Assembly (NCBI GenBank): GCA_002070955.1
Contig: MWEK01000001.1
Span: 80,103 to 144,102, forward strand
Source of the DNA: Planctomycetes bacterium ADurb.Bin069
GTDB taxonomy: Bacteria; Planctomycetota; UBA8108; UBA8890; UBA8898
Direction: 5' to 3'
Length of the DNA: 64,000 nt
The position numbers and the translations under genes are program-made. Below are positions 1 to 64,000 of this stretch, one piece after another. The first letter of the stretch is position 1, and every line of letters begins with the position of its first letter. Under the pieces are notes generated by a model. That model was not told the origin of the DNA. It worked only from the letters and a program-made list of their open reading frames with translations, and did no database searches.

Positions 1-53
1 AGGGGGGTGTCGTCGTGCGCGATGTCGACTCCGAGGTTCTTCAGGAGGTCGTC

Positions 54-1166
54 GTGCTGCGGTTCTTAAGAAATCTGTTTCGCCGCAAGGATACCGTCGA
101 GTATCTGCGCGAGGCATGGCGGACAAAGCCGTCGATTGCGGTGGCTGAGAAGCTGTTTCACCGTTTGCAGGACACCGGCTCCCCCGGCGCCGCGCTTGCA
201 TTCATCAGGGAGGCGGGCCGCGCCTATCCTCACGCGCAGCGTCTCCGCGACCTGCAGCACCAAGCGTTGCGCGTGCGCAGCTCCGAAGAGGTCAAATCGC
301 TTCGCGCCGCGCTGGCCGCCAACCCGCGTCCCGAGATCTACGCGCGTCTCGGCGAGCTCTATCGCTACCTCGGACATTGCGAGGAGGCCCTGGAGATCGC
401 GCGCGAGGGTATCGCCCGCTATCCCCAGAGCGGCGGCAATTACCTCGCCATCGGCCTCGTGCACTACAGCCGCTTCCTAAAGACATCCTCGGCGCACGAT
501 GGGCTTCAGACCGAAGCCTGCCTGCGCCAGGCGTATGCCCTGGACAGCGCGAGCTTCAAGTCGCTGTATTATCTCGCATGCTTGTACGTGTACGCCGGCG
601 CAAAGCCAATGGCGTCCGAGTGCATTGCGCGGCTGGCGGAGCTGATGCCGGGCGACAACCGGGTCGCCGATCTCGCGCAGCGCGCCCAAGCGCTGCCCGA
701 TTCTCCCCAAGGCACTGCAGCGGACTACTTCAGGCTCCACGAGGCGCGCGCCATGGAGGCGGCGGCCGGCGCACCCGGACGCGCCGAGCCCTTCGCCGGC
801 CTGCGGCCCGGCAAGCCGCTGAATGATCGCCTGGCGAGGATCGCCGCGCTCCCCGGGGTCGACGGCGTGTGTGTGCTCGATCGATACGGCGCCAGGATCG
901 CCGGCGCCGGCCGGAGCGGCGACACGGCGTGCAACGAGGCTGCCCTCCAAGGCATGCTCGAGGGCGCCCGCGTCAACGCCCGCCGGATGTCCATCGGCAA
1001 CTTCAGCCGCGCGGTCCTACGGTCGAAGGACTGGCAGGTATTCTTGTACGAACTCGAGCCTTACGGGTTGGCCGTCATGGGAGGGCGCACGGCCCGCCAA
1101 GACCTGGTGCAGCGCAAGGTCACCGAATTCATCGAAGAATGCCTCTGTGAGGAGCAGGGAGCATGA
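54..1166 (+). CDS. TPR-like helical-repeat protein with C-terminal Roadblock/LC7 (MglB-like) domain
   Basis: Track ORF 15..1166. An in-frame GTG at 54 lies 5 nt after AGGAGG (43-48). The N-terminal ~250 aa are helical/TPR-like (YARLGELYRYLGHCEEALEIAREGIARYP). The last ~110 aa (GVDGVCVLDRYGARIAG...WQVFLYELEPYGLAVMGG) have the Roadblock alpha-beta pattern. The stop overlaps the next start (ATGA at 1163-1166). Confidence 0.6.
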   Translation: MLRFLRNLFRRKDTVEYLREAWRTKPSIAVAEKLFHRLQDTGSPGAALAFIREAGRAYPHAQRLRDLQHQALRVRSSEEVKSLRAALAANPRPEIYARLGELYRYLGHCEEALEIAREGIARYPQSGGNYLAIGLVHYSRFLKTSSAHDGLQTEACLRQAYALDSASFKSLYYLACLYVYAGAKPMASECIARLAELMPGDNRVADLAQRAQALPDSPQGTAADYFRLHEARAMEAAAGAPGRAEPFAGLRPGKPLNDRLARIAALPGVDGVCVLDRYGARIAGAGRSGDTACNEAALQGMLEGARVNARRMSIGNFSRAVLRSKDWQVFLYELEPYGLAVMGGRTARQDLVQRKVTEFIEECLCEEQGA

Positions 1167-1543
1167 AGCGAATCCTGAAAGAACTCAATCGGACGGCGGG
1201 CATTCGCGGCAGCATGGTGATGACGCAAGACGGCATCATGGTCGCGGCCGCTCTGGGACCGGATCTTGTGGAAGACGTCGTCGCGGCGCTGGCGTCCGCC
1301 CTGCTGACGACGGTGAAACGGTCGTTCAATCAGATCGCGGCGGGAGAAAGCCTGTCCGAGCTGGTTCTGACCGCCACGGACGGGAAAATGGTCTTCCTCG
1401 ATCTGGGGAATGCCTATTTGGTGGTCGTCGCGAAGCGCGATCTCGCGCTCGCCTCGACGATGGTGGAGATTCAAAGCGCCGCGCACCGCATCAAGAATCG
1501 ACGCGCTTCGACGGTGCAACGCCAGACCGCGGCGGCGCGGTGA
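1163..1543 (+). CDS. Roadblock/LC7 domain protein (second MglB-like paralogue)
   Basis: 126 aa. LNRTAGIRGSMVMTQDGIMVAAAL...LVLTATDGKMVFLDLGNAYLVVVAKRD is a typical single Roadblock fold. Translationally coupled to the upstream gene. Confidence 0.75.
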   Translation: MKRILKELNRTAGIRGSMVMTQDGIMVAAALGPDLVEDVVAALASALLTTVKRSFNQIAAGESLSELVLTATDGKMVFLDLGNAYLVVVAKRDLALASTMVEIQSAAHRIKNRRASTVQRQTAAAR

Positions 1544-1580
1544 GGCGGAGACGCATACACAAGTACCGGAGGATACAGTA

Positions 1581-2522
1581 GTGCAGATCAACTTCGCGCT
1601 CAGGGAGGTCAACTGCAAGATCGTCTACTACGGCCCCGGCTTGAGCGGCAAGACGACGAACCTCGAGGTCATTCACTCCAAGGCGCCCGCCACCAACCGC
1701 GGAGAGTTGACTAGCATTGCCACCGAGGGGGACCGGACGCTCTTCTTCGACTTCCTGCCGCTGAATCTCGGCAATGTCTCCGGCATGAAGACCAAGTTTC
1801 AGTTGTACACCGTGCCCGGCCAGGTCTTCTACAACTCCACCCGCAAGCTCGTCCTTCAGGGGGTCGACGGCGTGGTGTTCGTGGCCGACTCGCGGCGGGG
1901 CAAAATCGAGGAGAACATCGAGAGCCTCGAGAACCTTAAGGAGAACATGGCGGAGTACGGCCTCACGCTCCAGACGACGCCGTTTGTCATCCAGTACAAC
2001 AAGCGCGATCTGGAGGACATTCACACCGTCGAGGAGCTGGACCGGGCGCTCAACAGCGTGAAAGCCCCGACCGTCGAGGCCTCGGCGCTCACCGGCGAGG
2101 GCGTGTTCCCGACGCTCAAGAAGCTCGCCGGCATGGTGCTCGAGAATCTCAACCAACGCCAGGCGTCCAGCGCCATGCGGCCCCGCATGCTGGCCAAAGA
2201 ACCCGTCGCCGCCGGCGTCCGCGAGGAGGCCCCCGCGGCTCCGCCGGCCCCACGCCGCGTTGTGCGCGCGGCGGCTGAGCCGCCGGCGGTCGTCAAGGAG
2301 CAAGTAGCGACGGGTGTGAAGCCGGTCGAGCGGCGAGCGCCGCGCGTGGCGCCGCGGCGGGAGAGCGTTTCGAGGCGTGCGGCGCCGCCGCCGAAGGCGC
2401 AGGCCAAGCGGCCCGCCGGGGGAAATCGCGCGCTGCTCTACATCGTGGTGACGTTGGTGGTGCTTGGCGGCGCGGCCGCCGCGCTGTATTACACCGGGGT
2501 GTTAGGGAGACTCTTGGGTTAG
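1581..2522 (+). CDS. mglA: MglA-family Ras-like GTPase with C-terminal Pro/Ala-rich linker and transmembrane tail
   Basis: In-frame GTG at 1581 inside track ORF 1410..2522. The protein starts VQINFALREVNCKIVYYGPGLSGKTTN (P-loop). It has TVPGQ switch II (the MglA hallmark replacing DxxGQ) and NKRD. It is collinear with Myxococcus MglA as I recall it. About 120 extra C-terminal residues end in the hydrophobic helix ALLYIVVTLVVLGGAAAALYYTGVL. Confidence 0.85.
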   Translation: MQINFALREVNCKIVYYGPGLSGKTTNLEVIHSKAPATNRGELTSIATEGDRTLFFDFLPLNLGNVSGMKTKFQLYTVPGQVFYNSTRKLVLQGVDGVVFVADSRRGKIEENIESLENLKENMAEYGLTLQTTPFVIQYNKRDLEDIHTVEELDRALNSVKAPTVEASALTGEGVFPTLKKLAGMVLENLNQRQASSAMRPRMLAKEPVAAGVREEAPAAPPAPRRVVRAAAEPPAVVKEQVATGVKPVERRAPRVAPRRESVSRRAAPPPKAQAKRPAGGNRALLYIVVTLVVLGGAAAALYYTGVLGRLLG

Positions 2523-2594
2523 GGGGGCGCGACCCGCGCCGCGCCGGCGCGAGGGCGTTCGCCGTCCCGTTGGTGGAAACGAAGGAGGCCAGCC

Positions 2595-3104
2595 ATTAGT
2601 CACGACAGCGACAACATTCGCGAGAAGCGTCTCGTCTTCTACAAGGACGACATCGATCGCATCAACGAAGTCCTGCAGGAGTTCCTGACCTTGTCGGACT
2701 CCAAGTGCATCATGCTCATCGACCGGGAAGGCTACATGGTCACCAAGACCGGCCATACCGAGGACTTCGACATGCAGGCGATCTCGGCCCTCGTTGCGGG
2801 CAGCTACGCCGCCACGCGGGAAATGGCGCGCCTTCTGGGCGAAGAGGAGTTCTCGGTCCTCTTTCATCAGGGCAAGCGCGACAGCATTCAACTGACGCTG
2901 GTCGGGGACCGCACGATCCTTGCCACCGTCTTCGATGAGCGCACGACGATCGGGATGGTGCGCCTCTATGCGAAGGAGGCCAGCCAGAAGCTCGACAAGC
3001 TCTTCGAGGACATCAGCCAGCGCGAGGACGACGGCTCCGAACACATCGGCGCGGATTTCGCCAAAACCGCGAAGGATCAGATGGATGCCGTGTTCTGCGA
3101 CTGA
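2595..3104 (+). CDS. mglB: MglB orthologue (Roadblock/LC7 GTPase-activating protein); start probably non-canonical ATT
   Basis: The track ORF starts at TTG 2691, but the upstream in-frame sequence LVFYKDDIDRINEVLQEFLTLSDSKCIMLIDREG matches the MglB N-terminal helix/strand (M. xanthus LVMYEEEFTKINAVCDRL...VVFLVDKNG). The frame is open from 2523 with no ATG/GTG/TTG. ATT at 2595 lies 6 nt after GGAGG (2584-2588). Confidence 0.75.
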   Translation: MSHDSDNIREKRLVFYKDDIDRINEVLQEFLTLSDSKCIMLIDREGYMVTKTGHTEDFDMQAISALVAGSYAATREMARLLGEEEFSVLFHQGKRDSIQLTLVGDRTILATVFDERTTIGMVRLYAKEASQKLDKLFEDISQREDDGSEHIGADFAKTAKDQMDAVFCD

Positions 3105-3164
3105 GCCGGGGAGTGCGCTCCGCCCTCCGCGCCTGACTGCCGCCGCCTTCGCGGCCGGCGCGTC

Positions 3165-3590
3165 TCAACGCGCCGAATCCGCTGGGGCGCGCGTCGAGCG
3201 CTCGTGCATGCTGTTGGCAAGCTCAGCGGCGTCGGCGAGGAGCAGCAGCGCCTCGCCGACACCCTTGAGGAGACCGTATGCGGCGAGCGCGGCGAACACC
3301 CACGCAAGCACGCGGGCGAGGGCCGCGAGCCGCGCTCCTTCGCCGCGCAGCATGACGACCGCCTCCAAGGCGGCGCCCACAGCGCCGACGGCCGCCGCGC
3401 ACAAGGCTAGCGCCAAAATGAACGCGGCCACGTGGCGAAAACGCGCGTAGCGCGCTATGCGTCGGACGCCCAGGTCCTCGGGCGCAGGAACGGACTCCCG
3501 GCCGTTTTCGGGGCCGGAAAGCCGCTCCAGCAACGCAAGCCGTTTCAAATCCCGGTCTTCACGGCGACGTACGAAGCTCATTCGGTCCAC
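3165..3590 (-). CDS. hypothetical small membrane protein (two predicted hydrophobic helices)
   Basis: 141-aa ORF directly downstream of and co-directional with the HEAT lipoprotein gene. Hydrophobic stretches VAAFILALALCAAAVGAVGAAL and LARVLAWVFAALAAYGLL. No family recognised. Confidence 0.45.
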   Translation of the reverse strand: MDRMSFVRRREDRDLKRLALLERLSGPENGRESVPAPEDLGVRRIARYARFRHVAAFILALALCAAAVGAVGAALEAVVMLRGEGARLAALARVLAWVFAALAAYGLLKGVGEALLLLADAAELANSMHERSTRAPADSAR

Positions 3591-3662
3591 ACACGAACCG
3601 CCGCCTGTCGTCTGTTGCCGCAGCGCGGTCGCGACCTGTCATTCCGGGACGGCCTGAAGCCC

Positions 3663-5933
3663 CTATCTGGACGCCGCATCCAGGCTTGAAACCACCGCAG
3701 CCGGCGCCGCGGTCTTGCTCAGCGTCCGCGCCGCCTCGACTCTGACCCCCACTTCCTCGTCGGCGAGGCAAACCTTCATTAGGTCGTCGAAATCCGCCAC
3801 GTCGGCCCTCACGGCGCTCTCTTCGAGACGCAGCCGCATCGCGATCTCCCCCAGCGCACGGATGGAGGCGATGCGCACGGGCACCGAGCCGCCCGTCTTG
3901 GCCGCCGCTCCCAACGCCTTGAGGACGCTCCTGTCGCCGATGGCGCCCAGACACGCCGCCGCGGGCACCCGCACCGCCTCGGGTCGGTTCGGATCCTCCA
4001 CCGTGTCCGCCAGACCTCTCTTCGCTCCGCCGAGGTCGTACGGCACGCGCGCCGCGATCCACGCCAGCAGGGTTTCGGCCGCCTTCTGGGCGTACTCCTC
4101 GCCCTTCGCGCGGGTGTCCTGCGCTTCCTTCACGATCGGGTCCAGCACTGTGGTGCGCAACGCGCTCGCCGTAATATCCTCGGCGACGACGAACACCTTC
4201 TGTTCGTCCCGTTGGTACAGATCGCGGCTTTCGGCCACCTTCGCCCCGGGCGACACGACGATGACGGGCGCGTCGGCGACGCCCCGGGACTTCCGGATGT
4301 ATCCGATCACCGCAGACACCCCCAAATCCTCCAAGTTCCGGTCCAGGAAGATCACATGCTTGGGCGGAAACGACACGGCCTCCAGCAGCCCTCGATCCGC
4401 TCTGTCGACCACGATCGGCATGAATCCGGCTTCGTTCAGGAGCCCGCCGAAGTAGGTTCGCACGATCTCATCAGGACTGATGACCAGCGCGACCCGGACG
4501 CCCGGGTGGGCAATGGCAAGGGCGAAATTGGTTACGATCTCCTTGGCCTGGGCTTCTTCGACGCGCGGATTGAGGGCCGCCAGGGCCACCGAGGCCTCGA
4601 AGCGCACGCGCTGCTCCCGCGCCTTCAGCGCCGCCTCCAGCGCCGCCGCGACCTTCGCGTTGGCCCCGGCGGCGGGGCTGTACGCGCGGATCTCGTCGAT
4701 CAGCTTGACAACGGGCGCCGGCGTGCCTCCGAACTCCGCCATGTCCTTGAGGGCGCACACGAGCGCCGCCGCCATGGCTTCGAGCCCCATGCGGCGCACG
4801 GACTGATCCAGTTCGTGGATCCGCGCCGTCTGCCCCTGCAACAGGGTCAGTCGGGCCTCATCCGCTCCCTGCTGCTTGGCGAGGGCCAGATTCTCTTCGT
4901 AAAGCTGAACTTGTGCGGCGCGGTTGCTGACGAACCAGGCCTCGGCCGGCGCCTCGGGTTTCGCCCCCGTCTTCATCGCGCGCACGAGCAACAGGTCGGC
5001 GATCACCCGCCGTACCTGGAACGGTTCGACCTCCTCGCCCACGAGCAAGCCGCCTTCCATGCGCCACACGTACGGCCCGCACTGCGGGCGCGGCAGTTGG
5101 TTGGCACCGTGAATGAACGTCTGCGCATCGTCCAGCAGCATCCGCCACGCGGGACGCGCAGCGCCGCGTTCCCCCGTCAAGCGATCGGCGGCCGCCGCAG
5201 CGGTAGCCCGGACCACTGCGTCCCGATCCGTTTCCGCCATATACTTCAGGCTCGACGCGGCGAGGGGGTCCCCGACGCGCGCCAGGATGCCCGCGATCTC
5301 CTCCCGCACGCGGGGCGAGGGACTGTCGATCGCGGCGAGCAGCGGAATGACGGCGTCGCGACCGAGGCTTGCGAGGGCGCGAAAGGCCATCAGGCGCTCG
5401 CCGGGCTCCTGATGGTCGAGGAGCGCGACGAGGCCCGGCGCCAGGTGCCAGCCGTGGCGGTACTTCGCCTGCTGGTAGTCCCGTTCCCATGCGTTGAAGT
5501 CGTCCTTGGAGGCGAGCAGCGCGGCGATTGCCTTTTTGATCTCGTCTTGATCCCGGCTGAAGGCCTTCTCCAACTCCGTCGCCACGTTCAGGATCTGCCG
5601 GACCACCAGGGTCAACTCGCGCCCTTCCGCCGTTCCGTCCTCTTTGCTCTTGACGAGCATTTCGACCAGATCCCTGCGGACGCTCCAGGTTCGATTCAGC
5701 TCATCCTCCCGGATCTCGTCAAGCAGCTTCACGACCTCTTGGGCCTCGGGGCTAAGGGTCTGTGCCTCGCGGAGCAGCCTGACGGCCTCGGCGTTATTGT
5801 GCTGCTTAAAGGCCGCAATCGCCCGGGTGAGCAGGGAGGAGAAATCATCCTCAGCGCCGCATGCCGTCAAGGAGGCACACAAGCACGCTGCGGCCGCACC
5901 TAGAAAACACGCCCTCACAGCTCCCATTGCCAT
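3663..5933 (-). CDS. HEAT-repeat lipoprotein with central degenerate receiver-like (CheY-fold-like) domain
   Basis: 756 aa. Signal peptide plus lipobox (AAACLCASLTAC|GAEDD). HEAT/PBS-lyase-like repeats (DAVIPLLAAIDSPSPRVREEIAGILARVGD; VPAAACLGAIGDRSVLKALG...VRIASIRALGEIA). The central segment VRVALVISPDE...HVIFLDRNLEDLG...APVIVVSPG resembles a receiver fold but lacks the acidic pair. Confidence 0.7.
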   Translation of the reverse strand: MAMGAVRACFLGAAAACLCASLTACGAEDDFSSLLTRAIAAFKQHNNAEAVRLLREAQTLSPEAQEVVKLLDEIREDELNRTWSVRRDLVEMLVKSKEDGTAEGRELTLVVRQILNVATELEKAFSRDQDEIKKAIAALLASKDDFNAWERDYQQAKYRHGWHLAPGLVALLDHQEPGERLMAFRALASLGRDAVIPLLAAIDSPSPRVREEIAGILARVGDPLAASSLKYMAETDRDAVVRATAAAAADRLTGERGAARPAWRMLLDDAQTFIHGANQLPRPQCGPYVWRMEGGLLVGEEVEPFQVRRVIADLLLVRAMKTGAKPEAPAEAWFVSNRAAQVQLYEENLALAKQQGADEARLTLLQGQTARIHELDQSVRRMGLEAMAAALVCALKDMAEFGGTPAPVVKLIDEIRAYSPAAGANAKVAAALEAALKAREQRVRFEASVALAALNPRVEEAQAKEIVTNFALAIAHPGVRVALVISPDEIVRTYFGGLLNEAGFMPIVVDRADRGLLEAVSFPPKHVIFLDRNLEDLGVSAVIGYIRKSRGVADAPVIVVSPGAKVAESRDLYQRDEQKVFVVAEDITASALRTTVLDPIVKEAQDTRAKGEEYAQKAAETLLAWIAARVPYDLGGAKRGLADTVEDPNRPEAVRVPAAACLGAIGDRSVLKALGAAAKTGGSVPVRIASIRALGEIAMRLRLEESAVRADVADFDDLMKVCLADEEVGVRVEAARTLSKTAAPAAVVSSLDAASR

Positions 5934-6110
5934 GCTTCATTCCTCCTTTTACGCCGCGGAAGCGCAGCAATTACAGCGCCGCACACGCATTCCGGCCGCA
6001 CTGTGGATCCTCGCCCACCCGCCGCAAAACCGGCCGCGACAAGGGCCGAGAACCAAACCGCGCGCAGCTTGCAGCAGGTGTGATTATTGTGCACCGCGTC
6101 TGAAATTGCG

Positions 6111-6139
6111 ATTATAACCAGGCGGCATTCCCGCGTCAA
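6111..6139 (-). promoter_or_regulatory. sigma70-type promoter (TTGACG-17 nt-TATAAT) facing the HEAT lipoprotein gene
   Basis: The minus strand reads cacTTGACGcgggaatgccgcctggtTATAATcgc. -35 at 6139..6134 and -10 at 6116..6111, in an AT-richer patch about 170 nt upstream of the start at 5933. Confidence 0.6.
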
Positions 6140-6151
6140 GTGCGCTGCGGC

Positions 6152-6179
6152 TTGACAGCCCCGGAGACTTGCATATGCT
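6152..6179 (+). promoter_or_regulatory. sigma70-type promoter (TTGACA-16 nt-TATGCT) facing larC
   Basis: TTGACA at 6152-6157 and TATGCT at 6174-6179. It sits back-to-back with the minus-strand promoter and leaves a ~140-nt leader before larC. Confidence 0.5.
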
Positions 6180-6325
6180 TGCCTAAGTGCCTGACATGAC
6201 GTTGCCTAGAGGCAAGCGCCGTCAGCGCGGGGCTCCGCGGCTCCGGTGTGCCTCCGGCAGCGGCGGGACCGGCGCCGTCCCGGACGGCAACGATACCGGC
6301 GAGCCCGCAGTCACAAGGAGGCAAG

Positions 6326-7654
6326 GTGCCCACCCATTTGCACTTCGACTGTTTCAGCGGACTCAGCGGCAACATGCTGCTGGGCGCCATGCTCGATCTG
6401 GGAGTCCCCAGGCGCGAAATCGAGGATCACCTCAGAAAGCTGCCGATCGAGCCTTGGGCTTTGCGCGTCGAGGAAGTCCGCCGAGGCCCCATTCGCGCCA
6501 CATGGTGCAGCGTCGAGGCGCTTTCGCACGCGCACGGCGCTGAGGCGCACGATCACGCACATGAACACGATCACCACGATCCCGCCCACCCTCATTCCCA
6601 CGCTCACGCCTTCTGCCGCGAGCCGGACACGTGCAGCGCCGGCCGCCACAGCCCGCGGTTCGCGGACATCCGGGCAATGCTCGTCTCCGCCTCGCTTCCC
6701 TCGCGCGCCAGGGAAATCGCCTTGCGCGCCTTCGACCTGCTGGCCCGCGCCGAAGGGCGCATCCACGGCCTGCCGCCCGAGGACGTCGTGTTTCACGAGG
6801 TGGGCGCCGTGGATTCCATCGTCGATATCGTGGGAACGGCGCTGGCCGTCGCCGCCTGCGGAGCCGAACGGTTCTCGTGCGCGCCGCTGGTCTTAGGTTC
6901 GGGCTCCATCATGACCCAACACGGCCGCCTGCCGCTTCCCGCTCCCGCGACGGTGGAGCTTCTGCGCGGGGCGCCGGTGGTTCAACTCCCCCATCCGTTC
7001 GAATTCACCACGCCGACCGGCGCCGCACTCGTCATGGCGCTTGTCGACCGCTTCGGCCCGCTCCCCGAACTGGTGCTGTCCGGCACGGGCTACGGCGCCG
7101 GCTCGGAGCGCCCCACACCCTTTCCGAACGTCCTCCGCGTGCTTGCCGGCTCCGCGCCGGCAACCGCCGATGCGCCGGCGGTCGTGTTCGAGACGAACAT
7201 CGACAACGCGGCTGGGGAAGACATCGGCCATGTGCTCGCGGCCCTCCTGGCCGCCGGCGCCCTGGATGCCTTCGCCGCGCCGGTGCAGATGAAGAAGAGC
7301 CGCCCCGCGCAGGTGCTCACATGCGTCTGCCGCCCCGCGGACCAGGCGGCTCTCGAAGAGATCGTGTTCCGGAACCTGCCCACTCTCGGCATCCGCAGCC
7401 ACGGCGTCTCGCGCCGCATCCTCGATCGCCGCCACGTGAAGGTGGCGACGCCGTGGGGAACCGTGCGAGTGAAGGAGGCCTTGCGGGGCGGCGTCGTTCT
7501 GCACGCCACTCCGGAGTACGATGACCTGCACGCCTGCGCCGAGGCGCACAGGATCGGCATTGGCCTTATTCGTCGCGCGGCCATGGCGGCCTACGCGCAG
7601 CGGCGGGAAGGACGCGGGGAAGAGCCGTCCCCCGAGCCTTCCGGCGCGTTGTGA
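6326..7654 (+). CDS. larC: nickel insertion protein LarC (pyridinium-3,5-bisthiocarboxylic acid mononucleotide nickel chelatase, DUF111 family)
   Basis: GTG at 6326 follows AAGGAGG. Starts VPTHLHFDCFSGLSGNMLLGAMLDLG and contains HEVGAVDSIVDIVG. A His-rich stretch (HAHGAEAHDHAHEHDHHDPAHPHSHAH) is typical of LarC. Confidence 0.85.
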   Translation: MPTHLHFDCFSGLSGNMLLGAMLDLGVPRREIEDHLRKLPIEPWALRVEEVRRGPIRATWCSVEALSHAHGAEAHDHAHEHDHHDPAHPHSHAHAFCREPDTCSAGRHSPRFADIRAMLVSASLPSRAREIALRAFDLLARAEGRIHGLPPEDVVFHEVGAVDSIVDIVGTALAVAACGAERFSCAPLVLGSGSIMTQHGRLPLPAPATVELLRGAPVVQLPHPFEFTTPTGAALVMALVDRFGPLPELVLSGTGYGAGSERPTPFPNVLRVLAGSAPATADAPAVVFETNIDNAAGEDIGHVLAALLAAGALDAFAAPVQMKKSRPAQVLTCVCRPADQAALEEIVFRNLPTLGIRSHGVSRRILDRRHVKVATPWGTVRVKEALRGGVVLHATPEYDDLHACAEAHRIGIGLIRRAAMAAYAQRREGRGEEPSPEPSGAL

Positions 7655-7685
7655 CGGCGTTCGCCTCAGGGGTGCGGCCGCCGGG

Positions 7686-7997
7686 TCACGGTTGCGTTTC
7701 CCGGCACACCCACGCGCCGAAAGCCGCCGTTGCCGCGCCCTCCAGGCGCACGATGCAGGGGACCTCGTATTCGTGCAGGCGCGCGACCTCCGCGCACAGC
7801 TCGTCCCATCGTTCGGGCACCGTCTTGACGATCGCGGCGGTTTCTCGGGCGCGCTCGATCGCTCCGCGCCAACGGTACCGGCTGTCGATGGGGAAAAGGT
7901 TGGCGCAGGCGATGATGCGCGCTTCCAGCAGCGCCTCCACGATACGCTCCGCGTCCTCCGCCGTGGGAAACGTCAGGTACGCCATGACAAAAGGCAT
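7686..7997 (-). CDS. cutA: divalent-cation tolerance protein CutA
   Basis: MPFVMAYLTFPTAEDAERIVEALLEARIIACANLFP.IDSRYRWRG...VPCIV is the CutA1 pattern. ATG at 7997 chosen within track ORF 7686..8018. Confidence 0.85.
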   Translation of the reverse strand: MPFVMAYLTFPTAEDAERIVEALLEARIIACANLFPIDSRYRWRGAIERARETAAIVKTVPERWDELCAEVARLHEYEVPCIVRLEGAATAAFGAWVCRETQP

Positions 7998-8033
7998 GCG
8001 GTGCTCCTCGAGCTGCACCGGGGGCGCGCGGCG

Positions 8034-8053
8034 AAAAAACCCGGCGCCGCCGG
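8034..8053 (-). terminator. candidate intrinsic terminator after the zinc-ribbon gene
   Basis: The minus strand reads CCGGCG-G-CGCCGG followed by G and TTTTTT (plus-strand A6 at 8034-8039). It lies about 50 nt after the stop at 8103. Confidence 0.5.
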
Positions 8054-8102
8054 CGCACGTCCGCGCCGTCCCCGCAGCGCCGGGTTTCCTCGCCTCGGCG
8101 TC

Positions 8103-8564
8103 TCAGTGCGTGCCGCGCTGAGACCGGTAGCAGTCCTGGCAGTACACGGGTCTGTCGGGCGCCGGCTCGAAGGGAACCTGCGCGACCTTTCCGCACGACG
8201 TGCACGTGATCTGCGTCATCTTCCGGGGCGCTTGCTCGCGGCGCCGAGGAGCACCGCGGCCATAGCCGCCGCCCCCGCCCCCGCCATAGCCGCCGCCGCC
8301 GCCGCCGCCATAGCCGCCGCCGCCATAGCCACCGCCGCCATAGCCACCGCCGCCGCCGCCGTAACCGCCGCCCCCACCACCGCCGCCGCCGCCGAAACGG
8401 CGCGGCGCCTGCCGGTGCTGCGTCCTGCGATTCTGGCGGCACTCAGGACAGCGTTTCGGCTCGGAGAAATTGCGGCTTGCGTAACGCTCCTGCTCCTCCG
8501 CTGAGAAGACGAAGGTCTGGTTGCAATCGCTGCACACCAACTCGACATCGGAATACTCGGACAT
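8103..8564 (-). CDS. double zinc-ribbon protein with glycine/tyrosine-rich low-complexity linker (CxxC-x17-CxxC family-like)
   Basis: 153 aa. N-terminal ribbon CSDCNQTFVFSAEEQERYASRNFSEPKRCPEC. About 45 aa of (G)nY repeats. C-terminal CTSCGKVAQVPFEPAPDRPVYCQDC (CxxC-x17-CxxC). Confidence 0.8.
   Translation of the reverse strand: MSEYSDVELVCSDCNQTFVFSAEEQERYASRNFSEPKRCPECRQNRRTQHRQAPRRFGGGGGGGGGGYGGGGGGYGGGGYGGGGYGGGGGGGYGGGGGGGYGRGAPRRREQAPRKMTQITCTSCGKVAQVPFEPAPDRPVYCQDCYRSQRGTH
8261..8394 (-). repeat. in-frame GGC/GGT-rich, TAT-punctuated repeat tract encoding the (G)nY linker
   Basis: The plus strand shows repeated CCATAGCCGCCGCC(GCC)n units. Coding, not intergenic. Confidence 0.8.
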
Positions 8565-8842
8565 GGGAAGAGAACCTCATGGGATTTGGACGGACGGTTT
8601 TCCCCCCCCCGAAAAACCATCGTGCGTCGGCAATTGAGCCATCGGTTGGGGCTGCGTCGCCTCACCGCGGGGAAGAAGGGCGTCTTGAGAACGGAGCAAA
8701 GTCATAACCGAGCCACGAATGCCGGAGCCTGCCCCACTAGGAAGGCTGCGTGCCACAGTCATTGTATCCGTCTTTTCGCACTTGCGCCACGCCGCCTCCG
8801 CGGCGGGGGGCAAACCTCCGGAAAGCACCGTCACCTTGCCGT

Positions 8843-9214
8843 CTACGGCGCGCTCGCCGGATCTTCCGGACGCAGCACGTACCTGTAGTCGCTTTCAAGC
8901 CTGGCGCTGAAGAAATACGGAATGATTCCGGGGAGCAGCCAAAAGAGGGACTCGTCGGCGCGGTACGAACTCTCCACGACGACGTTTTTGAGCGGCTTGT
9001 ACCCCGGTTTCTCGACCGTGACGTGGTAGACCTTCGGAAGGCCCGAACGGGATTGATAGGTCGTGGGTGTCTTTCCGATCGGCACGCCGTTGACGCTGAT
9101 GTCGGCATCGTCCGGTTCAGTGGTGAAGCGGGTGGACTGCGCGCAGCCGCTGCCGATCGCCGCGGCTGCCAGAAGTCCGATGGCCGCCCGCGCCAGAAAA
9201 GAGGTTCGAAACAT
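8843..9214 (-). CDS. PEGA-domain putative lipoprotein
   Basis: 123 aa. Signal peptide ending AAAIGSGC. ADISVNGVPIGKTPTTY...YHVTVEKPGYKP is a PEGA-like motif. Confidence 0.7.
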   Translation of the reverse strand: MFRTSFLARAAIGLLAAAAIGSGCAQSTRFTTEPDDADISVNGVPIGKTPTTYQSRSGLPKVYHVTVEKPGYKPLKNVVVESSYRADESLFWLLPGIIPYFFSARLESDYRYVLRPEDPASAP

Positions 9215-9290
9215 GGATCACATTCTCCCGTACAAAGTCAGCGCTTCCGCAACCCCGTCCCCGGACCGGGTTTCGGCCGCAACTGGGAGG

Positions 9291-9319
9291 AGAATACCTC
9301 TTCGGCGTCCGTAAGTCAA
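9291..9319 (-). promoter_or_regulatory. candidate sigma70-type promoter (TTGACT-17 nt-TATTCT) for the PEGA lipoprotein gene
   Basis: The minus strand reads gcaTTGACTtacggacgccgaagaggTATTCTcc. -35 at 9319..9314 and -10 at 9296..9291. Confidence 0.45.
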
Positions 9320-10072
9320 TGCCCGTTCTGTCATCCGGCGCGCCGGCCCTTGAGGCGGTTGAGCGGCAGCGTCGGGGACGAGGGGACTGAGCGTGGCGCC
9401 CAAGGACATTTGCCCGGACGGACACGCAACGACCGGTGGTTGACGGGCCGGCCGCCTTGCATGGCAACGCTGTCATGTCAATCAAGGCGTTGGACGCAGT
9501 CAAGGAGAAGACCGGGGCGTCGGCGGAAGCGGTCATGGCTGGGCTGACGCCTTCGCCATCGACCGGGCGACGGGCCGGGCAGGTGCGGCGCCGCGTAAGC
9601 ATTACCGGAGCGCCTGATATGCCGGGATGGCCATCGACGCGATAACGGCCCGCGTGTCCAGGGCGCGCGAGCCCGACTCGCCGGCCGGCGCGCATGCAAG
9701 ACCCGCGCTAAGGCGCGCGAGATCTCGCCGCCGAGCCGGTCGAGAATCGCGCCGGCGGTTTCGACGCTGGGCGGACATGGACCAAAGGAAGCCATCCACG
9801 CCGGTTTCCCGGCCTTGAAGTCCGCGCGACCACGCCGTCACTTGCGGAATCTCGGCCCCGACGAGCGGCAAGATCTTGCGGGACGCGACCGCTACTCTCG
9901 CGCCGGAGAGATCACTTGGGGTATGCGCGCCGTAGGCCGCGATGGAAACCTCGCGCACGCGCGCGCTTCCAAACCGCGCAGCAGCCTCCGCCCCCCTGTT
10001 GACAACCGCCCGAAAACCGTTACTGATGGAGCCGAAGTATCCGCCGAAACGGCGCGACTGGGAGGCGTTCAC

Positions 10073-10609
10073 ATGCGAGTTTTTCTCTTGAGGCACGGCG
10101 AGGCGCAGCCTGATGAGGATGTCCCGCGCGACGAGGACCGCGCCCTGACGGAGAAAGGCGAAACACGCCTCCACAAGGCGTGCCGCGGACTCCGGCGCCT
10201 GGAGGTGTTCCCGGAGCGTATCTTCACGAGTCCCGTCACGCGGGCGCTCCAGACCGCGCGGATCATTGCCGAGGAATTGGGGTTCGTCGAAGATATCGAG
10301 GCCGTTGAGGAGCTGGCGCCGGACGCCGAGCCCGAGGACATGGCCGAGGTTCTCAAGTCGCTGCGGCACGACCAGGTGATGCTCGTGGGCCATCAACCCC
10401 ATCTGGGACAGCTCGCCGCCCTCCTGATCACGGGCGAGACGCGGGGCAGGGTCGGCATCAAGAAGGGCGGGCTGGTCCGCATCGACATCGACGACTGGCG
10501 GGAAGACCCGCCGGGGCAGATTCGCTGGCTCTTGACGGTCAAGCAGCTCTCCTGGATGAAGAAGAAACAGAAGAAGGCCGGGGATGACGCGGGGGGGTCG
10601 GAAGAATAG
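10073..10609 (+). CDS. sixA: phosphohistidine phosphatase SixA
   Basis: ATG at 10073 follows GGGAGG. MRVFLLRHGEA (RHG motif), TSPVTRALQTA, LVGHQP. Short histidine-phosphatase fold. Confidence 0.8.
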   Translation: MRVFLLRHGEAQPDEDVPRDEDRALTEKGETRLHKACRGLRRLEVFPERIFTSPVTRALQTARIIAEELGFVEDIEAVEELAPDAEPEDMAEVLKSLRHDQVMLVGHQPHLGQLAALLITGETRGRVGIKKGGLVRIDIDDWREDPPGQIRWLLTVKQLSWMKKKQKKAGDDAGGSEE

Positions 10610-10624
10610 CGCCGGGGATCGTCG

Positions 10625-11248
10625 ATGACCCCGCTCGCCGCGGGCTTCGCCGTCCTGGGCGCCTATGTGCTGGGCGGCGTCCCTTTCAGCCTCCTCCTGG
10701 GATTCGTGCTCGGGCGCGTCGATATCCGCGCGCGGGGCAGCGGCAACGCCGGCGCCACGAACCTCGGCCGCGTGTGCGGCTGGCGCTACTTCCCCCTCGC
10801 CTTCGCGCTGGACTTCGGAAAAGGCTTCGCGCCCCTCGTTCTCGCCATGCCCGCCCTCGCGCAAGCGAGGATGGAGCATTCCTGGGTTCTCGCGGCGACG
10901 GTGATGCTGGCCTTGGCGCCTGTCGCGGGCCATATCTACAGCCCTTTCCTCAAGTTCCGCGGCGGCAAGGGCGTGGCGACTACGACCGGGGCGCTCGCCG
11001 CCCTGTTGCCCCTCGAGACCGCGGTCGCCGCCGCCGCCTGGTTCGCGGCGTTCGCCTTGACGCGCACCGTGGGCGTCGCCTCGTCGGTCGCCGCAGCGGC
11101 TCTCCCTCCCGCGTTCTTCCTTTGCCGCGCCCGACAGGCCGACGAAACGGCCTTCGTGGGCGGACTCTGCGTGCTTCTGTCCGCGCTGGTTTTGTACCGC
11201 CACCGGTCCAACCTCAGGGCGTATTTCAGGCGGCGAAGGTCCCGCTGA
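10625..11248 (+). CDS. plsY: glycerol-3-phosphate acyltransferase PlsY
   Basis: GSGNAGATN, FLKFRGGKGVAT and several TM helices. Confidence 0.9.
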   Translation: MTPLAAGFAVLGAYVLGGVPFSLLLGFVLGRVDIRARGSGNAGATNLGRVCGWRYFPLAFALDFGKGFAPLVLAMPALAQARMEHSWVLAATVMLALAPVAGHIYSPFLKFRGGKGVATTTGALAALLPLETAVAAAAWFAAFALTRTVGVASSVAAAALPPAFFLCRARQADETAFVGGLCVLLSALVLYRHRSNLRAYFRRRRSR

Positions 11249-11357
11249 CCAGGGCGACGGAACAGCGCTCCGCGCGCGAGCTCGCCTTCTCGAGCAGGGT
11301 GGTGTATCCTGACAAACGCCGGCCGGAGCGAGACCGAGCTCCGCGGAAAGGCAGGCC

Positions 11358-12197
11358 GTGAAGACGCGAAAAGCTTGCGCGCGAAGCTTCTACCCCGAGG
11401 CTTCAGCCCCGACGATCGAGGAATACGTGCGCGGTTTCGCGCCGCCGGCCCTTCCCGGCGCTTGCGCCGCGGTCGCGCCCCACGCCGGCTGGTTCTTCTC
11501 GGGCCGCACCGCGGCGCGGGTGTTCCTCACGCTGGCGCCGGCCGCCCCGGCGACGCTCGTCCTTCTCGGCGCCGTGCACCGCCGCCCCCTGGAAGGGCCG
11601 GCCGTCGATGCCGCCCAGGCTTGGGACACGCCGCTGGGACCAGTCGCCGTCGATACGGCCCTGCTGGCCGACCTGCGTCAGGCGGACATGGGCTTGGAGT
11701 TCGACCGCGATGCCCACGAAGGCGAGCACTCCATTGAGGTGTCGCTTCCCTTCGTGCGCCATTTCCTCCCCGAGGCGCGCATCGTGCCGATCGCCTGTCC
11801 GACCTTTCCGGGCGCGCCGGCCTTCGGCGCCGCGTTGGGCGCGGCGCTCAAAGGACGGCGCGCGGTCGTGGTCGCCTCCAGCGACCTCACCCACTACGGC
11901 GCGTCGTACGGTTCGGCCCCCCTCTCCGGCGATTCAGCGCAAACCCTCCGGCTGGTCCGCGAGAACGACGAGCGCATGCTCGCGCTGGTGCGCGAACTGC
12001 GGGACGACGCGATCCTCGCCGAGGCGCGCGCGCGCCACAACGCCTGCGGGGGCGGCGCCATCGCCGCCGCGGTGGCGGCGGCGCGAACCATGGGCGCGCG
12101 GGCCGGCATTGTCATCGAGTACCGCACCAGCCATGACAGCCTTCCGGAGCATCCGATCACCCGGATCGTGGGTTACGGCGGCGTCGTGATGGCGTGA
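11358..12197 (+). CDS. amrB: MEMO1 / AmmeMemoRadiSam system protein B family
   Basis: APHAGWFFSG, GEHSIEVSLPF, SSDLTHYG and NACGGGAI motifs. No AMMECR1 or radical-SAM partner is adjacent. Confidence 0.8.
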   Translation: MKTRKACARSFYPEASAPTIEEYVRGFAPPALPGACAAVAPHAGWFFSGRTAARVFLTLAPAAPATLVLLGAVHRRPLEGPAVDAAQAWDTPLGPVAVDTALLADLRQADMGLEFDRDAHEGEHSIEVSLPFVRHFLPEARIVPIACPTFPGAPAFGAALGAALKGRRAVVVASSDLTHYGASYGSAPLSGDSAQTLRLVRENDERMLALVRELRDDAILAEARARHNACGGGAIAAAVAAARTMGARAGIVIEYRTSHDSLPEHPITRIVGYGGVVMA

Positions 12198-12219
12198 GGC
12201 GGCCCTCCGGCCGCGGGCG

Positions 12220-12945
12220 TCAGCGCGCGAACAGCCGCAGGGCCGCGGCCGGATCGATGCGCCCCTCCAGGAGCGCCTTCCCGGCGACGACGCCCTCGAG
12301 GCCGGGGACGGCCGCGGCCTTGATCTTCTCCAGGTCCTCCATGGACCCGATGCCGCCCGCGCCCACGACGCGCATGCGCGTCTCGGCCGCCGCAGCCCGC
12401 CACAGCTCAACGTCCGGGCCCAGCAACGTTCCGTCGCGGTCGATGGCCGTCACGAGAATTCGCTCCAGACCCTGGGCGCGAAAACGCGCCCCCAGCGCCG
12501 CGGGATCCGCGTCGATGGTCGCGCGCCACGCATCGACGGCGAGCTTGCCGCCCTTGAAGTCCAGTCCCGGCATCACGCGCGCGGGCCCGGCGATCGCCAC
12601 CGCCCGCTCAAGGAACTCCGGATCCGCGAGAACCCGCGTCCCCAACAGGACCCTGTCCGCGCCGGCATCAAGGACCTCTCTCAGCCGCTCCTCGCTGCGG
12701 ATTCCCCCGCCCGCCTGCACGGGCACGCCCGCCCGCGCGATGATCGCCCGAAGCGCCGCGGTGCTGGGCGGCTCCCCGAACGCCGCGCCCAGGTCGACCA
12801 CGTGCAAGTAGCGCGCCCCGGCCTCGACGAGCATCGCCGCGTACCGGTCGGGGCTCGCCTCGTAAACGGATTCCTCGGCCAGTTCGCCCCGCACAAGGCG
12901 GACAAGGCGCCCGCCGCGCAGGTCAATTCCGGGAATGAGACGCAT
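12220..12945 (-). CDS. hisA: ProFAR isomerase HisA
   Basis: MRLIPGIDLRGGRLVRL...VQAGGGIRS...IDRDGTL. ATG at 12945 chosen within track ORF 12220..13017. Confidence 0.9.
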   Translation of the reverse strand: MRLIPGIDLRGGRLVRLVRGELAEESVYEASPDRYAAMLVEAGARYLHVVDLGAAFGEPPSTAALRAIIARAGVPVQAGGGIRSEERLREVLDAGADRVLLGTRVLADPEFLERAVAIAGPARVMPGLDFKGGKLAVDAWRATIDADPAALGARFRAQGLERILVTAIDRDGTLLGPDVELWRAAAAETRMRVVGAGGIGSMEDLEKIKAAAVPGLEGVVAGKALLEGRIDPAAALRLFAR

Positions 12946-12953
12946 GTCCGGCG

Positions 12954-13547
12954 TCACAGCGCGCCCTTGGTCGAGGGCACGCCGCCGTCCGCCGGCTCGA
13001 AGGCCCGAGCCAAACACATGCCGAGAGCCTTGAAGAGCGCCTCCAGCCTGTGGTGCGTGTCTTCTCCGGCCAGCAGGCGCGCGTGGAGCGTGATCCCTGC
13101 CGACCGGGCGAAGGCGATCAGGAACTCCCGCGCCAGACCCGCGTCGAAGTCGCGCGTCGCGCCCGCGGCGATGGCGGGATCGACATGGGCGCCGCCCCGG
13201 CCTGAAACGTCCACCACCACATGCGCGAGCGCTTCGTCCATGGGCGCCCAGGCGCTCGCGAAGCGGGCGATCCCCGGCGACGCGGCGGCCAACTGCCGAA
13301 ACGCGTCGCCGATGACGAGGCCCGCATCCTCGACGAGGTGGTGATAATCGACGTGAAGATCCCCCCTCGCATCGATCGCCAGGCCCCAGCGGCCGTGGAA
13401 GCTCGCCGCCGTAAGCAGGTGGTCGAAGAAGCCCACTCCGGTCGCCGCGCGCGTCTCGCGGCTGCCCAGGCGCAGGCGTACCTCGATCGTCGTCTCCTTC
13501 GTCGCGCGCGCCGCCTCGGCTTCGCGCGCGGATTCCGGCGTCGTCAC
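12954..13547 (-). CDS. hisB: imidazoleglycerol-phosphate dehydratase HisB
   Basis: TKETTIEVRL, GVGFFDHLL, DYHHLVED motifs. Confidence 0.9.
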   Translation of the reverse strand: MTTPESAREAEAARATKETTIEVRLRLGSRETRAATGVGFFDHLLTAASFHGRWGLAIDARGDLHVDYHHLVEDAGLVIGDAFRQLAAASPGIARFASAWAPMDEALAHVVVDVSGRGGAHVDPAIAAGATRDFDAGLAREFLIAFARSAGITLHARLLAGEDTHHRLEALFKALGMCLARAFEPADGGVPSTKGAL

Positions 13548-14614
13548 GGCCGTCCTCCCATGAGCTCGCCTATGACCGCCAGGAAGCGGTCGTTCTCTTC
13601 GCGCGTCCCGACGTTCACCCGGACCATGTGCCGTAATTCCTCGTCGCCTCCCGAGCGAACGAGAATGCCCCGTGCCTTCATCTCGGCTGCCAACGCCTCC
13701 GCGACGTAGGGGGTTTCGACGAGAAAAAAATTAGCGCGGGAGGGGAACGTCCGCACCCCCGCCATGCGGCCCAGCGCCGTCTGCACGCGCTCGCGTTCGG
13801 CGCACAGTTCTCTCACGCGTCCGCTGAAGAGATCGCGCCGCTCGAGCAGGACCTCCGCCGCGGTCGCGGTCAGAATGCCGATGTTGAAGGGCGGCACGAG
13901 TTTACGAATCTCGGCGGCCAAACCCGGATGCGCGAGCAGGTATCCGAGACGGATCCCCGCCGCGCTGAAGGCCTTGGAGAACGTCCTGGAGAGGATCACG
14001 TGTTCGCACGCGCCGAGGACATCGCGGCGATCCTCGCCCGCGAACTCCCGGTACGCCTCGTCGATCACGAGGACGCCGGGACACGCCGCCGCCACGGCCC
14101 GGACGCCGTCGCGGTCCATGAAGGAACCCGTCGGATTGTTGGGCGTGCATAGGAACGCGAGGGCGGGCCGCGCGGAAGCCATGGCCGCGCACCAGGCCTT
14201 CGGGTCGTAGGCGAAGTCCGGTCCGAAGGGAATCGCCGTCAACCGCGCGTCCGCGACGCCGGCAAGCAGCCGGTACAAGGCGAACCCGGGACGCGGCGCG
14301 CAGACCGCCTGCCCCTCCCGCACCGCCGCCGCCGCCACCGCCGCGAGCAGCAAGTTCGAGCCGGATCCGAGCACGACGCCCTCGACCGGCCAGTCGTTGA
14401 GCTCGGCCAACTTGGCGGCGACGCGGCCGGGCACCTCCTGCGCGTATCGGTTCCACGGCCGCGCCCCGAGGCGCGCGAAGATCTGCTCCTTGACCTCGGG
14501 CGGCACGTCCCACGGCGATTCGTTCTGGTTGAGCTTCACCGCCGCGGTCTCCTCCACCAGGCGGTAGGCCGGAACCGCGGCCACGGCGCGGCGCACGAGA
14601 TCCGACGGCTTCAT
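13544..14614 (-). CDS. hisC: histidinol-phosphate aminotransferase HisC
   Basis: MKPSDLVRR...KLNQNESPW...SRTFSKAFSAAGIRLGY. The ATG at 14614 overlaps the hisD stop (ATGA). The track ORF extends further upstream as an out-of-frame overlap with hisD. Confidence 0.9.
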   Translation of the reverse strand: MKPSDLVRRAVAAVPAYRLVEETAAVKLNQNESPWDVPPEVKEQIFARLGARPWNRYAQEVPGRVAAKLAELNDWPVEGVVLGSGSNLLLAAVAAAAVREGQAVCAPRPGFALYRLLAGVADARLTAIPFGPDFAYDPKAWCAAMASARPALAFLCTPNNPTGSFMDRDGVRAVAAACPGVLVIDEAYREFAGEDRRDVLGACEHVILSRTFSKAFSAAGIRLGYLLAHPGLAAEIRKLVPPFNIGILTATAAEVLLERRDLFSGRVRELCAERERVQTALGRMAGVRTFPSRANFFLVETPYVAEALAAEMKARGILVRSGGDEELRHMVRVNVGTREENDRFLAVIGELMGGRP

Positions 14615-15822
14615 GGCGCCGCCTCCGCCGCCCGCTCGGCGCTGCGCGCATGGGCCTCGAGGCCCTCGGCCCTGGCGAAGGCCGCAACGGCCCGCCCCCA
14701 CCGCCGCGCGTACGCGGCCGGCGTTTGCACGACGTGCGTGCAGCGCATGAAGTCGGCTGTGTCGAGGCCCGAACTGAACCGCGCGGTGCCGCCGGTGGGC
14801 AGCACGTGGCTCGGCCCCGCGAAGTAGTCTCCGAAACACACCGGCGTCGTGGCGCCCAGCATCACCGCGCCCGCGCGCCGGACACGGGCGAGCGCCGCGC
14901 GCGGGTCGCGCACCTTGAGCGCCAAATGCTCCGGAGCGACGGCGTCGGATGCCTCGACGGCCGCGGCGACGTCGGGGAAGCTCCGAAACGTACCCGGCTT
15001 CGCGAGCACCTGCGCGACATGGGGAGGCAGGCCTTCCCCGAGGCGCACGGCGGCGGCCTGCACCTCCGCCAGGGACGCCCCACAGGCCGCGAAGCAGAAC
15101 ACGCGGGCCTCCGGGTCGTGCTCGGCCTGGGCGAGCAATTCCGCCGCGACCGCTTCCGGCGCCGCCGTCGCGTCGAAGATGACGACGACCTCGCTCGGTC
15201 CGGCCAGAAAGTCGATGCCCACCGTGCCGTACAGCAGCTTCTTGGCGCAGGTCACGTAGGCATTCCCCGGACCCACGATCTTGTCCACCGCCGGGATCGA
15301 TTCCGTGCCGTAGGCAAAGGCGCCGATGGCTTGGACGCCGCCGACCTGGTACAGTTCATCGATGCCCGCGATGGCGCAGGCCGCGCAAACGAGCGGCGCC
15401 GCGCCCTCCGCCCCGGGCGGGCTGGCCACCGCGATCCGCGGCACGCCGGCCACCCCGGCCGGAATCGCCGCCATGAGCACGGTGGAGGGGTAGGCGGCGC
15501 GCCCGCCGGGGGCGTAGATGCCGACGCTGTCCAGGGCCGTCCACCGCCGGCCCAGGAGTTCGCCGTCAGGCCCCGTGAAGAATCCGTCCCGCGGGCGCGC
15601 TTCCTCGTGGAAGCGGCGGATGCGCTCCGCGGCCCCGTGCATTGCCGCGCGCACCGCGGGCGGCAGAGCGGCCTCCGCGCGGGCCAGAACATCGCGTTCG
15701 ACGCGCAGGCCGGCGATGCGCACGCCGTCGAACCGGAGCGTATACCGCCGCACGGCCGCATCGCCTTCGCGACGCACGGCCGCGAGGATCGCTGCGACTT
15801 CGCGTTCGCGCTCGTCGTCCAT
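14611..15822 (-). CDS. hisD: histidinol dehydrogenase HisD
   Basis: 403 aa. VGIYAPGGRAAYPSTVLM, AQAEHD, GDYFAGPSHVLPT. Confidence 0.9.
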   Translation of the reverse strand: MDDEREREVAAILAAVRREGDAAVRRYTLRFDGVRIAGLRVERDVLARAEAALPPAVRAAMHGAAERIRRFHEEARPRDGFFTGPDGELLGRRWTALDSVGIYAPGGRAAYPSTVLMAAIPAGVAGVPRIAVASPPGAEGAAPLVCAACAIAGIDELYQVGGVQAIGAFAYGTESIPAVDKIVGPGNAYVTCAKKLLYGTVGIDFLAGPSEVVVIFDATAAPEAVAAELLAQAEHDPEARVFCFAACGASLAEVQAAAVRLGEGLPPHVAQVLAKPGTFRSFPDVAAAVEASDAVAPEHLALKVRDPRAALARVRRAGAVMLGATTPVCFGDYFAGPSHVLPTGGTARFSSGLDTADFMRCTHVVQTPAAYARRWGRAVAAFARAEGLEAHARSAERAAEAAP

Positions 15823-15848
15823 CCGCGCGCCTCCCCCGCACCCGCGGG

Positions 15849-16718
15849 TCAGAGGATCACCTTATTCAAGGCGTACTCGATTATGTCGCGGGCGCCGGCG
15901 CGCTTCAGCTCCGGCACGAGATCGCGCACCTGGCGCTCCTTTAGCACCGTCTCCACCGCGTACCAGTCCTTTTCCCGCAGGCGGTTCACCGTGGGATCCT
16001 TCAAGGCGGGCAGCACCGCGAGCACCTTGGAAAGATCCGCGGCGTTCACGTTCATCTTCAACCCCACCATGCCCTGCGCCACGAGGGCGCCCTCGAGCAG
16101 CATGGCGAAGTTCTCGATCTTCCGGCGCTTGCCCGGATCCTTCAAGCTCTCCTTGCCGGCGATAAGCCGCGTGGTCGTTTCCAGGATCACGTCGATGATC
16201 CTGAGCTTGTTGGCGGCCAGCGAACGGCCGGTCTCGGTGATGTCGACGATCGCGTCGACGAGATCGGGCGCCTTCGCCTCCGTCGCGCCCCACGAAAACT
16301 CCACCTCGGCCTCGATGCGCCGCGCCGCCAGGTACCTCCGCGTGACGCCGACCAGCTCCGTCGCGATGCGCTTCCCTCGGAGATCCTCGACCGAACGGAT
16401 CGGCGAATCCTCGGGCACCGCGAGCACCCACTTGCACGCATTCATGCTCGCTTTGCTGTAGACCAGCTCCAGCACCTCCTCGACGTCGGCGCCCGTCTCC
16501 ACGACCCAATCGTGGCCCGTGATACCGATGTCGAAGACGCCCTGCACGACGTAGCGCGGGATCTCCTGGGCGCGCACCAGGCGCACCTGCAGCTCCTCGT
16601 CATCCACGGCCGGGGCGTAGGACCGCGGGCCGACGGTGAGGTTGAACCCCGCCTGGGCCAGCAACGCGAACGTCGCCTTCTCAAGGCTTCCCTTCGGAAG
16701 CGCCGCGCGAACCAGCAT
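15849..16718 (-). CDS. hisG: ATP phosphoribosyltransferase HisG (long form with regulatory domain)
   Basis: MLVRAALPKGSL...DIGITGHDW...DITETGRSL. ATG at 16718 is preceded by GGGAGG. Confidence 0.9.
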   Translation of the reverse strand: MLVRAALPKGSLEKATFALLAQAGFNLTVGPRSYAPAVDDEELQVRLVRAQEIPRYVVQGVFDIGITGHDWVVETGADVEEVLELVYSKASMNACKWVLAVPEDSPIRSVEDLRGKRIATELVGVTRRYLAARRIEAEVEFSWGATEAKAPDLVDAIVDITETGRSLAANKLRIIDVILETTTRLIAGKESLKDPGKRRKIENFAMLLEGALVAQGMVGLKMNVNAADLSKVLAVLPALKDPTVNRLREKDWYAVETVLKERQVRDLVPELKRAGARDIIEYALNKVIL

Positions 16719-16751
16719 CTGGAACCTCCCTTCGTAGCGCGGAGGGAGCAC

Positions 16752-17360
16752 CTATTCTACCGAAGGCGCCCGCCGCCGGAAGAGGCGCGCGCTCTTGGGC
16801 TCCGCCTCTTTCCAGGCCGCGATGCCCGCCCGCGCGCACAGGTTCTCCACGAAGGCGCGCCCGGCGCCGGAATCAGCCGTCTCCAATTCGATCTCGAACT
16901 CGTCGCCGCCGGGAAACGCCACCGCGTCCAGCGCCAGAAGTCCGGCGGGAAGCGCGTAGCAGCGCCGGTGCGTGCGGAGTTCGCCCGTGCAGGCCAGGCG
17001 TGCGGCCGCAATTCCGGCGAGAGCCTTGCGCGCCAGGGGCATGGACAGCGCCGCCAGGAAGCCGCCCGGGTCGGCGCGGAGCGCAGCGGTCTCGGCGGCG
17101 GTCAATTCGCGCTCCTCCTCGTCGGCGACGATGAGCCCCGCCTCGATCCGTTCGGCGATCTTGACGGCGAGCACCGCCCGTTCCGCGCCATCGAGGACCC
17201 GCAGGCGCACGAGCGCGCCGCGCCCCTGCAGGTCCAACTCCGGAGTGTCGAAGTACCAGTTCCGCTGGCGTTCGACCCGGGCCGGCGCGCCCAGAAGCGC
17301 CGCGAGCGCATCCAGCGCCCGCCGGTCGGACACGCGGTACTTGAGCTCTTCCTCACGCAT
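16752..17360 (-). CDS. CYTH-domain (triphosphate tunnel metalloenzyme) protein
   Basis: The N-terminal EEELKYRV fits the ExExK signature. About 200 aa with alternating charged beta-strands. The start overlaps the queD stop by 8 nt. Confidence 0.6.
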   Translation of the reverse strand: MREEELKYRVSDRRALDALAALLGAPARVERQRNWYFDTPELDLQGRGALVRLRVLDGAERAVLAVKIAERIEAGLIVADEEERELTAAETAALRADPGGFLAALSMPLARKALAGIAAARLACTGELRTHRRCYALPAGLLALDAVAFPGGDEFEIELETADSGAGRAFVENLCARAGIAAWKEAEPKSARLFRRRAPSVE

Positions 17361-17703
17361 CGTCGCCCTCGCCCCGATAGGCGACGAAGCACCGGTCGCT
17401 CTCCCAGACGCGCACCTCCTCCAACGGCAGGCCGTCGAGGGCGCGCCAGACCCACTGGGCGATCCGTTCCGCCGAAGGATCGGGCAGGACGGCGTTTAGA
17501 TCGGAGTGATCCAGCGTGGAAAGCACGCGCTCGCCCACCACGCGGTCCAATTCCGCGAAATCGAAGGCGATGCCGCCGGCCCGGACGGGGGCGCGCACCG
17601 TGACCCGCAACCGCCAGGTGTGCCCGTGCAGGCGCTCGCACTTGCCCCGGTACTCCGGGAGCCTGTGCGCCCCGGAGAACGTGAACTCCCTGCTGACGCG
17701 CAT
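17353..17703 (-). CDS. queD: 6-carboxy-5,6,7,8-tetrahydropterin synthase QueD
   Basis: MRVSREFTFSGAHRL...CERLHGHTW. ATG at 17703 chosen within a longer track ORF. Confidence 0.85.
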   Translation of the reverse strand: MRVSREFTFSGAHRLPEYRGKCERLHGHTWRLRVTVRAPVRAGGIAFDFAELDRVVGERVLSTLDHSDLNAVLPDPSAERIAQWVWRALDGLPLEEVRVWESDRCFVAYRGEGDDA

Positions 17704-17710
17704 GCCGCCC

Positions 17711-18637
17711 CTATTCGCGCCGCTCGATGAACCGCGAAGCGGCGATGGCCGCCATGCAGCCCGAGCCCGCCGCGGTGACGGCCTGGCGGTAGACGGGATC
17801 CTGCACGTCGCCGCAGGCGAAAACGCCCTCGACGCTGGTAGCCGTTCCGTCGCGAGTGATGATATAGCCGCCCTGATCCAGCTCGAGCTGGCCCTTGAAC
17901 AGCGCGGTGTTCGGCGTGTGCCCGACGGCGACGAAGACGCCGTCGCAGGGGGCATCCCGCTCCTCGGCGGTGCGCACATCCTTCAGGCGCACCCCCGTCA
18001 CGCGGCCTTCTTCGGCGCCGTGGATGTCCGCGATGACGGTATGCCACCGCACCGTGATCTTCGGGTGCGAGAGCACCTTGTGCTGCATGATCTTGCTGGC
18101 CCGCAGCTCTCCCCGCCGGTGGACCAGCGTGATCGCCGCGGCGAAGCGCGTGAGGAAGAGCGCATCCTCCGCCGCCGAATCGCCGCCGCCCACCACCACG
18201 AGGTTCTTGCCCCGGAAGAAGGCGCCGTCGCAGGTGGCGCAGGTGCTCACTCCGCGGGCCAAGAGGCGCTCCTCGTTGGGCAGTCCCAGCATGCGCGGGG
18301 AGGCGCCCGTGGCAATGATGAGCGTGTCGGCCTCGCGGCGCTCGTCCTCCAGCGTGATCGCGAAGGGCCGCCGGCGCAAATCGACGGAGGTCGCGTCCTT
18401 GCCGTCGATGAATTCCGCGCCGAAGCGCGCCGCTTGCGCGCGGAACTTCTCCATAAGCTCGGCTCCGAGAACGCCTTCGGGGAAGCCGGGGAAGTTCTCC
18501 ACCTCGGTGGTGCGGGTGAGCTGGCCGCCGGACAACATGCCCGCCACCACGACGGGCGCCAAGTCGGCGCGGGCCGCGTACAGCGCGGCGGTAAGACCCG
18601 CCGGCCCGCTGCCGAGGATGACTAGCTTGGGCGTCAT
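17711..18637 (-). CDS. trxB: thioredoxin-disulfide reductase
   Basis: ILGSGPAG, the CATCDG redox motif, VVGGGDSA. Confidence 0.9.
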
Positions 18638-18775
18638 TACAGTTGCTCCCTTGCGGTTCCGGAACGAGGCTGCGCCGCCTGCGGCGACGGCGGCGCCACG
18701 ATTGTACCTCAGGCGGGGGGCGCACCGCCACGGAAAGGCCGGACGGGAAGCGCGACGCCGGGGGGCAGGGAGGCG

Positions 18776-19279
18776 CTACACGTTTTCCGGGGTGCTGCGG
18801 TGCCCGCTGCGCGGCTCGTGCTCGCCGGTCTTGCGCTCGCCCAGGCAGGAATCGCGCTGGAGGGGGTAGCGGGCCATGTCCTCGTCGTTGTGATCCTTGT
18901 CAATCTCGTGCCAGTACATGACCTCCTTGTCGCCGGGCCGCCAGCACAGGAAGACGAGGCGGTTATCCTTCTCCGAGAAGAAATCGACCCAGCCGCGCTC
19001 CGAATCCTTCAGAATGCCCCCCAGGGATGCAATCTCGCGCCGGAGATCGTCGAGGTCGGTGTCCATGGCGCCGAGTTCCATCCGTATTCTCTCGACGGTC
19101 TCCTCGACCTCGCGGGACATGACTTTCCGGAAGCAGTTCCTGAAGTACGCGAACCGTTTTTCGTTGCGCTTGCGCTCCCGATGGACCGTGCGGATGTCCC
19201 GCACGATCCGCTTCACCAGCGGGAGCCGGTTATTGACCTCCACGGAGGAGAGGATCTCCAAGCGGTGCCTTTTTTTCAT
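18776..19279 (-). CDS. DUF2203-family protein
   Basis: GGILKDSERGWVDFFSEKDNRLVFLCWRPGDKEVMYWHE matches my recollection of the DUF2203 core. The gene is slightly lower in GC than its neighbours. Confidence 0.6.
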   Translation of the reverse strand: MKKRHRLEILSSVEVNNRLPLVKRIVRDIRTVHRERKRNEKRFAYFRNCFRKVMSREVEETVERIRMELGAMDTDLDDLRREIASLGGILKDSERGWVDFFSEKDNRLVFLCWRPGDKEVMYWHEIDKDHNDEDMARYPLQRDSCLGERKTGEHEPRSGHRSTPENV

Positions 19280-19560
19280 GCGAAACCTCGCTGTTCTCGG
19301 GCACTAAGCTCCATCGTAGAGGCCGCCCGGCAAAAAAGCAAAGCCTTTTTCAACCTCGCGTCCCTTTTCTACCCGCCGCCTTCGCGCCAAGACCGCCGCA
19401 CGGCGCCTTGGATCCTGTCGTGAAGCGCCGCGGCGCGAAGGAGGCGGCCGCCTTGACGTCCTGTCATTTTTTTCCGGCGGCGCAAGCTCGCGACGATCCG
19501 CTCCGCGGCCGCGCGCCGCCGGTCCGGCGGCGCGGCGCGCGAACGCGTCTAACCTCCCGC

Positions 19561-19579
19561 CGGTCTAGGCCTTAGACCG
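19561..19579. promoter_or_regulatory. 7-bp inverted repeat CGGTCTA-N5-TAGACCG just upstream of a promoter (candidate operator)
   Basis: Perfect arms at 19561-19567 and 19573-19579. It ends 17 nt before the -35 element at 19597. Confidence 0.45.
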
Positions 19580-19596
19580 TGCGCCGCGGCTGAACG

Positions 19597-19625
19597 TTGT
19601 CAGCGGCGCTGCGCGCCTCTATAAT
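19597..19625 (+). promoter_or_regulatory. sigma70-type promoter (TTGTCA-17 nt-TATAAT) for the dockerin-protein gene
   Basis: TTGTCA at 19597-19602, a 17-nt spacer, then TATAAT at 19620-19625. It lies about 80 nt upstream of the ATG at 19706. Confidence 0.6.
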
Positions 19626-19705
19626 TGACCCTTGTCGCTCATGGGTCTGTTTTACGGCCGCCGTACGCTGTAGGCACGGCGGACGGCCCCCGCACTTGAG
19701 AGAGC

Positions 19706-21817
19706 ATGTTTCGCAGAGGAGTGCACACCGTGAAACGAGCTTGGCTGTGTCTCATGGTCGGCGCGTCAATGGCGCTGGGCGCCGCGGGCGACCTGCTCGG
19801 AACGAAGTCCTTCCCGAACCAAAGGTGGAGCGATGTCGCCTTCGCCCCCGACGGCACCGTCTGGGCCTTGGGCGAAGCGGACGGTTTGATCCACCATTTA
19901 TCCGCAGCGCTCGAGCTCACGGGAACGATTCCGCATCCCTTCGGCGCGGCCGCGCCCATGCCGCCCTTCAGGCCGGTCTGCCGCGGCCTTGCCCACGACG
20001 GCGCGCAATCCAATCTCATCGTCCTCAACGGCAGCACTTTCGAGATCGCGCGGGTCAATCCCGCCGACGGCGCGCAGATCGGCGCCTACGTCCTGCTCCA
20101 GCCTCCCGCCGGGGCCGCCCTCGCTGGTCTGGCCTTCGATGCCTCGGGCAACGTGCTTTGGTCGGTGGACTCGGAAAACGACCGCGTGCTCGGCTTCGAT
20201 CCCGCGACCGGCGCGCTGCTCAAGAGCAATCCCTTCCCCGGCGATGCGCCCCCGGAGGCCTATCTGCACGGAACGGCGCTCGCTTACGTGACCCGGACCG
20301 AAGGTCAATTTCTGTACGTTCCCTGGGGCGACATCTTCGCGGGCCGCGCCGACACGGTGGCGATCCTCAACGCCGCGGACGGCGCGGCGTATCCCTTCGA
20401 AATCCCCTTGGCCGCCGCGGGCGCCGGCGCGATCCGCGGCATTGCCGTGGCCGGGAACAGCATCCTCGTTCTGCTCTCGCGCACGAACGAGACGGCGATC
20501 GCGAGTCTGAGCGGCGTTTGGCCCTCGTTCCTGCCGGTCTCCAATCTCGCCTGCCGCCCGCAAGAGAACGGCACGGTGGAGTTGACCTGGCGCAACAACG
20601 GCGCCGGGCCGGGCGGCGCCTACACGGAGCTGTCCATTCTCAGGAACGGCGCCGCCGTGGCGCAGCTCGGCGGCGGCGCCGCCGCGTACACCGACACCGC
20701 CGCGCCCGCCGGCGTGATCACCTACACCGTGCGCCCCAGGCAAGGGCTCGAACGCGGCCTCGATCGCAGCCGCACGCTGCGCAACGGCCGCGGCGCCGTG
20801 TTGAGCTGGATTCCCTTCCCCGGGGGCACCGTGTCCGGCATCGCCGTCGATCCCGACACGGGCGACGTCTGGGCGGCGGACTCCAAGGCGATCGACGCGA
20901 AGCTCTATCGCCTCCGGCATTTCACCCCGGATCTCGTCCAGGTGGGATACGTCGATGTGTCGCTCCTGTCGGGCGCGCCGTACGGACTCACCTTTTGGCC
21001 GAACGCGCCCATCGTCGATCCGCCCGAGACCTTGCTAATGCTGGGGAACGACGCCACCAACGCCGTGCAGAAGCTGCGCCGGAACGGAACGGCCGTGGGC
21101 GGCGCCGTGCCGCTGCAGCTCCCGGCGGGCGGACCCAACGACCCGCCGCCGAAAGTGGGCTCCTTGGCCTTCGACCCCGGCAACGGCGACCACTTCTTGA
21201 GCGTGCTGGATGACAATCTCCACCGCATCGTTTGGGTGGACCGCTACGGCTTCCCGCCCAACCCGGGCAACACGGAACTGCGCCGCCTGTGCACCCCGGC
21301 GGGGCTCTATCAGGCGACGCCCCACCGCGGCCTGGATCGGTGCCCCCAGAGCGGGCACTTGCACTTCGGCGTGGCCGGCGCGGCGATCCGCGAGGTCGAC
21401 TCCCATTGCAACGTCACGACCTTCGATCTCCAGGCTTATGTTCCCGCCGGACACCGCCAGGCGGACCAGATCAGGGATTTCGCCTACCGCGGGAACATCG
21501 TGTACGTGGCCAGCCCCGCCAACAACGCGATCTTCCGGATTCTCGCGTTCCCGACGGGAAGGCCGTTCGTGCGGGGCGACGCCGACGAAAGCGGAGCCGT
21601 CAACGTCGCCGACGTCGTGTCCGTCCTCATGTATCTTTTCGAGAAGGGGCCCGACATTACCTGTAAGGACGCCGCGGATGTGAACGACGACGGCAGGATC
21701 GACATCTCCGACACGGTGTACCTGCTCTTTTACCTCTTCGGCGAAGGACCGCCTCCCCCGGCGCCGTTTCCCGAGCCGGGGACGGATCCGACGTTGGCCG
21801 ATGAACTGTCGTGCTGA
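19706..21817 (+). CDS. secreted beta-propeller-like / Fn3-like protein with C-terminal dockerin module
   Basis: 703 aa. Signal peptide (AWLCLMVGASMALGAAGD). Fn3-like segment (VELTWRNNGAG...YTVRP). The C-terminus carries two EF-hand-like dockerin repeats, GDADESGAVNVADVVSVLMYLF and DVNDDGRIDISDTVYLLFYLF, followed by a PPPP linker and the ADELSC end. Confidence 0.7.
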   Translation: MFRRGVHTVKRAWLCLMVGASMALGAAGDLLGTKSFPNQRWSDVAFAPDGTVWALGEADGLIHHLSAALELTGTIPHPFGAAAPMPPFRPVCRGLAHDGAQSNLIVLNGSTFEIARVNPADGAQIGAYVLLQPPAGAALAGLAFDASGNVLWSVDSENDRVLGFDPATGALLKSNPFPGDAPPEAYLHGTALAYVTRTEGQFLYVPWGDIFAGRADTVAILNAADGAAYPFEIPLAAAGAGAIRGIAVAGNSILVLLSRTNETAIASLSGVWPSFLPVSNLACRPQENGTVELTWRNNGAGPGGAYTELSILRNGAAVAQLGGGAAAYTDTAAPAGVITYTVRPRQGLERGLDRSRTLRNGRGAVLSWIPFPGGTVSGIAVDPDTGDVWAADSKAIDAKLYRLRHFTPDLVQVGYVDVSLLSGAPYGLTFWPNAPIVDPPETLLMLGNDATNAVQKLRRNGTAVGGAVPLQLPAGGPNDPPPKVGSLAFDPGNGDHFLSVLDDNLHRIVWVDRYGFPPNPGNTELRRLCTPAGLYQATPHRGLDRCPQSGHLHFGVAGAAIREVDSHCNVTTFDLQAYVPAGHRQADQIRDFAYRGNIVYVASPANNAIFRILAFPTGRPFVRGDADESGAVNVADVVSVLMYLFEKGPDITCKDAADVNDDGRIDISDTVYLLFYLFGEGPPPPAPFPEPGTDPTLADELSC

Positions 21818-21897
21818 ACGCGGCGCCTCGGAAAGCCGGCGACCCGGACGCGGCCGTCGCCGGCGGGTCCTGTATCCGTGAAGGCTGGGGAACCGGC

Positions 21898-23265
21898 ATG
21901 ATGCGAGGAACATTGCTTTTCCTAAGCGCGATGGTCTGCGGCGCCGCGTTGTGCGCCGCCGACACGCTGCGCTTCGGCGCGGTCGCCATGGATCCCGGAG
22001 ACGAGGCCGCTCTCCCGGTCTGGGTGCGCAATGCCGAGACCATCCACGGCCTGTCGCTGGCGTTTTCCTACGACGGCAGGCAGCTCCGTGTGCGGGGCTT
22101 CGCCGTCAACGAAGAGTACGTTTCCGCCGACGCCGTCGAGTACATTCAAGTCAACGATGTTCCCGCCGAGAACCACGCCGTGATCGCCGTCCTCTTCATG
22201 TGGGGCGCGCCTTCGGCCTCCTCGGGATTTCCGGCGGCGCCCGACGGGGAGGAGCGCTTGCTCGGGTGGATCGTCTTCGGCAGCACCGAAGCCACGCAGC
22301 CGGCGCCGTACACGATCCTCCCGCGCAACAACCTCGGCGCCCCCCCCATCAGCAACACCTTCGCCGTGAACGGGGGGCACAGCGTGCTGCCGGCGCTGGC
22401 CGCCGGCGTCGTCGAGGTGCGCAATCACAACGTGTTGCGCCTGCGCACCGCCTACGCCCGCCCGGGCGGCTCGGCCCGCATGCTCATCGAGGTCGATCAC
22501 GCCCAGCCCCTGGCGGGGGTTCAAATCGCGCTCGCCTTCGACAACGACGTCCTGCGCCTCCGGGAGGATGCGCCGCAGTCGGAAAACCCCTGCGAGCGCT
22601 CCATCAACTATTGCGGCCTCGAGGTCGAGGCGCTTCTCGCCCCGCAGGTCGTCGAGCAGTTCGTGCTGCGCGTCGAGAACGAACTCCTGCCCGGCCGCGG
22701 CTGGGCCGGCTGCGGCATGGTCTTCGATTACCGCCTGCCCTACCAGGATCACGTGTTGCCCGCCGGGCGGGCCCAGAGCATTCTCGCGGCGCATTTCCTC
22801 GTGGCCGGCACGGCGCGGCCCGGCGCGCGCCTCCCCGTGGAGTTCGCCGACGGCCTGGGCGAGCCGCCCATGGACAACAAGGTCCTCGTGGCGCTGCGCG
22901 ACGACGGCGGCCGGGTCCTGGACATCGTCAGCATCGCGCCGGCGTACGAGCAAGGTACGGTGATCGTCGTCGCGGAAGAAGCGGCGTTCCGGCGGGGTTA
23001 CGTCAACGGGGACGACCGCCGCAATGTCGGCGACGTGGTCGCCCTGCTGGGATTCCTATTCGCCGACGGCAGGGAGCCCGCCTGCCTCAAGGCGGCCGAC
23101 GCCAACGACGACGGCAAGCTCAACGTGGCGGATGCCGTCCGGCTGCTCGCTTACCTATTCACCCCGGGCAGCCCGCCGCTGCCGGCGCCATCCGTCGCTT
23201 GCGGTTTCGATCCGACGCCCGACGGCCTGTCCTGCCTGGTCGGCACCCACGAATGCGCGCCGTGA
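21898..23265 (+). CDS. secreted protein with two cohesin-like domains and a C-terminal dockerin module
   Basis: ATG at 21898 (MMRGTLLFLSAMVCGAALCAAD signal). Cohesin-like signatures FGAVAMDPGDEAALPVWVRNAETIHGLSLAFSYDGRQLRV and ARPGGSARMLIEVDHAQPLAGVQIALAFDNDVLRL. C-terminal dockerin NGDDRRNVGDVVALLGFLF...DANDDGKLNVADAVRLLAYLF...DGLSC. Confidence 0.6.
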   Translation: MMRGTLLFLSAMVCGAALCAADTLRFGAVAMDPGDEAALPVWVRNAETIHGLSLAFSYDGRQLRVRGFAVNEEYVSADAVEYIQVNDVPAENHAVIAVLFMWGAPSASSGFPAAPDGEERLLGWIVFGSTEATQPAPYTILPRNNLGAPPISNTFAVNGGHSVLPALAAGVVEVRNHNVLRLRTAYARPGGSARMLIEVDHAQPLAGVQIALAFDNDVLRLREDAPQSENPCERSINYCGLEVEALLAPQVVEQFVLRVENELLPGRGWAGCGMVFDYRLPYQDHVLPAGRAQSILAAHFLVAGTARPGARLPVEFADGLGEPPMDNKVLVALRDDGGRVLDIVSIAPAYEQGTVIVVAEEAAFRRGYVNGDDRRNVGDVVALLGFLFADGREPACLKAADANDDGKLNVADAVRLLAYLFTPGSPPLPAPSVACGFDPTPDGLSCLVGTHECAP

Positions 23266-23332
23266 AATCCTAGGCATCAAACCGCGCTTGTCTGTCTCGG
23301 CCCGGGTTCGCGGCCGGGGCGCCCCGGGGGAT

Positions 23333-24082
23333 TCACGCGCCCGCGGGCGCGTCCAACACCCCCGCGGGATCATGAAGGAACCGGAGGTACTCGCCCCGCG
23401 TCCGGAGGCTCCGCACGGCGGGATGCGGCCTTTCCGGCCCGGCCGGAGGGGATGTTCGCAAAGCCCAAGTCCATACGGGCCGCAGCCCCGCTCTCAGCGC
23501 TCCCTCCACATCGACCCGGTAATCATCGCCCACATAAGCCATACGCTCTCCGCGCCCGGGGAGCCCGCGCAGAATCGCTTCGAAGCAGCGGGGGTCCGGT
23601 TTGGCGTACCCCACCTCCCGGGAAACGATGACTTTCGCGAATAGGCCGTGGACTCCGTCGCGACGGAGCACGCGGTGAATCGGTTCGGACAGGAGGTAGT
23701 TGGAGAGTAGGCCCAGGCGGCAGCGCGCCGCGAGAGCCGGCAGCGCCGCGCCGATCTCGGCGTCCACCCGCACGTGCCTGACGAAGCTTGCGACGGCGCA
23801 GGCCTCGATTTCGGCGCACAGCGCCGGCTCCGGCCCGCGGCCGGCGGCGGCGAGGACCCGCTGGAGACGCGCGCCGAAATCGTGCTCCTCGCCCGACAGC
23901 GCCGACCGCGCGAAGTCCGCTTCGCGCTCCGCGAGCCACAGAGCCGTGAACTCCGCCGCGTCGATGCCGGCGCGCCGTTCGGCGCACGCGGCGATATCCG
24001 CGGTGATCGACGCCGCTTCACCCTCGTTGAAGGGCGCCAGCGTGTTGCCGAAATCGAAGATGATCGTCCAGGATGCTTCCAT
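23333..24082 (-). CDS. HAD-superfamily hydrolase
   Basis: MEASWTIIFDFGNTL (DxG-type motif I variant), LLSN, KPDPRCF, YVGDD. ATG at 24082 chosen within a longer track ORF. Confidence 0.7.
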   Translation of the reverse strand: MEASWTIIFDFGNTLAPFNEGEAASITADIAACAERRAGIDAAEFTALWLAEREADFARSALSGEEHDFGARLQRVLAAAGRGPEPALCAEIEACAVASFVRHVRVDAEIGAALPALAARCRLGLLSNYLLSEPIHRVLRRDGVHGLFAKVIVSREVGYAKPDPRCFEAILRGLPGRGERMAYVGDDYRVDVEGALRAGLRPVWTWALRTSPPAGPERPHPAVRSLRTRGEYLRFLHDPAGVLDAPAGA

Positions 24083-24233
24083 GGGAGCCCTGCTCCGGCG
24101 CGAGACCGCGCGGCGCGCGCGCAGTCCGCGGTGGTCGTCCGCGGCGGAGTGTAGCCCACCGGCCCGCCGGCCGCAACCGCGCCGTCCGCCGAGAAAAAAC
24201 GCCGCGGCGGAGGATCGGATCGTGTCCTTGCCC

Positions 24234-25823
24234 TCAGGCCGGCGGCGCGAAACGCGCGATGACCGCATCCGCGGCGCGCTTTCCGTCCAGGGCCGAGCTC
24301 GTGATGCCGCTGGCATAGCCCGAGCCTTCCCCGCAGGGATACAACCCGGCGATGCCCGCGCTCTCCCCCGTCGCGGTTCGAAGAACCCGGAGCGGCGAGG
24401 ACACGCGCGATTCCACGCCGATGAGCACGGCGTCGCCCGCCGCGAATCCGCGGAGCAGCGTGTCGAAATGCGCCAGCGCGGCGCGGATCGACGCGCCCGC
24501 CGGCGAGGGCAGAAGCTCCGCCAGCGGCGCCGCGCGCAGCCCGAGCCGGTAGGAGGATGCTCCGGGCAGCGCGCGCGAGAAAGTCCCCGCCGTGAAATCC
24601 GCCGCCCGCTGCGCCGGCGCGCTCCAATCCCCGCCTCCCGCCTCGAAGGCGCGCGCCTCGATCCCGGCCCGGAAGGCGAGCACTTCCCGGTACGCGGCCG
24701 CGGGCGCCGCCAGCGTCGTGATCAACGCGCTGTTGGCGAAGCGTCTCCGCCGGTACGAATAGCTCATGCCGTTGGTGCCGAGCCTCCCGCGGCACGGCGC
24801 GATCGGTACGACCTCGCCTCCGGGACACATGCAGAAAGTGGTCACCCCCGGGAATCCCTTCTCTCGCCCGTGCCACGTGAGCCGATAGCTCGCGGCAGGG
24901 AGGGCGGAATGGCCTGCGCGCGCCCCATAGCGCCACCGGTCCACCGCCTCCTGGTCGTGCTCGATTCTCACGCCGATCTGGTAGGGCCGCGTGTCGACGA
25001 TGCCGCCTGCGCCGGCCACGAGGTCGTACGTCTCGTCGGCATGTTGTCCGGGCGCCCAGATGACCGCTCCGGCGGGCATCCATTCCCCTCCGGCCCTCAA
25101 CGCGACCAGACGTCCCGCCTCGACCTTGAGCCCATCGACCCGGCAGCGCCAGCGCACCTCGCCTCCCGCGGCCAGGATGCGCGCGCGCAGCTCCGGGACG
25201 ACGACCCGGAGGCGGTCCGTGCCGATGTGGGGTTGAGCGTCGACGAGAATGTCGTCCTGCGCCCCGCAGCGCACCAGCAGGCGATGCCACGCGGACACCC
25301 CCGGGCGGCCGACGCGCGTGAACAGCTTCCCATCGGAGTAGGTCCCCGCGCCGCCCTCGCCGAAGAGAAGATTGGCTTCCGGATCGAGGACGCGGCGGCG
25401 GAAGAACCGCCTGACGGCGGCGACGCGGTCGGCGAGTGCCGGGCCTTGCTCGCAGATGAGCGGCCGGTATCCGGCGACGGCCAGACAGTAGGCGGCGTAT
25501 AGGCCCGCGGGGCCGGCCCCCACCACCAGCACCCGGCCCGGGAGCGGCGTGTTCCCGGGCTGCGGCTTATCGTCGCGCGGCTCCGGCGCGGCGGAGGCCA
25601 CGCCGCGAAACCGCGATCGGAGCCGCCGCTCGTCATCGACTTCGATCTCGAGGTTGTAAAGGAACGCGAGCGGACGCCCCGGGCGGGCATCGATGGATCG
25701 CCGGCAGGGCCGCAAGGAACGGGGCGGGCACCCGCGCGCGGCGAGCCTGCGCGCGACTCGGGCCAGAAAGTCCTCTTCCGGCTCGTCGAGCGGCCGTGCG
25801 ACCTGCCGGAGAATCAGCGCCAC
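24234..25823 (-). CDS. FAD-dependent oxidoreductase (COG2509-like uncharacterised dehydrogenase)
   Basis: VLVVGAGPAGLYAA dinucleotide-binding motif. An N-terminal small domain ends in SIDARP. C-terminal CGEGSGYASGI. Confidence 0.8.
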   Translation of the reverse strand: MALILRQVARPLDEPEEDFLARVARRLAARGCPPRSLRPCRRSIDARPGRPLAFLYNLEIEVDDERRLRSRFRGVASAAPEPRDDKPQPGNTPLPGRVLVVGAGPAGLYAAYCLAVAGYRPLICEQGPALADRVAAVRRFFRRRVLDPEANLLFGEGGAGTYSDGKLFTRVGRPGVSAWHRLLVRCGAQDDILVDAQPHIGTDRLRVVVPELRARILAAGGEVRWRCRVDGLKVEAGRLVALRAGGEWMPAGAVIWAPGQHADETYDLVAGAGGIVDTRPYQIGVRIEHDQEAVDRWRYGARAGHSALPAASYRLTWHGREKGFPGVTTFCMCPGGEVVPIAPCRGRLGTNGMSYSYRRRRFANSALITTLAAPAAAYREVLAFRAGIEARAFEAGGGDWSAPAQRAADFTAGTFSRALPGASSYRLGLRAAPLAELLPSPAGASIRAALAHFDTLLRGFAAGDAVLIGVESRVSSPLRVLRTATGESAGIAGLYPCGEGSGYASGITSSALDGKRAADAVIARFAPPA

Positions 25824-25852
25824 GGCATGGAGCGGACCGCGCGGAGCCGCCG

Positions 25853-26242
25853 TCAGCGCTTCGAGAACTGGAAGCCGCGCCGGGCGCCGCGCCGCCCGTA
25901 CTTCTTGCGCTCCCGCGCCCGCGCATCGCGGGTCAGGAACTTGCCATCGCGCAGGAGTTTCTCATTCTCCGGGCTGATTCTTGCAAGCGCCCGGGCGATG
26001 CCGAGACGGACGGCGCCGGCCTGGCCGTGCAGCCCCCCGCCGTCGACGTTGATCGTGATGTCGAAGCTCTTCTCGCTCTTGGTGGACACGAGGGGGGCGC
26101 GGGCGAACTCCAGGTATTTGGCGAGGCGGAAGTACTCCGCCGCCTCGCGGTCGTTGATGAACATGCGCCCGCTGCCATCGCTCATGCGCACCCGCGCAAC
26201 CGCGTGCTTTCTGCGTCCGGTGCCCAAGTACAAGCTTGCCAT
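25853..26242 (-). CDS. rpsI: 30S ribosomal protein S9
   Basis: GTGRRKHAVARV...GGGLHGQAGAVRLGIARAL...RERKKYGRRGARRGFQFSKR. Confidence 0.95.
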   Translation of the reverse strand: MASLYLGTGRRKHAVARVRMSDGSGRMFINDREAAEYFRLAKYLEFARAPLVSTKSEKSFDITINVDGGGLHGQAGAVRLGIARALARISPENEKLLRDGKFLTRDARARERKKYGRRGARRGFQFSKR

Positions 26243-26260
26243 GCGTCACTCTCCCATCGT

Positions 26261-26701
26261 TCAGCGCACCGCGGTGTCGAGCTTCTCGAGCTTCTGCGCG
26301 GCATGCGGGTTGTCCGGGCCGGCGTACACCTTCAGCTTCCTGAGCATCTGGCGGCCGAGCACGCGCTTGGGAAGCATGCGTTTGACCGCCAGGTACAGCA
26401 CGCGCTCGGGCCGGCCGGAGGCCAGGATGGCGCCCATCGTCTGCGACTTGAGGCTGCCGTGGTGACGCGAGTCGCGCCAGTAGAGCCGCTGCGTCAGCTT
26501 ACGGCCCGTGACCTTGATCTTCTCGGCATTGGTCACGACGACGAAATCGCCGGTGTCCACGTGGGGCGAGAAGATCGGCTTGTGTTTGCCCATGAGCACG
26601 CGGGCGATCTTGACGGCCAGCCGTCCCAAGATCTTGCCCTCGGCATCGACGTGGTACCACTTGTGCACCACTTCTTCCTTCTTCGGCCAGTAGGTGCGCA
26701 T
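26261..26701 (-). CDS. rplM: 50S ribosomal protein L13
   Basis: KWYHVDAEGKILGRLAVKIARVLMGKHKPIFSPHVDTGDFVVV. Confidence 0.95.
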   Translation of the reverse strand: MRTYWPKKEEVVHKWYHVDAEGKILGRLAVKIARVLMGKHKPIFSPHVDTGDFVVVTNAEKIKVTGRKLTQRLYWRDSRHHGSLKSQTMGAILASGRPERVLYLAVKRMLPKRVLGRQMLRKLKVYAGPDNPHAAQKLEKLDTAVR

Positions 26702-26748
26702 ATCCCACCTGTCAGCGTAACTGCAGTCAAGACCGGGGAAAAGGACCG

Positions 26749-26777
26749 ATCTTAGCCTCCTTGCGACAGGCTGTCAA
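26749..26777 (-). promoter_or_regulatory. sigma70-type promoter (TTGACA-17 nt-TAAGAT) for rplM-rpsI
   Basis: The minus strand reads tacTTGACAgcctgtcgcaaggaggcTAAGATcgg. -35 at 26777..26772 and -10 at 26754..26749, about 45 nt upstream of the rplM start. Confidence 0.6.
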
Positions 26778-26913
26778 GTAGGCGCCGGCGCCGGCGCGAC
26801 GCCCTTGAAAGTACTTCGGGCGCGGAACCGGTCGGCTTGAGAACGCGCGCTACCGCCCCGGCAGGCTCTCTCGAGAGGCTTCCGCCTCGCCGGCGGGCCG
26901 CCGCCGGCGGCGT

Positions 26914-27633
26914 TCAGGCCCGCGGCCGCTTCGTCTCCCAAGCCTGCACGAGCACCGCGGCGGCGGCGGCGATCGCGGTCTCCGTTCTCAAGGTGTAGGC
27001 GCCCAGGCCCGCCGGACGGCATCCGGCCGCAAGCATGGCGGCGTGTTCTTCTTCCGTGAACCCGCCTTCAGGACCGACAATGACCTCGTACGGGGGGGCC
27101 GCCGCCGCGGCGCTCGCGCCGAGGGGATCGCCGGCACCGGTATCGGCGACGAAACGCGTCCCCCCCGGCGCATCGGTGACGAACTCCTCCAGAAGGCGGC
27201 AGGGTACGATTTCCAGCCGGCGCGCGCGTCCGCTCTGTTTGCCGGCCTCCGCGGCGATGCGCTCCCAACGTTCCGTCCTGGGCTCAAGTCCCTTGACGGT
27301 GCGCGCGGTGATCAGCGGCACGAAACGCGCGACGCCGATCTCGACCAGTCCGCGAATCGCATCGTCCAGCCCCTTCTTGACGAGCGCCGCGGCCACCGTG
27401 ATCGGCGCCGGCGCGGGCGCCTCTTCGAACCCCTCGGCCAAGGCCACCTCGACGCGCCCCGCGGCGACGGCGGCGATGACGCCCCGGCGGCGACGTCCTT
27501 CCCCGTCGATGATTTCCACGAGGGCGCCTTCCCTCAAGCGGAGCACATCTCTTACGTGATGCGCCTCGCGGGCCGGAAGCGTAATCCGCGCTCCCCAAGC
27601 CGACCCCGGAACGTGGACACGCACGCGCCTCAC
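26914..27633 (-). CDS. rsmE: 16S rRNA (uracil1498-N3)-methyltransferase RsmE
   Basis: MRRVRVHVP...AHHVRDVLRLREG...VIVGPEGGFTEEE. The GTG start overlaps the upstream stop (GTGA). Confidence 0.85.
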   Translation of the reverse strand: MRRVRVHVPGSAWGARITLPAREAHHVRDVLRLREGALVEIIDGEGRRRRGVIAAVAAGRVEVALAEGFEEAPAPAPITVAAALVKKGLDDAIRGLVEIGVARFVPLITARTVKGLEPRTERWERIAAEAGKQSGRARRLEIVPCRLLEEFVTDAPGGTRFVADTGAGDPLGASAAAAAPPYEVIVGPEGGFTEEEHAAMLAAGCRPAGLGAYTLRTETAIAAAAAVLVQAWETKRPRA

Positions 27634-30455
27634 GGCGTCTCTCCGTCCGGCAGCGCCCGCCGCCGTTCCTCCACCGCGCGCCGCTCGGCCGAATCCTCCG
27701 CGTTCGCGAGGTACGCGTCGTACGCGGCGCGGGCCTTGCCCGCGTCGCCCGCCGCCTCCCAGAGCTCGCCGCGGCGCCGGTTGATCTCGTTCGGCACGCT
27801 GCCCGCCTCGGCGGCGCGATCGTAGTGCGCCGCGGCTTCCTCGCCGGCGCCGTTCCGTTCCAACAGTGCGCCCATGGCAAGGTTCGCCTCGATCCGCGTG
27901 GCGCCGTCGGCGGCGGCGGCGGCCAGGCGCTGGTATGCCACAAGGGCCTCTTGCAGGTTGTCGAGGCTGCCCGCGTACAGATCACCGAGGTCCTTAAGGA
28001 AACGGGGGTCGTCCGGCGCCGCGGCCAGCGCGTTCCGCAGAACCGGCAGGGCCTCGACCGGCCGGCCGGCGCGCTCGAGGCTCCGCGCCAGGTACCTGAG
28101 CGCTCGGAGCGCCACCTCCTTCCGTCCCGCGGCCTCGGCGGCAATGTACGCATCCTTGAACGCGTCGATCGCGAACTCCCAGGCCCCCGCCTCGAGGTTC
28201 TCGCGTCCGACAGTCATGAGCGTGTCGGCATCGGGGGCGGTCCGGCGCCGTCCGGGCGCCTGGACCTCCAGGGCTTCCTGAAGCGCGATCTGTTTGGCGT
28301 ACGCGACGAGCACCGGCAGCGCCCCGTGGCGCGCCTCGAGCGCGGCCAGGCGCGGCTTCACGTCGCGCCAGCGCCCCTCCTTGAGCTCCAAATCCATGAG
28401 ACTGATCTCGGCGGGAAGCAGGTCGGGCTGCTCTCTCAGGAGCTGCCTAAGGAGGATGATGGCGTCGGCGCGCTTTCCCAACCGGTCGAAGATCTCCGCT
28501 CGGGCGTACTCGATCGCCAGACGCTCCTGCCCCTCGGCGTGGGGTCTGATCTCGTCGTAGATGTCCAGGGCCGCGCTCCATCGGCCCACCTTGCGGAGAA
28601 TCTCCGCCAACTGGGCCTTGTACGCGAAGGCCTCGCGCCCATCCCCCGCGTCCTGCGCCGCCCGGAGGATCTGCCGCGTTCCCAGCGTGGTCTTCCCCCC
28701 CGCGAGGGCGATCATCCCCAGCCAGAAGCGCGCTTCCCGCGCCGCCGGTCCCGAGCTCTCCGTCAGCGCGAGCACCTGCCGGTACGCGGCATCGGCCCGA
28801 TCGTACTCCTCCAGCCTGAAACACAGCGCTCCCAGGGACCGGTAGGCGCCGGCCGCGCCGGGGCCTTCGGCGAAAGGGCGGCCGTCGGCATCGATGCTCT
28901 CCAGGAGATACTCCCAGTCCGCGGCGGCTCGCGCGTAGCGCCTGCGCGCGCTATCCCTGAGGTCGCCGCGGCGAGGATCGCCGGGCGCAAGCTCGGCCAG
29001 CTCGGCCTTGAGCGCATCCCCGTAAGCCGCGTCGGCCTGGGCGCGGAACGCCCGGGCCTGGAGCGCGTTCCCGCGTTCGAGCGGGCTGGGGGACGGCAGC
29101 GTTGCGAGAATCTCGATGGCGCGATCGAGCTGCGTCGCCGCTTCCCGCCACCGGCGCGCGCCGGACAGGGCGAACCCGAGGCCGATGCGGGCCCGCGCGC
29201 ACTCCGGATTGACCGCGACGGCGCTCTCCCACAGGGACATGGAGGATCTCCAATCATCGGTCCTCACGTGCGCGCGCGCGGCAAACGCCACGAGCAGGAC
29301 AGCGGCGGCGACTTTCCCCGTCACGAGGGGGCGCAGGGCGTTGCACGCCATCGCCCCGGCCAGCAGGAGCCCCGCGAGCGGAAGGTACATGTACCGCTCG
29401 GCAAAGCGCTCGGGGTGCGGCACGATCTGCATGACCGGCGCCAGCGTCACGAAAAAGAGACACACGCCGAAGGCCCAGCACGATCGCCGCCGGAAAAACG
29501 CCCAGGCCGCCGCCGCCGCGCCTGCGGCCGCGGCGATTGCGGCCGGCAGCGTGGTCCACGGATCGAGCAGGCCGGCGGAGGGCCGGATGGCGGCGTAGGA
29601 CCAGTCCGCCGAGAGCTTCACCGGCGCGAGGGCCAAATAGACGTACCGGAAGATCGCCCGCGCCTCGGTGAGGAGCGCCGCGCAGGGCGTGCCGCCCCAG
29701 TACGGCGCGCCGCCCCCGGGATTTTTCACCCCCAGTTTGAAGGCGATGTACGCGGCGCCCGCCGCGCCGAGGAGGGCGTAGCACGCCGCCGCGCGGCGAT
29801 CGAGGCGCCTGCGCAGGAACATGTCGCTCAGCGCCATCGCCGCGGGCAGCGTCGCCGCCATCTCCTTGGTCAACAGGCCGAGCACGTAGAGGACCGCCGC
29901 AGCCCCGATCCGCCACCATTCGCGGGCCCCGCCCAGGTACAGCGCGAGGGCGCCGAGGTAACACGCCGCGAACAGCACGTCGCGGCGCCCCGACACGTAC
30001 GCCACCGACTCGGTCGCAAGGGGATGGACGACCCACGTCAGGGCGAGGAAGAGCGGCAGCCCGCCCGTGCCGGGGAGGAGGCGCGCGAACACCAAGAGCA
30101 GCAAGACTCCGTTCAGCCCATGCAGGAGCACGTTGTGGGCGTGGAACACCGTCGTGCGCAGTTCCTCCTCGTTCGGCCAGAGCCATCGGGTCAGGTTCCA
30201 ATCGATGGCGTACGAGAGGAACCGCAACGGGCGATAGTTGATGCGAACGCTCTCCCGCTCCCAGCGGTCCGAGAAGATGTTGAACGCCGCCGCGTTGTCG
30301 GCGAAGGAGCCCGCCCAAGGATTCTCTTTGATGAGCTTCGCATCATCGAAGACGAACTCCGGGCGCGCGCCGTCCTTGACGGCGAACATGCCCGCGTACA
30401 CGAGCAGCGCCGCCGCCGGGATGCTGAGGATCGCGAGATACCCGGGAGTTCTCAC
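27630..30455 (-). CDS. TMTC-like GT-C-fold membrane glycosyltransferase (DUF1736-type) fused to a long TPR domain
   Basis: GTG at 30455 follows AAGGAGG and overlaps the methyltransferase stop. N-terminal multi-TM region with FVFDDAKLIKENPW, YRPLRFLSYAID, FHAHNVLLHGLN, HPLATESVAYVSGRRD, LLTKE. The C-terminal ~500 aa are TPR repeats. The track ORF 27630..31379 over-extends in frame across two other genes. Confidence 0.75.
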   Translation of the reverse strand: MRTPGYLAILSIPAAALLVYAGMFAVKDGARPEFVFDDAKLIKENPWAGSFADNAAAFNIFSDRWERESVRINYRPLRFLSYAIDWNLTRWLWPNEEELRTTVFHAHNVLLHGLNGVLLLLVFARLLPGTGGLPLFLALTWVVHPLATESVAYVSGRRDVLFAACYLGALALYLGGAREWWRIGAAAVLYVLGLLTKEMAATLPAAMALSDMFLRRRLDRRAAACYALLGAAGAAYIAFKLGVKNPGGGAPYWGGTPCAALLTEARAIFRYVYLALAPVKLSADWSYAAIRPSAGLLDPWTTLPAAIAAAAGAAAAAWAFFRRRSCWAFGVCLFFVTLAPVMQIVPHPERFAERYMYLPLAGLLLAGAMACNALRPLVTGKVAAAVLLVAFAARAHVRTDDWRSSMSLWESAVAVNPECARARIGLGFALSGARRWREAATQLDRAIEILATLPSPSPLERGNALQARAFRAQADAAYGDALKAELAELAPGDPRRGDLRDSARRRYARAAADWEYLLESIDADGRPFAEGPGAAGAYRSLGALCFRLEEYDRADAAYRQVLALTESSGPAAREARFWLGMIALAGGKTTLGTRQILRAAQDAGDGREAFAYKAQLAEILRKVGRWSAALDIYDEIRPHAEGQERLAIEYARAEIFDRLGKRADAIILLRQLLREQPDLLPAEISLMDLELKEGRWRDVKPRLAALEARHGALPVLVAYAKQIALQEALEVQAPGRRRTAPDADTLMTVGRENLEAGAWEFAIDAFKDAYIAAEAAGRKEVALRALRYLARSLERAGRPVEALPVLRNALAAAPDDPRFLKDLGDLYAGSLDNLQEALVAYQRLAAAAADGATRIEANLAMGALLERNGAGEEAAAHYDRAAEAGSVPNEINRRRGELWEAAGDAGKARAAYDAYLANAEDSAERRAVEERRRALPDGETP

Positions 30456-31027
30456 CGCTCCTCCTTGAGGACCAGGAAAAGGAAGCTCAGCCCGAACAGC
30501 CGCGGCGCGAGCCGCGCCAGCGCCGAGCCGGCGGCGTCGGCCGCGCGGCACCAGGGGGGGATGATTCCGACCGCGCGCTCGGCGCGCACCGCCGCTCCGG
30601 CCGCAGCGAACAGCCGCCGCGCCGAACGCAGTCCGAAGTGCCGGAGATGGGGATCCTCCGCGCCGCCAAGGGGCTCGGCGCCGAGGAGCAACGCGAGGCG
30701 CCGCAGGAGGTGCCACTCGTTCGGCAGCGACACCACGATCTCGCCTCCCGGCCGCGCCCGCCGCATGAGCGCGGCGAGGGCCGTGATCGGGTCGGCAAGG
30801 TGCTCGAGCACTTCCAGGGCGATGACGACATCGAACGGCCCCGGCGGCAGCGCGTCGCTCGCCAGGTCGCCCTCGATGACCGTGATCCCGCGGGCGCGCG
30901 CCTCCCGCGCCGCTGATGGCGCGGGCTCGACGCCCGTCACGGCGAAGCCCCGCGCCGCGAAGAACTCGGCCGCGAAGCCGGGGCCGCAGCCCGCGTCGAG
31001 AAGCGCGCCGTTCCGGATCGTCAGCAT
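30452..31027 (-). CDS. class I SAM-dependent methyltransferase (true start possibly upstream, see findings)
   Basis: LLDAGCGPGFAAEFF (motif I), VIALEVLEHL, RPGGEIVV. Confidence 0.8.
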   Translation of the reverse strand: MLTIRNGALLDAGCGPGFAAEFFAARGFAVTGVEPAPSAAREARARGITVIEGDLASDALPPGPFDVVIALEVLEHLADPITALAALMRRARPGGEIVVSLPNEWHLLRRLALLLGAEPLGGAEDPHLRHFGLRSARRLFAAAGAAVRAERAVGIIPPWCRAADAAGSALARLAPRLFGLSFLFLVLKEER

Positions 31028-31119
31028 TCCATGGGCGGCGCGGGCCCGCTGCAGGCTTCGCCGGCGCAGGCGTTCCCGAAGGGCGCCTTGGCGGGACTGC
31101 CAGTACCGTTCGTACGCGG

Positions 31120-32241
31120 TTACGGCGTCGATGGCGGACCTCCTCGGACGCTTTCCCAGGCCGCGAGCGTGCGTCGAAACGACGCGGCGGTCTCCCGCGC
31201 CGCCCGCACCTCGGCGCCCCGCGCGCCCGCGCGCCCGGCCAAGGCCGCCCGCAGCTCCGGCGCATCATACAGCTCCGCGATGGACTGCGCCAACGCGCGT
31301 CCGCCCACGGGCGGCGCCAGCAGCAACCCCTCGCGGCCCGAGCGCACCAATTCCCCGACTCCCCCCACCGCGGACGCAATCACCGGAAGCCCGCGGCAGA
31401 GCGCCTCCTGGACCACCAGCGGAGTTCCTTCGGATCTGCTGGGCAGGACGAGCACGTGGCTCGCATCCATCAGGGCCGCCACGCCGGCGGCGTCGAGATT
31501 CACGCGGACCTCGAAGCCGGCGCGCGCAAGCGCCGGCCCGAGCGGTCCGGCGCCGGCGCACACCCACCGCGCAAGCCGGCCGGACCCGAGCAGCCTCCGC
31601 GCGGCGATAAGCTCGCGCACGCCCTTGGCGGGGATGAAGTCGCCGCAGAACAGGATCGTGAACGGGCCGTCGGGACGCGGCGCCGGCGGCATGTTCTTGA
31701 ATACGGAAGCGACTCCCACCGGGAGATGCGCCACCGCGGCGGCACCGAGGGCCGCCGCCTTCCGACACAGGCTTCCCGACGCCGCGAACACCCCCGAGGC
31801 CCCCCGCACGACGGCCCGCGCCGCCCCGCGCAGAAAGCCGCCTCGGGCGGCGTACACTTCCAGGTCTGATCCGTGCGCCCAGGCGTACAGCGGAATCCCC
31901 AGCCTTCGCGCCGCCCAGAGCGCCGCCGGGCCCGAGGGCAGCACCCAGTGGACCAGCAGCGCGTCGGCCGGCCGGGCGCGTCCCTCGCGCACACACGCTC
32001 CGGCGGCCGACATGACATACAGCAGTTGCAGCACGCGCGACGGCGCGGCGGCCTTCAGGCGCACCACCGGCGCGGGAAAACCGACGGCCCCCTCGACTCC
32101 GCCGCGGGCGCCGGGCGCCACGACCCGGACGTCGAAGCCCTCCGCGCGCATCCCCTGCGTCAGAACGCGGATGAACCCGCCCGCACGGGGGAAACGCCGG
32201 CTAGGCCATGCGGCCGTCAGTGTCAAAAGCCTGCGGTGCAT
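31120..32241 (-). CDS. glycosyltransferase family 4 (GT-B fold)
   Basis: LPSRSEGTPLVVQEALCRGLPVIASAVGGVGELV (E-x7-E region). N-terminal GGFIRVLTQGMRAEGFDVRVVAP. Confidence 0.85.
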   Translation of the reverse strand: MHRRLLTLTAAWPSRRFPRAGGFIRVLTQGMRAEGFDVRVVAPGARGGVEGAVGFPAPVVRLKAAAPSRVLQLLYVMSAAGACVREGRARPADALLVHWVLPSGPAALWAARRLGIPLYAWAHGSDLEVYAARGGFLRGAARAVVRGASGVFAASGSLCRKAAALGAAAVAHLPVGVASVFKNMPPAPRPDGPFTILFCGDFIPAKGVRELIAARRLLGSGRLARWVCAGAGPLGPALARAGFEVRVNLDAAGVAALMDASHVLVLPSRSEGTPLVVQEALCRGLPVIASAVGGVGELVRSGREGLLLAPPVGGRALAQSIAELYDAPELRAALAGRAGARGAEVRAARETAASFRRTLAAWESVRGGPPSTP

Positions 32242-33007
32242 GCTGCTCCGGGCCGCCCTCGGCCGTACGCGGAGGAATCACGACCCCCAGGTGATCGCGG
32301 AGCACGTCAAGGAGCTCCCAGAAGTTGCCGACGATCCAGTCCGGAGCGTACCCGGCGCCCTTGCCGACCGAGGTGCTGCCGCGGATGACATGGACCGTCA
32401 GCATTCCAATGCGTTTGGCCGGCTCGATGTCCATGGCCGCGTTGTCGCCGACATACATGGATTCCGCCGGCTTGAGATTCAGATCCGAGCACGCGCGCTG
32501 ATACATCTTAATGTTCGGTTTGTTGATCCCGAGCTGATCGGAAATGAAGATGGCTCCGGGCGAAAGCAGCGGCGCGATTCTCAGGCGCACCAGCTTTTCG
32601 GCTTGCTTGTTGGCGAGGCCGGCGGTGATCACGCCGCGGATCAGTTCGGTCCGCGCCAGATCCCGCAGCACTTCGTAGGCATCTTCGTAGGGGCACAGAT
32701 ACCGGAACTTCGTGTCGTGGTACGCCGCCACGCCGGCGGCGACGATGATGGCGGGATTCACGCCGCGGTACAGGCGCCGGGGTAGCCGCTGGAGCAGTTG
32801 ATCGAAGTGGCGTTCGTAGTTGGAGGAGAACTCCTCGACGACCTCGATCAGTTCCGCAAGCAGCGCGGAAGGATCGGCGCGCAGCCCCGCCTTGACCATG
32901 GCCTCGACGCTGTTGCGCCGGGCCCGCAGGGCGAACTCGCTGGTCGAGTAAAGCGTATCATCCAGATCGAAGAAGATCGCGCGCAGCGCGGACACGGCCA
33001 TCTCCAC
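32201..33007 (-). CDS. HAD-superfamily (subfamily IA-like) hydrolase
   Basis: AIFFDLDDTLY (DxDxT), GVITAG, NKPN, YVGDNAAMDI. The 3' end overlaps the GT4 start by ~40 nt. Confidence 0.8.
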   Translation of the reverse strand: MEMAVSALRAIFFDLDDTLYSTSEFALRARRNSVEAMVKAGLRADPSALLAELIEVVEEFSSNYERHFDQLLQRLPRRLYRGVNPAIIVAAGVAAYHDTKFRYLCPYEDAYEVLRDLARTELIRGVITAGLANKQAEKLVRLRIAPLLSPGAIFISDQLGINKPNIKMYQRACSDLNLKPAESMYVGDNAAMDIEPAKRIGMLTVHVIRGSTSVGKGAGYAPDWIVGNFWELLDVLRDHLGVVIPPRTAEGGPEQHAPQAFDTDGRMA

Positions 33008-33103
33008 ATGGGCGGGCGCCGGCGGCGGCGCCCGCGCCGAAAGAAAATCATCCGGGAGGGCACCGGCGCCCCCCCGGATGATATCGGCGCCGAGCGCGAC
33101 GCG

Positions 33104-35770
33104 CTACTGACCGAAGCGCTCGATCTCCTCATGCCGGAGATCGACCAACTTCGCGGTGAGCAGGATGATCAGGCTGCGCCGCTCGCGCAGCTCGGCCTTG
33201 CGGCTCACGAGCAGGTTCAGCAGCGGGATGTCCCCGATAATCGGGATCGAGGATTGGTACATGCGCTCCTCCAGGCTCCGGAAGCCGCCCAGGAGCACCG
33301 TGCCGCCGTCCGGGACGGTGACCGACGTCCACGTGCGCTGGATGGACATTTTCGGCAGCCCGATCGGGACCTGCATGGCGGCGGCCATGACCGTGCCGAG
33401 GTTAATGAGCACGGTGGAAATCACGCCGCCTATCAGGGTCGCGAGCGTCGGCTGGACGTCGATGGTGATGTACTTGCGGTCCGCGCTCACGCTCGGGCGC
33501 ACATCCAGCACCACGCCTTCCTCGTTCACGTGCACCACCGGGTCCGCCACTTCCGTAAGGGTGTACGTCGTGCCGCCGGACACCAGCTCGTAATCGGCGA
33601 TATACGATCGCTGTGTGATCACCGACACGTACACGCGCTGGCCGTTGTGCGCCGTGACCTCGGGCGCGATCACCGACTTGACCCCGCTCTCCTCTTGAAC
33701 CGCGCGCACGATGGCGTTGATCTGGTACGGATCCACCATGGTCAACTGCAAGCTCAAGCCGCTCAGTCCGCCGGGACCGCCGAAAATACGGTCGCCGCGA
33801 ATCAGGCTCGCGTAGCCGTCCAGGGTGTTCTGCAGGCGCCCGACCAACTCGGGGGGCTTGCCGTCCGCCTTTCTTCTCGCGATCGCTTCGATACTGTCGG
33901 TGAATCCCGGATCCTGCCCGCCCGTTCGGCTGTCGTGGATCCGGCCGTGGTACATGTTGAACCCGGTCGAGCTGCGCTGGCTGAGGTTGCGGTAGTCGAT
34001 GCCGATATCCTCCAGAAAATCGCTGGTGATATCCACGAAGCGCGCCTTGACCACCACGAAGAGATCGGAGTCCTGCCGCAGTTCCTCCAGCACGCGGGCC
34101 ACCCTCGCGTGCACCTCGGGGCTGGCTTCAACGAGGAGCTGCCCGCGGTGGATCTCGATGCGGTTGATCTCCCCGTCCCAGACGGAATCGCCGCCCGTGC
34201 TCTCTTGGACCAGCTTCTGAAGCTGCTCGGGCTCGAGCGTTTTGGATTCCTCGCCCTCGCTGAACTGGAAGCCCGTGCCGCCGGGCCCGCCGCCGGACTC
34301 GGATTCCTCGTCGGGAGATCTGATCTCGAGGCGCGGGCCGGGGAAATCCCTGATCTTGCTCAGGATGTCCGTCACCGTGTAGATCTTGAGGATGGCCAGG
34401 CCTCGCGCCCTCTCAGGCACCGTGATCGTCAGGACGTTGTTCCTGAAGGTGTAGGCCAGCCCCGTATTGAGCATCATCAGATCAAGCGCATCCTCGAGCT
34501 TCATCTGCGTGAGGTTGAGCTTGACCTTGGTCTCCTCGGGATCCACGTTCTTGTCGATGTGAATGTTGATCCCGGTGATCTTCTTAATGTAATCGATGGC
34601 ATCGGCGAGGGGCTTGTTGTCGAAGTCGATGGTGATCCGCGCGGTCGCCAGGCGCCGTTTGATCTCCCTGACCTCCTCGGACTCCTCGATGACGCCGATT
34701 TGCACGTCGGCCTCGCGCGCCCTGATAATGTCCCAGCGCTCCTCGCCGGGAAACTCGAAAACGCTCGAGGGGGGTTTGGCCGCATCCGCGAGCCCTTCCC
34801 AGGTCAGCTTCGCGTGCTCCTTGAGCGCCGCGTCGTGCTCCTGCTCCCAAAGGGTCCTGTCCTTCTTTCTGGAGTTCTTGAGAAGGGCCCGCGCCTGGAT
34901 CTGGCGCGGATTCTCCTTCAGGACCACTTCGCAGATCTGCATGCACTGCGTGTAATCCTGGCGGTGATAAGCTTCGCTCGCGGCCTCGACCAGCACCCTG
35001 ATACGCTCCCTCTTCTGTTGGTCGCGGAAGGCCGCATCCTTCGCGATCGCCGCCCGGATCGCCTCCTCTTGCTGTTCACGGGTTTCGCCCGCGCGCCGCC
35101 GCAGCAGATCGTTCGTCTCGCGCAGGAGCTCCTCCAGGCGCCTCTGGCGCCCTTGCGTCTCGGCCGAGGCCTCGAACAAAGCCAGGCGGGCTTTCCCCTG
35201 CTGGAGCATCAACTGGGCTTCCTGGAGCTGGTGCTCCCCCATGGCCTTCGCGGCATCCTCGATGAGGCGGTCGATTTCGTTCAGGCGCGCCTCGCGCTCG
35301 ACCTTCAATTCGGCGGTCCAGTCCTGCATGAAACTCCCGACGGACGCTTCGCGCTGGCCGAGCATCGTCTCGCACCGGCGCAGCTTGCTGAACGCTTCGT
35401 CGTTCTCGGGGTCGGCTTTGCGCGCCTGCTCGTAGAACTCCATTGCGGCCTTGTAATCCAACTCATCGTACTTTTTATCGCCGCGGAGGACGTACTGCGC
35501 CGCCAGTTGGCGGCTGATGCTCTTCTTCTCTTGGATCGCTTGGAGGATCTCGGCTTCGCCCTCCGCGGACCTTTCGGGCACGGCCGGCGCGGGCATGGGG
35601 GCTGCGGCGGGCGTCTCGGTCTCCCGGCGGCCCGGCTTCTCGTCGGTCTGCGCCGCCGCCGAACCCTCCTTCGAGATGTTGGTCCGCGCCGGGGGCGTCT
35701 TCTGCGGCTGCAGGCAGCCGGCGCCCGCGACGAGGGCTCCGATCGTAAGTACGGCAGTGAACCTTCTCAT
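33104..35770 (-). CDS. secretin-family outer-membrane channel (paralogue 2) with long N-terminal TPR/coiled-coil region
   Basis: ATG at 35770 follows AAGGAG. Signal peptide MRRFTAVLTIGALVAGAGC. N-domain RITIDFDNKPLADAIDYIKK. C-terminal secretin signature VPDGGTVLLGGF...IPIIGDIPLLNLLVSRK. Confidence 0.85.
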   Translation of the reverse strand: MRRFTAVLTIGALVAGAGCLQPQKTPPARTNISKEGSAAAQTDEKPGRRETETPAAAPMPAPAVPERSAEGEAEILQAIQEKKSISRQLAAQYVLRGDKKYDELDYKAAMEFYEQARKADPENDEAFSKLRRCETMLGQREASVGSFMQDWTAELKVEREARLNEIDRLIEDAAKAMGEHQLQEAQLMLQQGKARLALFEASAETQGRQRRLEELLRETNDLLRRRAGETREQQEEAIRAAIAKDAAFRDQQKRERIRVLVEAASEAYHRQDYTQCMQICEVVLKENPRQIQARALLKNSRKKDRTLWEQEHDAALKEHAKLTWEGLADAAKPPSSVFEFPGEERWDIIRAREADVQIGVIEESEEVREIKRRLATARITIDFDNKPLADAIDYIKKITGINIHIDKNVDPEETKVKLNLTQMKLEDALDLMMLNTGLAYTFRNNVLTITVPERARGLAILKIYTVTDILSKIRDFPGPRLEIRSPDEESESGGGPGGTGFQFSEGEESKTLEPEQLQKLVQESTGGDSVWDGEINRIEIHRGQLLVEASPEVHARVARVLEELRQDSDLFVVVKARFVDITSDFLEDIGIDYRNLSQRSSTGFNMYHGRIHDSRTGGQDPGFTDSIEAIARRKADGKPPELVGRLQNTLDGYASLIRGDRIFGGPGGLSGLSLQLTMVDPYQINAIVRAVQEESGVKSVIAPEVTAHNGQRVYVSVITQRSYIADYELVSGGTTYTLTEVADPVVHVNEEGVVLDVRPSVSADRKYITIDVQPTLATLIGGVISTVLINLGTVMAAAMQVPIGLPKMSIQRTWTSVTVPDGGTVLLGGFRSLEERMYQSSIPIIGDIPLLNLLVSRKAELRERRSLIILLTAKLVDLRHEEIERFGQ

Positions 35771-35897
35771 GCCCGTCTCCTTTGGATTGCTTCGTCCGTT
35801 CATATGCTTCTCGCAACGGTTCGCGCGCCGCGCGGGTGTTCGCCTTCGCGCGCCGCGACGCCGCCTCGTTCCTCCCCGCCTCCTCCTTATGCCCCGC

Positions 35898-38432
35898 TTA
35901 CGGGAACGTGAGCTTCTCTTCTTCCTTGACGATCACGATGTCCGACTTGATCAACACGTACAGGCTGCTGCGCAGCCGCGACTGGCCCTGCCGCCCGAAC
36001 AAGATGTTGAGAAGCGGGATCCGCTGAAGCAGCGGGATGCCGATGCTTTTGTCCTGCTCGATCACCTTCTTCAGGCCGCCCACGAGGACGGAGCCGCCGT
36101 CGGGAATGGTGATCGTCGTCTGAATCCGCGACAGCAGAATCACGGGCAACTCGACCTGTACCATGGTGAAGCCCTGGGCGAGGCTCAAGTCCGCGTACTT
36201 CGAATCGATATGCTTGGCCGTGGTGGGATTCACCTCAAGGATCACGAACTTGCGGTCGTGCGTCACCGTGGGGCGGATCTCGAGCAGCGCTCCCACACGA
36301 AACGAGCCGATCAGCGGGTTGATCACCGGGCTGACGCCGGTCTGGTTGACATCGACGTCCTTGATATACGCGATCTGGTCGATCACCATGGTGTGCGCCG
36401 TCTGGGAATCGAAGGCGAGGACGCGGGGGGCGCCCAGCGAGAGCATCTTCTGCTTCTTCTGGACCATGGAAAGGATGCCCTCGAGCTGGTAGTCCTCCAG
36501 CTTGTTGAACTGCAGCGCCATACCGCCCTGGGCCGTGATGTTGAACGGCGTGATTTCGGTGCCCATGACGCCGCTGTAGTCGGAAATGTTGGCGCCGATC
36601 ATCCCGTACCGCTCGCGCCGGTCGAGGAACACATACCCCGACGCCAGCGAGGTTCCCAGGCCGTTCACATCGGGAATCGGATACTCCGGCGTGCTCTCCA
36701 CCGTCCCGCCGATGTTGACGCCGATCTCCTCCAGCAGGTTGTCCTGGATGTCGATGAAACGGGCCTCGCTCGCCACCAGGACCCCGGACAGCTTGCGCAA
36801 GCTCGCCAGCAGGTCGCTGATCTTGCGATGATTCTCCAGGGACGTCCTGACGACAAGCTTGCCGGTTTGCAGCTCGGCGGTGCCGTTCTTGTCGTCCCCG
36901 CCGAGGATGCGTTTGCGAATCAGCTCGACCAACTGCTCGCCGGGAAGCCCGGTTCTGGCCGTTTCAGTCTGCTCCACATCCAGCGTGACGGCCCCGCCCT
37001 GCTCCTTCCCGCCCGCGAGGCTGACCGACAAGTCCGGCGCCGGATAGTCCGGATGCTGATTAGCGATGTCCTCGACGGAGTAGAAGGCCAGATGCATTTT
37101 CTCGGTCAGCGAGCTTCTCGGCCCGATAACCACGGCGCCGTTCTGAATCTGGTAGCCGTAGCCTTCGCCCACGGACTCCAGCACGATGTCCAGCACGTTC
37201 TTGAGCATGAGCCCCTGGACTTCCGGCAGGTTGACCTTCAGGTCCTCGGACTCCATGGCCTCGCGGGCGGCCTTGTTGGGCACGAAGCTGATGCCCGCGC
37301 CGACGCCCGGCCCCGCCAGTTGGCCCAGGTAATCGAGCACCTCTTGGAGCGGACGATCCTCGAAGCTGATCCGCGGAATCCTGGTGGTCTCCAGGCTTCT
37401 GCGCACTTCGCGGTTCGCGATGGGTTCTTCCGCCGCGACCTGCTCCTCGAGGGAGATGCGCTCCTCGCCCAGCTTTTCCCAAACCCTGCGCGGCGGAAAC
37501 TGGAAGATGTGGTGGTAGGACACCGTCGTCTCCATGATGCCGCGCAAGACGAGATCCCAGTTCCTCCGGGTCTCGCGCTCGATCTTGTCCATGGTGAACA
37601 GGTGCCGCAGATACCGCGCCCGGGCGCGGATGGCCTGGGCCTCGGCGTCGCGGGGATCGATCTCGAGCACCAGCAATGCCTGCTGCTCCGCCTTGTCGAA
37701 CCGGTTCTCCTGGAGGGCCTCCTCGGCCTGGGTCTTGTACAGTTTGATGCGGTTCTCGATGTACACCAACTCGCGGACGCGGTCGCCCTTGACGCGATCT
37801 CTGAGATCGGCCTCCAGCCGCCGCTGCTCCTCGGCCTTCTGATCGGCCCCTTTCCGCGCGCACGTGTCCATATGCGCCCGCGCGGCCTTGACCAGATCGG
37901 GCATGTTCAGGCTCCAGGGATAATGGCTGTCAATCTCCACCACGCGGGAGAATTTCTCGAGGGCCTGCTCGTACTTATTCTGGGCCATCAAGGCCTCGCC
38001 ATCGGCAAAGAGCCGCTTGAGTTGGGCCTGCGCCTGCTCGACGAGCAGGACTTGGTCATCTTCGATCTTCCGGATGGTCTCCCGCCGCTCGCCGACGAGG
38101 CGCCCCAAGAGGAACTGCACCTCGTCCAGCTCGACCTGCGCGGCGCTCAGCGTCGGATCCAGTCGGAGCGCCTCCTGGAGCTCCTTCTCCGCGAGTCCGT
38201 ATCGGAGCTTGTCCTTCAGCTCGCGAGCTTTTTCCAGGTGCCTGCGGGCGGTTTCCCGGCGCACCTCCACCGCCAACTTGGTCTCCGCGCTCACCGCCGG
38301 AATGTCGGTCGGCGCCGCGGGGTCGGGCGCCGCCTGCGCGACGGCGCTCCAGGCGAGCGCCGCCGCCAGCGCGATCGCCCGCCCGCCCGTCGGAAAGAAT
38401 CTTCCTCCGCCCAGAAGCTCATGTGCGTTCAT
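35898..38432 (-). CDS. secretin-family outer-membrane channel (paralogue 1) with long N-terminal TPR/coiled-coil region
   Basis: ATG at 38432. Signal-like AIALAAALAWSAVAQA. IPRISFEDRPLQEVLDYLGQ. C-terminal IPDGGSVLVGGL...IPLLQRIPLLNILFGRQ. Confidence 0.85.
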   Translation of the reverse strand: MNAHELLGGGRFFPTGGRAIALAAALAWSAVAQAAPDPAAPTDIPAVSAETKLAVEVRRETARRHLEKARELKDKLRYGLAEKELQEALRLDPTLSAAQVELDEVQFLLGRLVGERRETIRKIEDDQVLLVEQAQAQLKRLFADGEALMAQNKYEQALEKFSRVVEIDSHYPWSLNMPDLVKAARAHMDTCARKGADQKAEEQRRLEADLRDRVKGDRVRELVYIENRIKLYKTQAEEALQENRFDKAEQQALLVLEIDPRDAEAQAIRARARYLRHLFTMDKIERETRRNWDLVLRGIMETTVSYHHIFQFPPRRVWEKLGEERISLEEQVAAEEPIANREVRRSLETTRIPRISFEDRPLQEVLDYLGQLAGPGVGAGISFVPNKAAREAMESEDLKVNLPEVQGLMLKNVLDIVLESVGEGYGYQIQNGAVVIGPRSSLTEKMHLAFYSVEDIANQHPDYPAPDLSVSLAGGKEQGGAVTLDVEQTETARTGLPGEQLVELIRKRILGGDDKNGTAELQTGKLVVRTSLENHRKISDLLASLRKLSGVLVASEARFIDIQDNLLEEIGVNIGGTVESTPEYPIPDVNGLGTSLASGYVFLDRRERYGMIGANISDYSGVMGTEITPFNITAQGGMALQFNKLEDYQLEGILSMVQKKQKMLSLGAPRVLAFDSQTAHTMVIDQIAYIKDVDVNQTGVSPVINPLIGSFRVGALLEIRPTVTHDRKFVILEVNPTTAKHIDSKYADLSLAQGFTMVQVELPVILLSRIQTTITIPDGGSVLVGGLKKVIEQDKSIGIPLLQRIPLLNILFGRQGQSRLRSSLYVLIKSDIVIVKEEEKLTFP

Positions 38433-38518
38433 CGTCGCAACCTCTCTCCGGGACACGCGCCTCAAGAGCCCGTGCCATGCCGCTGTCTTCGCATTGGCGC
38501 CACAGGCGCGCTCTCCTT

Positions 38519-39757
38519 TTACCTGAAGGGACCGCCGCCGGCATCGTCCTCGGCGGCCCCGCCCGCTTCATCCTCCGCCGGCTCCTTCTCGGCTCCCGCC
38601 GGCTCCTCGGCCGGAGGCTCGTCGCCGGCCTCCCGGTCGGGCCCGGGCGCCTCGGAAGCCGCCTCCGCCGGAGGCGTTTCCTCCGGCGTCAAGGTCTCTT
38701 CGCCCTCCTCCTCCTGCGGCGCCGCGGGCAGCTCCCAGGCTTTGGGACACTCGATCGATTCCGGCACCCACACCCCCTGCGGAAGCTGGATCTCCCTGCG
38801 CGTGTCGATGTCCTTCAGCACCGCCACAAGGCCCTTCTCTCCCTGCTTGATGACGTTCAGGTAGTACCTCGTGCGCGGCAGGAGGTCCTTGTCCGCGTCC
38901 GGTTTGCGCATCAGTCCGAGCAGCTCTTCGCGCTTGATCATGGGCTCGGAGACGGGCGCGCCCGCCGCGTAGTCGTAGGCGTCGACTTTGAAGTACCCTT
39001 CTCCCGCGCCGGAAAGATCATCAGCGATCTTTCCCTGGACGAACATCACCCGCAGATCATCGGGGATGACGTAGCTGCCAAGATCGGCCTCGGGCGGCGC
39101 CGGCTCCCCGCTCGTTTTCGTGGGCCCCGAATCCGCCCGCCACTTCGATTTGCTCCGAGTCGCGGTGGTCGTCACCCGATAGGTGTAGCTTGAGCCCGCC
39201 TTCACATCGGCATCCACGCACGTGTAGACCTCCGTGCCATCCACATGGGGGATGGTCGCAACCACCCGCCACGCGGCGGCGCCGGCGGCGCGGCGTTCAA
39301 CCCGGGCCGTCGCGGCGCTGACCTCGCTCAGCTCGCCGAACCTGAAGGTGACCGTGGCGACGGGTTTCTTCTTCTCCGCATCCCGGGTTATGGCAACGCT
39401 GGTGATGGCGGGCTCGCCGTGCACGGAGTCTAAAGTCGCCGCACGGCTGTAGATGCGCACGACGGCCGGCTGAACTTCCATGGCGAAGGCCGTCCACGCC
39501 TCCTTCGGTATCGACGCTTTGTCAGAGCGCCGCGTGATGGCCTCCCTCGGATCGGGAGGGGCCTCCGCGGGCAGCAGCTCGGCATCCTTTGCGTGGTCGT
39601 TGATCAACTTCAGATGCTGCGCGATGCGGTCCTGGCTGGTCTTGATCTTGTCCTCGCCCGTCATGGTGACGGCGATCATAGCGACGATGATCGCCGCCAC
39701 GATGCCGAACGCGAGCCGGTCGCAATGGGCTGTAAGTCGCTCCTTAACCGACGCCAT
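38519..39757 (-). CDS. membrane-anchored hypothetical protein with Fn3-like domain and acidic Pro/Glu-rich tail (occupies the PilP position)
   Basis: 412 aa. N-terminal TM FGIVAAIIVAMIAVTM. A beta-rich segment ends in AGSSYTYRV. The C-terminal ~70 aa are E/P/A-rich. The call is positional only. Confidence 0.5.
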   Translation of the reverse strand: MASVKERLTAHCDRLAFGIVAAIIVAMIAVTMTGEDKIKTSQDRIAQHLKLINDHAKDAELLPAEAPPDPREAITRRSDKASIPKEAWTAFAMEVQPAVVRIYSRAATLDSVHGEPAITSVAITRDAEKKKPVATVTFRFGELSEVSAATARVERRAAGAAAWRVVATIPHVDGTEVYTCVDADVKAGSSYTYRVTTTATRSKSKWRADSGPTKTSGEPAPPEADLGSYVIPDDLRVMFVQGKIADDLSGAGEGYFKVDAYDYAAGAPVSEPMIKREELLGLMRKPDADKDLLPRTRYYLNVIKQGEKGLVAVLKDIDTRREIQLPQGVWVPESIECPKAWELPAAPQEEEGEETLTPEETPPAEAASEAPGPDREAGDEPPAEEPAGAEKEPAEDEAGGAAEDDAGGGPFR

Positions 39758-39779
39758 GCTTGCTCCTCACGCTCCTGCG

Positions 39780-40835
39780 TTACTGGGCGAATCCTTTGTA
39801 TTTCAACACGCTCAGGGTGAGCCGCATCGTGGCCGTGGGCAGCTTCAGCTCGAAGTCCAACGGCGCCCGCTTCGCATCGTCCAGCCTCGGGAACGGCTCC
39901 TCCGCCTTGTAGGACGCCTTGAGCAGCCGATCCTTCTGCTTGGCCAGCACACACTCCTCGACGACGAAGAACACCGGGTCATCGGCATCCGCGGCGCGCA
40001 GTTCCAAGGCGTGCAGGAACGAACCGAGGTCTTCGAACCGAATCTCGCCGGCCGCCGTCAACCGCACGCGCTCGTACAGGTCGCGCGCGTCGTACTCGGG
40101 CACGACGGCGGCCTCCGGCGTTTTGGGCGCGGCCGCGCCCCTTCTCCCGGTCCTGGCGGGGGGCGGCGGCTTGGATCCCGCCGGGGCCGACGCCTTCGGT
40201 TTCTCCTCGGCCGCCCTGGTCCCCTTCTTCTTCTCGAAAACGACCGACGTCAGTCCGCCCCACCCAGCCTCGGTCGCCGCCGTGACGAGCGCCGTCGTGA
40301 TGCGGCACATCTGCGCCGCCGCGATCAGGTCGGCTTCGTTGCTCGAGATCGTCGGGCTCAACGAAATCTTGGACTGCGACGCCTCGGGCGCCGCGGCCGC
40401 GTGGGCCGGATACACGCGCTTCACGTACTCGGCGCGCACATCGGAGTACTTCCGGTTCAGATCGTCCAGCGCCGTATTGAACGCGGAGCCGAACGCCGCG
40501 TCCTCATGCGCCGTGAACGTTTCGCCGCCCTTGACAAGCTGCAGGCGCGCGAGCTTCTCGGCCCGTTCGGCGTAGAACCGCTCGACGTCCGCAAGAATCT
40601 TCCGCAGCGTCTCCTGGAGGTCCGTGTCGGCCTCGAGTTTACGCTTCGTGGGAAGATCCTCGGGTTTCCGCTTGGCGTAGCCGGCCAGCACGCTTTCGTT
40701 CTTCGAGATCTCGCGCTGCAGGCTGTGATACTTGCTGATGCCCCAGCTCCAGGTGACGAAGTAGGCGAAGGCTCCGATCGCGGCGAGCATGGCGATCACG
40801 CCGACCAGGAATCCGTTCTTCTTCAAGCTCTCCAT
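39780..40835 (-). CDS. membrane-anchored coiled-coil protein, PilO-like / Amuc_1100-like by architecture
   Basis: 351 aa. N-terminal TM FLVGVIAMLAAIGAFAYFV, then a coiled coil, a Pro/Ala/Lys linker and a C-terminal alpha/beta domain ending TMRLTLSVLKYKGF. The layout resembles my recollection of Akkermansia Amuc_1100. Not verified. Confidence 0.45.
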   Translation of the reverse strand: MESLKKNGFLVGVIAMLAAIGAFAYFVTWSWGISKYHSLQREISKNESVLAGYAKRKPEDLPTKRKLEADTDLQETLRKILADVERFYAERAEKLARLQLVKGGETFTAHEDAAFGSAFNTALDDLNRKYSDVRAEYVKRVYPAHAAAAPEASQSKISLSPTISSNEADLIAAAQMCRITTALVTAATEAGWGGLTSVVFEKKKGTRAAEEKPKASAPAGSKPPPPARTGRRGAAAPKTPEAAVVPEYDARDLYERVRLTAAGEIRFEDLGSFLHALELRAADADDPVFFVVEECVLAKQKDRLLKASYKAEEPFPRLDDAKRAPLDFELKLPTATMRLTLSVLKYKGFAQ

Positions 40836-40841
40836 GACGAC

Positions 40842-42971
40842 CTACTCCTCGACGGCGCCGTCGGTCTCCTCCCCGGGAGAATCCGGCGGGAGCGCCTCCG
40901 GTTCGCCGGCATCCTCGTGAATCTCCGCCGGACCTCCCGCGGGCGATTCCTCGGGTTCCTCGGACGAGGCGCCCGCAGCGGCGGCCGCCGCCTTCTCGCT
41001 GACCGTCCACGTGAGACTGAACAGGTAGTACTTGTCTTCCTCGATCGCGACGCCCTCTCTGGCTCCCTGCGGCTCCCGCTTTTTCTTCTCTTGGTCCCGC
41101 AGGAACCTCGGATCGACGAGGAGCCAGTTCCGCGCGAATTGGCGGTCTTCCTCCGCCACGGGATCGGCGAGCGCCGTTTGATCCAACAGCTGGAGCCTCG
41201 GCGCCGACGTGATGTGCCCGGCGAGGGTACGATTCTTCTTCAGGGCCGCCGAAAGGGGCGCCACCACCACGGCATCCACGAAGCGACGGCTCTCGTCGGG
41301 AGTCTCGCGGGCCAGCACGGCGCCCGTCAGGGTGAAAACGTAGGCCAGCGGGGCCGGCGCGGACTTGGCCGCCTGGTCTTTGGCGGTGGTGGCAGCCCCG
41401 GTTCCCGGGCGCTCGGTTTCAACGCCCTTCAGCGACGCCTGGAGGGACAGCAACCAGGCCATCTCCTTGTGCACGGAAGCCATGCGCCTCAGGGCCTCGG
41501 CCTCGGCCTCGTTTTCGTCCTCCTGCTTGGCGATAAAGATCGTCCGCGCCCGCGGAGGCTCGGCGCCCAGCGGCGCGGTGACGCTGCCCGGCGTCTCGCT
41601 CCGGTAGGCGTTTTTCTCGATGGCGGCGAAGAGCTTGTTGACCTCGGCCAGGGATTGGGAGAAGTACGGGCGCTCCTGTCCGATCTGCGCGAGGGCCTCG
41701 ATCTTCGCCTTGAGCAGCGGAATGTCGCTCGTCTTCGCGAGCTGTTTGGCGGTGCCCTCGAGCTGCTTGACGATGTTGTCGCTCTTGTCGTTCGAGACGC
41801 GGGCGTTCTCGGCTTTCTTCGCGTAGGTCTGGCCGAGCACGACGAGCGCGCCGAGGAGGACGCCCCCGGCGATGAAAACCATCTTCCGCTTGCGGGTGAA
41901 CGCGAGCTGCACCCGCTGCTCGCGCGGCATGAGGTCGACGTTCGTGGCGGCCAGTCCCAGGCCCTGCAGCCCCGCGCCCAGCGCCGGCGCCAGCGACGAG
42001 ATTTGGGTCCTCAGCTCCGCCACATCGAGGCCATCCGCCGGCCGCATGCGGGCCAGCGCGGCCACGCGCTGCACCTTCCACCCGAGCCGCTCCTGGACGA
42101 CCTGGCCGAGCCCCAGCGTGAAGCTGCCCTGTCCAAGGAGGTACGCCGTTTCGAACTCGGTCGCGGCGATCTGGCGCCGGTAAAACGCCACCGACCGCTG
42201 CACCTCCGTGGTGAAGTCTCCGAGCACCTTCTGCAGCCCCGCGAAAATCTTGTCTTTCTGCGGGCTCTTGGCGGCCTGGCGCTTCACGCGCTCGGCCTCG
42301 GCGAAGGTCAGCCGGAAGCGCTGGCTCAGGTCGCGGGTGATCTGATTGCCGGAAAACGGGAGCGCACGGATCCAAAACGCGCCGTTGTCCACCAAGATCA
42401 GCGCGGTGTGCTCGGCGCCGACATCGAGGATCACGCTGGGCGCCTTCGGCCGCAACTCGTAAAGCACGAAATTGAGCAGCCCTAGGTCGCCGCAGATCAC
42501 CTGTTGGCCGCGGATCCCGTAACCGTCGAGTTCAAGCAAGAGATCGTCCACCGTCTCGCGCCGGGCGGCGAAGATGCCGACCTCCCGCTCCTGGCCGGCC
42601 GCGTAGTCGCGCGGCACGAGCTGCCAGTCCCAGACCACTTCCTGAATAGGGAAGGGGATCTGCTGCCGTGCTTCGAAGTTGACCAGTTCCTGGAGCTTCT
42701 TCTCATCGTCGGCGACGATCTTGATGAACCGCGGGAGAGTGTCCTGCCCCGGCAGGCAGACCACGAAGGGGTCGCGGGTCGAATTGCGGGAGGTGAAGAT
42801 CTGCAGGGCTTCCCGCGCGCCCCCGATGGAGTCGACGCCCTCCGGACCGATGTCGTATTCAATCCGCTCGGTCCCTTGGACAATCACTTGCATGCCGACG
42901 CGGCGCAAGTGAACCGCCTTGAGGGCGAACTTGCCGATATCGATGCTCCAGACCGCGCTGAAACCCGCCAT
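40842..42971 (-). CDS. pilM: PilM (actin-like ATPase fold) fused to a PilN-like TM segment and a large periplasmic extension
   Basis: ATG at 42971 follows GAGG. WSIDIGKFALKAV, ILDVGAEHTALILVDNG..IRALPFSGNQITRDL (PilM/FtsA-like). A TM segment near residue 400 (MVFIAGGVLLGALVVLGQ). About 300 further residues end in an acidic tail. Confidence 0.8.
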   Translation of the reverse strand: MAGFSAVWSIDIGKFALKAVHLRRVGMQVIVQGTERIEYDIGPEGVDSIGGAREALQIFTSRNSTRDPFVVCLPGQDTLPRFIKIVADDEKKLQELVNFEARQQIPFPIQEVVWDWQLVPRDYAAGQEREVGIFAARRETVDDLLLELDGYGIRGQQVICGDLGLLNFVLYELRPKAPSVILDVGAEHTALILVDNGAFWIRALPFSGNQITRDLSQRFRLTFAEAERVKRQAAKSPQKDKIFAGLQKVLGDFTTEVQRSVAFYRRQIAATEFETAYLLGQGSFTLGLGQVVQERLGWKVQRVAALARMRPADGLDVAELRTQISSLAPALGAGLQGLGLAATNVDLMPREQRVQLAFTRKRKMVFIAGGVLLGALVVLGQTYAKKAENARVSNDKSDNIVKQLEGTAKQLAKTSDIPLLKAKIEALAQIGQERPYFSQSLAEVNKLFAAIEKNAYRSETPGSVTAPLGAEPPRARTIFIAKQEDENEAEAEALRRMASVHKEMAWLLSLQASLKGVETERPGTGAATTAKDQAAKSAPAPLAYVFTLTGAVLARETPDESRRFVDAVVVAPLSAALKKNRTLAGHITSAPRLQLLDQTALADPVAEEDRQFARNWLLVDPRFLRDQEKKKREPQGAREGVAIEEDKYYLFSLTWTVSEKAAAAAAGASSEEPEESPAGGPAEIHEDAGEPEALPPDSPGEETDGAVEE

Positions 42972-43245
42972 GAGTACCTCGACTGCGTGGGCTTCGTTTC
43001 GCTCTCCGCCTTCGCGCGCCCGGCGCACGAAGGACATGGTCGCTCATTCGCCGGGCCGGTTGCTCGGTGCACAATCGCACCCCGGCGCAGCACACTCTAC
43101 GTCCGCGAGGGCAAGCATCGGGGAGGGACACAACAACTGATCATCCCAGCCGGACGCGCGGCATCGGGATCGAACCCATTGGGTTTCTCCTCCGTTACTT
43201 GCTTCTCGTAAACAATGTACTGCGGCTCGGTCAATACAGACTTCG

Positions 43246-43274
43246 ATTATAAGCCGTCGCCTCTTGCGGGTCAA
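43246..43274 (-). promoter_or_regulatory. sigma70-type promoter (TTGACC-17 nt-TATAAT) upstream of pilM
   Basis: The minus strand reads gcTTGACCcgcaagaggcgacggctTATAATcgaag. -35 at 43274..43269 and -10 at 43251..43246. This implies a ~270-nt leader. Confidence 0.6.
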
Positions 43275-43382
43275 GCGGGCAGCCGTATGGCCGCCCGCCG
43301 CGCGCGCGTAACTCCCGGCTCGGCCGGCAGCCTCGGAAATGCGCCCGAGGGAGCTTCCGCGAAGAGATCGATGGTTCCGTCA

Positions 43383-44114
43383 TCAGCGCGGTCCGAGGAT
43401 CGCCATGGCAGCCTGCAGGTCCTCCCAGGCTTTCCCCTTCTCTTCCGGCTTTCGCAGGAGATAGCTGGGATGGAAGGTGGGAACAACTTTTGCCGTCCCG
43501 TAGGCGTGGATGCGGCCCCTTACCCCGCCGATCGTCACCGCGCTCCCGAGCAGCCACCGCGCCGCGTGCGCGCCGAGCGGCACGATCACCTCGGGAGCGA
43601 GCAACGCGAGCTGGCGCCGCAGGTAGTCTCCGCAGGCCGCGATCTCGTCGGGCTCCGGCGACCGGTTTCCGGGCGGCCGGCACTTGAGGACATTGGCAAT
43701 GAATACTTGTTCACGCGTAAAACCCATCGCGGCGATCATGCGCGTAAGCAGCGCGCCGGCGCGGCCGACGAAGGGACGCCCTTCCCGGTCCTCGTCCGCT
43801 CCGGGCGCCTCGCCCACAAAGACGATGCGGGGGGCGCGCGCGCCTTCCCCCGGCACCACGCGGGTTCGCGAGGCCGCCAACTTGCACCGCGTGCATGCGG
43901 CCGCTTCGCGGGCAATGGCTTCGAGGGAATCGGAAGGCGCCCCGTCCGCGGGCGCCGGATCGGCGCGCTTCTCGGACGCCGCCGGGGGAACTTGCAGTCT
44001 GACGCGGCACCACGACCTTCCCGCCGCGTCCTCGGCCCACAATCTGTCGAGCAATCTGCGCGTCGCCATGCCTTGCACCGAACCTCGGGGGAGCGGCCGC
44101 CGAGCGCGGCTCAT
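43383..44114 (-). CDS. udg: uracil-DNA glycosylase, family 4
   Basis: CTRCKL, VFVGEAPGADEDREGRPFVGRAG, HPSYLLR. The ATG at 44114 overlaps the mtaB stop (ATGA). Confidence 0.85.
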   Translation of the reverse strand: MSRARRPLPRGSVQGMATRRLLDRLWAEDAAGRSWCRVRLQVPPAASEKRADPAPADGAPSDSLEAIAREAAACTRCKLAASRTRVVPGEGARAPRIVFVGEAPGADEDREGRPFVGRAGALLTRMIAAMGFTREQVFIANVLKCRPPGNRSPEPDEIAACGDYLRRQLALLAPEVIVPLGAHAARWLLGSAVTIGGVRGRIHAYGTAKVVPTFHPSYLLRKPEEKGKAWEDLQAAMAILGPR

Positions 44115-45376
44115 GCCACGATTGCACCCCACAGAAACCCCTGACGCAAGTCCTCCACGCCTACGCGGACGATTGAGCCCGTCCGGACCGCGCCCGGAGC
44201 GAAACGCACGCGGACGTACTCCGCGGCCAGGCCTTCCGCGACCTCGCCCGCGCGCTCGACGACCACCGCGAGGATGCGCCCGACCAAAGCACCGGCTTGC
44301 GCGGCAAAAAGTTCGCGCTCGAGAGCGGCCAGGCGCGCGCACCGCGACGCCGTCTCCGCGGCGGAGGGACGCCCCGCAAAATCCGCCGCCGGGGTGCCGG
44401 GACGGGGGCTGAAAGGAAACACATGCATCTTCAGGAACCCGATTTCGCGGCACAACGCCGCCGTGGCGGCGAAGTCTTCTTCCTCCTCTCCCGGGAATCC
44501 GACGAGGATGTCGCCGGTGAACATCACTCCGGGAAGCGCTGCGCGGCACCGCGCAATGCGCGCGCGGATCTCGCCGAGCCCGCACCGCCGGCCCATGCGG
44601 CGTCGAATCCGCTCCGACCCGCTTTGGAGCGAGAGGTGGAAGTGGCGGCACAGGCCGGCGTGCCGCGCCGCCGCGGCTAGCAACGGCGCGTCCAGCGCGT
44701 CCATGCCGATCGAGCCCAGCCGCACCCGCGCCGAAACGCCGTCAAAAAGGGGGCCGATGCGATCCAGCAGGGCGGGGAGCCCGCCTTCCCACTCGTCCAG
44801 ATGTGTTCCGACGATCCAAATCTCGGCGACGCCGCCCGCGATCAGGGCGCGGCACTCCTCCGCGATTTCGTCCGCGGAACGGCTGCGCGACGGGCCGCGC
44901 AGGAGCGGCACGATGCAGTAAGTGCACCTGCGGCTGCAGCCGTCCTGAATCTTCACGTACGCGCGCGTCCTGGAACCGAAGGATCGGGGCGCGGCCCCGC
45001 CCGCGCACCCGGCGATGATCCGCGCCAGGCCGTCGCGCGCCGGCGGCGGCACCACCGCGCGCACTTGCGGCAACGCGAGGTACGCGGCCCGATCCCGCGC
45101 CGTCGCGCAACCCATGACGTACAGCCGCCGCCGCGGCGCCGCGCGGCAGAGGCGCCGGACGAGCCGGCGCGCCTTGCGGCTGCCCTTCTCCGTCACCGCG
45201 CACACATTGACGATCACATGGGGCGCGTCGCCGATCGCGACTTCCCGCCACCCGGCGCCGGCCAGCGCGCCGGCTAGCGCGCGGCTCTCGTACTGGTTGA
45301 CGCGGCAGCCGAGGGACTGCACGGCGAACGCCGGCGGATCGCCGTCCCGGGCACCGACCGCAGCATCCGCCGTCAT
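44111..45376 (-). CDS. mtaB: radical-SAM methylthiotransferase, MtaB-like (MiaB/RimO family)
   Basis: SLGCRVNQYES, GCSRRCTYCIVP (CxxxCxxC), and a TRAM-like C-terminus. Confidence 0.8.
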   Translation of the reverse strand: MTADAAVGARDGDPPAFAVQSLGCRVNQYESRALAGALAGAGWREVAIGDAPHVIVNVCAVTEKGSRKARRLVRRLCRAAPRRRLYVMGCATARDRAAYLALPQVRAVVPPPARDGLARIIAGCAGGAAPRSFGSRTRAYVKIQDGCSRRCTYCIVPLLRGPSRSRSADEIAEECRALIAGGVAEIWIVGTHLDEWEGGLPALLDRIGPLFDGVSARVRLGSIGMDALDAPLLAAAARHAGLCRHFHLSLQSGSERIRRRMGRRCGLGEIRARIARCRAALPGVMFTGDILVGFPGEEEEDFAATAALCREIGFLKMHVFPFSPRPGTPAADFAGRPSAAETASRCARLAALERELFAAQAGALVGRILAVVVERAGEVAEGLAAEYVRVRFAPGAVRTGSIVRVGVEDLRQGFLWGAIVA

Positions 45377-45380
45377 GCCG

Positions 45381-45758
45381 TCACGCCCGCGCGGCTACGG
45401 CCTCGATCTCGACAAGGGCGCCCTTGGGCAGCGCCGCCGCCTGCACGGTGCTGCGCGCGGGCCGCGCGCCGTCGAAAAACTCGGCGTACACCTCGTTCAG
45501 CGCGGCGAAGTCCGCCATGTCCGCCAGGAAGACGGTCGTCTTGACGACATCGCTCCGCGTCAGCCCGGCGCCCGCCAGCACCGCATCGATGTTCGCGAGG
45601 ACCTGAGCGGCCTGGGCGCGGATACCGCCGTCGCGCATCCGCCCCGTCGCGGGATCCAGCGCAATCTGACCCGACAGGAACACGAGAGCGCCCGTGTCGA
45701 CGGCCTGGCTGTAAGGGCCGATCGCCTTCGGGGCCTTGTCAGTCGCTATCTGACGCAT
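45381..45758 (-). CDS. ridA: RidA/YjgF-family reactive intermediate deaminase
   Basis: APKAIGPYSQAV...VKTTVFLADMADFAALNEVY...PARSTVQAAALPKGALVEIE. Confidence 0.9.
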   Translation of the reverse strand: MRQIATDKAPKAIGPYSQAVDTGALVFLSGQIALDPATGRMRDGGIRAQAAQVLANIDAVLAGAGLTRSDVVKTTVFLADMADFAALNEVYAEFFDGARPARSTVQAAALPKGALVEIEAVAARA

Positions 45759-45784
45759 GCCGGTTCTCCTTCACCTCGGCGTTC

Positions 45785-46330
45785 TCAGTCACGGCGCCCT
45801 GTTGCGCCTCTGCGTTCGCCGGCCCGCCGCAGCCGGCGTGTCACGAACGCGCGCAGGAGAGCGCGCGCTTCCTCGGGGACGAAGGCCTCGGCGGCCTGGA
45901 CGTCGCCCCCGGCGATCAAGGCTCGCACGAGTTTCGAGCTTGCCTGCGCGCCGGTTCCCGTTGTCAAGAAGAAGATCGTCGGAAGTCCGGCGCCCAACGC
46001 CTCGTTTCCCAATGCGAGATCCCGCTCCGCGGCGAGATCCTCGCAGGATCGGAGCCCTCGGACGATGGCCAGGGCGCCCTCGGCGCGGGCGAAGTCCGCC
46101 GTCAATCCGGTATACGAGGCCGCCCGCACGCGCCCGAGCGGCGCGGCGATGCGCTCCAACAGCCGCACGCGTTCCTTCGCCGTGAACATCGGCCGCTTGT
46201 CCGGATTCACCCCGACCGCCACGATCAGCTCGTCGAAGAGCGGCGCCGCCTTCGCGATGATTTCGCGGTGCCCGCACGTCGGCGGATCGAAGGTTCCGGG
46301 AAAAAGCGCTTTCCGGCGGCAGGTTCCCAT
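45785..46330 (-). CDS. coaD: phosphopantetheine adenylyltransferase
   Basis: ATG at 46330 follows GGAGG. ALFPGTFDPPTCGHREII, IVRGLR, SSKLVR. Confidence 0.9.
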   Translation of the reverse strand: MGTCRRKALFPGTFDPPTCGHREIIAKAAPLFDELIVAVGVNPDKRPMFTAKERVRLLERIAAPLGRVRAASYTGLTADFARAEGALAIVRGLRSCEDLAAERDLALGNEALGAGLPTIFFLTTGTGAQASSKLVRALIAGGDVQAAEAFVPEEARALLRAFVTRRLRRAGERRGATGRRD

Positions 46331-46492
46331 CGCCACCTCCCGAAGCGCGGCGTTCGCGCCGCGCCCGTAAGGAATTTTACCGGCATACCGTCCCGACGCC
46401 AGAGCCCGGGGCGCCGCCGGCAAGTCCGGACGCCCGCCCCGGCGCCGCGGCCCGCGCACCCGCGCTCACCGTCGAAGCTTCCCCCGCGCGGA

Positions 46493-46583
46493 GGTCCGCC
46501 CGCGCGCGGCGCGGAAAAAACAAACGATGTTATGCGCTCCGAGAATAGGACTGCGGTCCGCCCGCGCGCGGCGCGGAAAAAAC
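46493..46583 (+). repeat. two identical 29-nt direct repeats separated by 33 nt (CRISPR-like minimal unit or paired operator)
   Basis: GGTCCGCCCGCGCGCGGCGCGGAAAAAAC occurs at 46493-46521 and at 46555-46583. The flanks differ on both sides. Each copy has an internal 6-bp stem, CCGCGC/GCGCGG. Confidence 0.9.
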
Positions 46584-46784
46584 GCGAAACTTCCCCGTGC
46601 CCCGGCGGCGTCTATAATAGCCGCAGCCCGATACGTTCCAGGTTGTATACTTCTCTGGTAGCGACCCGAGGGCGCTTGTCGTACGGCGGTGTTTGCAGCC
46701 GCCCCGGGCGGCCCTGGAGTTGCGGGCCGCGCCCGCGCGAGCCCCTGCGAATAGTGTTCTTCCGGAAAGGAGCCGTTGCCATCC

Positions 46785-48560
46785 ATGCGCCGATTCGTGT
46801 TCGCACTTTCCGCCTTCGTGTTGGCCCTGTCCGCCTTCTTCTTCGTCGCTGCCCGGCACCGCTCGGCCTCCGGCGCCGAGCCCCCGCCTGAAGCCCCCGC
46901 GGCCGCCGCGGATGCGGCCGCCCGAACGGCGCCTCCCGCGGAACCCCGCATCGAGAACCTTGATGATCTCAAGCGGACGGTCGCGGAGATCCCGCCCGCG
47001 TTCGCCTGCCCCTCGACGGAGAGCGATCGTTTTCGCGCCTGCGACGCCATGCGCGTCAAGGCGCGCGGCGCTCACGCCGCGGCCGCGCGCCTCCTGGCGT
47101 CGGCGGCCGACTCCGTCCAGAAGGCCGAGCTGGAGGAGATCTCTAAAACCATCGCGCTCCGGCGCGAACCAATCGCCATCGCCTACTTGCGGGCGCTGTT
47201 GGAGGGAGTTCCCTCGGCGCTCCAGGACCTTTCCGCCGAGAAGATCGAGAACCTCAAACGCAACGTCGCCGTGGGCATCGAGGAGGGCGAACACTACATC
47301 GCGGCCTATCCCCAGTCCAAGGCCATCAGCGAGGCGCGCTTTTACCTGATGCGGCTTCTGTTCCTCAACGCCGAAGTCGCGGCGAAAAACTGGGCGGACG
47401 CCTTCGAGCTTGCGCGGGGCGCCGCGCCGACCTTGGCGGAGCGCGAGACGTTCCGCGAAAGCTACTTCGCGCGGATTTTCCACCTCATCGAAGCGATCGA
47501 GAAGGACGCGGCTCTGCCCGCGACCTTCAAGGAGCGCACCCTCAAGATCAAGGCCGATGCGTTTTCGTCCACCGGCAAGGCGGCGCAGGCCGCGGATCTG
47601 TACGTGGCGCACATCGCGGCGTGGCCGGGCTCCGACGACGTCAAGAGCGGCCTCTCTTATATGGCCGCGATTCAGCATTACCTCTACGCCGAGGTTCCCG
47701 AGAAGGCCGAGGCGCTCGGGCGCCGGGCCATAGCCGCTTGCGACAACACCAAGTTCTTTCCGCACATCGTCGACTTTTACTTCAAGGCGCTGACGGCCAC
47801 CGGCAAGCTCCAGGACGCCGAGACTCTGTGGCTCAAGTACATGCCGATCTTCACGCAACGCGCGGAGGATGCGAAACGCGCCGATTTCGAACGCGCCGGC
47901 TACCGCACCTATGCGGAATGGGCCCTCTTCAGGCTCGGGTACGTGACCTTCGCGCTGCTGCGTTACGAGCAGGCCAGGGATTACTTCAGGCAGCACTTGA
48001 ATTTCGTCAAGGACTACGGCAAGCCGCTGCCGCCGCCGCTCCAAGTCCACGCCCAGCGCAGCCAATACCTCTTGGAAGTCCTGCAGTCCAAGATCATGAA
48101 TCCGGCCCCCGAGCTGCCCGCCGGCAATTGCTGGGCGGGCGGCCGGGCGTTCTCCCTCGCGGAGAACCGCGGCAAGGTCATCGCCGTTATCTTCCGCACC
48201 TACAGCTCTCCCCGCGCCGAGCCCGTGCTTCACTACCTCCAGCAGCAGTACGAGAAGTACGGGCAGGAGGCGGGCCCCTTGGCTGTCGTCAGCATAGCTT
48301 TCCCGCGAGGGACGGACAACCTCCCCGAGCAGCTTGGCGCGCTCAAGAAAGAGATGGACGAACTCAACCTGACCTTCCCTTCGGGATTCGATCCTTCGCC
48401 CGATCGCGCGCTATTCACCAAGGACTACGACGTTAACGTGGGCAGCGCCACGCTGGTTTTTGTCGATCCCGAGGGCAGACTGGCTTACTACGAGCAGGAT
48501 CCCCGTCCCAATGCCTTCGGCCTTTTCACCCGGGTGATCGAGACGCTGCTCAAGGGATAG
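46785..48560 (+). CDS. secreted/anchored helical-repeat protein with C-terminal thioredoxin-fold (TlpA/redoxin-like) domain lacking CxxC
   Basis: ATG at 46785 (alternative TTG at 46776). N-terminal hydrophobic FVFALSAFVLALSAFFFVAA. C-terminal GKVIAVIFRTYSSPRAEP...LTFPSGFDP...ATLVFVDPEGRL aligns to the redoxin pattern, with SSPRA in place of WCxPC. Confidence 0.6.
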   Translation: MRRFVFALSAFVLALSAFFFVAARHRSASGAEPPPEAPAAAADAAARTAPPAEPRIENLDDLKRTVAEIPPAFACPSTESDRFRACDAMRVKARGAHAAAARLLASAADSVQKAELEEISKTIALRREPIAIAYLRALLEGVPSALQDLSAEKIENLKRNVAVGIEEGEHYIAAYPQSKAISEARFYLMRLLFLNAEVAAKNWADAFELARGAAPTLAERETFRESYFARIFHLIEAIEKDAALPATFKERTLKIKADAFSSTGKAAQAADLYVAHIAAWPGSDDVKSGLSYMAAIQHYLYAEVPEKAEALGRRAIAACDNTKFFPHIVDFYFKALTATGKLQDAETLWLKYMPIFTQRAEDAKRADFERAGYRTYAEWALFRLGYVTFALLRYEQARDYFRQHLNFVKDYGKPLPPPLQVHAQRSQYLLEVLQSKIMNPAPELPAGNCWAGGRAFSLAENRGKVIAVIFRTYSSPRAEPVLHYLQQQYEKYGQEAGPLAVVSIAFPRGTDNLPEQLGALKKEMDELNLTFPSGFDPSPDRALFTKDYDVNVGSATLVFVDPEGRLAYYEQDPRPNAFGLFTRVIETLLKG

Positions 48561-48609
48561 CGCCGGCTCTTTCACGACGCGGCGCGGCGGCGCGTTCCGG
48601 GGCGGGGAG

Positions 48610-51600
48610 CTAATCGGAGCCCCAACTCCTGAGCACGACCTCCTGGTCTCGGTCGGCGAGGATCACCGCGAGCGGCGCGCTCCTGATTCCTCGTCCGGCC
48701 AGCGCCTGCAGCGTGTACGCGCCGGGAACGAGCCCCTCGAAGCGGAAGCGCCCCTCGCCGTCCGTTCGCGCGCGCGCCTGCTTCTCGGGGCCGCTCAGCG
48801 CGACGACGGCCCCCGCGGCCCGCGCGCCGTCGGGCAACACAACGCTGCCCGAAAGCGCGAGCCCCTTGGCAAGCTGCAACGCCACGGGCTCGGGGGGGGC
48901 GTCCTCGCGGACCGCCAGCGCCGGAGAGCGCGCCGCCGCGTAGCCGTCGTGGTGCGCCTCGATCGTGTATTCTCCCGGCGCAATTCCGCGCAAGGTGAAG
49001 GCGCCGTCCTTGTCGGAGACCCCTTGGCCGGCGGCAAGAAAGTCGAAGCCCTCCGCGCCTCTGCGATGCTCGCGGCCCGAGCCGCGTTCCGCGCCCATTT
49101 CACGATCCGCGTCGCGCGCCGGCGCCGCGCGCACGCGCGCGCCCTCGACCGGGGCACCCGCGGGCGACCGCACCGTCCCCCGGACCTCGACGCCCGGCTC
49201 CAGCACGATATCGATGCCGGCGACACGCGCCCCTTCCCCGACCCGGAGCCCCCGCAGCACGAACTCCGGAAACGCCTCGGATTCGACTCGCAGATCGTAG
49301 ACGCCGGGCGCGACGGCCTCGAGGAGAAACGCGCCGTCGGCTGCATCGAACACACGGGGCGCCTGCGGCCGCGCACCCGCGTCGCGCCCGCCGGAGAGCG
49401 TCATCCGCACCGGCCGCACCGGCGCCCGTCCCGGAAGGCCGCGCACGAAGCCGCTGAGCTCGCCGGGCAAAACGAGCGTGCACACCAGCGCCTCGTTCGA
49501 AACCACCGCGGCCCGCTCTCGAAACGGCAGGTAACCCTCCGCGCGGACCTCGATGGCGCAGCCCGCGCCGGGGCTCAGCCCCCCCGCCTCGAACCTTCCT
49601 TCCTGATCGCTGAACACGCGCCGCCTGAGCCCGGCGCCTGCCACCGCGACGGCGGCACCCACGACCGGCTCGCCCCGCGCATTCACGAGCTTCCCGCGCA
49701 TCCGCGCCTCCGCCCGCAGCGCGATCGCTAGGTCCTTGACCTCCCCCGCGGCCAACGCTGCCTCGGCGCGATAGGGGGCATACGGCGCCTGATCGATCCA
49801 GACGAGGCAGCGTCCCGCCTCCAAGCCCCCGATGCGCCAGGCGCCTTCCCGGTCCGTCACCCGCTGCCGCGCGCGGCTCCCGTCCCGCGCGGCCGGGCCG
49901 CCATCTTCGCGCCACCCCTGGCGCGCCTGCACGCGGATTCCCGCCAGTTTTCCGCCGTCCGGACCCACCACCGTCCCCTTGAGCACCGCCCCGGGCATCA
50001 TGACGATGTCCAGAGACGGCCCGTCGCGCGCCGGATCGCCGACGGTGAAGGCCGCGCTGGCCGCGGGCAGGTAGTCCGGGTGCGTTGCGCGCACCCGCGC
50101 GGCGGCCGCCGCGCTTCGAAGCGGCAGTTCCCAGGCCCCGTCGGCCGCCGACAGCACCGCTCGCCGCCCGCCGAAGGCCGCTCCGCCCGCCTCGCGGTTC
50201 CCGGCAAGCGCCAAGCTCGCGCCGGCGATGGGCTCTCCGTCCGCGCCGCGCACCTTCCCCCGCACGACTCCGGCCTTGCCGAGCACCACGGTGACGGCGG
50301 CATGCTCGCCCGGGACCAACGTGATTCTTCGATCGCCGGGAAGGCGGCCGGCGGCCTCCGCACTTAGCACATAGGCGCCCTCGGGCAGGCCGGCGAAGGC
50401 GAGCCTGCCGCGATCATCGGCCCGCGCGCTTCGGGGTCTTACCGCCCCTGGAAATCCCTTGCTCTTTTCCGACGCCGCATCCCCCGGACGGAGACTCACG
50501 AACGCCTCCGCCAGGGGACCGCCTTCTCCCCGCACCTCGACCGCGAGCATGGCGCCCCGCGCCAGAACCAGCTCCAGCGGGGTCGTTCCCGGCGCAACCC
50601 GCCTCACAAGCGGCGCGAAACCGTCGCCGGCGACCTGGAGCGTATAGGTCTCGGGGTACAGCGTCGTCAGGCGGAAGAAGCCCCGGTCGTCGCTCGTCGT
50701 CTCGATGCGGGGCACAACGGCGCCGTCGCGGGGCTTGATTCGCGCCGTGAGCGTCACCGCGGCGCCCGCCACCGGCGTTCGATCCGGCCCCAGGATCTTT
50801 CCGGCGAGCGGCAGCCCGCGGGCCAACTCGAACCTCTCCGGCGCGCGCATTGCCGCGGCGACGCGCACGCCCGGAAACACGGCCGTGACGAAATCCTCCC
50901 GGCCGACGATGGCGGTGTACGTGCCCTCGCGGAGATTCTCGATGGCGAAGGCGCCGCGCGCGTCAGTCTCTCCGCCCCAGCGCGTTGCAAAACGCTCCGG
51001 ACGCTGGTAAACCGCCAGGGACGATCGCAGCGCATCGCGCGCATCCTCGAAGGCGAGCGTGATCTCGGCGCCCGCCAGGCGCGCGCCCTTCTCGTCGGTC
51101 ACCTCGCCGTGCAGCACGGCGCCCGGCGGCAGCGTGAGGAGGAGGTCGTCGCAGGGAGCCTCGACGTCGAAGGCCGCGGCGCGGGCGTGCCCCTCCTTGA
51201 CGGCGACCAGGTCGTAGAACGCCGGCGCCGCGGCGGAGAAGGCGAACCTGCCGTCCGCTCCCGTCAACACGTCCTCGGGCGCCGCCGCGAGGGCGACCCG
51301 CAAGGCTTCGTCCGGCGGCGCGGCGGCGCCGGGAGCGCCTTCGACCCCCCCCGAGCCCCGGGCCCTTACGGCGGCGTTCGCCACGGCGAATCCGCGGGCA
51401 TCGACGACGCGGCCCGCGAGCTTCGCTCCGGGCGCCAGGGTGAGCACCGTGTCCACGGCGGCGTTCTCGGCGACGGCCAACACCGGACCGAGCCCCGGCG
51501 CATACGCGCCGCCGAACGCCGCCAGACGGCACGCCTCGCCTTCCACACCGTGAAAGGTGAAGCGCCCGTTGCGCTCCGTTGCGGTGCGCGCCCGGCTCCC

Positions 51601-51909
51601 GAGGATTTGCCGCGCGAGCCGCGCGATCTCGGCGGCGCGCTGGGGCCTGGCCGCCGGGCCTCCCGCGGGCGCTTCGCGCCCGGCCTGGGCACCCTCGAGC
51701 TTGGCATCGGCGCTCTCCTCCCACTCGCACAGAACGACGGTCGCGCCTTCGATCGGCAGCCCATCGGCATCGACCACGACGCCGGAGACCGTCGCCCCGC
51801 GCGGACCGAGCGCGTCGGCGCCGTGCGATCCGCTTGCCAGCAGCGCGACGGCGCAACACACGACCGCATGGATTCCGCCCGCGCCGGGCAGAAACGCCGA
51901 CCCTCGCAT
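48610..51909 (-). CDS. secreted protein of ~12 tandem carboxypeptidase-regulatory-like (prealbumin-fold) domains
   Basis: 1099 aa with a signal peptide. Recurring units about 85 aa long, such as GRVVDARGFAVANAAVRA, GKVRGADGEPIAGASLAL and GSVVLPDGARAAGAVVAL...TDGEGRFRFEGLVPGAYTL. GGAGGTG lies before the ATG. Confidence 0.7.
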   Translation of the reverse strand: MRGSAFLPGAGGIHAVVCCAVALLASGSHGADALGPRGATVSGVVVDADGLPIEGATVVLCEWEESADAKLEGAQAGREAPAGGPAARPQRAAEIARLARQILGSRARTATERNGRFTFHGVEGEACRLAAFGGAYAPGLGPVLAVAENAAVDTVLTLAPGAKLAGRVVDARGFAVANAAVRARGSGGVEGAPGAAAPPDEALRVALAAAPEDVLTGADGRFAFSAAAPAFYDLVAVKEGHARAAAFDVEAPCDDLLLTLPPGAVLHGEVTDEKGARLAGAEITLAFEDARDALRSSLAVYQRPERFATRWGGETDARGAFAIENLREGTYTAIVGREDFVTAVFPGVRVAAAMRAPERFELARGLPLAGKILGPDRTPVAGAAVTLTARIKPRDGAVVPRIETTSDDRGFFRLTTLYPETYTLQVAGDGFAPLVRRVAPGTTPLELVLARGAMLAVEVRGEGGPLAEAFVSLRPGDAASEKSKGFPGAVRPRSARADDRGRLAFAGLPEGAYVLSAEAAGRLPGDRRITLVPGEHAAVTVVLGKAGVVRGKVRGADGEPIAGASLALAGNREAGGAAFGGRRAVLSAADGAWELPLRSAAAAARVRATHPDYLPAASAAFTVGDPARDGPSLDIVMMPGAVLKGTVVGPDGGKLAGIRVQARQGWREDGGPAARDGSRARQRVTDREGAWRIGGLEAGRCLVWIDQAPYAPYRAEAALAAGEVKDLAIALRAEARMRGKLVNARGEPVVGAAVAVAGAGLRRRVFSDQEGRFEAGGLSPGAGCAIEVRAEGYLPFRERAAVVSNEALVCTLVLPGELSGFVRGLPGRAPVRPVRMTLSGGRDAGARPQAPRVFDAADGAFLLEAVAPGVYDLRVESEAFPEFVLRGLRVGEGARVAGIDIVLEPGVEVRGTVRSPAGAPVEGARVRAAPARDADREMGAERGSGREHRRGAEGFDFLAAGQGVSDKDGAFTLRGIAPGEYTIEAHHDGYAAARSPALAVREDAPPEPVALQLAKGLALSGSVVLPDGARAAGAVVALSGPEKQARARTDGEGRFRFEGLVPGAYTLQALAGRGIRSAPLAVILADRDQEVVLRSWGSD

Positions 51910-51993
51910 AGGTCGCTTTCACCTCCTCTGCCTGAAACCCCGGCAAAGCCCCCCGGTGGCGGCCGGCCGCCGGGCCCGTGGCGCTCGCCGCCT

Positions 51994-52692
51994 TCACCGG
52001 GGCCGGCGCGGCGGCTCGATCTCAACCTGCAGCGAACTGAGCAGGACGCGGATGTCGCGCTCGACGGCGTTCACGTTGAGCACGTTCTCCAGCACGATGG
52101 GTCTTTGCTCCGAGGCCGGAAAGAGCGTTATGCGGCCGCACCGGAGCAGAGCGTACTCGAACACGTCGGTGATCTCCAACGTCGTTTTCAGGTTCGGCGA
52201 TGGAAAGCGCCGGACCTGCCCGAGAAACCCCGTATGGTGCACGATCTCGTTGTGTTTGATTTCCCAGTAGTTGAAGCGGGTGTTCACCAGGACCCCGATG
52301 AAGATGAGGGCCAGGTACGTGAAGAGTCCCAGGTAGAACTCCGTGCTGGCGGCTATCCGCCGCCGGAGCACGAACTCCCGCAGGTACTGGATGATCGGCC
52401 AGCGCTCCCCGAGCCACAGAACCAGAAACACCGCCGCCAGGATGCCCAGCCCGATGGTCAGGGTCTTCATGCGGGAAAACTCGAAGGAAAAGACGAGGAG
52501 GTTGAGGCCGAACACCGTGAAAAACACCAGCCCGAGCGCCCAATCCCGCTCCGGCGACGGCTCGCCGGCGAAAGACTGGATGGCGCCGCACACCAGGGCG
52601 CACAACGCCAGCGGGTAGAGCAGCACCACCTTGGGATAGGGCCGGACGATGACGCTGTCGAGGTCTTCGTCCCGGGCGTGTTCTGACTTCAC
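51994..52692 (-). CDS. hypothetical membrane protein (4 TM) with C-terminal bacterial-PH-like domain
   Basis: GTG at 52692 follows GGAGG, within longer track ORF 51994..53181. TM helices, then YWEIKHNEIVHHTGFLGQVRRF...ITLFPA, which is reminiscent of YdbS/YdbT-type bPH domains. Confidence 0.5.
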   Translation of the reverse strand: MKSEHARDEDLDSVIVRPYPKVVLLYPLALCALVCGAIQSFAGEPSPERDWALGLVFFTVFGLNLLVFSFEFSRMKTLTIGLGILAAVFLVLWLGERWPIIQYLREFVLRRRIAASTEFYLGLFTYLALIFIGVLVNTRFNYWEIKHNEIVHHTGFLGQVRRFPSPNLKTTLEITDVFEYALLRCGRITLFPASEQRPIVLENVLNVNAVERDIRVLLSSLQVEIEPPRRPR

Positions 52693-52858
52693 GACGATCT
52701 CCTCCGGTCGCGCGCAACCCGCCCGGCCGGCGCTCGCCGCGGCGCGGCGCCCGCAACCGCGCTTATTTTCGCGACGCTTTTGAGACTTTGCAAGCCTGCC
52801 TGCGCCCTTTTCCGGCCGAGGGGCGAGTTCGGCAAGTCTTTTGCTACGTGGGAAAGCC

Positions 52859-54919
52859 ATGGATCCCGAGAGAAAGGGTGTTGCGCCTCCCGACGCGCAA
52901 GCGGCGAAAGCCCCGGTTCCGGGGGCGTGCGGGCCGCCCCGCGAGCTCGCCGCAAGCCCGCCGCCCGCGCGCGTGTCCGCCGCCAGGTCTCCCACTGCGG
53001 CGCGTCCCCCCCCGGCGGATCGCGGCGCTCGAATCCGGGCCGCGGCCTTCTCGCCGCCCGTTATCCTCGTCGCCTTCGCCGCCGGCATCGCCTGCGAGGG
53101 CGGCATTCCCTGGTCGGCGGCGGCGTGCGCCTTCGCCGGCGGTTTCCTTTGGGCGGCATGCGTACGCCGCGTGCCGGCCATGATGCCGCCGCTCCTTTTC
53201 CTTGCCCTCGGAGCCTGGCGCAGCGCAAGCCTCCCGGCGCGGCTTCCGCCGCCCGTGCGCGAGCCTTATCCCGCCGCGGTGCAAGGAACGGTGCTGGACC
53301 CGCCTCTACGGGATGCGGAACGCCCCCTCTGGCGTTTCAGCGTCCGGACGGACGGCATCCGCACCGACGTGCGCGCGCCCTTCCCCCCGAACCTGCGCGA
53401 GGGCGACCGAGTCCGGCTGATCGGCGCCTTCGCGCCGCACTGGTACGGCGGGAACCCCGGCGACGCCGCGCGCTTCGCGCGGGAGCGCGCTCGGTGGCGC
53501 TGCGGCGCGATGGCCCTCAAGGCTCCCGGCCAGATCGAGCTCATCGCCCGTGCGCGCGCCCCGGTACCCGTGGTCGCCGCCGCGGCGCGCGGGGCGATAA
53601 GAGAACTCTTCCCCCCTTCGTTGGAGGGGCTCGCGCTCGGGCTGTTCCTCGGCGACCGCCGCGGCATACCGCGGCGCCAGCAAGATGAATTCACGCGGGC
53701 CGGCACGGCTCACCTCCTGGCCATCAGCGGCCTCCACGTCGGGCTCTTCGCTTCGGCCATCTACTTCTTCGCCCTGCGCCTGCTCGGCTCGAGACTGCGC
53801 CGCGGCCGCCCCTGGGGACAGCGCCTCGCTCTCGGCGCCAGCGCGTCGGGCGCCCTATGTTATGCCGTCCTGTCGGGGTACTCGCCCTCGGCGGCCCGCG
53901 CCGCCATCGGCCTCATCCTGGCCGCGCTCGTCCTCCTGCTCGGGCGCCGCCCACGTTCCATGGATCTGCTGTGCGCGGTGGTCTTCACGGTCCTTTACCT
54001 CGATCCCGAGCTCCTCTGGTCGATCTCGCTGCAGCTTTCCGCGGCGGCGGTCGCCGGGATTCTGCGCTTCGGAATCCCGCCGCCCGTCCCGGCCCTCGCG
54101 CGCCGCATCACCCGGCCCACGCGCGCCGGGCGGGCGGTCGCGCTTCTGCTCTTCGCGCCGGGACGCATCTCCGCGGCGGCCTTCTTCGGCAGCCTGCCCC
54201 TCTCGGTCCATCACTTCGGCGCGTGCCACCCTTGGGGCATCGCCGCCAGCATGGCGACCTGTCCCCTCATGGCCGTGACGCTCACCTGCGGAGGCTGCGC
54301 GATCGCGTGCGCGCCGGGCTCCCTGCTCCTCGCCAAAATCCTCGCGCTGCCTTCCGCGCTCGCCCTGCACGGCATTGTCGCGTGCAACTCGCTCTTCGCG
54401 TCGCTGCCCTGGGACACCGTCCCCTTTCCCGCGACCCGATCCGCTTTGATCGGCGCCGCCGTTCTCAGCCTGCTTCTGCCCCGGGCCCGCGCGGCCATGG
54501 GCTGCATGCTCGCGGCCTTCGCGTGCGCGCTCCTCTTCCCGGCGCCGTGCCGGCTTCCCCAAGGGATGCTCGTCTGCGACTTCCCGGGGAGCCGCGCCGT
54601 CTTTTATCGCGCGGGCGACCGCATCGCGATCCAAGCGGATGGCGTGCGCGCGCGGGATCTCGCACCCGTCCTGCGCGCCCTGGCGCTCGATTCCGCCGAT
54701 GTGCTCGCGGCGCGCCGCCCTCTCCCCGGCCTGCCCCTTACGGCCCGCATTATTCTCTCGGAGCCCGGCGCCGTCAGCCTCGACGCCGACCTCCGCGTCG
54801 AGGCCCTGAGGTCCCCTTCCGGAGGGCTCGAGTTGCGCTTCACGGAAGGCGGCGCCCTCGTCGCGCCGCCGCCGCGGGCGCCGCCCTCTTCCCGCGCCGC
54901 CCGCCCCCCGTTACCATGA
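52859..54919 (+). CDS. comEC: ComEC/Rec2-family DNA internalisation channel (start uncertain; C-terminal metallo-beta-lactamase domain degenerate)
   Basis: DEFTRAGTAHLLAISGLHVG, the competence-domain TM bundle, and a DUF4131-like N-terminus (RFSVRTDG). The C-terminal ~150 aa lack an HxHxDH motif. Confidence 0.75.
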   Translation: MDPERKGVAPPDAQAAKAPVPGACGPPRELAASPPPARVSAARSPTAARPPPADRGARIRAAAFSPPVILVAFAAGIACEGGIPWSAAACAFAGGFLWAACVRRVPAMMPPLLFLALGAWRSASLPARLPPPVREPYPAAVQGTVLDPPLRDAERPLWRFSVRTDGIRTDVRAPFPPNLREGDRVRLIGAFAPHWYGGNPGDAARFARERARWRCGAMALKAPGQIELIARARAPVPVVAAAARGAIRELFPPSLEGLALGLFLGDRRGIPRRQQDEFTRAGTAHLLAISGLHVGLFASAIYFFALRLLGSRLRRGRPWGQRLALGASASGALCYAVLSGYSPSAARAAIGLILAALVLLLGRRPRSMDLLCAVVFTVLYLDPELLWSISLQLSAAAVAGILRFGIPPPVPALARRITRPTRAGRAVALLLFAPGRISAAAFFGSLPLSVHHFGACHPWGIAASMATCPLMAVTLTCGGCAIACAPGSLLLAKILALPSALALHGIVACNSLFASLPWDTVPFPATRSALIGAAVLSLLLPRARAAMGCMLAAFACALLFPAPCRLPQGMLVCDFPGSRAVFYRAGDRIAIQADGVRARDLAPVLRALALDSADVLAARRPLPGLPLTARIILSEPGAVSLDADLRVEALRSPSGGLELRFTEGGALVAPPPRAPPSSRAARPPLP

Positions 54920-56037
54920 CGCTGGTCCGATTCGCGGCCAAACTGCTTCCGGGAGACGCAATGGCGACAGTCTCGCTTCCGTTTCGAACGTTAGCGTGGG
55001 AAGGCGGCATCGATGGCCGCTTCCTTATCCTGGACCAGCGTCGCCTTCCCCGGGAGCAGAAGGAGATCGAGCTCGCCACGGTTGCGGCCGTGCGCGACGC
55101 GATCAAGTCGCTCGCGGTCCGCGGCGCTCCCGCGCTGGGCGCCGCCGCCGCGTACGGGCTGGTCATCGCCGCGCGCGCGGGCGCCGACGCCGCCGGGGTA
55201 AGACAATGCCTGCGCGAGGGGCGGGCATGCCTCGCGTCCTCCCGCCCCACCGCCCACAACCTCTTTTGGGGGCTGGACCGCGTGGCTCGCGCCGGCGACG
55301 GCGTCGAGCAGGACCGCGCGCGGCTGTTGGCGCGGCTCCTGGCGGAAGCCCGCGCCATCGAACGGGAGGATGCCGCCGCCTGCGAAGCGATCGGACGACA
55401 TGGCTTGACCCTGCTCCCCGACCCCGTGCGCGCCATGACGCAGTGCAACGCCGGCGCCCTGGCCACCTGCGGCATCGGCAGCGCGCTGGCGCCGTTGTAC
55501 ATGGCGCACGCGGCCGGCCGCGACGTGGCGGTGATCGCGCGCGAGACGCGGCCGCTCCTCCAGGGCGCGCGGCTCACGGCCTGGGAACTCGCCCAGGCCG
55601 GCATCGACGTCACGCTCATCGCCGATGCCGCCGCCGCCCACTGTCTCGCGCGCGGCAAAGCCAACTGCATCATCGTCGGCGCGGACCGCATCGCCCGCAA
55701 CGGCGACACCGCCAACAAGATCGGCACCTACGAGCTGGCCCTGGCCGCGGCGCGCCACCGCGTTCCGTTTTTCGTGGCGGCGCCCCTCAGCACCTTCGAT
55801 CCCGCCCTGCGCGCGGGCGATGCCATCGTCATCGAGGAGCGCCCCGGCGAGGAGATTTCCGTGATCGGCGGCAGCCTGCGCGTGGCGCCCGAAGGCGTGT
55901 GCTGCGCCAACCCGGCCTTCGACGTGACGCCGGCCGAGCTCATCACCGCCATCGTCACGGAGGAAGGCGTCGCGCGGCCGCCCTACGAGCGCTCCATCGA
56001 TGCGCTGTTGGCCGGCGCCGCCGGCGCGCCGGCGTGA
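54916..56037 (+). CDS. mtnA: S-methyl-5-thioribose-1-phosphate isomerase
   Basis: LILDQRRLP, VRGAPALG, TQCNAGALAT, VGADRIARNGDTANKIGTY. The ATG at 54916 overlaps the comEC stop (ATGA). An alternative ATG is at 54961. Confidence 0.85.
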   Translation: MTLVRFAAKLLPGDAMATVSLPFRTLAWEGGIDGRFLILDQRRLPREQKEIELATVAAVRDAIKSLAVRGAPALGAAAAYGLVIAARAGADAAGVRQCLREGRACLASSRPTAHNLFWGLDRVARAGDGVEQDRARLLARLLAEARAIEREDAAACEAIGRHGLTLLPDPVRAMTQCNAGALATCGIGSALAPLYMAHAAGRDVAVIARETRPLLQGARLTAWELAQAGIDVTLIADAAAAHCLARGKANCIIVGADRIARNGDTANKIGTYELALAAARHRVPFFVAAPLSTFDPALRAGDAIVIEERPGEEISVIGGSLRVAPEGVCCANPAFDVTPAELITAIVTEEGVARPPYERSIDALLAGAAGAPA

Positions 56038-56085
56038 CGCCGCGTCACCACACCGCTCGTCCGGCGGACTTGCGGGGCCGCGCCC

Positions 56086-56577
56086 TCACCCGCGTTCGGC
56101 CGGATCGCTCGCCAAGACCTTCTCCGCCTGAGCCTTCCGCGCCGCCAGCAGCTTGGCGCGCAAGGCCGGGTCGTTCAGCGCCAGGATCTGCAGCGCAAAC
56201 AACGCCGCGTTCGTCGCTCCGGCGGCGCCGATGGCCATGGTCGCCACGGGAACGCCGGGGGGCATCTGCACCGTGGCGAGCAGCGCGTCGCGCCCTCCCA
56301 GCGGGCCGGCCGCCAGCGGAACGCCGATCACCGGCAGCAGGGTCATGCCGGCCACGACGCCCGCCAGGTGCGCGGACAACCCCGCGGCCGCGATGATCGC
56401 GCGGCAGCCTTCCTTTTCGGCGCCGGCCACCAGTTCCCGCACGCGCTCCGGCGTGCGATGCGCGCTGGCGACGTGCAGCGCGTACGCCGCCCCGAACTCC
56501 TTGAGCGTCCGCGCGGCGCCCCCCACGACTTCGAGATCCGAAGCGCTCCCGCAGAGAATCAGAACCTGCATGCTCAC
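56086..56577 (-). CDS. purE: N5-carboxyaminoimidazole ribonucleotide mutase
   Basis: GSASDL, VASAHRTP, AAGLSAHLAGVVAG, PVIGVP. Confidence 0.95.
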   Translation of the reverse strand: MSMQVLILCGSASDLEVVGGAARTLKEFGAAYALHVASAHRTPERVRELVAGAEKEGCRAIIAAAGLSAHLAGVVAGMTLLPVIGVPLAAGPLGGRDALLATVQMPPGVPVATMAIGAAGATNAALFALQILALNDPALRAKLLAARKAQAEKVLASDPAERG

Positions 56578-57470
56578 CCCGTGAACTCCTTCCCGATCAG
56601 GCGGCGGTAGATCGCGGCGTACCGCGCGGCCGTGCCCTCGACCACGTCGCGGGGGAGCGGCGGCGGCGGCGGCCGCTTGTTCCAGCCGGACCGCTCCAGC
56701 CAGTCCCGCAGGAACTGCTTGTCGAAGGAAGGCTGCGCCGCGCCCGGCGCATACTCGTCGCCCGGCCAGAAGCGCGACGAGTCCGGCGTCAACACCTCAT
56801 CGGCCAGAATGCTCGGCCCGCCCGCGCCGTCGGACCCCCACTCGAACTTCGTGTCGCCCAGGATCACGCCGTGCGCCCGGGCGATCTCGGCGGCCCGAAG
56901 GTAGACCTCGATGCTCCGGTCGCGCAGCTCGCGCGCCCTGTCTTTCCCCAGCAGCGCCGTCATGGCCTCGAAGGTCATCTCCTCGTCGTGGCCCGCCGCG
57001 GCCTTGGTCGTCGGCGTGAAGATAGGCGCCGGCAGCCGGTCGGCCTCCCGCAGGCCGGGGGGCAGCGGAACGCCGCACACTTCGCCGCGGGCGCGGTACG
57101 ACTTCAGGCCCGAGCCCGCCAGGTAGCCGCGGACGACGCATTCCACCGGGAAGATCTTGAGCTTCCTCACGAGCAGCGTCCGGCCCTCGAGCGCCGCCTC
57201 GAAAGGCCGGACCTCGGGGGGCATCTCCGCCGCGCGGTCCGTGATGACGTGGTGCGGCACACCCAGCCGCTCGAGCCAGAACATCGTCAGCGCCGTCAGG
57301 ATTCTGCCCTTGCCGGGAATACCCTCCCCCATGACGACGTCGAAGGCCGAGATTCGATCGGTGGCGATAAAGAGGAGCGCGGCGCCCAGATCGTAGACAT
57401 CGCGGACCTTGCCGCGGGAGAAGAGCTTGAGGCCCGGAAGCTCGGCCTTGAGCATCACGCCGTCCGTCAT
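56574..57470 (-). CDS. purC: SAICAR synthase
   Basis: SRGKVRDVY, ATDRISAFD, LGDTKFEWG. Confidence 0.9.
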   Translation of the reverse strand: MTDGVMLKAELPGLKLFSRGKVRDVYDLGAALLFIATDRISAFDVVMGEGIPGKGRILTALTMFWLERLGVPHHVITDRAAEMPPEVRPFEAALEGRTLLVRKLKIFPVECVVRGYLAGSGLKSYRARGEVCGVPLPPGLREADRLPAPIFTPTTKAAAGHDEEMTFEAMTALLGKDRARELRDRSIEVYLRAAEIARAHGVILGDTKFEWGSDGAGGPSILADEVLTPDSSRFWPGDEYAPGAAQPSFDKQFLRDWLERSGWNKRPPPPPLPRDVVEGTAARYAAIYRRLIGKEFTG

Positions 57471-57563
57471 TGGCCACCTCGCCTGCCGCGGCGCGCGCGC
57501 CGCCGCGCGCCCATGCCCGCGAAGCGGGGATGGTACTCGATAGGGCGCGCTCCCGCCAGGCCT

Positions 57564-58067
57564 TCAGCGGGCGGCCGGGAAGGTCAGGCGATTGGCGTGG
57601 CAGAGGGCGCAGGCCAGCGCGTCGCCCGCGTCCGCCGGCCGCGGAGGCTGCGTCAACCGCAGAATACGCGCCACCATGGCCGTCACCTGGCTCTTGTGCG
57701 CCCGGCCGTTGCCCGTCACCGCCGCCTTGACCTCCGCGGCCGAGTAGCCGTACGTGGCGAAACCGCCCTCGGCCGCGGCCAGCAGGCACACGCCGCGGAC
57801 CTCGCCGATGGTGAGCGCGCTCTGGAAGTTGCGGCCGTAGAACACCTCTTCCAGCGCCACCGCGTCGGGCGCGATGCGGGCGAGAATCGCGTCGACGCCC
57901 CGCCTGATCATGAGCAGCCGCGCGCCGCCCTTCAAATCGGGCGGCACGCGCAGGGCGCCGAAAGCGACGGCGCTGAGGGCTTGCGGGCCCTCCCAGCGCA
58001 CGGCGCCCCAGCCCAGGACGTGCGAGCCCGGGTCGATGCCGAGAATCGTCGCCGGTTCACGGCGCAT
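57564..58067 (-). CDS. ruvC: Holliday junction resolvase RuvC
   Basis: ILGIDPGSHVLGWG, LEEVFYGRN, DAGDALACAL. Confidence 0.9.
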   Translation of the reverse strand: MRREPATILGIDPGSHVLGWGAVRWEGPQALSAVAFGALRVPPDLKGGARLLMIRRGVDAILARIAPDAVALEEVFYGRNFQSALTIGEVRGVCLLAAAEGGFATYGYSAAEVKAAVTGNGRAHKSQVTAMVARILRLTQPPRPADAGDALACALCHANRLTFPAAR

Positions 58068-59391
58068 CGCGCGAGGTCCTCCGCCTGAACACGAGCCTGA
58101 GCGGAATCTCGGGGAACGGGAACCGCTCCCTGAGCTTGTTTTCCACGTACCGCCGGTACGCGGGGGGGAACGACCCCGGGTCGTTGACGAAGAACACGAA
58201 GGTGGGCGGCGCCGCCTGGACCTGCGCCGCGAAGTAGATGCGCGGCAGTCCGCGCGACCGTCGCCGCGAGGGAAGCTGCGTGATGGTCTCGGCGATCATG
58301 CGGTTCAGCTCCCCGGTCCCCACCCGGACCTGGGCCTGCTCCTTGAGGGCGAAGGCCACCTCGACGACGCTGCCCACGCGCGCGCCCTCCAAGGCCGAGA
58401 TGCACACGATCGGGGCGAAAGGAAGCCCTGTCAGGCGGGCCGTGACGTACTTGTGGTAGTCTTCGGGCGTCGCTTCTTTCCGCCGGCCGCCCGCGGCCAC
58501 CAGGTCCCACTTGTTGATCACGATGACGCAGGGCTTGCAGGCCTCCACCAGGAGGCCTGCAAGCTGCTTGTCGAGGCGCGCGATCTCGCGGGTCGCATCG
58601 ATGAGGTGCAGGGCGACATCGCAGCGCTCGATGGCGGCGCGGGTGCGGTGCTGGCTGTAGAAGTCCACCGACCCGGCGACCTGCTTCCTGCGGCGCACGC
58701 CCGCCGTGTCAATCACCGTGACCGTCCGGCCGCCCCAGGCGATGCGCACGTCCACGGCATCCCGCGTCGTGCCCGGCGTTTCGCTGACAATGACGCGCTC
58801 CTCGCCGGCGAGGGCGTTCACCAGGGTCGACTTGCCCGCGTTGCGGCAGCCGACGATGGCGATCTTGAGCTCGGGCGGCGGCGGCGGCGCCGCCGGGGGC
58901 AGCGTCTCCATGACCGCATCGAGGAGGCGGTCCAAGCCGCGGCGGTGCGTTGCGCTCACGGCGATCGGGTTGCCCAGCCCCAAGATCCCGAACTCGTACG
59001 CCGCGGGCTCCATGTGCGCCGCGTCCACCTTGTTGACGACCACCGCGACGGCGGCGCCCCGGCGCCGCAGGCGGCCGGCGATTTCGCGGTCCTCGGGCGT
59101 GGGGCCGGCGGTGACGTCCGCGACGAACAGGATCATGTCGGCGCAGGCGATGGCGATTTCGATCTGGCCCTCGACATCCGCTTCCAGGTCATCGCGGTCC
59201 ACCATGCCGATGCCGCCCGTGTCGATCAGTTCGAAGGTGCGGTCGAAATCCCTGATCTCGGCGCTGACCCGGTCGCGGGTCACGCCGGGCATCTTCGCCA
59301 CGATGGCGAGGCGTTCTTTGGCAATGGCGTTAAAGAGGGACGACTTGCCCACGTTGGGCCGTCCGACGATGACCACGCGCGGGAGCGTCAT
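58057..59391 (-). CDS. der: ribosome-associated GTPase Der/EngA
   Basis: Two G domains (GRPNVGKSSLFN; GCRNAGKSTLVN) and a KH-like C-terminus. Confidence 0.95.
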   Translation of the reverse strand: MTLPRVVIVGRPNVGKSSLFNAIAKERLAIVAKMPGVTRDRVSAEIRDFDRTFELIDTGGIGMVDRDDLEADVEGQIEIAIACADMILFVADVTAGPTPEDREIAGRLRRRGAAVAVVVNKVDAAHMEPAAYEFGILGLGNPIAVSATHRRGLDRLLDAVMETLPPAAPPPPPELKIAIVGCRNAGKSTLVNALAGEERVIVSETPGTTRDAVDVRIAWGGRTVTVIDTAGVRRRKQVAGSVDFYSQHRTRAAIERCDVALHLIDATREIARLDKQLAGLLVEACKPCVIVINKWDLVAAGGRRKEATPEDYHKYVTARLTGLPFAPIVCISALEGARVGSVVEVAFALKEQAQVRVGTGELNRMIAETITQLPSRRRSRGLPRIYFAAQVQAAPPTFVFFVNDPGSFPPAYRRYVENKLRERFPFPEIPLRLVFRRRTSRDAP

Positions 59392-61205
59392 TGCGTCTCC
59401 TCCTCGGCGCCGCGGCCCTTCGTCTTGAGCGCGACGAGCAGCGCGGCGACGTCCGCCGGTCTGACCCCCGCGATCCTGCGGGCCTGCCCCACCGAGTACG
59501 GCTTCACCTTCGCGAGCTTCTCGCGCGCCTCGCGCCGCAATCCGGGCACCGCGGCGTAGTCGAAGTCGGGCGGCAGGCGCTTGCGTTCCCAGCGCGCAAG
59601 CCGCTCGACATCCTTGCGCTGGCGCTCGATGTAGCCCCCGTACTTGCCCTCAATCTCGACCTCCTCGAACACCTCGGGCGCGAGCTCCGCCAGGGCGGGC
59701 GCTTCTCCGCAGAGCGAGCGCAAGCCGACCTCCGGCCTTCTGAGAATGCTCAACAGATTCTTCCCCTCCCGGCGCGTGTTGGCAAGGGTTTGGAGCGCCT
59801 CGGCGACGGCGCGGCGTTTGCCCGCGACCCTTTCCGCGGCCTCCCGAGGCTGCAGGCCCAGCGCCGCGCCGCGGTCAAGCAGCCTGAGATCGGCGTTGTC
59901 GTGGCGCAGGAGCAGCCTGAACTCGGCGCTCGAGGTGAACATGCGGTAGGGCTCCGCCGGCGACAGCACGCAGAGGTCGTCGGCCAGAACGCCGAGGTAG
60001 GCTTCGTCGCGGCCCAGAACGAAGGGCTCCGCGCCCCGCACCTTCAGGACCGCGTTGATTCCCGCCAGCAGCCCCTGCCCCGCCGCCTCCTCGTAGCCGG
60101 AGGTCCCGCAGACCTGGCCCGCGAGGTACAGCCCCTCGACGGCCTTGGTCTCGAAGGTGGGCCGAATTTGGATCGGCGGAAAAAAATCGTATTCGACGGC
60201 GTAACCCCACTGTTCGATCGCGGCCCGTTCCAGCCCCGGAATCGAGGCCATGATCTCCGCCTGGGCGTCGCGGGGCAGACTCGTCGAGATGCCGTTCGGA
60301 TAGACCCGATGGGTGCGGCGGCCCTCGGGCTCCAGGTAGACCTGGTGCCGATCCCGGTCGGGGAACTTGACGACCTTGTCCTCGAGGCTCGGGCAATAGC
60401 GCGGGCCCGGGGCGGTGAGGGCGCCGCCGTAAACGGGCGAGCGCCCGAGATTGCGGCGCACGATGGCGTGCGTCCGCGCGTTCGTGTAGGTGACGCGGCA
60501 GGGAACCTGGCGCCGCGCGAGCCGCGCGGTCCCGTGGGAGAAGGGGCGCGGCGGCTCGTCGCCGTGCTGCGCCGCCAGGCGCGCGAAGTCGATCGTGCGG
60601 CCGTCGAGACGCGCCGGCGTGTCCGTCTTGAGCCGCCCCCGCTCAAGTCCCAGTCGGGCGAGGCTGTCGGAGAGCTCCACCGCGGATGCCTCGCCGATTG
60701 TGCCGCCGGGGGTCCGGTCGCCTCCGGTGTGCATCATGCCTCGGAGGTACGTGCCCGCCGTCACGACGACGGCGCGCGCCGCGATCAGACTCCCATCGCT
60801 CAGGCGCACGCCCCGCGCGCGGCCCGCCGCGGCCAGCACGTCGACGGCGCAGCCCCGGACCAGCGCCAGGCGCTCCTGCCGCAGAACGAGGCGCCGCATG
60901 TACGCGGAATACAGCGCCGAATCCACCTGGGCGCGCAGGGCCTGAACGGCGGGACCCTTCCCCGTGTTGAGCATCCGAAACTGAATCCCGCACGCATCCG
61001 CGGCCCGGCCCATGACGCCGCCCAAGGCATCGATCTCTCGAACAATTTGGCCCTTGGCCAGGCCGCCGATGGAGGGATTGCAGGCCATGGCGCCGATCCG
61101 GCGGTCATTGAGCGTGACAAGCACGCACGCCGCGCCCATGCGCGCCGCCGCCACGGCCGCTTCGATCCCCGCGTGGCCGCCGCCAATGACGACGATATCG
61201 GCCAT
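59388..61205 (-). CDS. mnmG: tRNA uridine-5-carboxymethylaminomethyl modification enzyme MnmG (GidA)
   Basis: ATG at 61205. DIVVIGGGHAGIEAA, MACNPSIGGLAKG, GQVCGTSGYEEAAGQG. Confidence 0.95.
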   Translation of the reverse strand: MADIVVIGGGHAGIEAAVAAARMGAACVLVTLNDRRIGAMACNPSIGGLAKGQIVREIDALGGVMGRAADACGIQFRMLNTGKGPAVQALRAQVDSALYSAYMRRLVLRQERLALVRGCAVDVLAAAGRARGVRLSDGSLIAARAVVVTAGTYLRGMMHTGGDRTPGGTIGEASAVELSDSLARLGLERGRLKTDTPARLDGRTIDFARLAAQHGDEPPRPFSHGTARLARRQVPCRVTYTNARTHAIVRRNLGRSPVYGGALTAPGPRYCPSLEDKVVKFPDRDRHQVYLEPEGRRTHRVYPNGISTSLPRDAQAEIMASIPGLERAAIEQWGYAVEYDFFPPIQIRPTFETKAVEGLYLAGQVCGTSGYEEAAGQGLLAGINAVLKVRGAEPFVLGRDEAYLGVLADDLCVLSPAEPYRMFTSSAEFRLLLRHDNADLRLLDRGAALGLQPREAAERVAGKRRAVAEALQTLANTRREGKNLLSILRRPEVGLRSLCGEAPALAELAPEVFEEVEIEGKYGGYIERQRKDVERLARWERKRLPPDFDYAAVPGLRREAREKLAKVKPYSVGQARRIAGVRPADVAALLVALKTKGRGAEEETQ

Positions 61206-61207
61206 GC

Positions 61208-62488
61208 TCACCCCACGCGGCCCAGCTCGGCCCAACGCGCGAAGAACCCCGGGAAGGACTTGTCGACCACGCCTGGGGCGGCGATGACGACGCCGGGGAT
61301 GCGCAGCCCCGCCACCGCGGCGGCCATGGCGATGCGATGATCGTTCCAAGTGTCGATCAGGGCGCCCCGGAGCCTCCGCCCCCCCTCGATCGCGAGGCCG
61401 TCGGGCCGCTCCTCGACGTGCGCCCCGAGCTTGCGAAGCTCCGCGGCGACGCTGGCGATGCGATCGCTTTCCTTGATCCTGAGGTGCGGAACGCCGCGGA
61501 TCTCGGTGCGCCCCGCGGCGAAGATCGCCACCGCCGCGATGGTGGGCACGACATCGGGAAACGCCGCCGCGTCCACCGCGACGCCGCGCAGCGGCCCGCC
61601 GCGCACGGTCGTCGCCTGAACGGTCCGTTCCGCGCGGCAGCCCATGGACACGAGCACATCCACGAAAGCCGCATCGCCCTGGCGCGTCCCGCGCCCGAGG
61701 TTTTCCACCGTCGCCGTACCGCCGGTGACCGCCGCGGCGGCGAAAAAATAGCTCGCGCTGGAGGCATCGGGCTCGATGGGATAATCGCGGCCGGCGTAGC
61801 GGCCCGGCGCGACACGGAACCGCAACGGATCCTCCCGGACCTCGATTTTGACGCCGAAGCCCTCCATGACGGCGACGGTGAGGTCGAGGTAAGGCCGCGA
61901 AACCACCGCGCCCGTCACCTCGAGCTCCAGCGCGCTCGCGCCGTAAGGCGCCGCCATGAGAAGCCCGCTTGCGAACTGGCTGCTTCGGTCGCCCGCAATC
62001 GCGACGGCCCCGCCGCGCAGGCGCGCCGGACCGATAGCCACCGGCGGGAAGCCGCGGGTGTCGCGGACATCCGCTCCGAGCGCCGTGAGCGCGGCCGTCA
62101 GCTCGCCGATGGGCCGCGCGCGCATGCGCGCCGTGCCATCGATGGTGTAACGGCCCTCGGCCACGGTGAGCGCCGCGGTTAGAAAGCGCATGGCCGTGCC
62201 GGCGTTGCCCACGAAGAAAGCGCCGCGCCGCACCGGAAACTCCCCGCCGCGCCCGCCCACCTCGGCGCCCTGATCGGTGAGCGCCACGTCCATGCCGCAG
62301 CCCGCGAGGGCTCGGGCCAGGTGTTCGGTGTCCTCGCAGCGCAGAAGCCCGGGCAGCCGGCTCCTTCCCTCGGCCAGCGCCGCCGTGATCAGAGCCCGGG
62401 CGCTGAGGCTCTTGGAGCCCGGCACGGTGCCGCGCCAGGCGATGGGGCCGGCGGGAGCGATGACAACGGATTCCTGCGAGCGCGTCAT
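61208..62488 (-). CDS. aroA: 3-phosphoshikimate 1-carboxyvinyltransferase
   Basis: VPGSKSLSARAL, GNAGTAMRFL, DHRIAMAAAVAGL. Confidence 0.9.
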   Translation of the reverse strand: MTRSQESVVIAPAGPIAWRGTVPGSKSLSARALITAALAEGRSRLPGLLRCEDTEHLARALAGCGMDVALTDQGAEVGGRGGEFPVRRGAFFVGNAGTAMRFLTAALTVAEGRYTIDGTARMRARPIGELTAALTALGADVRDTRGFPPVAIGPARLRGGAVAIAGDRSSQFASGLLMAAPYGASALELEVTGAVVSRPYLDLTVAVMEGFGVKIEVREDPLRFRVAPGRYAGRDYPIEPDASSASYFFAAAAVTGGTATVENLGRGTRQGDAAFVDVLVSMGCRAERTVQATTVRGGPLRGVAVDAAAFPDVVPTIAAVAIFAAGRTEIRGVPHLRIKESDRIASVAAELRKLGAHVEERPDGLAIEGGRRLRGALIDTWNDHRIAMAAAVAGLRIPGVVIAAPGVVDKSFPGFFARWAELGRVG

Positions 62489-62510
62489 GTCGTCACGCGC
62501 GGCCGCGCGC

Positions 62511-63434
62511 CTAGGCGCGCAGCATAGCGTCCACCTCCGCCCGCGACGGCACCGAGGCCTGCGCGCCCAGGCGCGTCACGGAGATCGCGGCCGCGCAGTT
62601 GGCGAAGCGCACGGCGGCGGCCAGGGCGGCGCCCTCGGACAGCGCCACGGCCAGGGCGCCGTTGAAGGTGTCGCCCGCCGCGGTGGCGTCGACGGCCTCG
62701 ACCTCGAAGGCCGGCACATGCCCCTCCGCCGTCCCGCCGGAGTACCACGCGCCCTTGTCCCCCAGCTTGAGGATCACGCAGCGCGGCCCCTGAGCTCTCA
62801 GGGCGGCGGCCAACCGCGGCGCCTCCGCAAGGGCCACCTCTCCGGGCGGCCGTCCCAGCAGCAGCAAAGCCTCGGTTTCGTTCGGCGTGAGGATGTCCAC
62901 GTTCCCCAGCAGCGCCCGGCTCAACGGCCGCGCCGGCGCCGGATCCAGGATCACGGTCATGCCTCGCCCGCGGGCGAAGGCCGCCGCCGCCTCGACGGTC
63001 TCCTGCGGCGACTCGAGCTGCAGCAGCACATACCCTCCGGGGGTGAAGCAGTCCCCGGCGGCCTCGATATCCGCCGGCATGAACCGGTCGTTGGCGCCCG
63101 CGGCGATGACGATCATGTTCTGTCCGCCGCTCTCGACGAAGATCAGGGCCACGCCGGTGGCTTCGCCGGCCGTGCGCGCCACGCGTCCCGTGTCGACGCC
63201 CGCCGCCGCCAGGCTCGCTTTGAGCTGCTCGCCGAAGACATCGCCGCCCACCCGGCCCAACATCAGCCCCCGGCCCCCGAGCTTGCCCACGGCGCAGGCC
63301 TGGTTGGCTCCCTTGCCCCCCGGCAGGAGCTGAAAATCCCGGCCGCGCAGAGTCTGGCCCGGCGTGGGCAACGCCTGCATCTGCACGACGAAATCCATGT
63401 TCAGGCTTCCGGCAACGACGATCGGTGTCCGCAT
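62511..63434 (-). CDS. rbsK: ribokinase
   Basis: VAGSLNMDFV, PGGKGANQA, DATAAGDTFNGAL. Confidence 0.85.
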   Translation of the reverse strand: MRTPIVVAGSLNMDFVVQMQALPTPGQTLRGRDFQLLPGGKGANQACAVGKLGGRGLMLGRVGGDVFGEQLKASLAAAGVDTGRVARTAGEATGVALIFVESGGQNMIVIAAGANDRFMPADIEAAGDCFTPGGYVLLQLESPQETVEAAAAFARGRGMTVILDPAPARPLSRALLGNVDILTPNETEALLLLGRPPGEVALAEAPRLAAALRAQGPRCVILKLGDKGAWYSGGTAEGHVPAFEVEAVDATAAGDTFNGALAVALSEGAALAAAVRFANCAAAISVTRLGAQASVPSRAEVDAMLRA

Positions 63435-63450
63435 GCCGCCGCTCCCGCGC

Positions 63451-64000
63451 TTATGCCGCGCCCAGCCGCGCCCAGATGATCAGCGCCAGCCCCACCAGGT
63501 ACGAGACGAACATGGCCGCAAGCAGCTTCCCGGTGCCGCGCGGCGCCGCCTTGAACTCCTTCCAGACGAACACCCCCCAACAGGCCGCGATCAGGGTTGC
63601 GCCCTGTCCCAAACCGTAGGAAACCGAGGGATTGGCGCACTTGGACGCCAGGATGTTCAGCGCCATGCCCACGCTCCAGATCATGCCGCCGAGCACACCG
63701 ATGAGGTGCAGCCTCGCGTTCCCCTTTCTGAAGTAATCGGCGAAGGGCACCGGCGGACCGACGAAGGGCCGGCGCATGACAATGCCGTTCCAGAGGAAAC
63801 TCGACGCGAGGAGCCCCGCGGAGAAGACCGCCACGGCGGCGTAAGGATACAATCTGCCCGCATCGACGAGGACGCCGTCCTGCTCGACGGGCATGGACCG
63901 CACCACGAGGAGGTAGAAAAGCCCCATGAGCACGCCGGCGATGATCGAGACCGCGATGCCTTTGCCGGCGGTGCGCTCGCCCTGCGCCGGCAGCCGGCGA
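63451..64000 (-). CDS. GRP/RbsU-like sugar (ribose/glucose) uptake permease, 5' end beyond the window
   Basis: The reading frame stays open to the window edge. Multi-TM C-terminal half (GVLGGMIWSVGMALNILA...GQGATLIAACWGVFVWKEF). Sits directly upstream of rbsK. Confidence 0.55.
   Translation of the reverse strand, partial: RRLPAQGERTAGKGIAVSIIAGVLMGLFYLLVVRSMPVEQDGVLVDAGRLYPYAAVAVFSAGLLASSFLWNGIVMRRPFVGPPVPFADYFRKGNARLHLIGVLGGMIWSVGMALNILASKCANPSVSYGLGQGATLIAACWGVFVWKEFKAAPRGTGKLLAAMFVSYLVGLALIIWARLGAA

Follow-up and report, generated by a model that had tools for sequence, protein, structure and literature searches.

The locus described here encodes a PilM-like protein, two membrane-anchored partners and secretins, and it raises the question of whether such a set builds a stand-alone trans-envelope complex of unknown substrate or belongs to a type IV pilus-like machine whose core genes lie elsewhere. 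The genes occupy the minus strand of the window, i.e., the whole 64-kb stretch of DNA that was analysed, where all five ORFs were found as placed by the preliminary description and proved to be of the coding type (GC3 0.84-0.88). In the order of reading, they encode a PilM-PilN-like fusion, two periplasmic proteins with N-terminal anchors and a pair of TPR-secretins that are paralogues (Table 1). The five-gene operon has a promoter at one end and a strong terminator at the other, the terminator-like hairpin beginning 22 bp past the secretin 2 stop. The neighbouring uracil-DNA glycosylase gene ends at 43383, 345 bp from gene 1, which makes gene 1 the first of the unit. Judging by these signals in the DNA, all five genes form one predicted promoter-to-terminator transcription unit.

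Table 1. Features of the operon (positions within the 64-kb window)
Feature	Position	Strand	Basis or remark
Sigma-70-like promoter, TTGACC-17-TATAAT	43246..43274	minus	11/12 matches; ~210-275 bp upstream of gene 1
Gene 1, PilM-PilN-like fusion, Amuc_1101 family	40842..43037	minus	ORF of 731 aa
Gene 1, cytoplasmic PilM actin-like domain, residues 32-358	41964..42944	minus	Pfam, PDB, 5EOU alignment
Gene 1, NVDLMP motif, residues 366-371	41925..41942	minus	Predicted counterpart of the PilM-binding PilN N-terminal INLLP peptide
Gene 1, single TM segment, residues 383-406	41820..41891	minus	Hydropathy scan
Gene 1, periplasmic part, ~325 residues	40845..41819	minus	Alignment of 21 homologues and tail composition
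Gene 2, bitopic periplasmic protein, 351 aa	39780..40835	minus	Putative distant member of the Amuc_1100 (PilO/PilN-like) family
Gene 3, bitopic periplasmic protein, 412 aa	38519..39757	minus	AF2 model, Foldseek, profile searches
Gene 3, tandem Fn3/Ig-like beta-sandwich domains	~39113-39436, ~38753-39070	minus	AF2 model
Gene 3, disordered acidic tail	38522-38731	minus	Tail composition, AF2 model
Secretin 1, N-terminal TPR region and C-terminal secretin domain	35898..38465	minus	Pfam Secretin 4.2e-24 and TPR
Secretin 2, TPR, STN and secretin domains	33104..35803	minus	Pfam Secretin 4.8e-20, STN 4.4e-9
Intrinsic-terminator-like hairpin	33047..33082	minus	16-bp stem, 10 G-C pairs, T-rich tail

Gene 1 had been described as a fusion of PilM with a PilN-like part, and this was borne out by the succession of a PilN-type motif, a TM segment and a periplasmic part behind the PilM domain. 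The true start is probably M23 at 42971, giving 709 aa, since the homologues and Amuc_1101 of Akkermansia begin there. In Pfam, the cytoplasmic domain (residues 32-358) matched PilM_2 (PF11104, E 1.4e-25) and not GspL; TIGR01175 matched with E 2e-35 at 122.5 bits, slightly below its cut-off of 133, and the PDB PilM structure 2YCH with E 1.8e-21. The NVDLMP motif aligns with the PilN peptide ...ARINLLP (RINLLP) in the engineered PilM-PilN chimera 5EOU, its P371 being invariant in 21 homologues, and the TM segment is kept at ~365-405 in related loci. The periplasmic part, a ferredoxin-like domain in PilN, gave neither a Pfam PilN match nor any hit in a PDB profile search. It runs from a helical stretch through a conserved region of alternating hydrophobic strands (Y.FTLTGAV, PL, F..W) to an acidic tail rich in Glu and Pro (residues 684-731, positions 40845-40988; Glu+Asp 31%, Pro 15%). 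We conclude that gene 1 is, as predicted from its sequence, a PilM domain followed by a PilN-type docking motif, a TM helix and a periplasmic domain.

Comparison with Akkermansia showed that this build is shared. Gene 1 and Amuc_1101 are homologous end to end, in agreement with the earlier view that the PilM protein of the Akkermansia locus is a relative: the NCBIfam model Amuc_1101_fam matched residues 76-472 of gene 1 (E 4e-60), BLASTP gave 29% identity (E 2e-39), and hhalign aligned residues 23-651 with residues 1-606 of the 612 in Amuc_1101 (probability 100, E 3e-46). The periplasmic part taken alone gave no independent hhalign match to the C-terminal half of Amuc_1101. In both proteins the motif N(V/I)DL.P (NIDLEP in Amuc_1101) precedes the TM segment, which lies at 374-396 in Amuc_1101. 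The fusion had been regarded as an elaboration of the planctomycete locus, and this has to be abandoned, since Amuc_1101 carries it too. Amuc_1101 and Amuc_1102 are also designated MUL2B and MUL2A. The crystal structure of Amuc_1100 is reported to be PilO/PilN-like (bioRxiv 10.64898/2025.12.30.696933).

The second gene gave a less direct picture. Its product has a TM segment (residues 6-31) and a linker rich in Pro, Ala and Lys (203-246). Its own sequence yielded nothing above noise against Amuc_1100_fam, PilO or GspM in Pfam/NCBIfam, and its AF2 model reached a pLDDT of only 40, which leaves the alpha/beta domain assigned to it earlier a putative one. An iterative HMM search tied it to the position-2 protein of ~70 loci, and 12 of the 35 members of this family matched Amuc_1100_fam (NCBIfam) in two colinear regions, the best with E 3.6e-6 and 5.3e-6. 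The family HMM matched Amuc_1100 with E 2.8e-6 at Z=1, and hhalign gave a probability of 62 with the single sequence and 32 with the family; the Amuc_1100 reference used is identical to PDB 6LAD/6KNY over residues 31-317. Thus, the proposed likeness to Amuc_1100 stands, weakly, through the planctomycete family but not for the sequence of gene 2 itself, which would be, transitively and weakly, a distant member of the family including Amuc_1100.

Gene 3, which had been assigned an Fn3-like domain and the place of PilP, kept the former and showed no PilP-type fold. Its AF2 model (mean pLDDT 83.5, above 95 at residues 110-345) contains not one but two such domains in tandem; the best Foldseek matches were tandem Fn3 proteins (E 3e-4), and the profile repeatedly matched multi-Fn3 proteins at residues 148-230. 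Neither PilP nor GspC (HR) appeared among the top 50 PDB fold matches of the model, and there was no PDZ match. The N-terminal TM helix is of the uncleaved type. According to the model, gene 3 encodes a TM-anchored protein whose two Fn3/Ig-like domains are followed by a long disordered tail. It was also compared with Amuc_1099, and no homology was detected: hhalign gave probabilities of 0.5-7.6, limited to the N-terminal DK motif and TM segment, and none of the 35 family members matched any NCBIfam Amuc family model. The two proteins share only the third position and the N-terminal DK-plus-TM anchor.

The secretins share 24% identity along their whole length (E 8e-58), and both matched Amuc_1098_fam in NCBIfam, secretin 1 with E 1.3e-20, including profile positions 105-482, and secretin 2 with E 7.1e-25; a tblastn search with Amuc_1098 gave a match of 1e-13. 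From these sequence matches, we regard them as paralogues with the predicted TPR-plus-secretin build of Amuc_1098, a protein of 907 aa whose TPR region spans 71-239 and whose secretin domain spans 650-876 (PMC4960237).

Taken together, the planctomycete operon and the Akkermansia locus have the same one-strand gene order and membrane topology, and the order PilM, Amuc_1100-like protein, anchored protein and TPR-secretin of roughly 900 aa, as proposed earlier, matches the real Akkermansia locus. Both loci are without ATPase and platform genes. The planctomycete operon differs in its duplicated secretin, in its longer proteins with low-complexity tails, and in having no Amuc_1102-like (archaeal-pilin-like) gene upstream of gene 1 or anywhere in the window. 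The acidic E/P-rich tails noted earlier are present but are no general feature, the acidic charge being clade-specific and the tails of relatives basic. Since the NCBIfam scores lie far under the equivalog cut-offs (204 vs 650 for gene 1; 73 and 87 vs 750 for the secretins), the proteins are distant relatives rather than orthologues in the NCBI sense.

These likenesses have to be weighed against those to the type IVa pilus and type II secretion. The PilMNOPQ proteins of Pseudomonas, Myxococcus and Thermus have in common with our operon a PilM actin-like domain, a PilN-type docking motif with a TM segment behind it, a bitopic partner in the PilO position, a third periplasmic component and then a secretin, all in a tight operon. 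In type II secretion, GspL is a single chain in which an actin-like domain in the cytoplasm is joined by one TM segment to a ferredoxin-like domain in the periplasm, and is therefore functionally a PilM-PilN fusion resembling gene 1; GspM is the PilO equivalent, and GspC is a TM-anchored, non-lipidated bridge to the secretin, comparable to the role proposed for gene 3. The operon might then encode an ordinary, diverged type IVa pilus or type II alignment complex (PilMNOPQ/GspLMCD) with no PVC character and no link to uptake. The PilM domain and both secretin domains do match standard families, GspM models weakly matched the N-termini of 4 of the 35 gene 2 relatives, the likeness to GspM being marginal overall (E 0.006-0.02, at the N-terminus only), and the gene 2 family profile gave E 0.21 with Myxococcus PilN. 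We nevertheless consider this reading unlikely. The Amuc_1101 and Amuc_1098 families are by far the best matches, ahead of the standard PilM and PilQ models, and the covalent fusion, in place of which the type IVa pilus has separate PilM and PilN, is shared specifically with Akkermansia. PilP is lipidated and binds the secretin through a beta-sandwich domain, whereas gene 3 is TM-anchored with Fn3 domains; PilQ carries AMIN domains, in place of which the planctomycete secretins have TPR. No operon protein matched PilN, PilO or PilP in Pfam or NCBIfam, and gene 2 is tied to PilO indirectly, by way of Amuc_1100.

The claim that pilin, ATPase and platform genes are missing held across the 64-kb window. 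No genes for pilin, PilB/PilT, PilC, prepilin peptidase (pilA, pilB, pilT, pilC and pilD of the type IVa pilus), GspE, GspF or pseudopilin were found in it: Pfam searches of its large coding-type ORFs gave no T2SSE, T2SSF, peptidase A24 or N_methyl domain, and the prepilin motif G[FMLIVY][TS]L.E does not occur in any of its six frames. With Amuc_1102 as query, tblastn found no match in the window at E up to 1, nor any at E up to 0.01 in 80 related planctomycete loci (L001-L080). What the window does contain is a ComEC gene (PF03772, E 4e-50) at 52841-54919. It lies ~10 kb away from the operon, which could then be a DNA-uptake (competence) machine whose secretin and scaffold hand DNA to ComEC, all the more as the closest of the solved PilM structures is that of a Thermus competence protein and HofQ DNA-uptake porin models weakly match secretin 2. 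We find this very improbable, given that ComEC is on the other strand beyond unrelated housekeeping genes, is widespread in bacterial genomes and is not a conserved neighbour in related loci, and that the HofQ matches cover the generic secretin C-terminus alone.

The same set of 80 Planctomycetota loci was used to see how far the arrangement recurs. The triad of PilM-N, gene 2 and gene 3 was found in most of them and is therefore not a chance arrangement; a secretin adjoins it in about a third of these. Outside Planctomycetota, the Amuc_1098-1101 locus lies apart from the other Akkermansia pilus genes (bioRxiv 10.64898/2025.12.30.696933). Because the Akkermansia locus sits apart and many planctomycetes have a non-adjacent secretin, split encoding is the norm, and of the two options left by the preliminary description, a stand-alone complex or remote core genes, the former becomes the less likely. 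A stand-alone conduit would work without any pilus or pseudopilus, the PilM-N/partner scaffold gating the secretin for polymer or slime export, much as secretin nozzles of the GspD/PilQ family work in cyanobacteria and myxobacteria. The absence of filament and motor genes from the 64 kb would suit it, as would the glycosyltransferase, HAD phosphatase and large polytopic TPR protein encoded directly downstream, and secretin nozzles that secrete slime are documented (PMC12475490). Yet a terminator parts the secretins from these downstream genes, which are not conserved neighbours across related loci, and the Akkermansia homologues are linked with pili-like structures. Moreover, PilM-type proteins are, to our knowledge, known solely as adaptors for PilB/PilC-type motors. 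This leaves the conduit, in our opinion, a distinctly poor prospect.

As a counterpart of Amuc_1098-1101 (MUL2) that is conserved across the phylum, the locus is a planctomycete variant of a system already known rather than a machine of a new kind. Its products most likely form the scaffold across the envelope, and the pores in the outer membrane, of a type IV pilus-like machine, and with a probability of roughly 0.6 we regard the operon as the non-motor, non-filament half (the inner-membrane/periplasmic alignment scaffold and outer-membrane pore) of a PVC-type pilus-like machine. In such a machine, gene 2 would pair with the PilN-like part of gene 1 in the manner of PilN and PilO, by way of the helical and alpha/beta regions of the two. 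Gene 3, in the place of PilP, would use its Ig-like domains and tail to link the platform with the periplasmic domains of the secretin ring. The built-in TPR regions of the secretins may replace a separate pilotin or PilF-like protein, and the two paralogues may either mix in a single ring or build two rings that are alternatives to each other. The PilM ring would recruit an extension ATPase and a platform protein whose genes lie elsewhere; these two would polymerise pilin-like subunits, likewise encoded elsewhere. Most likely, by analogy with MUL2, the filament would serve the capture of surfaces or polymers and the delivery of large substrates to the periplasm, and on this analogy we infer that the machine takes part in capturing or taking up polymers. 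Akkermansia requires MUL2 to acquire mucin (bioRxiv 10.64898/2025.12.30.696933; PMC13174399; PMC12418764).

In the literature that we searched, Amuc_1098-1102 is treated as a verrucomicrobial feature. These proteins have been heavily studied, and Amuc_1100 is an immunomodulatory protein. A recognisable counterpart now emerges as a core module across Planctomycetota; the PilM-PilN fusion is ancestral to Planctomycetota and Verrucomicrobiota, and the third component, here a tandem Fn3 protein, is a swappable part. A phylum-wide module with an ancestral fusion and a swappable third part offers a comparative frame for the function of the machine. Planctomycetes also possess crateriform structures, complexes which span the envelope, hold the outer membrane fast to the cytoplasmic membrane and bear fibres binding dextran before its uptake. 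It is a speculative and rather doubtful idea that the triad and the TPR-secretins are the long-sought genetic basis of these structures, sharing with the MUL2 of Verrucomicrobiota one ancestral PVC machine for fibre capture and polymer import. Genetic tools exist in Planctopirus and Gemmata, and the operon provides candidate genes for the builder of the crateriform structures and their fibres, and for macromolecule import.

The operon comprises five minus-strand genes, which encode a PilM-PilN-like fusion (gene 1), two further proteins (genes 2 and 3; with gene 1, the triad) and two secretins. The gaps between them measure 6, 22, 53 and 94 nt from gene 1 to secretin 2, and GC3 is 0.84-0.88 across the five ORFs in a window of about 70% G+C. 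Proteins of the window are 100% identical to MAG proteins that carry the label Planctomycetota bacterium. Together with the promoter, the terminator hairpin and the uracil-DNA glycosylase gene upstream, these short gaps indicate that the five genes form one unit; the position of the glycosylase gene leaves no room for a pilin-like gene before gene 1. Since the gene 1 homologues and Amuc_1101 begin at M23 of the window ORF, its start is probably at 42971, as the preliminary description had it.

Features of the operon and of other parts of the window
Feature	Position	Strand	Remarks
Gene 1	40842-43037	-	ORF, coding-type codon composition
Gene 2	39780-40835	-	ORF, coding-type codon composition
Gene 3	38519-39757	-	ORF, coding-type codon composition
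Gene 3 tail	38522-38731		
Secretin 1	35898-38465	-	ORF, coding-type codon composition
Secretin 2	33104-35803	-	ORF, coding-type codon composition
Sigma-70-like promoter	43274-43246	-	11/12 consensus matches
Terminator hairpin	33082-33047	-	16-bp stem, T-rich tail, 22 bp past secretin 2
Uracil-DNA glycosylase gene	ends 345 bp before gene 1		
TPR plus Roadblock protein	3-1166	+	
Ras/Arf-like small GTPase	1410-2522	+	
Roadblock/LC7 protein	2691-3104	+	
Region of lower GC3	8100-9800		
Small treble-clef zinc-finger protein	8103-8564	-	
Dockerin protein	19706-21817	+	703 aa, terminal dockerin domain
TPR protein	27630-31379	-	1249 aa, several hydrophobic segments (residues 313-703), C-terminal TPRs
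Repeat protein	48610-51909	-	1099 aa, about ten CarboxypepD_reg-like repeats
ComEC-type competence channel gene	52841-54919	+	PF03772, E 4e-50

Residues 32-358 of gene 1 constitute a PilM domain (Pfam PilM_2, 1.4e-25; Thermus PilM, 2YCH, 1.8e-21). The top family match was to the NCBIfam 'Amuc_1101 family PilM-like pilus complex protein' (E 4e-60), and it extends beyond this domain, across the TM segment (residues 383-406), to residue 472. An INLLP-containing PilN peptide docks PilN into PilM. In gene 1, the PilM domain is followed by the motif NVDLMP, whose Pro is invariant among 21 homologues and which aligns on ...ARINLLP, the PilN peptide of the engineered Pseudomonas PilM-PilN(1-12) chimera 5EOU. 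Beyond the TM segment lie about 325 periplasmic residues, helical in one stretch, with conserved blocks that resemble strands and a tail rich in Glu and Pro. A fragment query spanning the TM segment gave nothing informative, and when PilN/PilO-type paralogy was sought by hhalign between the gene 1 and gene 2 families, the TM segments alone aligned. The proposed PilM-PilN fusion is thus borne out as regards the motif and the anchor, whereas gene 1 had no match to Pfam PilN and its periplasmic half none in a PDB profile search.

The operon was compared with MUL2, the pilus-like cluster Amuc_1098-Amuc_1102 of Akkermansia muciniphila, by using Akkermansia loci from gut metagenomes fetched via the Amuc_1100 sequence (100% identical). 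The genes of one such locus, L083, run in the order Amuc_1102 (MUL2A, 242 aa), Amuc_1101 (MUL2B, 612 aa), Amuc_1100 (317 aa), Amuc_1099 (337 aa) and Amuc_1098 (907 aa). This order, and a membrane topology that agrees with the window operon gene by gene, uphold the earlier view that the succession PilM / Amuc_1100-like / anchored protein / secretin mirrors Akkermansia. Gene 1 can be aligned with Amuc_1101 from end to end (hhalign probability 100, E 3e-46), and Amuc_1101 bears NIDLEP and a TM segment (374-396) where gene 1 bears NVDLMP and its own anchor, thus indicating that a PilM-PilN-like fusion is common to both loci and is not, as had been supposed, an elaboration peculiar to the window locus. 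The window secretins have the TPR-plus-secretin build described for Amuc_1098 (PMC4960237); they are 24% identical to each other and, judged from their sequences, are ancient paralogues. The loci differ in that neither the window nor the planctomycete loci contain a counterpart of Amuc_1102, and gene 3 shows no link to Amuc_1099 apart from the TM segment and a DK motif at the N-terminus.

Gene 2 of the window, queried alone, matched nothing, Pfam and NCBIfam included, and PDB sequence searches with genes 2 and 3, both single-sequence and profile, returned noise only. Of 35 members of the gene 2 family, 12 match NCBIfam Amuc_1100_fam. Their matches fall into two colinear segments: the N-terminus aligns to profile positions 1-87, and the C-terminal domain to 190-245 (best E for the latter, 5.3e-6). 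The family HMM gave E 2.8e-6, computed for a single planned comparison, against Amuc_1100 (residues 31-317 of the sequence used were checked against PDB 6LAD/6KNY and are identical). The hhalign probability was 62 with Amuc_1100 on a beta-alpha-beta core (residues 252-299 vs. 198-240) and 32 with the Akkermansia family alignment, colinear across 234 columns. The AF2 model of gene 2, built with five homologues, was unusable (pLDDT 40); the Amuc_1100 structure has been described as PilO/PilN-like (bioRxiv 10.64898/2025.12.30.696933). The family matches, the HMM and hhalign scores, the position and the topology make it probable, though not proven, that gene 2 is a distant homologue of Amuc_1100, so that the suggested likeness emerges from the family and not from the window protein alone.

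Scanning a single genome from each species yielded 582 PilM-like relatives, the best 80 of which were taken for comparison of loci; nearly all are from Planctomycetota, including Tautonia, Tundrisphaera, Singulisphaera and Aureliella. Among the complete genomes with the triad are those of Tundrisphaera sp. TA3 (NZ_CP195100) and Aureliella (OY829846). In these 80 loci, the long PilM is almost always followed by two N-terminally anchored proteins, the first of 300-870 aa and the second of 360-890 aa. Word-indexed searches found very few relatives (5 for gene 2, 6 for gene 3), and the two families were therefore assembled from synteny in the fetched loci. Iterative HMM searches from the window proteins retrieved positional equivalents only; within the best 80 loci, the gene 2 family comprises 71 ORFs, and a seven-member gene 3 subfamily connects to 55 position-3 proteins. 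On these comparisons, we regard genes 2 and 3 as members of phylum-wide families. A secretin comes next after the triad in about a third of the best 80 loci, with two large genes in some, and unrelated enzymes take this place elsewhere; besides the secretin, the triad has no conserved neighbour upstream or downstream. The downstream HAD, GT4 and TPR genes and the upstream genes were rejected as members of the system, as they are not conserved neighbours and the terminator separates the downstream ones. The gene for the 1249-aa TPR protein comes after those for a GT4 glycosyltransferase and a HAD phosphatase, shortly beyond the operon terminator, and these genes may form a separate envelope polysaccharide module. 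In the relatives L006-L008 (e.g., L008 13170-16088), L036, L041 and L045, the place of secretin 2 after the TPR-secretin is taken by a protein of 970-1110 aa that matches no Pfam family and could be either a secretin paralogue that has diverged strongly or another kind of partner.

An exhaustive profile search with gene 3 found 69 relatives, among them multi-Fn3 proteins matched at residues 148-230 as many as eight times, one of which bears six Pfam fn3 domains. The AF2 model (50-sequence alignment), confident across residues 110-345 (pLDDT >95), predicts helices (a TM helix and short ones), two beta-sandwich domains and a disordered tail, and its best Foldseek matches, among them contactins, titin and cytokine receptors, are proteins with tandem Fn3 domains. 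These fold and profile matches substantiate the Fn3-like domain postulated earlier. No relationship of gene 3 to PilP was detected: the NCBIfam scan of the family matched neither an Amuc family nor PilP, and neither PilP nor GspC was among the top 50 Foldseek matches. The charge of the gene 3 tail varies among relatives, being acidic in the window's clade and Lys/Arg-rich in others. The C-terminal end of the family usually retains a Gly/Pro-flanked Phe (GPFR, GRFK, NPFK, GFGE and LFGDD in the rows of alignment A7), which resembles a short docking motif on a tether.

Apart from the side observations reported here, Pfam revealed housekeeping genes only among the large ORFs of coding type in the 64-kb window, and no prepilin motif was found in any frame, in agreement with the initial statement that no pilin, ATPase or platform gene lies within at least 20 kb of the locus. 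Against NCBIfam, the window's other hypothetical proteins matched no Amuc_1102, Amuc_1099 or pilin model, and the Rfam and tRNA scans were both empty, including at 8100-9800, where the zinc-finger protein is the only convincing ORF. The ComEC-type gene is on the other strand, some 10 kb away from the operon, and is not a conserved neighbour in related loci. The GTPase and Roadblock genes, about 38 kb from the operon, are assigned by sequence to an MglA/MglB-like polarity module; modules of this type steer pili in Myxococcus. The 1099-aa repeat protein and the 703-aa dockerin protein are likely surface or secreted proteins.

Taken together, the results lead us to favour, with a probability of about 0.6, the view that the five genes code for part of a PVC-type pilus-like machine, namely its alignment scaffold and pore; the filament and motor components would be supplied in trans. 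Among searchable papers, discussion of MUL2 conservation stays within Verrucomicrobiota (PMC13174399), and we found there no description of a planctomycete homologue of Amuc_1100, no other link between that protein and planctomycetes, and no molecular identity for the crateriform structures. MUL2 has been tied to mucin acquisition (PMC13174399; bioRxiv 10.64898/2025.12.30.696933; PMC12418764), and by analogy the window operon may have a MUL2-like function. Planctomycete fibres and crateriform structures bind dextran (PMC5394234), and the operon may be linked to these structures.

Follow-up and report, generated by a model that had tools for sequence, protein, structure and literature searches.

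What is a perfect direct repeat of 29 nucleotides, wrapped around an unrelated fragment of 33 nucleotides, doing between two divergent genes of a planctomycete: is it a minimal CRISPR array, a pair of regulatory sites, or something else? The unit in question lies at positions 46493 to 46583 of the window (the whole 64-kb stretch of DNA that was analyzed), within a MAG of 4.55 Mb (G000; 156 contigs, 69.3% GC, 88.5% complete). The reading that we favor, with a probability of about 0.78, is that it is the footprint of a single off-target ("ectopic" or neo-CRISPR) spacer integration by a type I-E-like Cas1-Cas2.

Two copies of a 29-mer around a foreign-looking insert

The 29-mer GGTCCGCCCGCGCGCGGCGCGGAAAAAAC is present in two exact copies on the plus strand, at 46493 to 46521 (copy 1, a "pseudo-repeat" with a 28-nucleotide core at 46494 to 46521 that reads GTTTTTTCCGCGCCGCGCGCGGGCGGAC on the minus strand) and at 46555 to 46583 (copy 2). 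Between them, at 46522 to 46554, lies a spacer-sized insert of 33 nucleotides, AAACGATGTTATGCGCTCCGAGAATAGGACTGC, which gives the unit a period of 62; if the duplication is counted as 28 nucleotides, the insert becomes 34 nucleotides long, so that the unit can be read as either 28 + 34 or 29 + 33. A preliminary description of this locus had reported the same two repeats and the same spacer, had recognized their dimensions and internal layout as those of a type I-E repeat-spacer unit and had considered the insert to look foreign. All three observations hold, the last on the basis of a GC content of 48% in the insert versus 69.3% in the genome.

No third copy with up to three mismatches was found in the 64-kb window (0 of 100 shuffles gave a match), and the genome-wide search that had been proposed earlier returned, at the same tolerance, two matches in 4.55 Mb, both of them at 46493 to 46583. 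This result disposes of a REP-type element, for which many dispersed copies would be expected. The 28-nucleotide core had no exact match in a genome collection covering 185,579 species, nor in viral contigs. A related core previously placed at 8023 to 8040 of the window does exist (8024 to 8040) but amounts to a GC-rich run followed by an A-tract. Two further readings of the unit were rejected: a tandem duplication of a 62-bp unit is ruled out because the sequence past copy 2 is unrelated to the insert, and for a terminator composed of the hairpin and the A-run, the T-run is on the wrong side on both strands. The sole terminator-like call is weak and of a kind found at chance frequency.

Genes and promoters flanking the unit

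On one side of the unit, and divergent from the gene on the other, lies the coaD-like cytidylyltransferase gene (45785 to 46333, minus strand; PF01467) that had already been recognized as a neighbor. The downstream gene (46785 to 48560, plus strand) encodes an exported protein of 591 amino acids with a C-terminal redoxin-like domain. It had been labeled TPR/redoxin-like, of which the redoxin part is retained on a weak C-terminal match (PF08534, below the curated cutoff) and the TPR part is dropped, no such family having appeared in the Pfam scan. The signal-peptide region of the same gene contains a 21-nucleotide tandem duplication (46794 to 46835; 86% identical), with the translations FVFALSA and FVLALSA.

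A candidate promoter of the redoxin-domain gene, GAAACTT ... CTATAAT(A), was placed at 46586 to 46618 (plus strand) by aligning G000 with G001 and G002, two species of the same genus, and is kept in all three species; a simple sigma-70 scan misses it because of its poor -35 region. Its TATAAT box (46613 to 46618) follows the end of copy 2 by 29 nucleotides, in agreement with the preliminary description. Toward coaD, a conserved TAAAAT on the minus strand (46379 to 46374) is likely the -10 box of that gene, and the comparison with G001 and G002 shows the conserved GAATTTTACCGG block. Outside the insertion, at 46619 to 46784 on the plus strand, sister alignment and folding prediction delineate a conserved structured 5' leader of the redoxin-domain gene, which is strongly conserved in the three species and contains GGTTGTATACTTCTC..GACCCGAGG, followed by a long GC-rich stem and by GGAAAGGAGCC ahead of the start codon. 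Conserved hairpins are predicted in this leader, and it may be a regulatory leader RNA. A search of positions 44000 to 49000 against Rfam gave no family except a subthreshold match to RsmW at 45785 to 45889, on the opposite strand of the 3' part of coaD (25.6 bits versus a gathering threshold of 52; E = 0.25), which is almost certainly a chance match.

A single, insert-free site in two sister species

The region between coaD and the redoxin-domain gene is present in both G001 and G002, and alignment shows that the window and the two sister species have in common the TAAAAT (minus strand) next to coaD, a GAAACTT-N-CTATAATA block and the strongly conserved leader. Upstream of GAAACTT, each sister species has a single GC-rich stretch followed by an A-rich tract, and neither a second copy nor the 33-nucleotide filler is present in the aligned orthologous sites. 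Since the sister sites are single copy and insert free, the "repeat" is native promoter-upstream DNA; copy 2 has kept its native place ahead of the conserved promoter, with an A-tract that is the counterpart of the A-rich tract in the sister species. The alignment thus points to a duplication in the lineage of the window that was simultaneous with the insertion of an unrelated 33-nucleotide piece. Because the native promoter spacing is preserved at copy 2, the insertion was tolerated. A single insert-free site in both relatives also means that there is neither a conserved two-site operator nor a decayed ancestral array at this locus, and the earlier suggestion of direct-repeat operator sites fails at this point, one site only being found in the orthologous promoters.

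Eight scattered units with one geometry

The genome was scanned for exact direct repeats spaced 40 to 100 nucleotides apart, then with one mismatch allowed and then with a looser scan. Apart from coding tandem repeats, whose periods are nearly all multiples of three, the scan yielded isolated exact repeats of 28 to 29 nucleotides with a period of 61 at C1:305549, C2:174235, C20:42694, C27:15630, and C50:1262 (contig:position). Allowing one mismatch added C20:42614, again with a period of 61, so that seven units have repeats identical at 27 to 28 of 28 nucleotides, six of them with a period of 61 and one, that of the window, with a period of 62. An eighth unit, C9:16295 (16295 to 16383), emerged from the looser scan, with repeats identical at 22 of 28 nucleotides, a period of 61, and an insert of 48% GC. 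The repeat sequence differs in every one of the eight units, the common property being the geometry of about 28 duplicated and about 33 inserted nucleotides. Among spacings of 40 to 100 nucleotides that are not multiples of three, no other spacing has more than one isolated match.

A concatenated query of the other loci was compared with G001 to G003 by BLAST, followed by explicit alignments. The paired BLAST pieces either overlap by 28 to 35 nucleotides on the sister genome or leave a gap of the length expected without the insert. A single copy without insert was found in G001 or G002 for seven of the eight units (the present locus, C1:305549, C2:174235, both C20 events, C50:1262, and C9:16295); C27, which has no usable orthologue, was left out of this count. 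Each unit is therefore an insertion of 61 to 62 bp composed of about 33 nucleotides of new DNA and a target duplication of about 28 nucleotides.

The positions of the units relative to genes vary widely. Like the unit in the window, which sits between divergent promoters, C27:15630 is intergenic, as is C9:16295-16383, just upstream of a gene start (with the empty site in G001); C1:305549 begins 4 nucleotides past a stop codon, and C50:1262 replaces the final three codons of a gene. The C2 unit (174235 to 174323) lies inside a gene, the frame of which is split by the 61-bp scar; when the 61 bp are removed, the frame encodes an intact TAT-signal xylose-isomerase-like TIM-barrel protein that covers positions 1 to 248 of the 249 of the PF01261 profile. 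Gene disruption is behavior to be expected from a mutational scar, not from an element, and the variety of positions likewise leads us to regard the units as random scars filtered by selection rather than as a functional element. The remaining pair, C20:42614 and C20:42694 (together spanning 42614 to 42782), represents two independent integrations, separated by 80 bp, into the same divergent intergenic region, which may be a local hot spot. The second copy of C20:42614 overlaps the first copy of the C20:42694 unit by 9 nucleotides, making these nested scars.

The DNA that flanks the units differs by 11 to 29% from that of the sister species, and against this background, the perfect or nearly perfect repeats of seven units imply that these seven events are recent. 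The C9 unit is much older, yet later than the split from G001. The difference in age shows that the integrase was active at widely different times in the lineage.

Resemblance of the duplicated sites to type I-E repeats

Type I-E Cas1 (TIGR03638) was found in 15 of 401 genomes of the phylum, and the arrays adjoining these cas1 genes have a period of 61 and repeats such as GTCGTCCCCACGCACGTGGGGGTGAACC. The seven duplicated 28-mers were subjected to a de novo motif test in which orientation and an ambiguity of ±1 were optimized, the same freedom being given to 150 GC-matched random sets. They share 15.3 bits of positional information, versus 9.8 ± 0.7 bits (maximum, 12.4) for the random sets. 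Their consensus, GGACGCGCCGCGCGCGCGGGGCCAGGAC (in short form, G....CCGCGCGCGCGGGG....), agrees in register with the E. coli repeat, GTGTTCCCCGCGCCAGCGGGGATAAACC, at G1, C8 to C13, G16 to G21, A24, and C28.

A type I-E profile was built from the E. coli repeat and nine Planctomycetota I-E repeats, which serve as proxies for the cognate repeat of the lineage itself. Scored in register against this profile, six of the seven duplicated 28-mers fall in the top 0.11 to 2.0% of GC-matched genomic 28-mers (the one in the window in the top 0.24%), and the seventh falls at 16%. Among about 50 registers and orientations, the true borders of the duplication rank first in three of seven cases and second or third in another three. 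The unit in the window scores better in its minus-strand orientation (GTTTTTTCCGCGCCGCGCGCGGGCGGAC). A first base derived from the PAM was also considered and was rejected, as it was not consistent after the sites had been oriented.

Searches for insert sources, cas genes, and arrays

The spacers of the seven young units have no second copy in their own genome, a lack of recurrence that led us to reject self-derived spacers, and none of the seven matched phage or plasmid collections. A search of five of the spacers against viral contigs was negative as well. The database comparison that had been called for in the preliminary description, on the expectation of a foreign source, thus left AAACGATGTTATGCGCTCCGAGAATAGGACTGC unmatched in phages, plasmids, and viral contigs, and its only match in metagenomes is the same locus in ERZ1026814. 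With no protospacer for any spacer, no PAM can be read. Two of the spacers share the 10-mer GTATCGCGCA; a common source was dismissed as not significant, since 180 of 1,000 shuffles also gave a shared 10-mer.

Cas1 (PF01867) was found in 3 of 41 genomes (G000 and 40 relatives) and in neither G000, at 88.5% completeness, nor G001 to G003; type I-E Cas1 (TIGR03638) was found in none of 59 genomes of the class. A search of G000 to G003 for Cas7e (PF09344) was negative, a weak result in that the E. coli control gave no PF09344 match either, and for Cas3, the same four genomes gave only subthreshold helicase noise, with nothing above the cutoff. No Cas6e-type or Cascade gene was detected. The MAGs in which cas genes were sought are 74 to 89% complete. 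The earlier statement that the window contains no cas gene can therefore be widened to the genome as far as Cas1, Cas7e, and Cas3 are concerned, and a Cas1-Cas2 of the matching subtype, which belongs to the definition of an ectopic integration product, was not found in G000 to G003.

The genome contains no canonical CRISPR array. Such an array would have repeats of a recurring family next to a leader and cas genes, whereas the unit has two copies only, consisting of native promoter-upstream DNA, and no cas genes. The preliminary description had itself named an absence of further copies and of cas genes among the findings that would speak against its array reading, and neither was found. While the array reading is thereby refuted, an origin from the CRISPR machinery is supported. 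Remnants of canonical arrays at contig ends were also considered and rejected, because the sequences shared by those ends are termini of an insertion sequence and not repeats. At least 13 contig ends (e.g., C1 right, C50 left, and C4 right) break at this multicopy insertion sequence, both termini of which begin with GAGGCGGTTGCGCTGT, one being found on seven ends and the other on six.

Integration activity over a long span without a visible cas gene is the one real puzzle in these data, and the age of the C9 unit makes a total absence of cas genes harder to ascribe to chance. A cas island may lie in the unbinned part of the genome or on a mobile element, or it may have been lost recently; that another enzyme carried out the integrations is less likely.

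Identical units in independent assemblies

Two of the units, those in the window and on C2, were compared across other public assemblies. The unit in the window is identical in ERZ1026814, ERZ1026800, and JGI 3300010365. In the first, it lies on a 1.7-kb SPAdes contig that is 100% identical to the window over 1,323 bp and bounded on both sides by library adapters. For the exact coaD protein, the public collection has 336 blocks on record, and the matches listed include an ENA contig of 205 kb (ERZ1026800) and a JGI contig of 369 kb (3300010365), both with the identical repeat-spacer-repeat unit. Similarly, the C2 unit recurs without any difference in ERZ27249271, a MEGAHIT contig of 538 kb, and in the NCBI MAG GCA_035414085.1, with the gene broken in both. 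The presence of identical units in independent assemblies in effect excludes an assembler artifact; the scars are fixed in this strain, which is widespread. A side observation concerns the ERZ1026814 contig (NODE_26641), in which the 1.3-kb genomic insert lies between stretches of untrimmed Nextera-type adapter and junk (121 to 186 and 1510 to 1575), a case of adapter contamination in a deposited assembly.

Proposed ectopic spacer integration and its alternatives

In type I-E adaptation, a 33-bp prespacer is joined at both borders of a 28-bp repeat, on both strands, and repair duplicates the repeat. By analogy, a foreign, spacer-sized fragment of about 33 bp would have been joined to both strands of a repeat-like native intergenic stretch of 28 to 29 bp, the two strand attacks being staggered by one repeat length, and gap repair would then have duplicated the target stretch into the repeat-spacer-repeat arrangement. 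We base this reading on the observed geometry, the polarity of the insertion relative to the sister species, the recurrence at eight sites, the likeness to I-E repeats, and the reality of the DNA. The period of 62 instead of 61 in the window counts against integration of the I-E type. The identity of the enzyme is what we infer from these observations; not being encoded in the available bin, it may have been lost, may lie in the unbinned 11.5%, or may be carried by a mobile element. Neither Cas6e nor Cascade could be detected, and both flanking promoters have the unit on their upstream side; the unit is thus most likely an inert scar rather than a working guide-RNA gene.

Read as ectopic spacer integration, the unit adds a natural case to a process that is already known. 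To our knowledge, off-target spacer integration has been shown mainly with overexpressed E. coli Cas1-Cas2, and there are few clean examples from nature. In vitro, off-target integration by the Cas1-Cas2 of Pyrococcus furiosus occurs as paired attacks one repeat length apart, at sites that share positionally conserved bases with the repeat, and such integrations may seed new CRISPR loci (PMC6698737). The units described here resemble these sites in their repeat-length pairing and, by the motif and profile tests, in their positionally conserved bases, although the P. furiosus system is of another subtype, its repeat is 30 bp long, and the work was done on plasmid DNA. Also comparable is the noncanonical integration by Cas1-Cas2 in E. 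coli (Nivala et al. 2018, Nat Microbiol 3:310, as cited in PMC7054753 and PMC11788318). As far as the work of Nivala, Shipman, and Church is summarized in those citing articles, the type I-E neo-CRISPR loci of E. coli likewise consist of a spacer-length insert and a repeat-length duplication of ordinary genomic DNA outside arrays, with the same geometry of 28 + 33 = 61; however, the same summaries concern laboratory events under overexpressed Cas1-Cas2, whereas the eight events described here are natural, fixed, and of different ages, and they occurred in a wild Planctomycetota lineage without detectable cas genes. The canonical Planctomycetota I-E arrays, found beside TIGR03638 cas1 (loci L038 to L047), also have the 61-nucleotide period found here, with repeats of 28 to 29 nucleotides and spacers of 32 to 33 nucleotides, and their repeats have a CCCC[A/G]C...G[T/C]GGGG core. 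In contrast to the single spacer, unique native repeat, and missing cas operon of the present unit, they comprise many units of one repeat family with cas genes adjoining.

The strongest competitor to type I-E-like Cas1-Cas2 is the same insertion-duplication chemistry performed by a non-I-E enzyme or by a trans-acting, mobile adaptation module that was never chromosomal, in which case the absence of cas genes would be genuine. Cas1, Cas7e, and Cas3 are indeed absent from the genome, the genus, and the family, the class has no I-E Cas1, and the events span different ages. However, type I-E adaptation is the only process known to us in which a stagger of 28 bp goes together with an insert of 33 bp, and genuine I-E repeats are matched in register by the target sites. 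Moreover, all of the MAGs are incomplete (74 to 89%), and cas and CRISPR islands often go missing in binning. We consider this explanation unlikely. At the other extreme, an artifact of assembly or library construction is a negligible concern: contig ends in the MAG do overlap by about 75 nucleotides, as in de Bruijn-graph assembly, but identical units are present in at least four other assemblies from different pipelines and samples, one unit has a mismatch within the repeat and still keeps its period of 61, and an assembler would not pick sites resembling I-E repeats.

Two functional readings fall between these, and both are very improbable in our judgment. The perfect repeats with their hairpin and A-rich tail and the foreign-looking spacer would suit a minimal or orphan CRISPR array that is transcribed and processed to crRNA for an effector encoded elsewhere. 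Against this stand the lack of a detected Cas6e-type or Cascade gene, the location upstream of both candidate promoters, the seven sister units with unrelated repeats (one of them within a gene), and the fact that the repeat is native DNA, single copy in the sister species, that belongs to no repeat family. A regulatory duplication (a pair of direct-repeat operators or a doubled UP element), favored by selection because it controls the divergent promoters, would likewise explain why the unit sits between divergent genes, why copy 2 ends 29 nucleotides before a conserved TATAAT, and why its A-tract aligns with the A-rich tract of the sister species. Yet a single site, without an insert, is present in the orthologous promoters of G001 and G002; the 28 + 33 geometry is seen again at seven other loci unrelated to this one, among them a coding sequence and the 3' end of a gene; and identity at 29 of 29 positions around an unrelated filler of 33 nucleotides is unlike the evolution of operators.

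Implications

The number of events (eight), the clean empty-site controls (for seven of eight), and the lack of any detectable cas gene are what make this case noteworthy. For annotation, it follows that two-repeat "CRISPR" calls of this sort belong neither under arrays nor under regulatory repeats. Past CRISPR activity can be detected, even where no cas genes remain, by a simple scan of the whole genome for a duplication of repeat length plus an insert of spacer length, at a fixed period, and the site preference of the integrase can be read from natural scars. One of the eight scars is a gene knockout, and two are nested at one site; CRISPR adaptation has a measurable mutational cost in the wild. 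We speculate, while regarding it as doubtful on balance, that the eight scars are the fossil record of an adaptation module that was lost or never chromosomal (e.g., a plasmid- or phage-borne type I-E Cas1-Cas2) or, more boldly, of an unrecognized integrase with I-E-like rulers in this class. If an adaptation module of this kind did leave the scars, ectopic spacers would reveal past or transient CRISPR activity in genomes without cas genes and would expose the starting material from which new arrays could arise.
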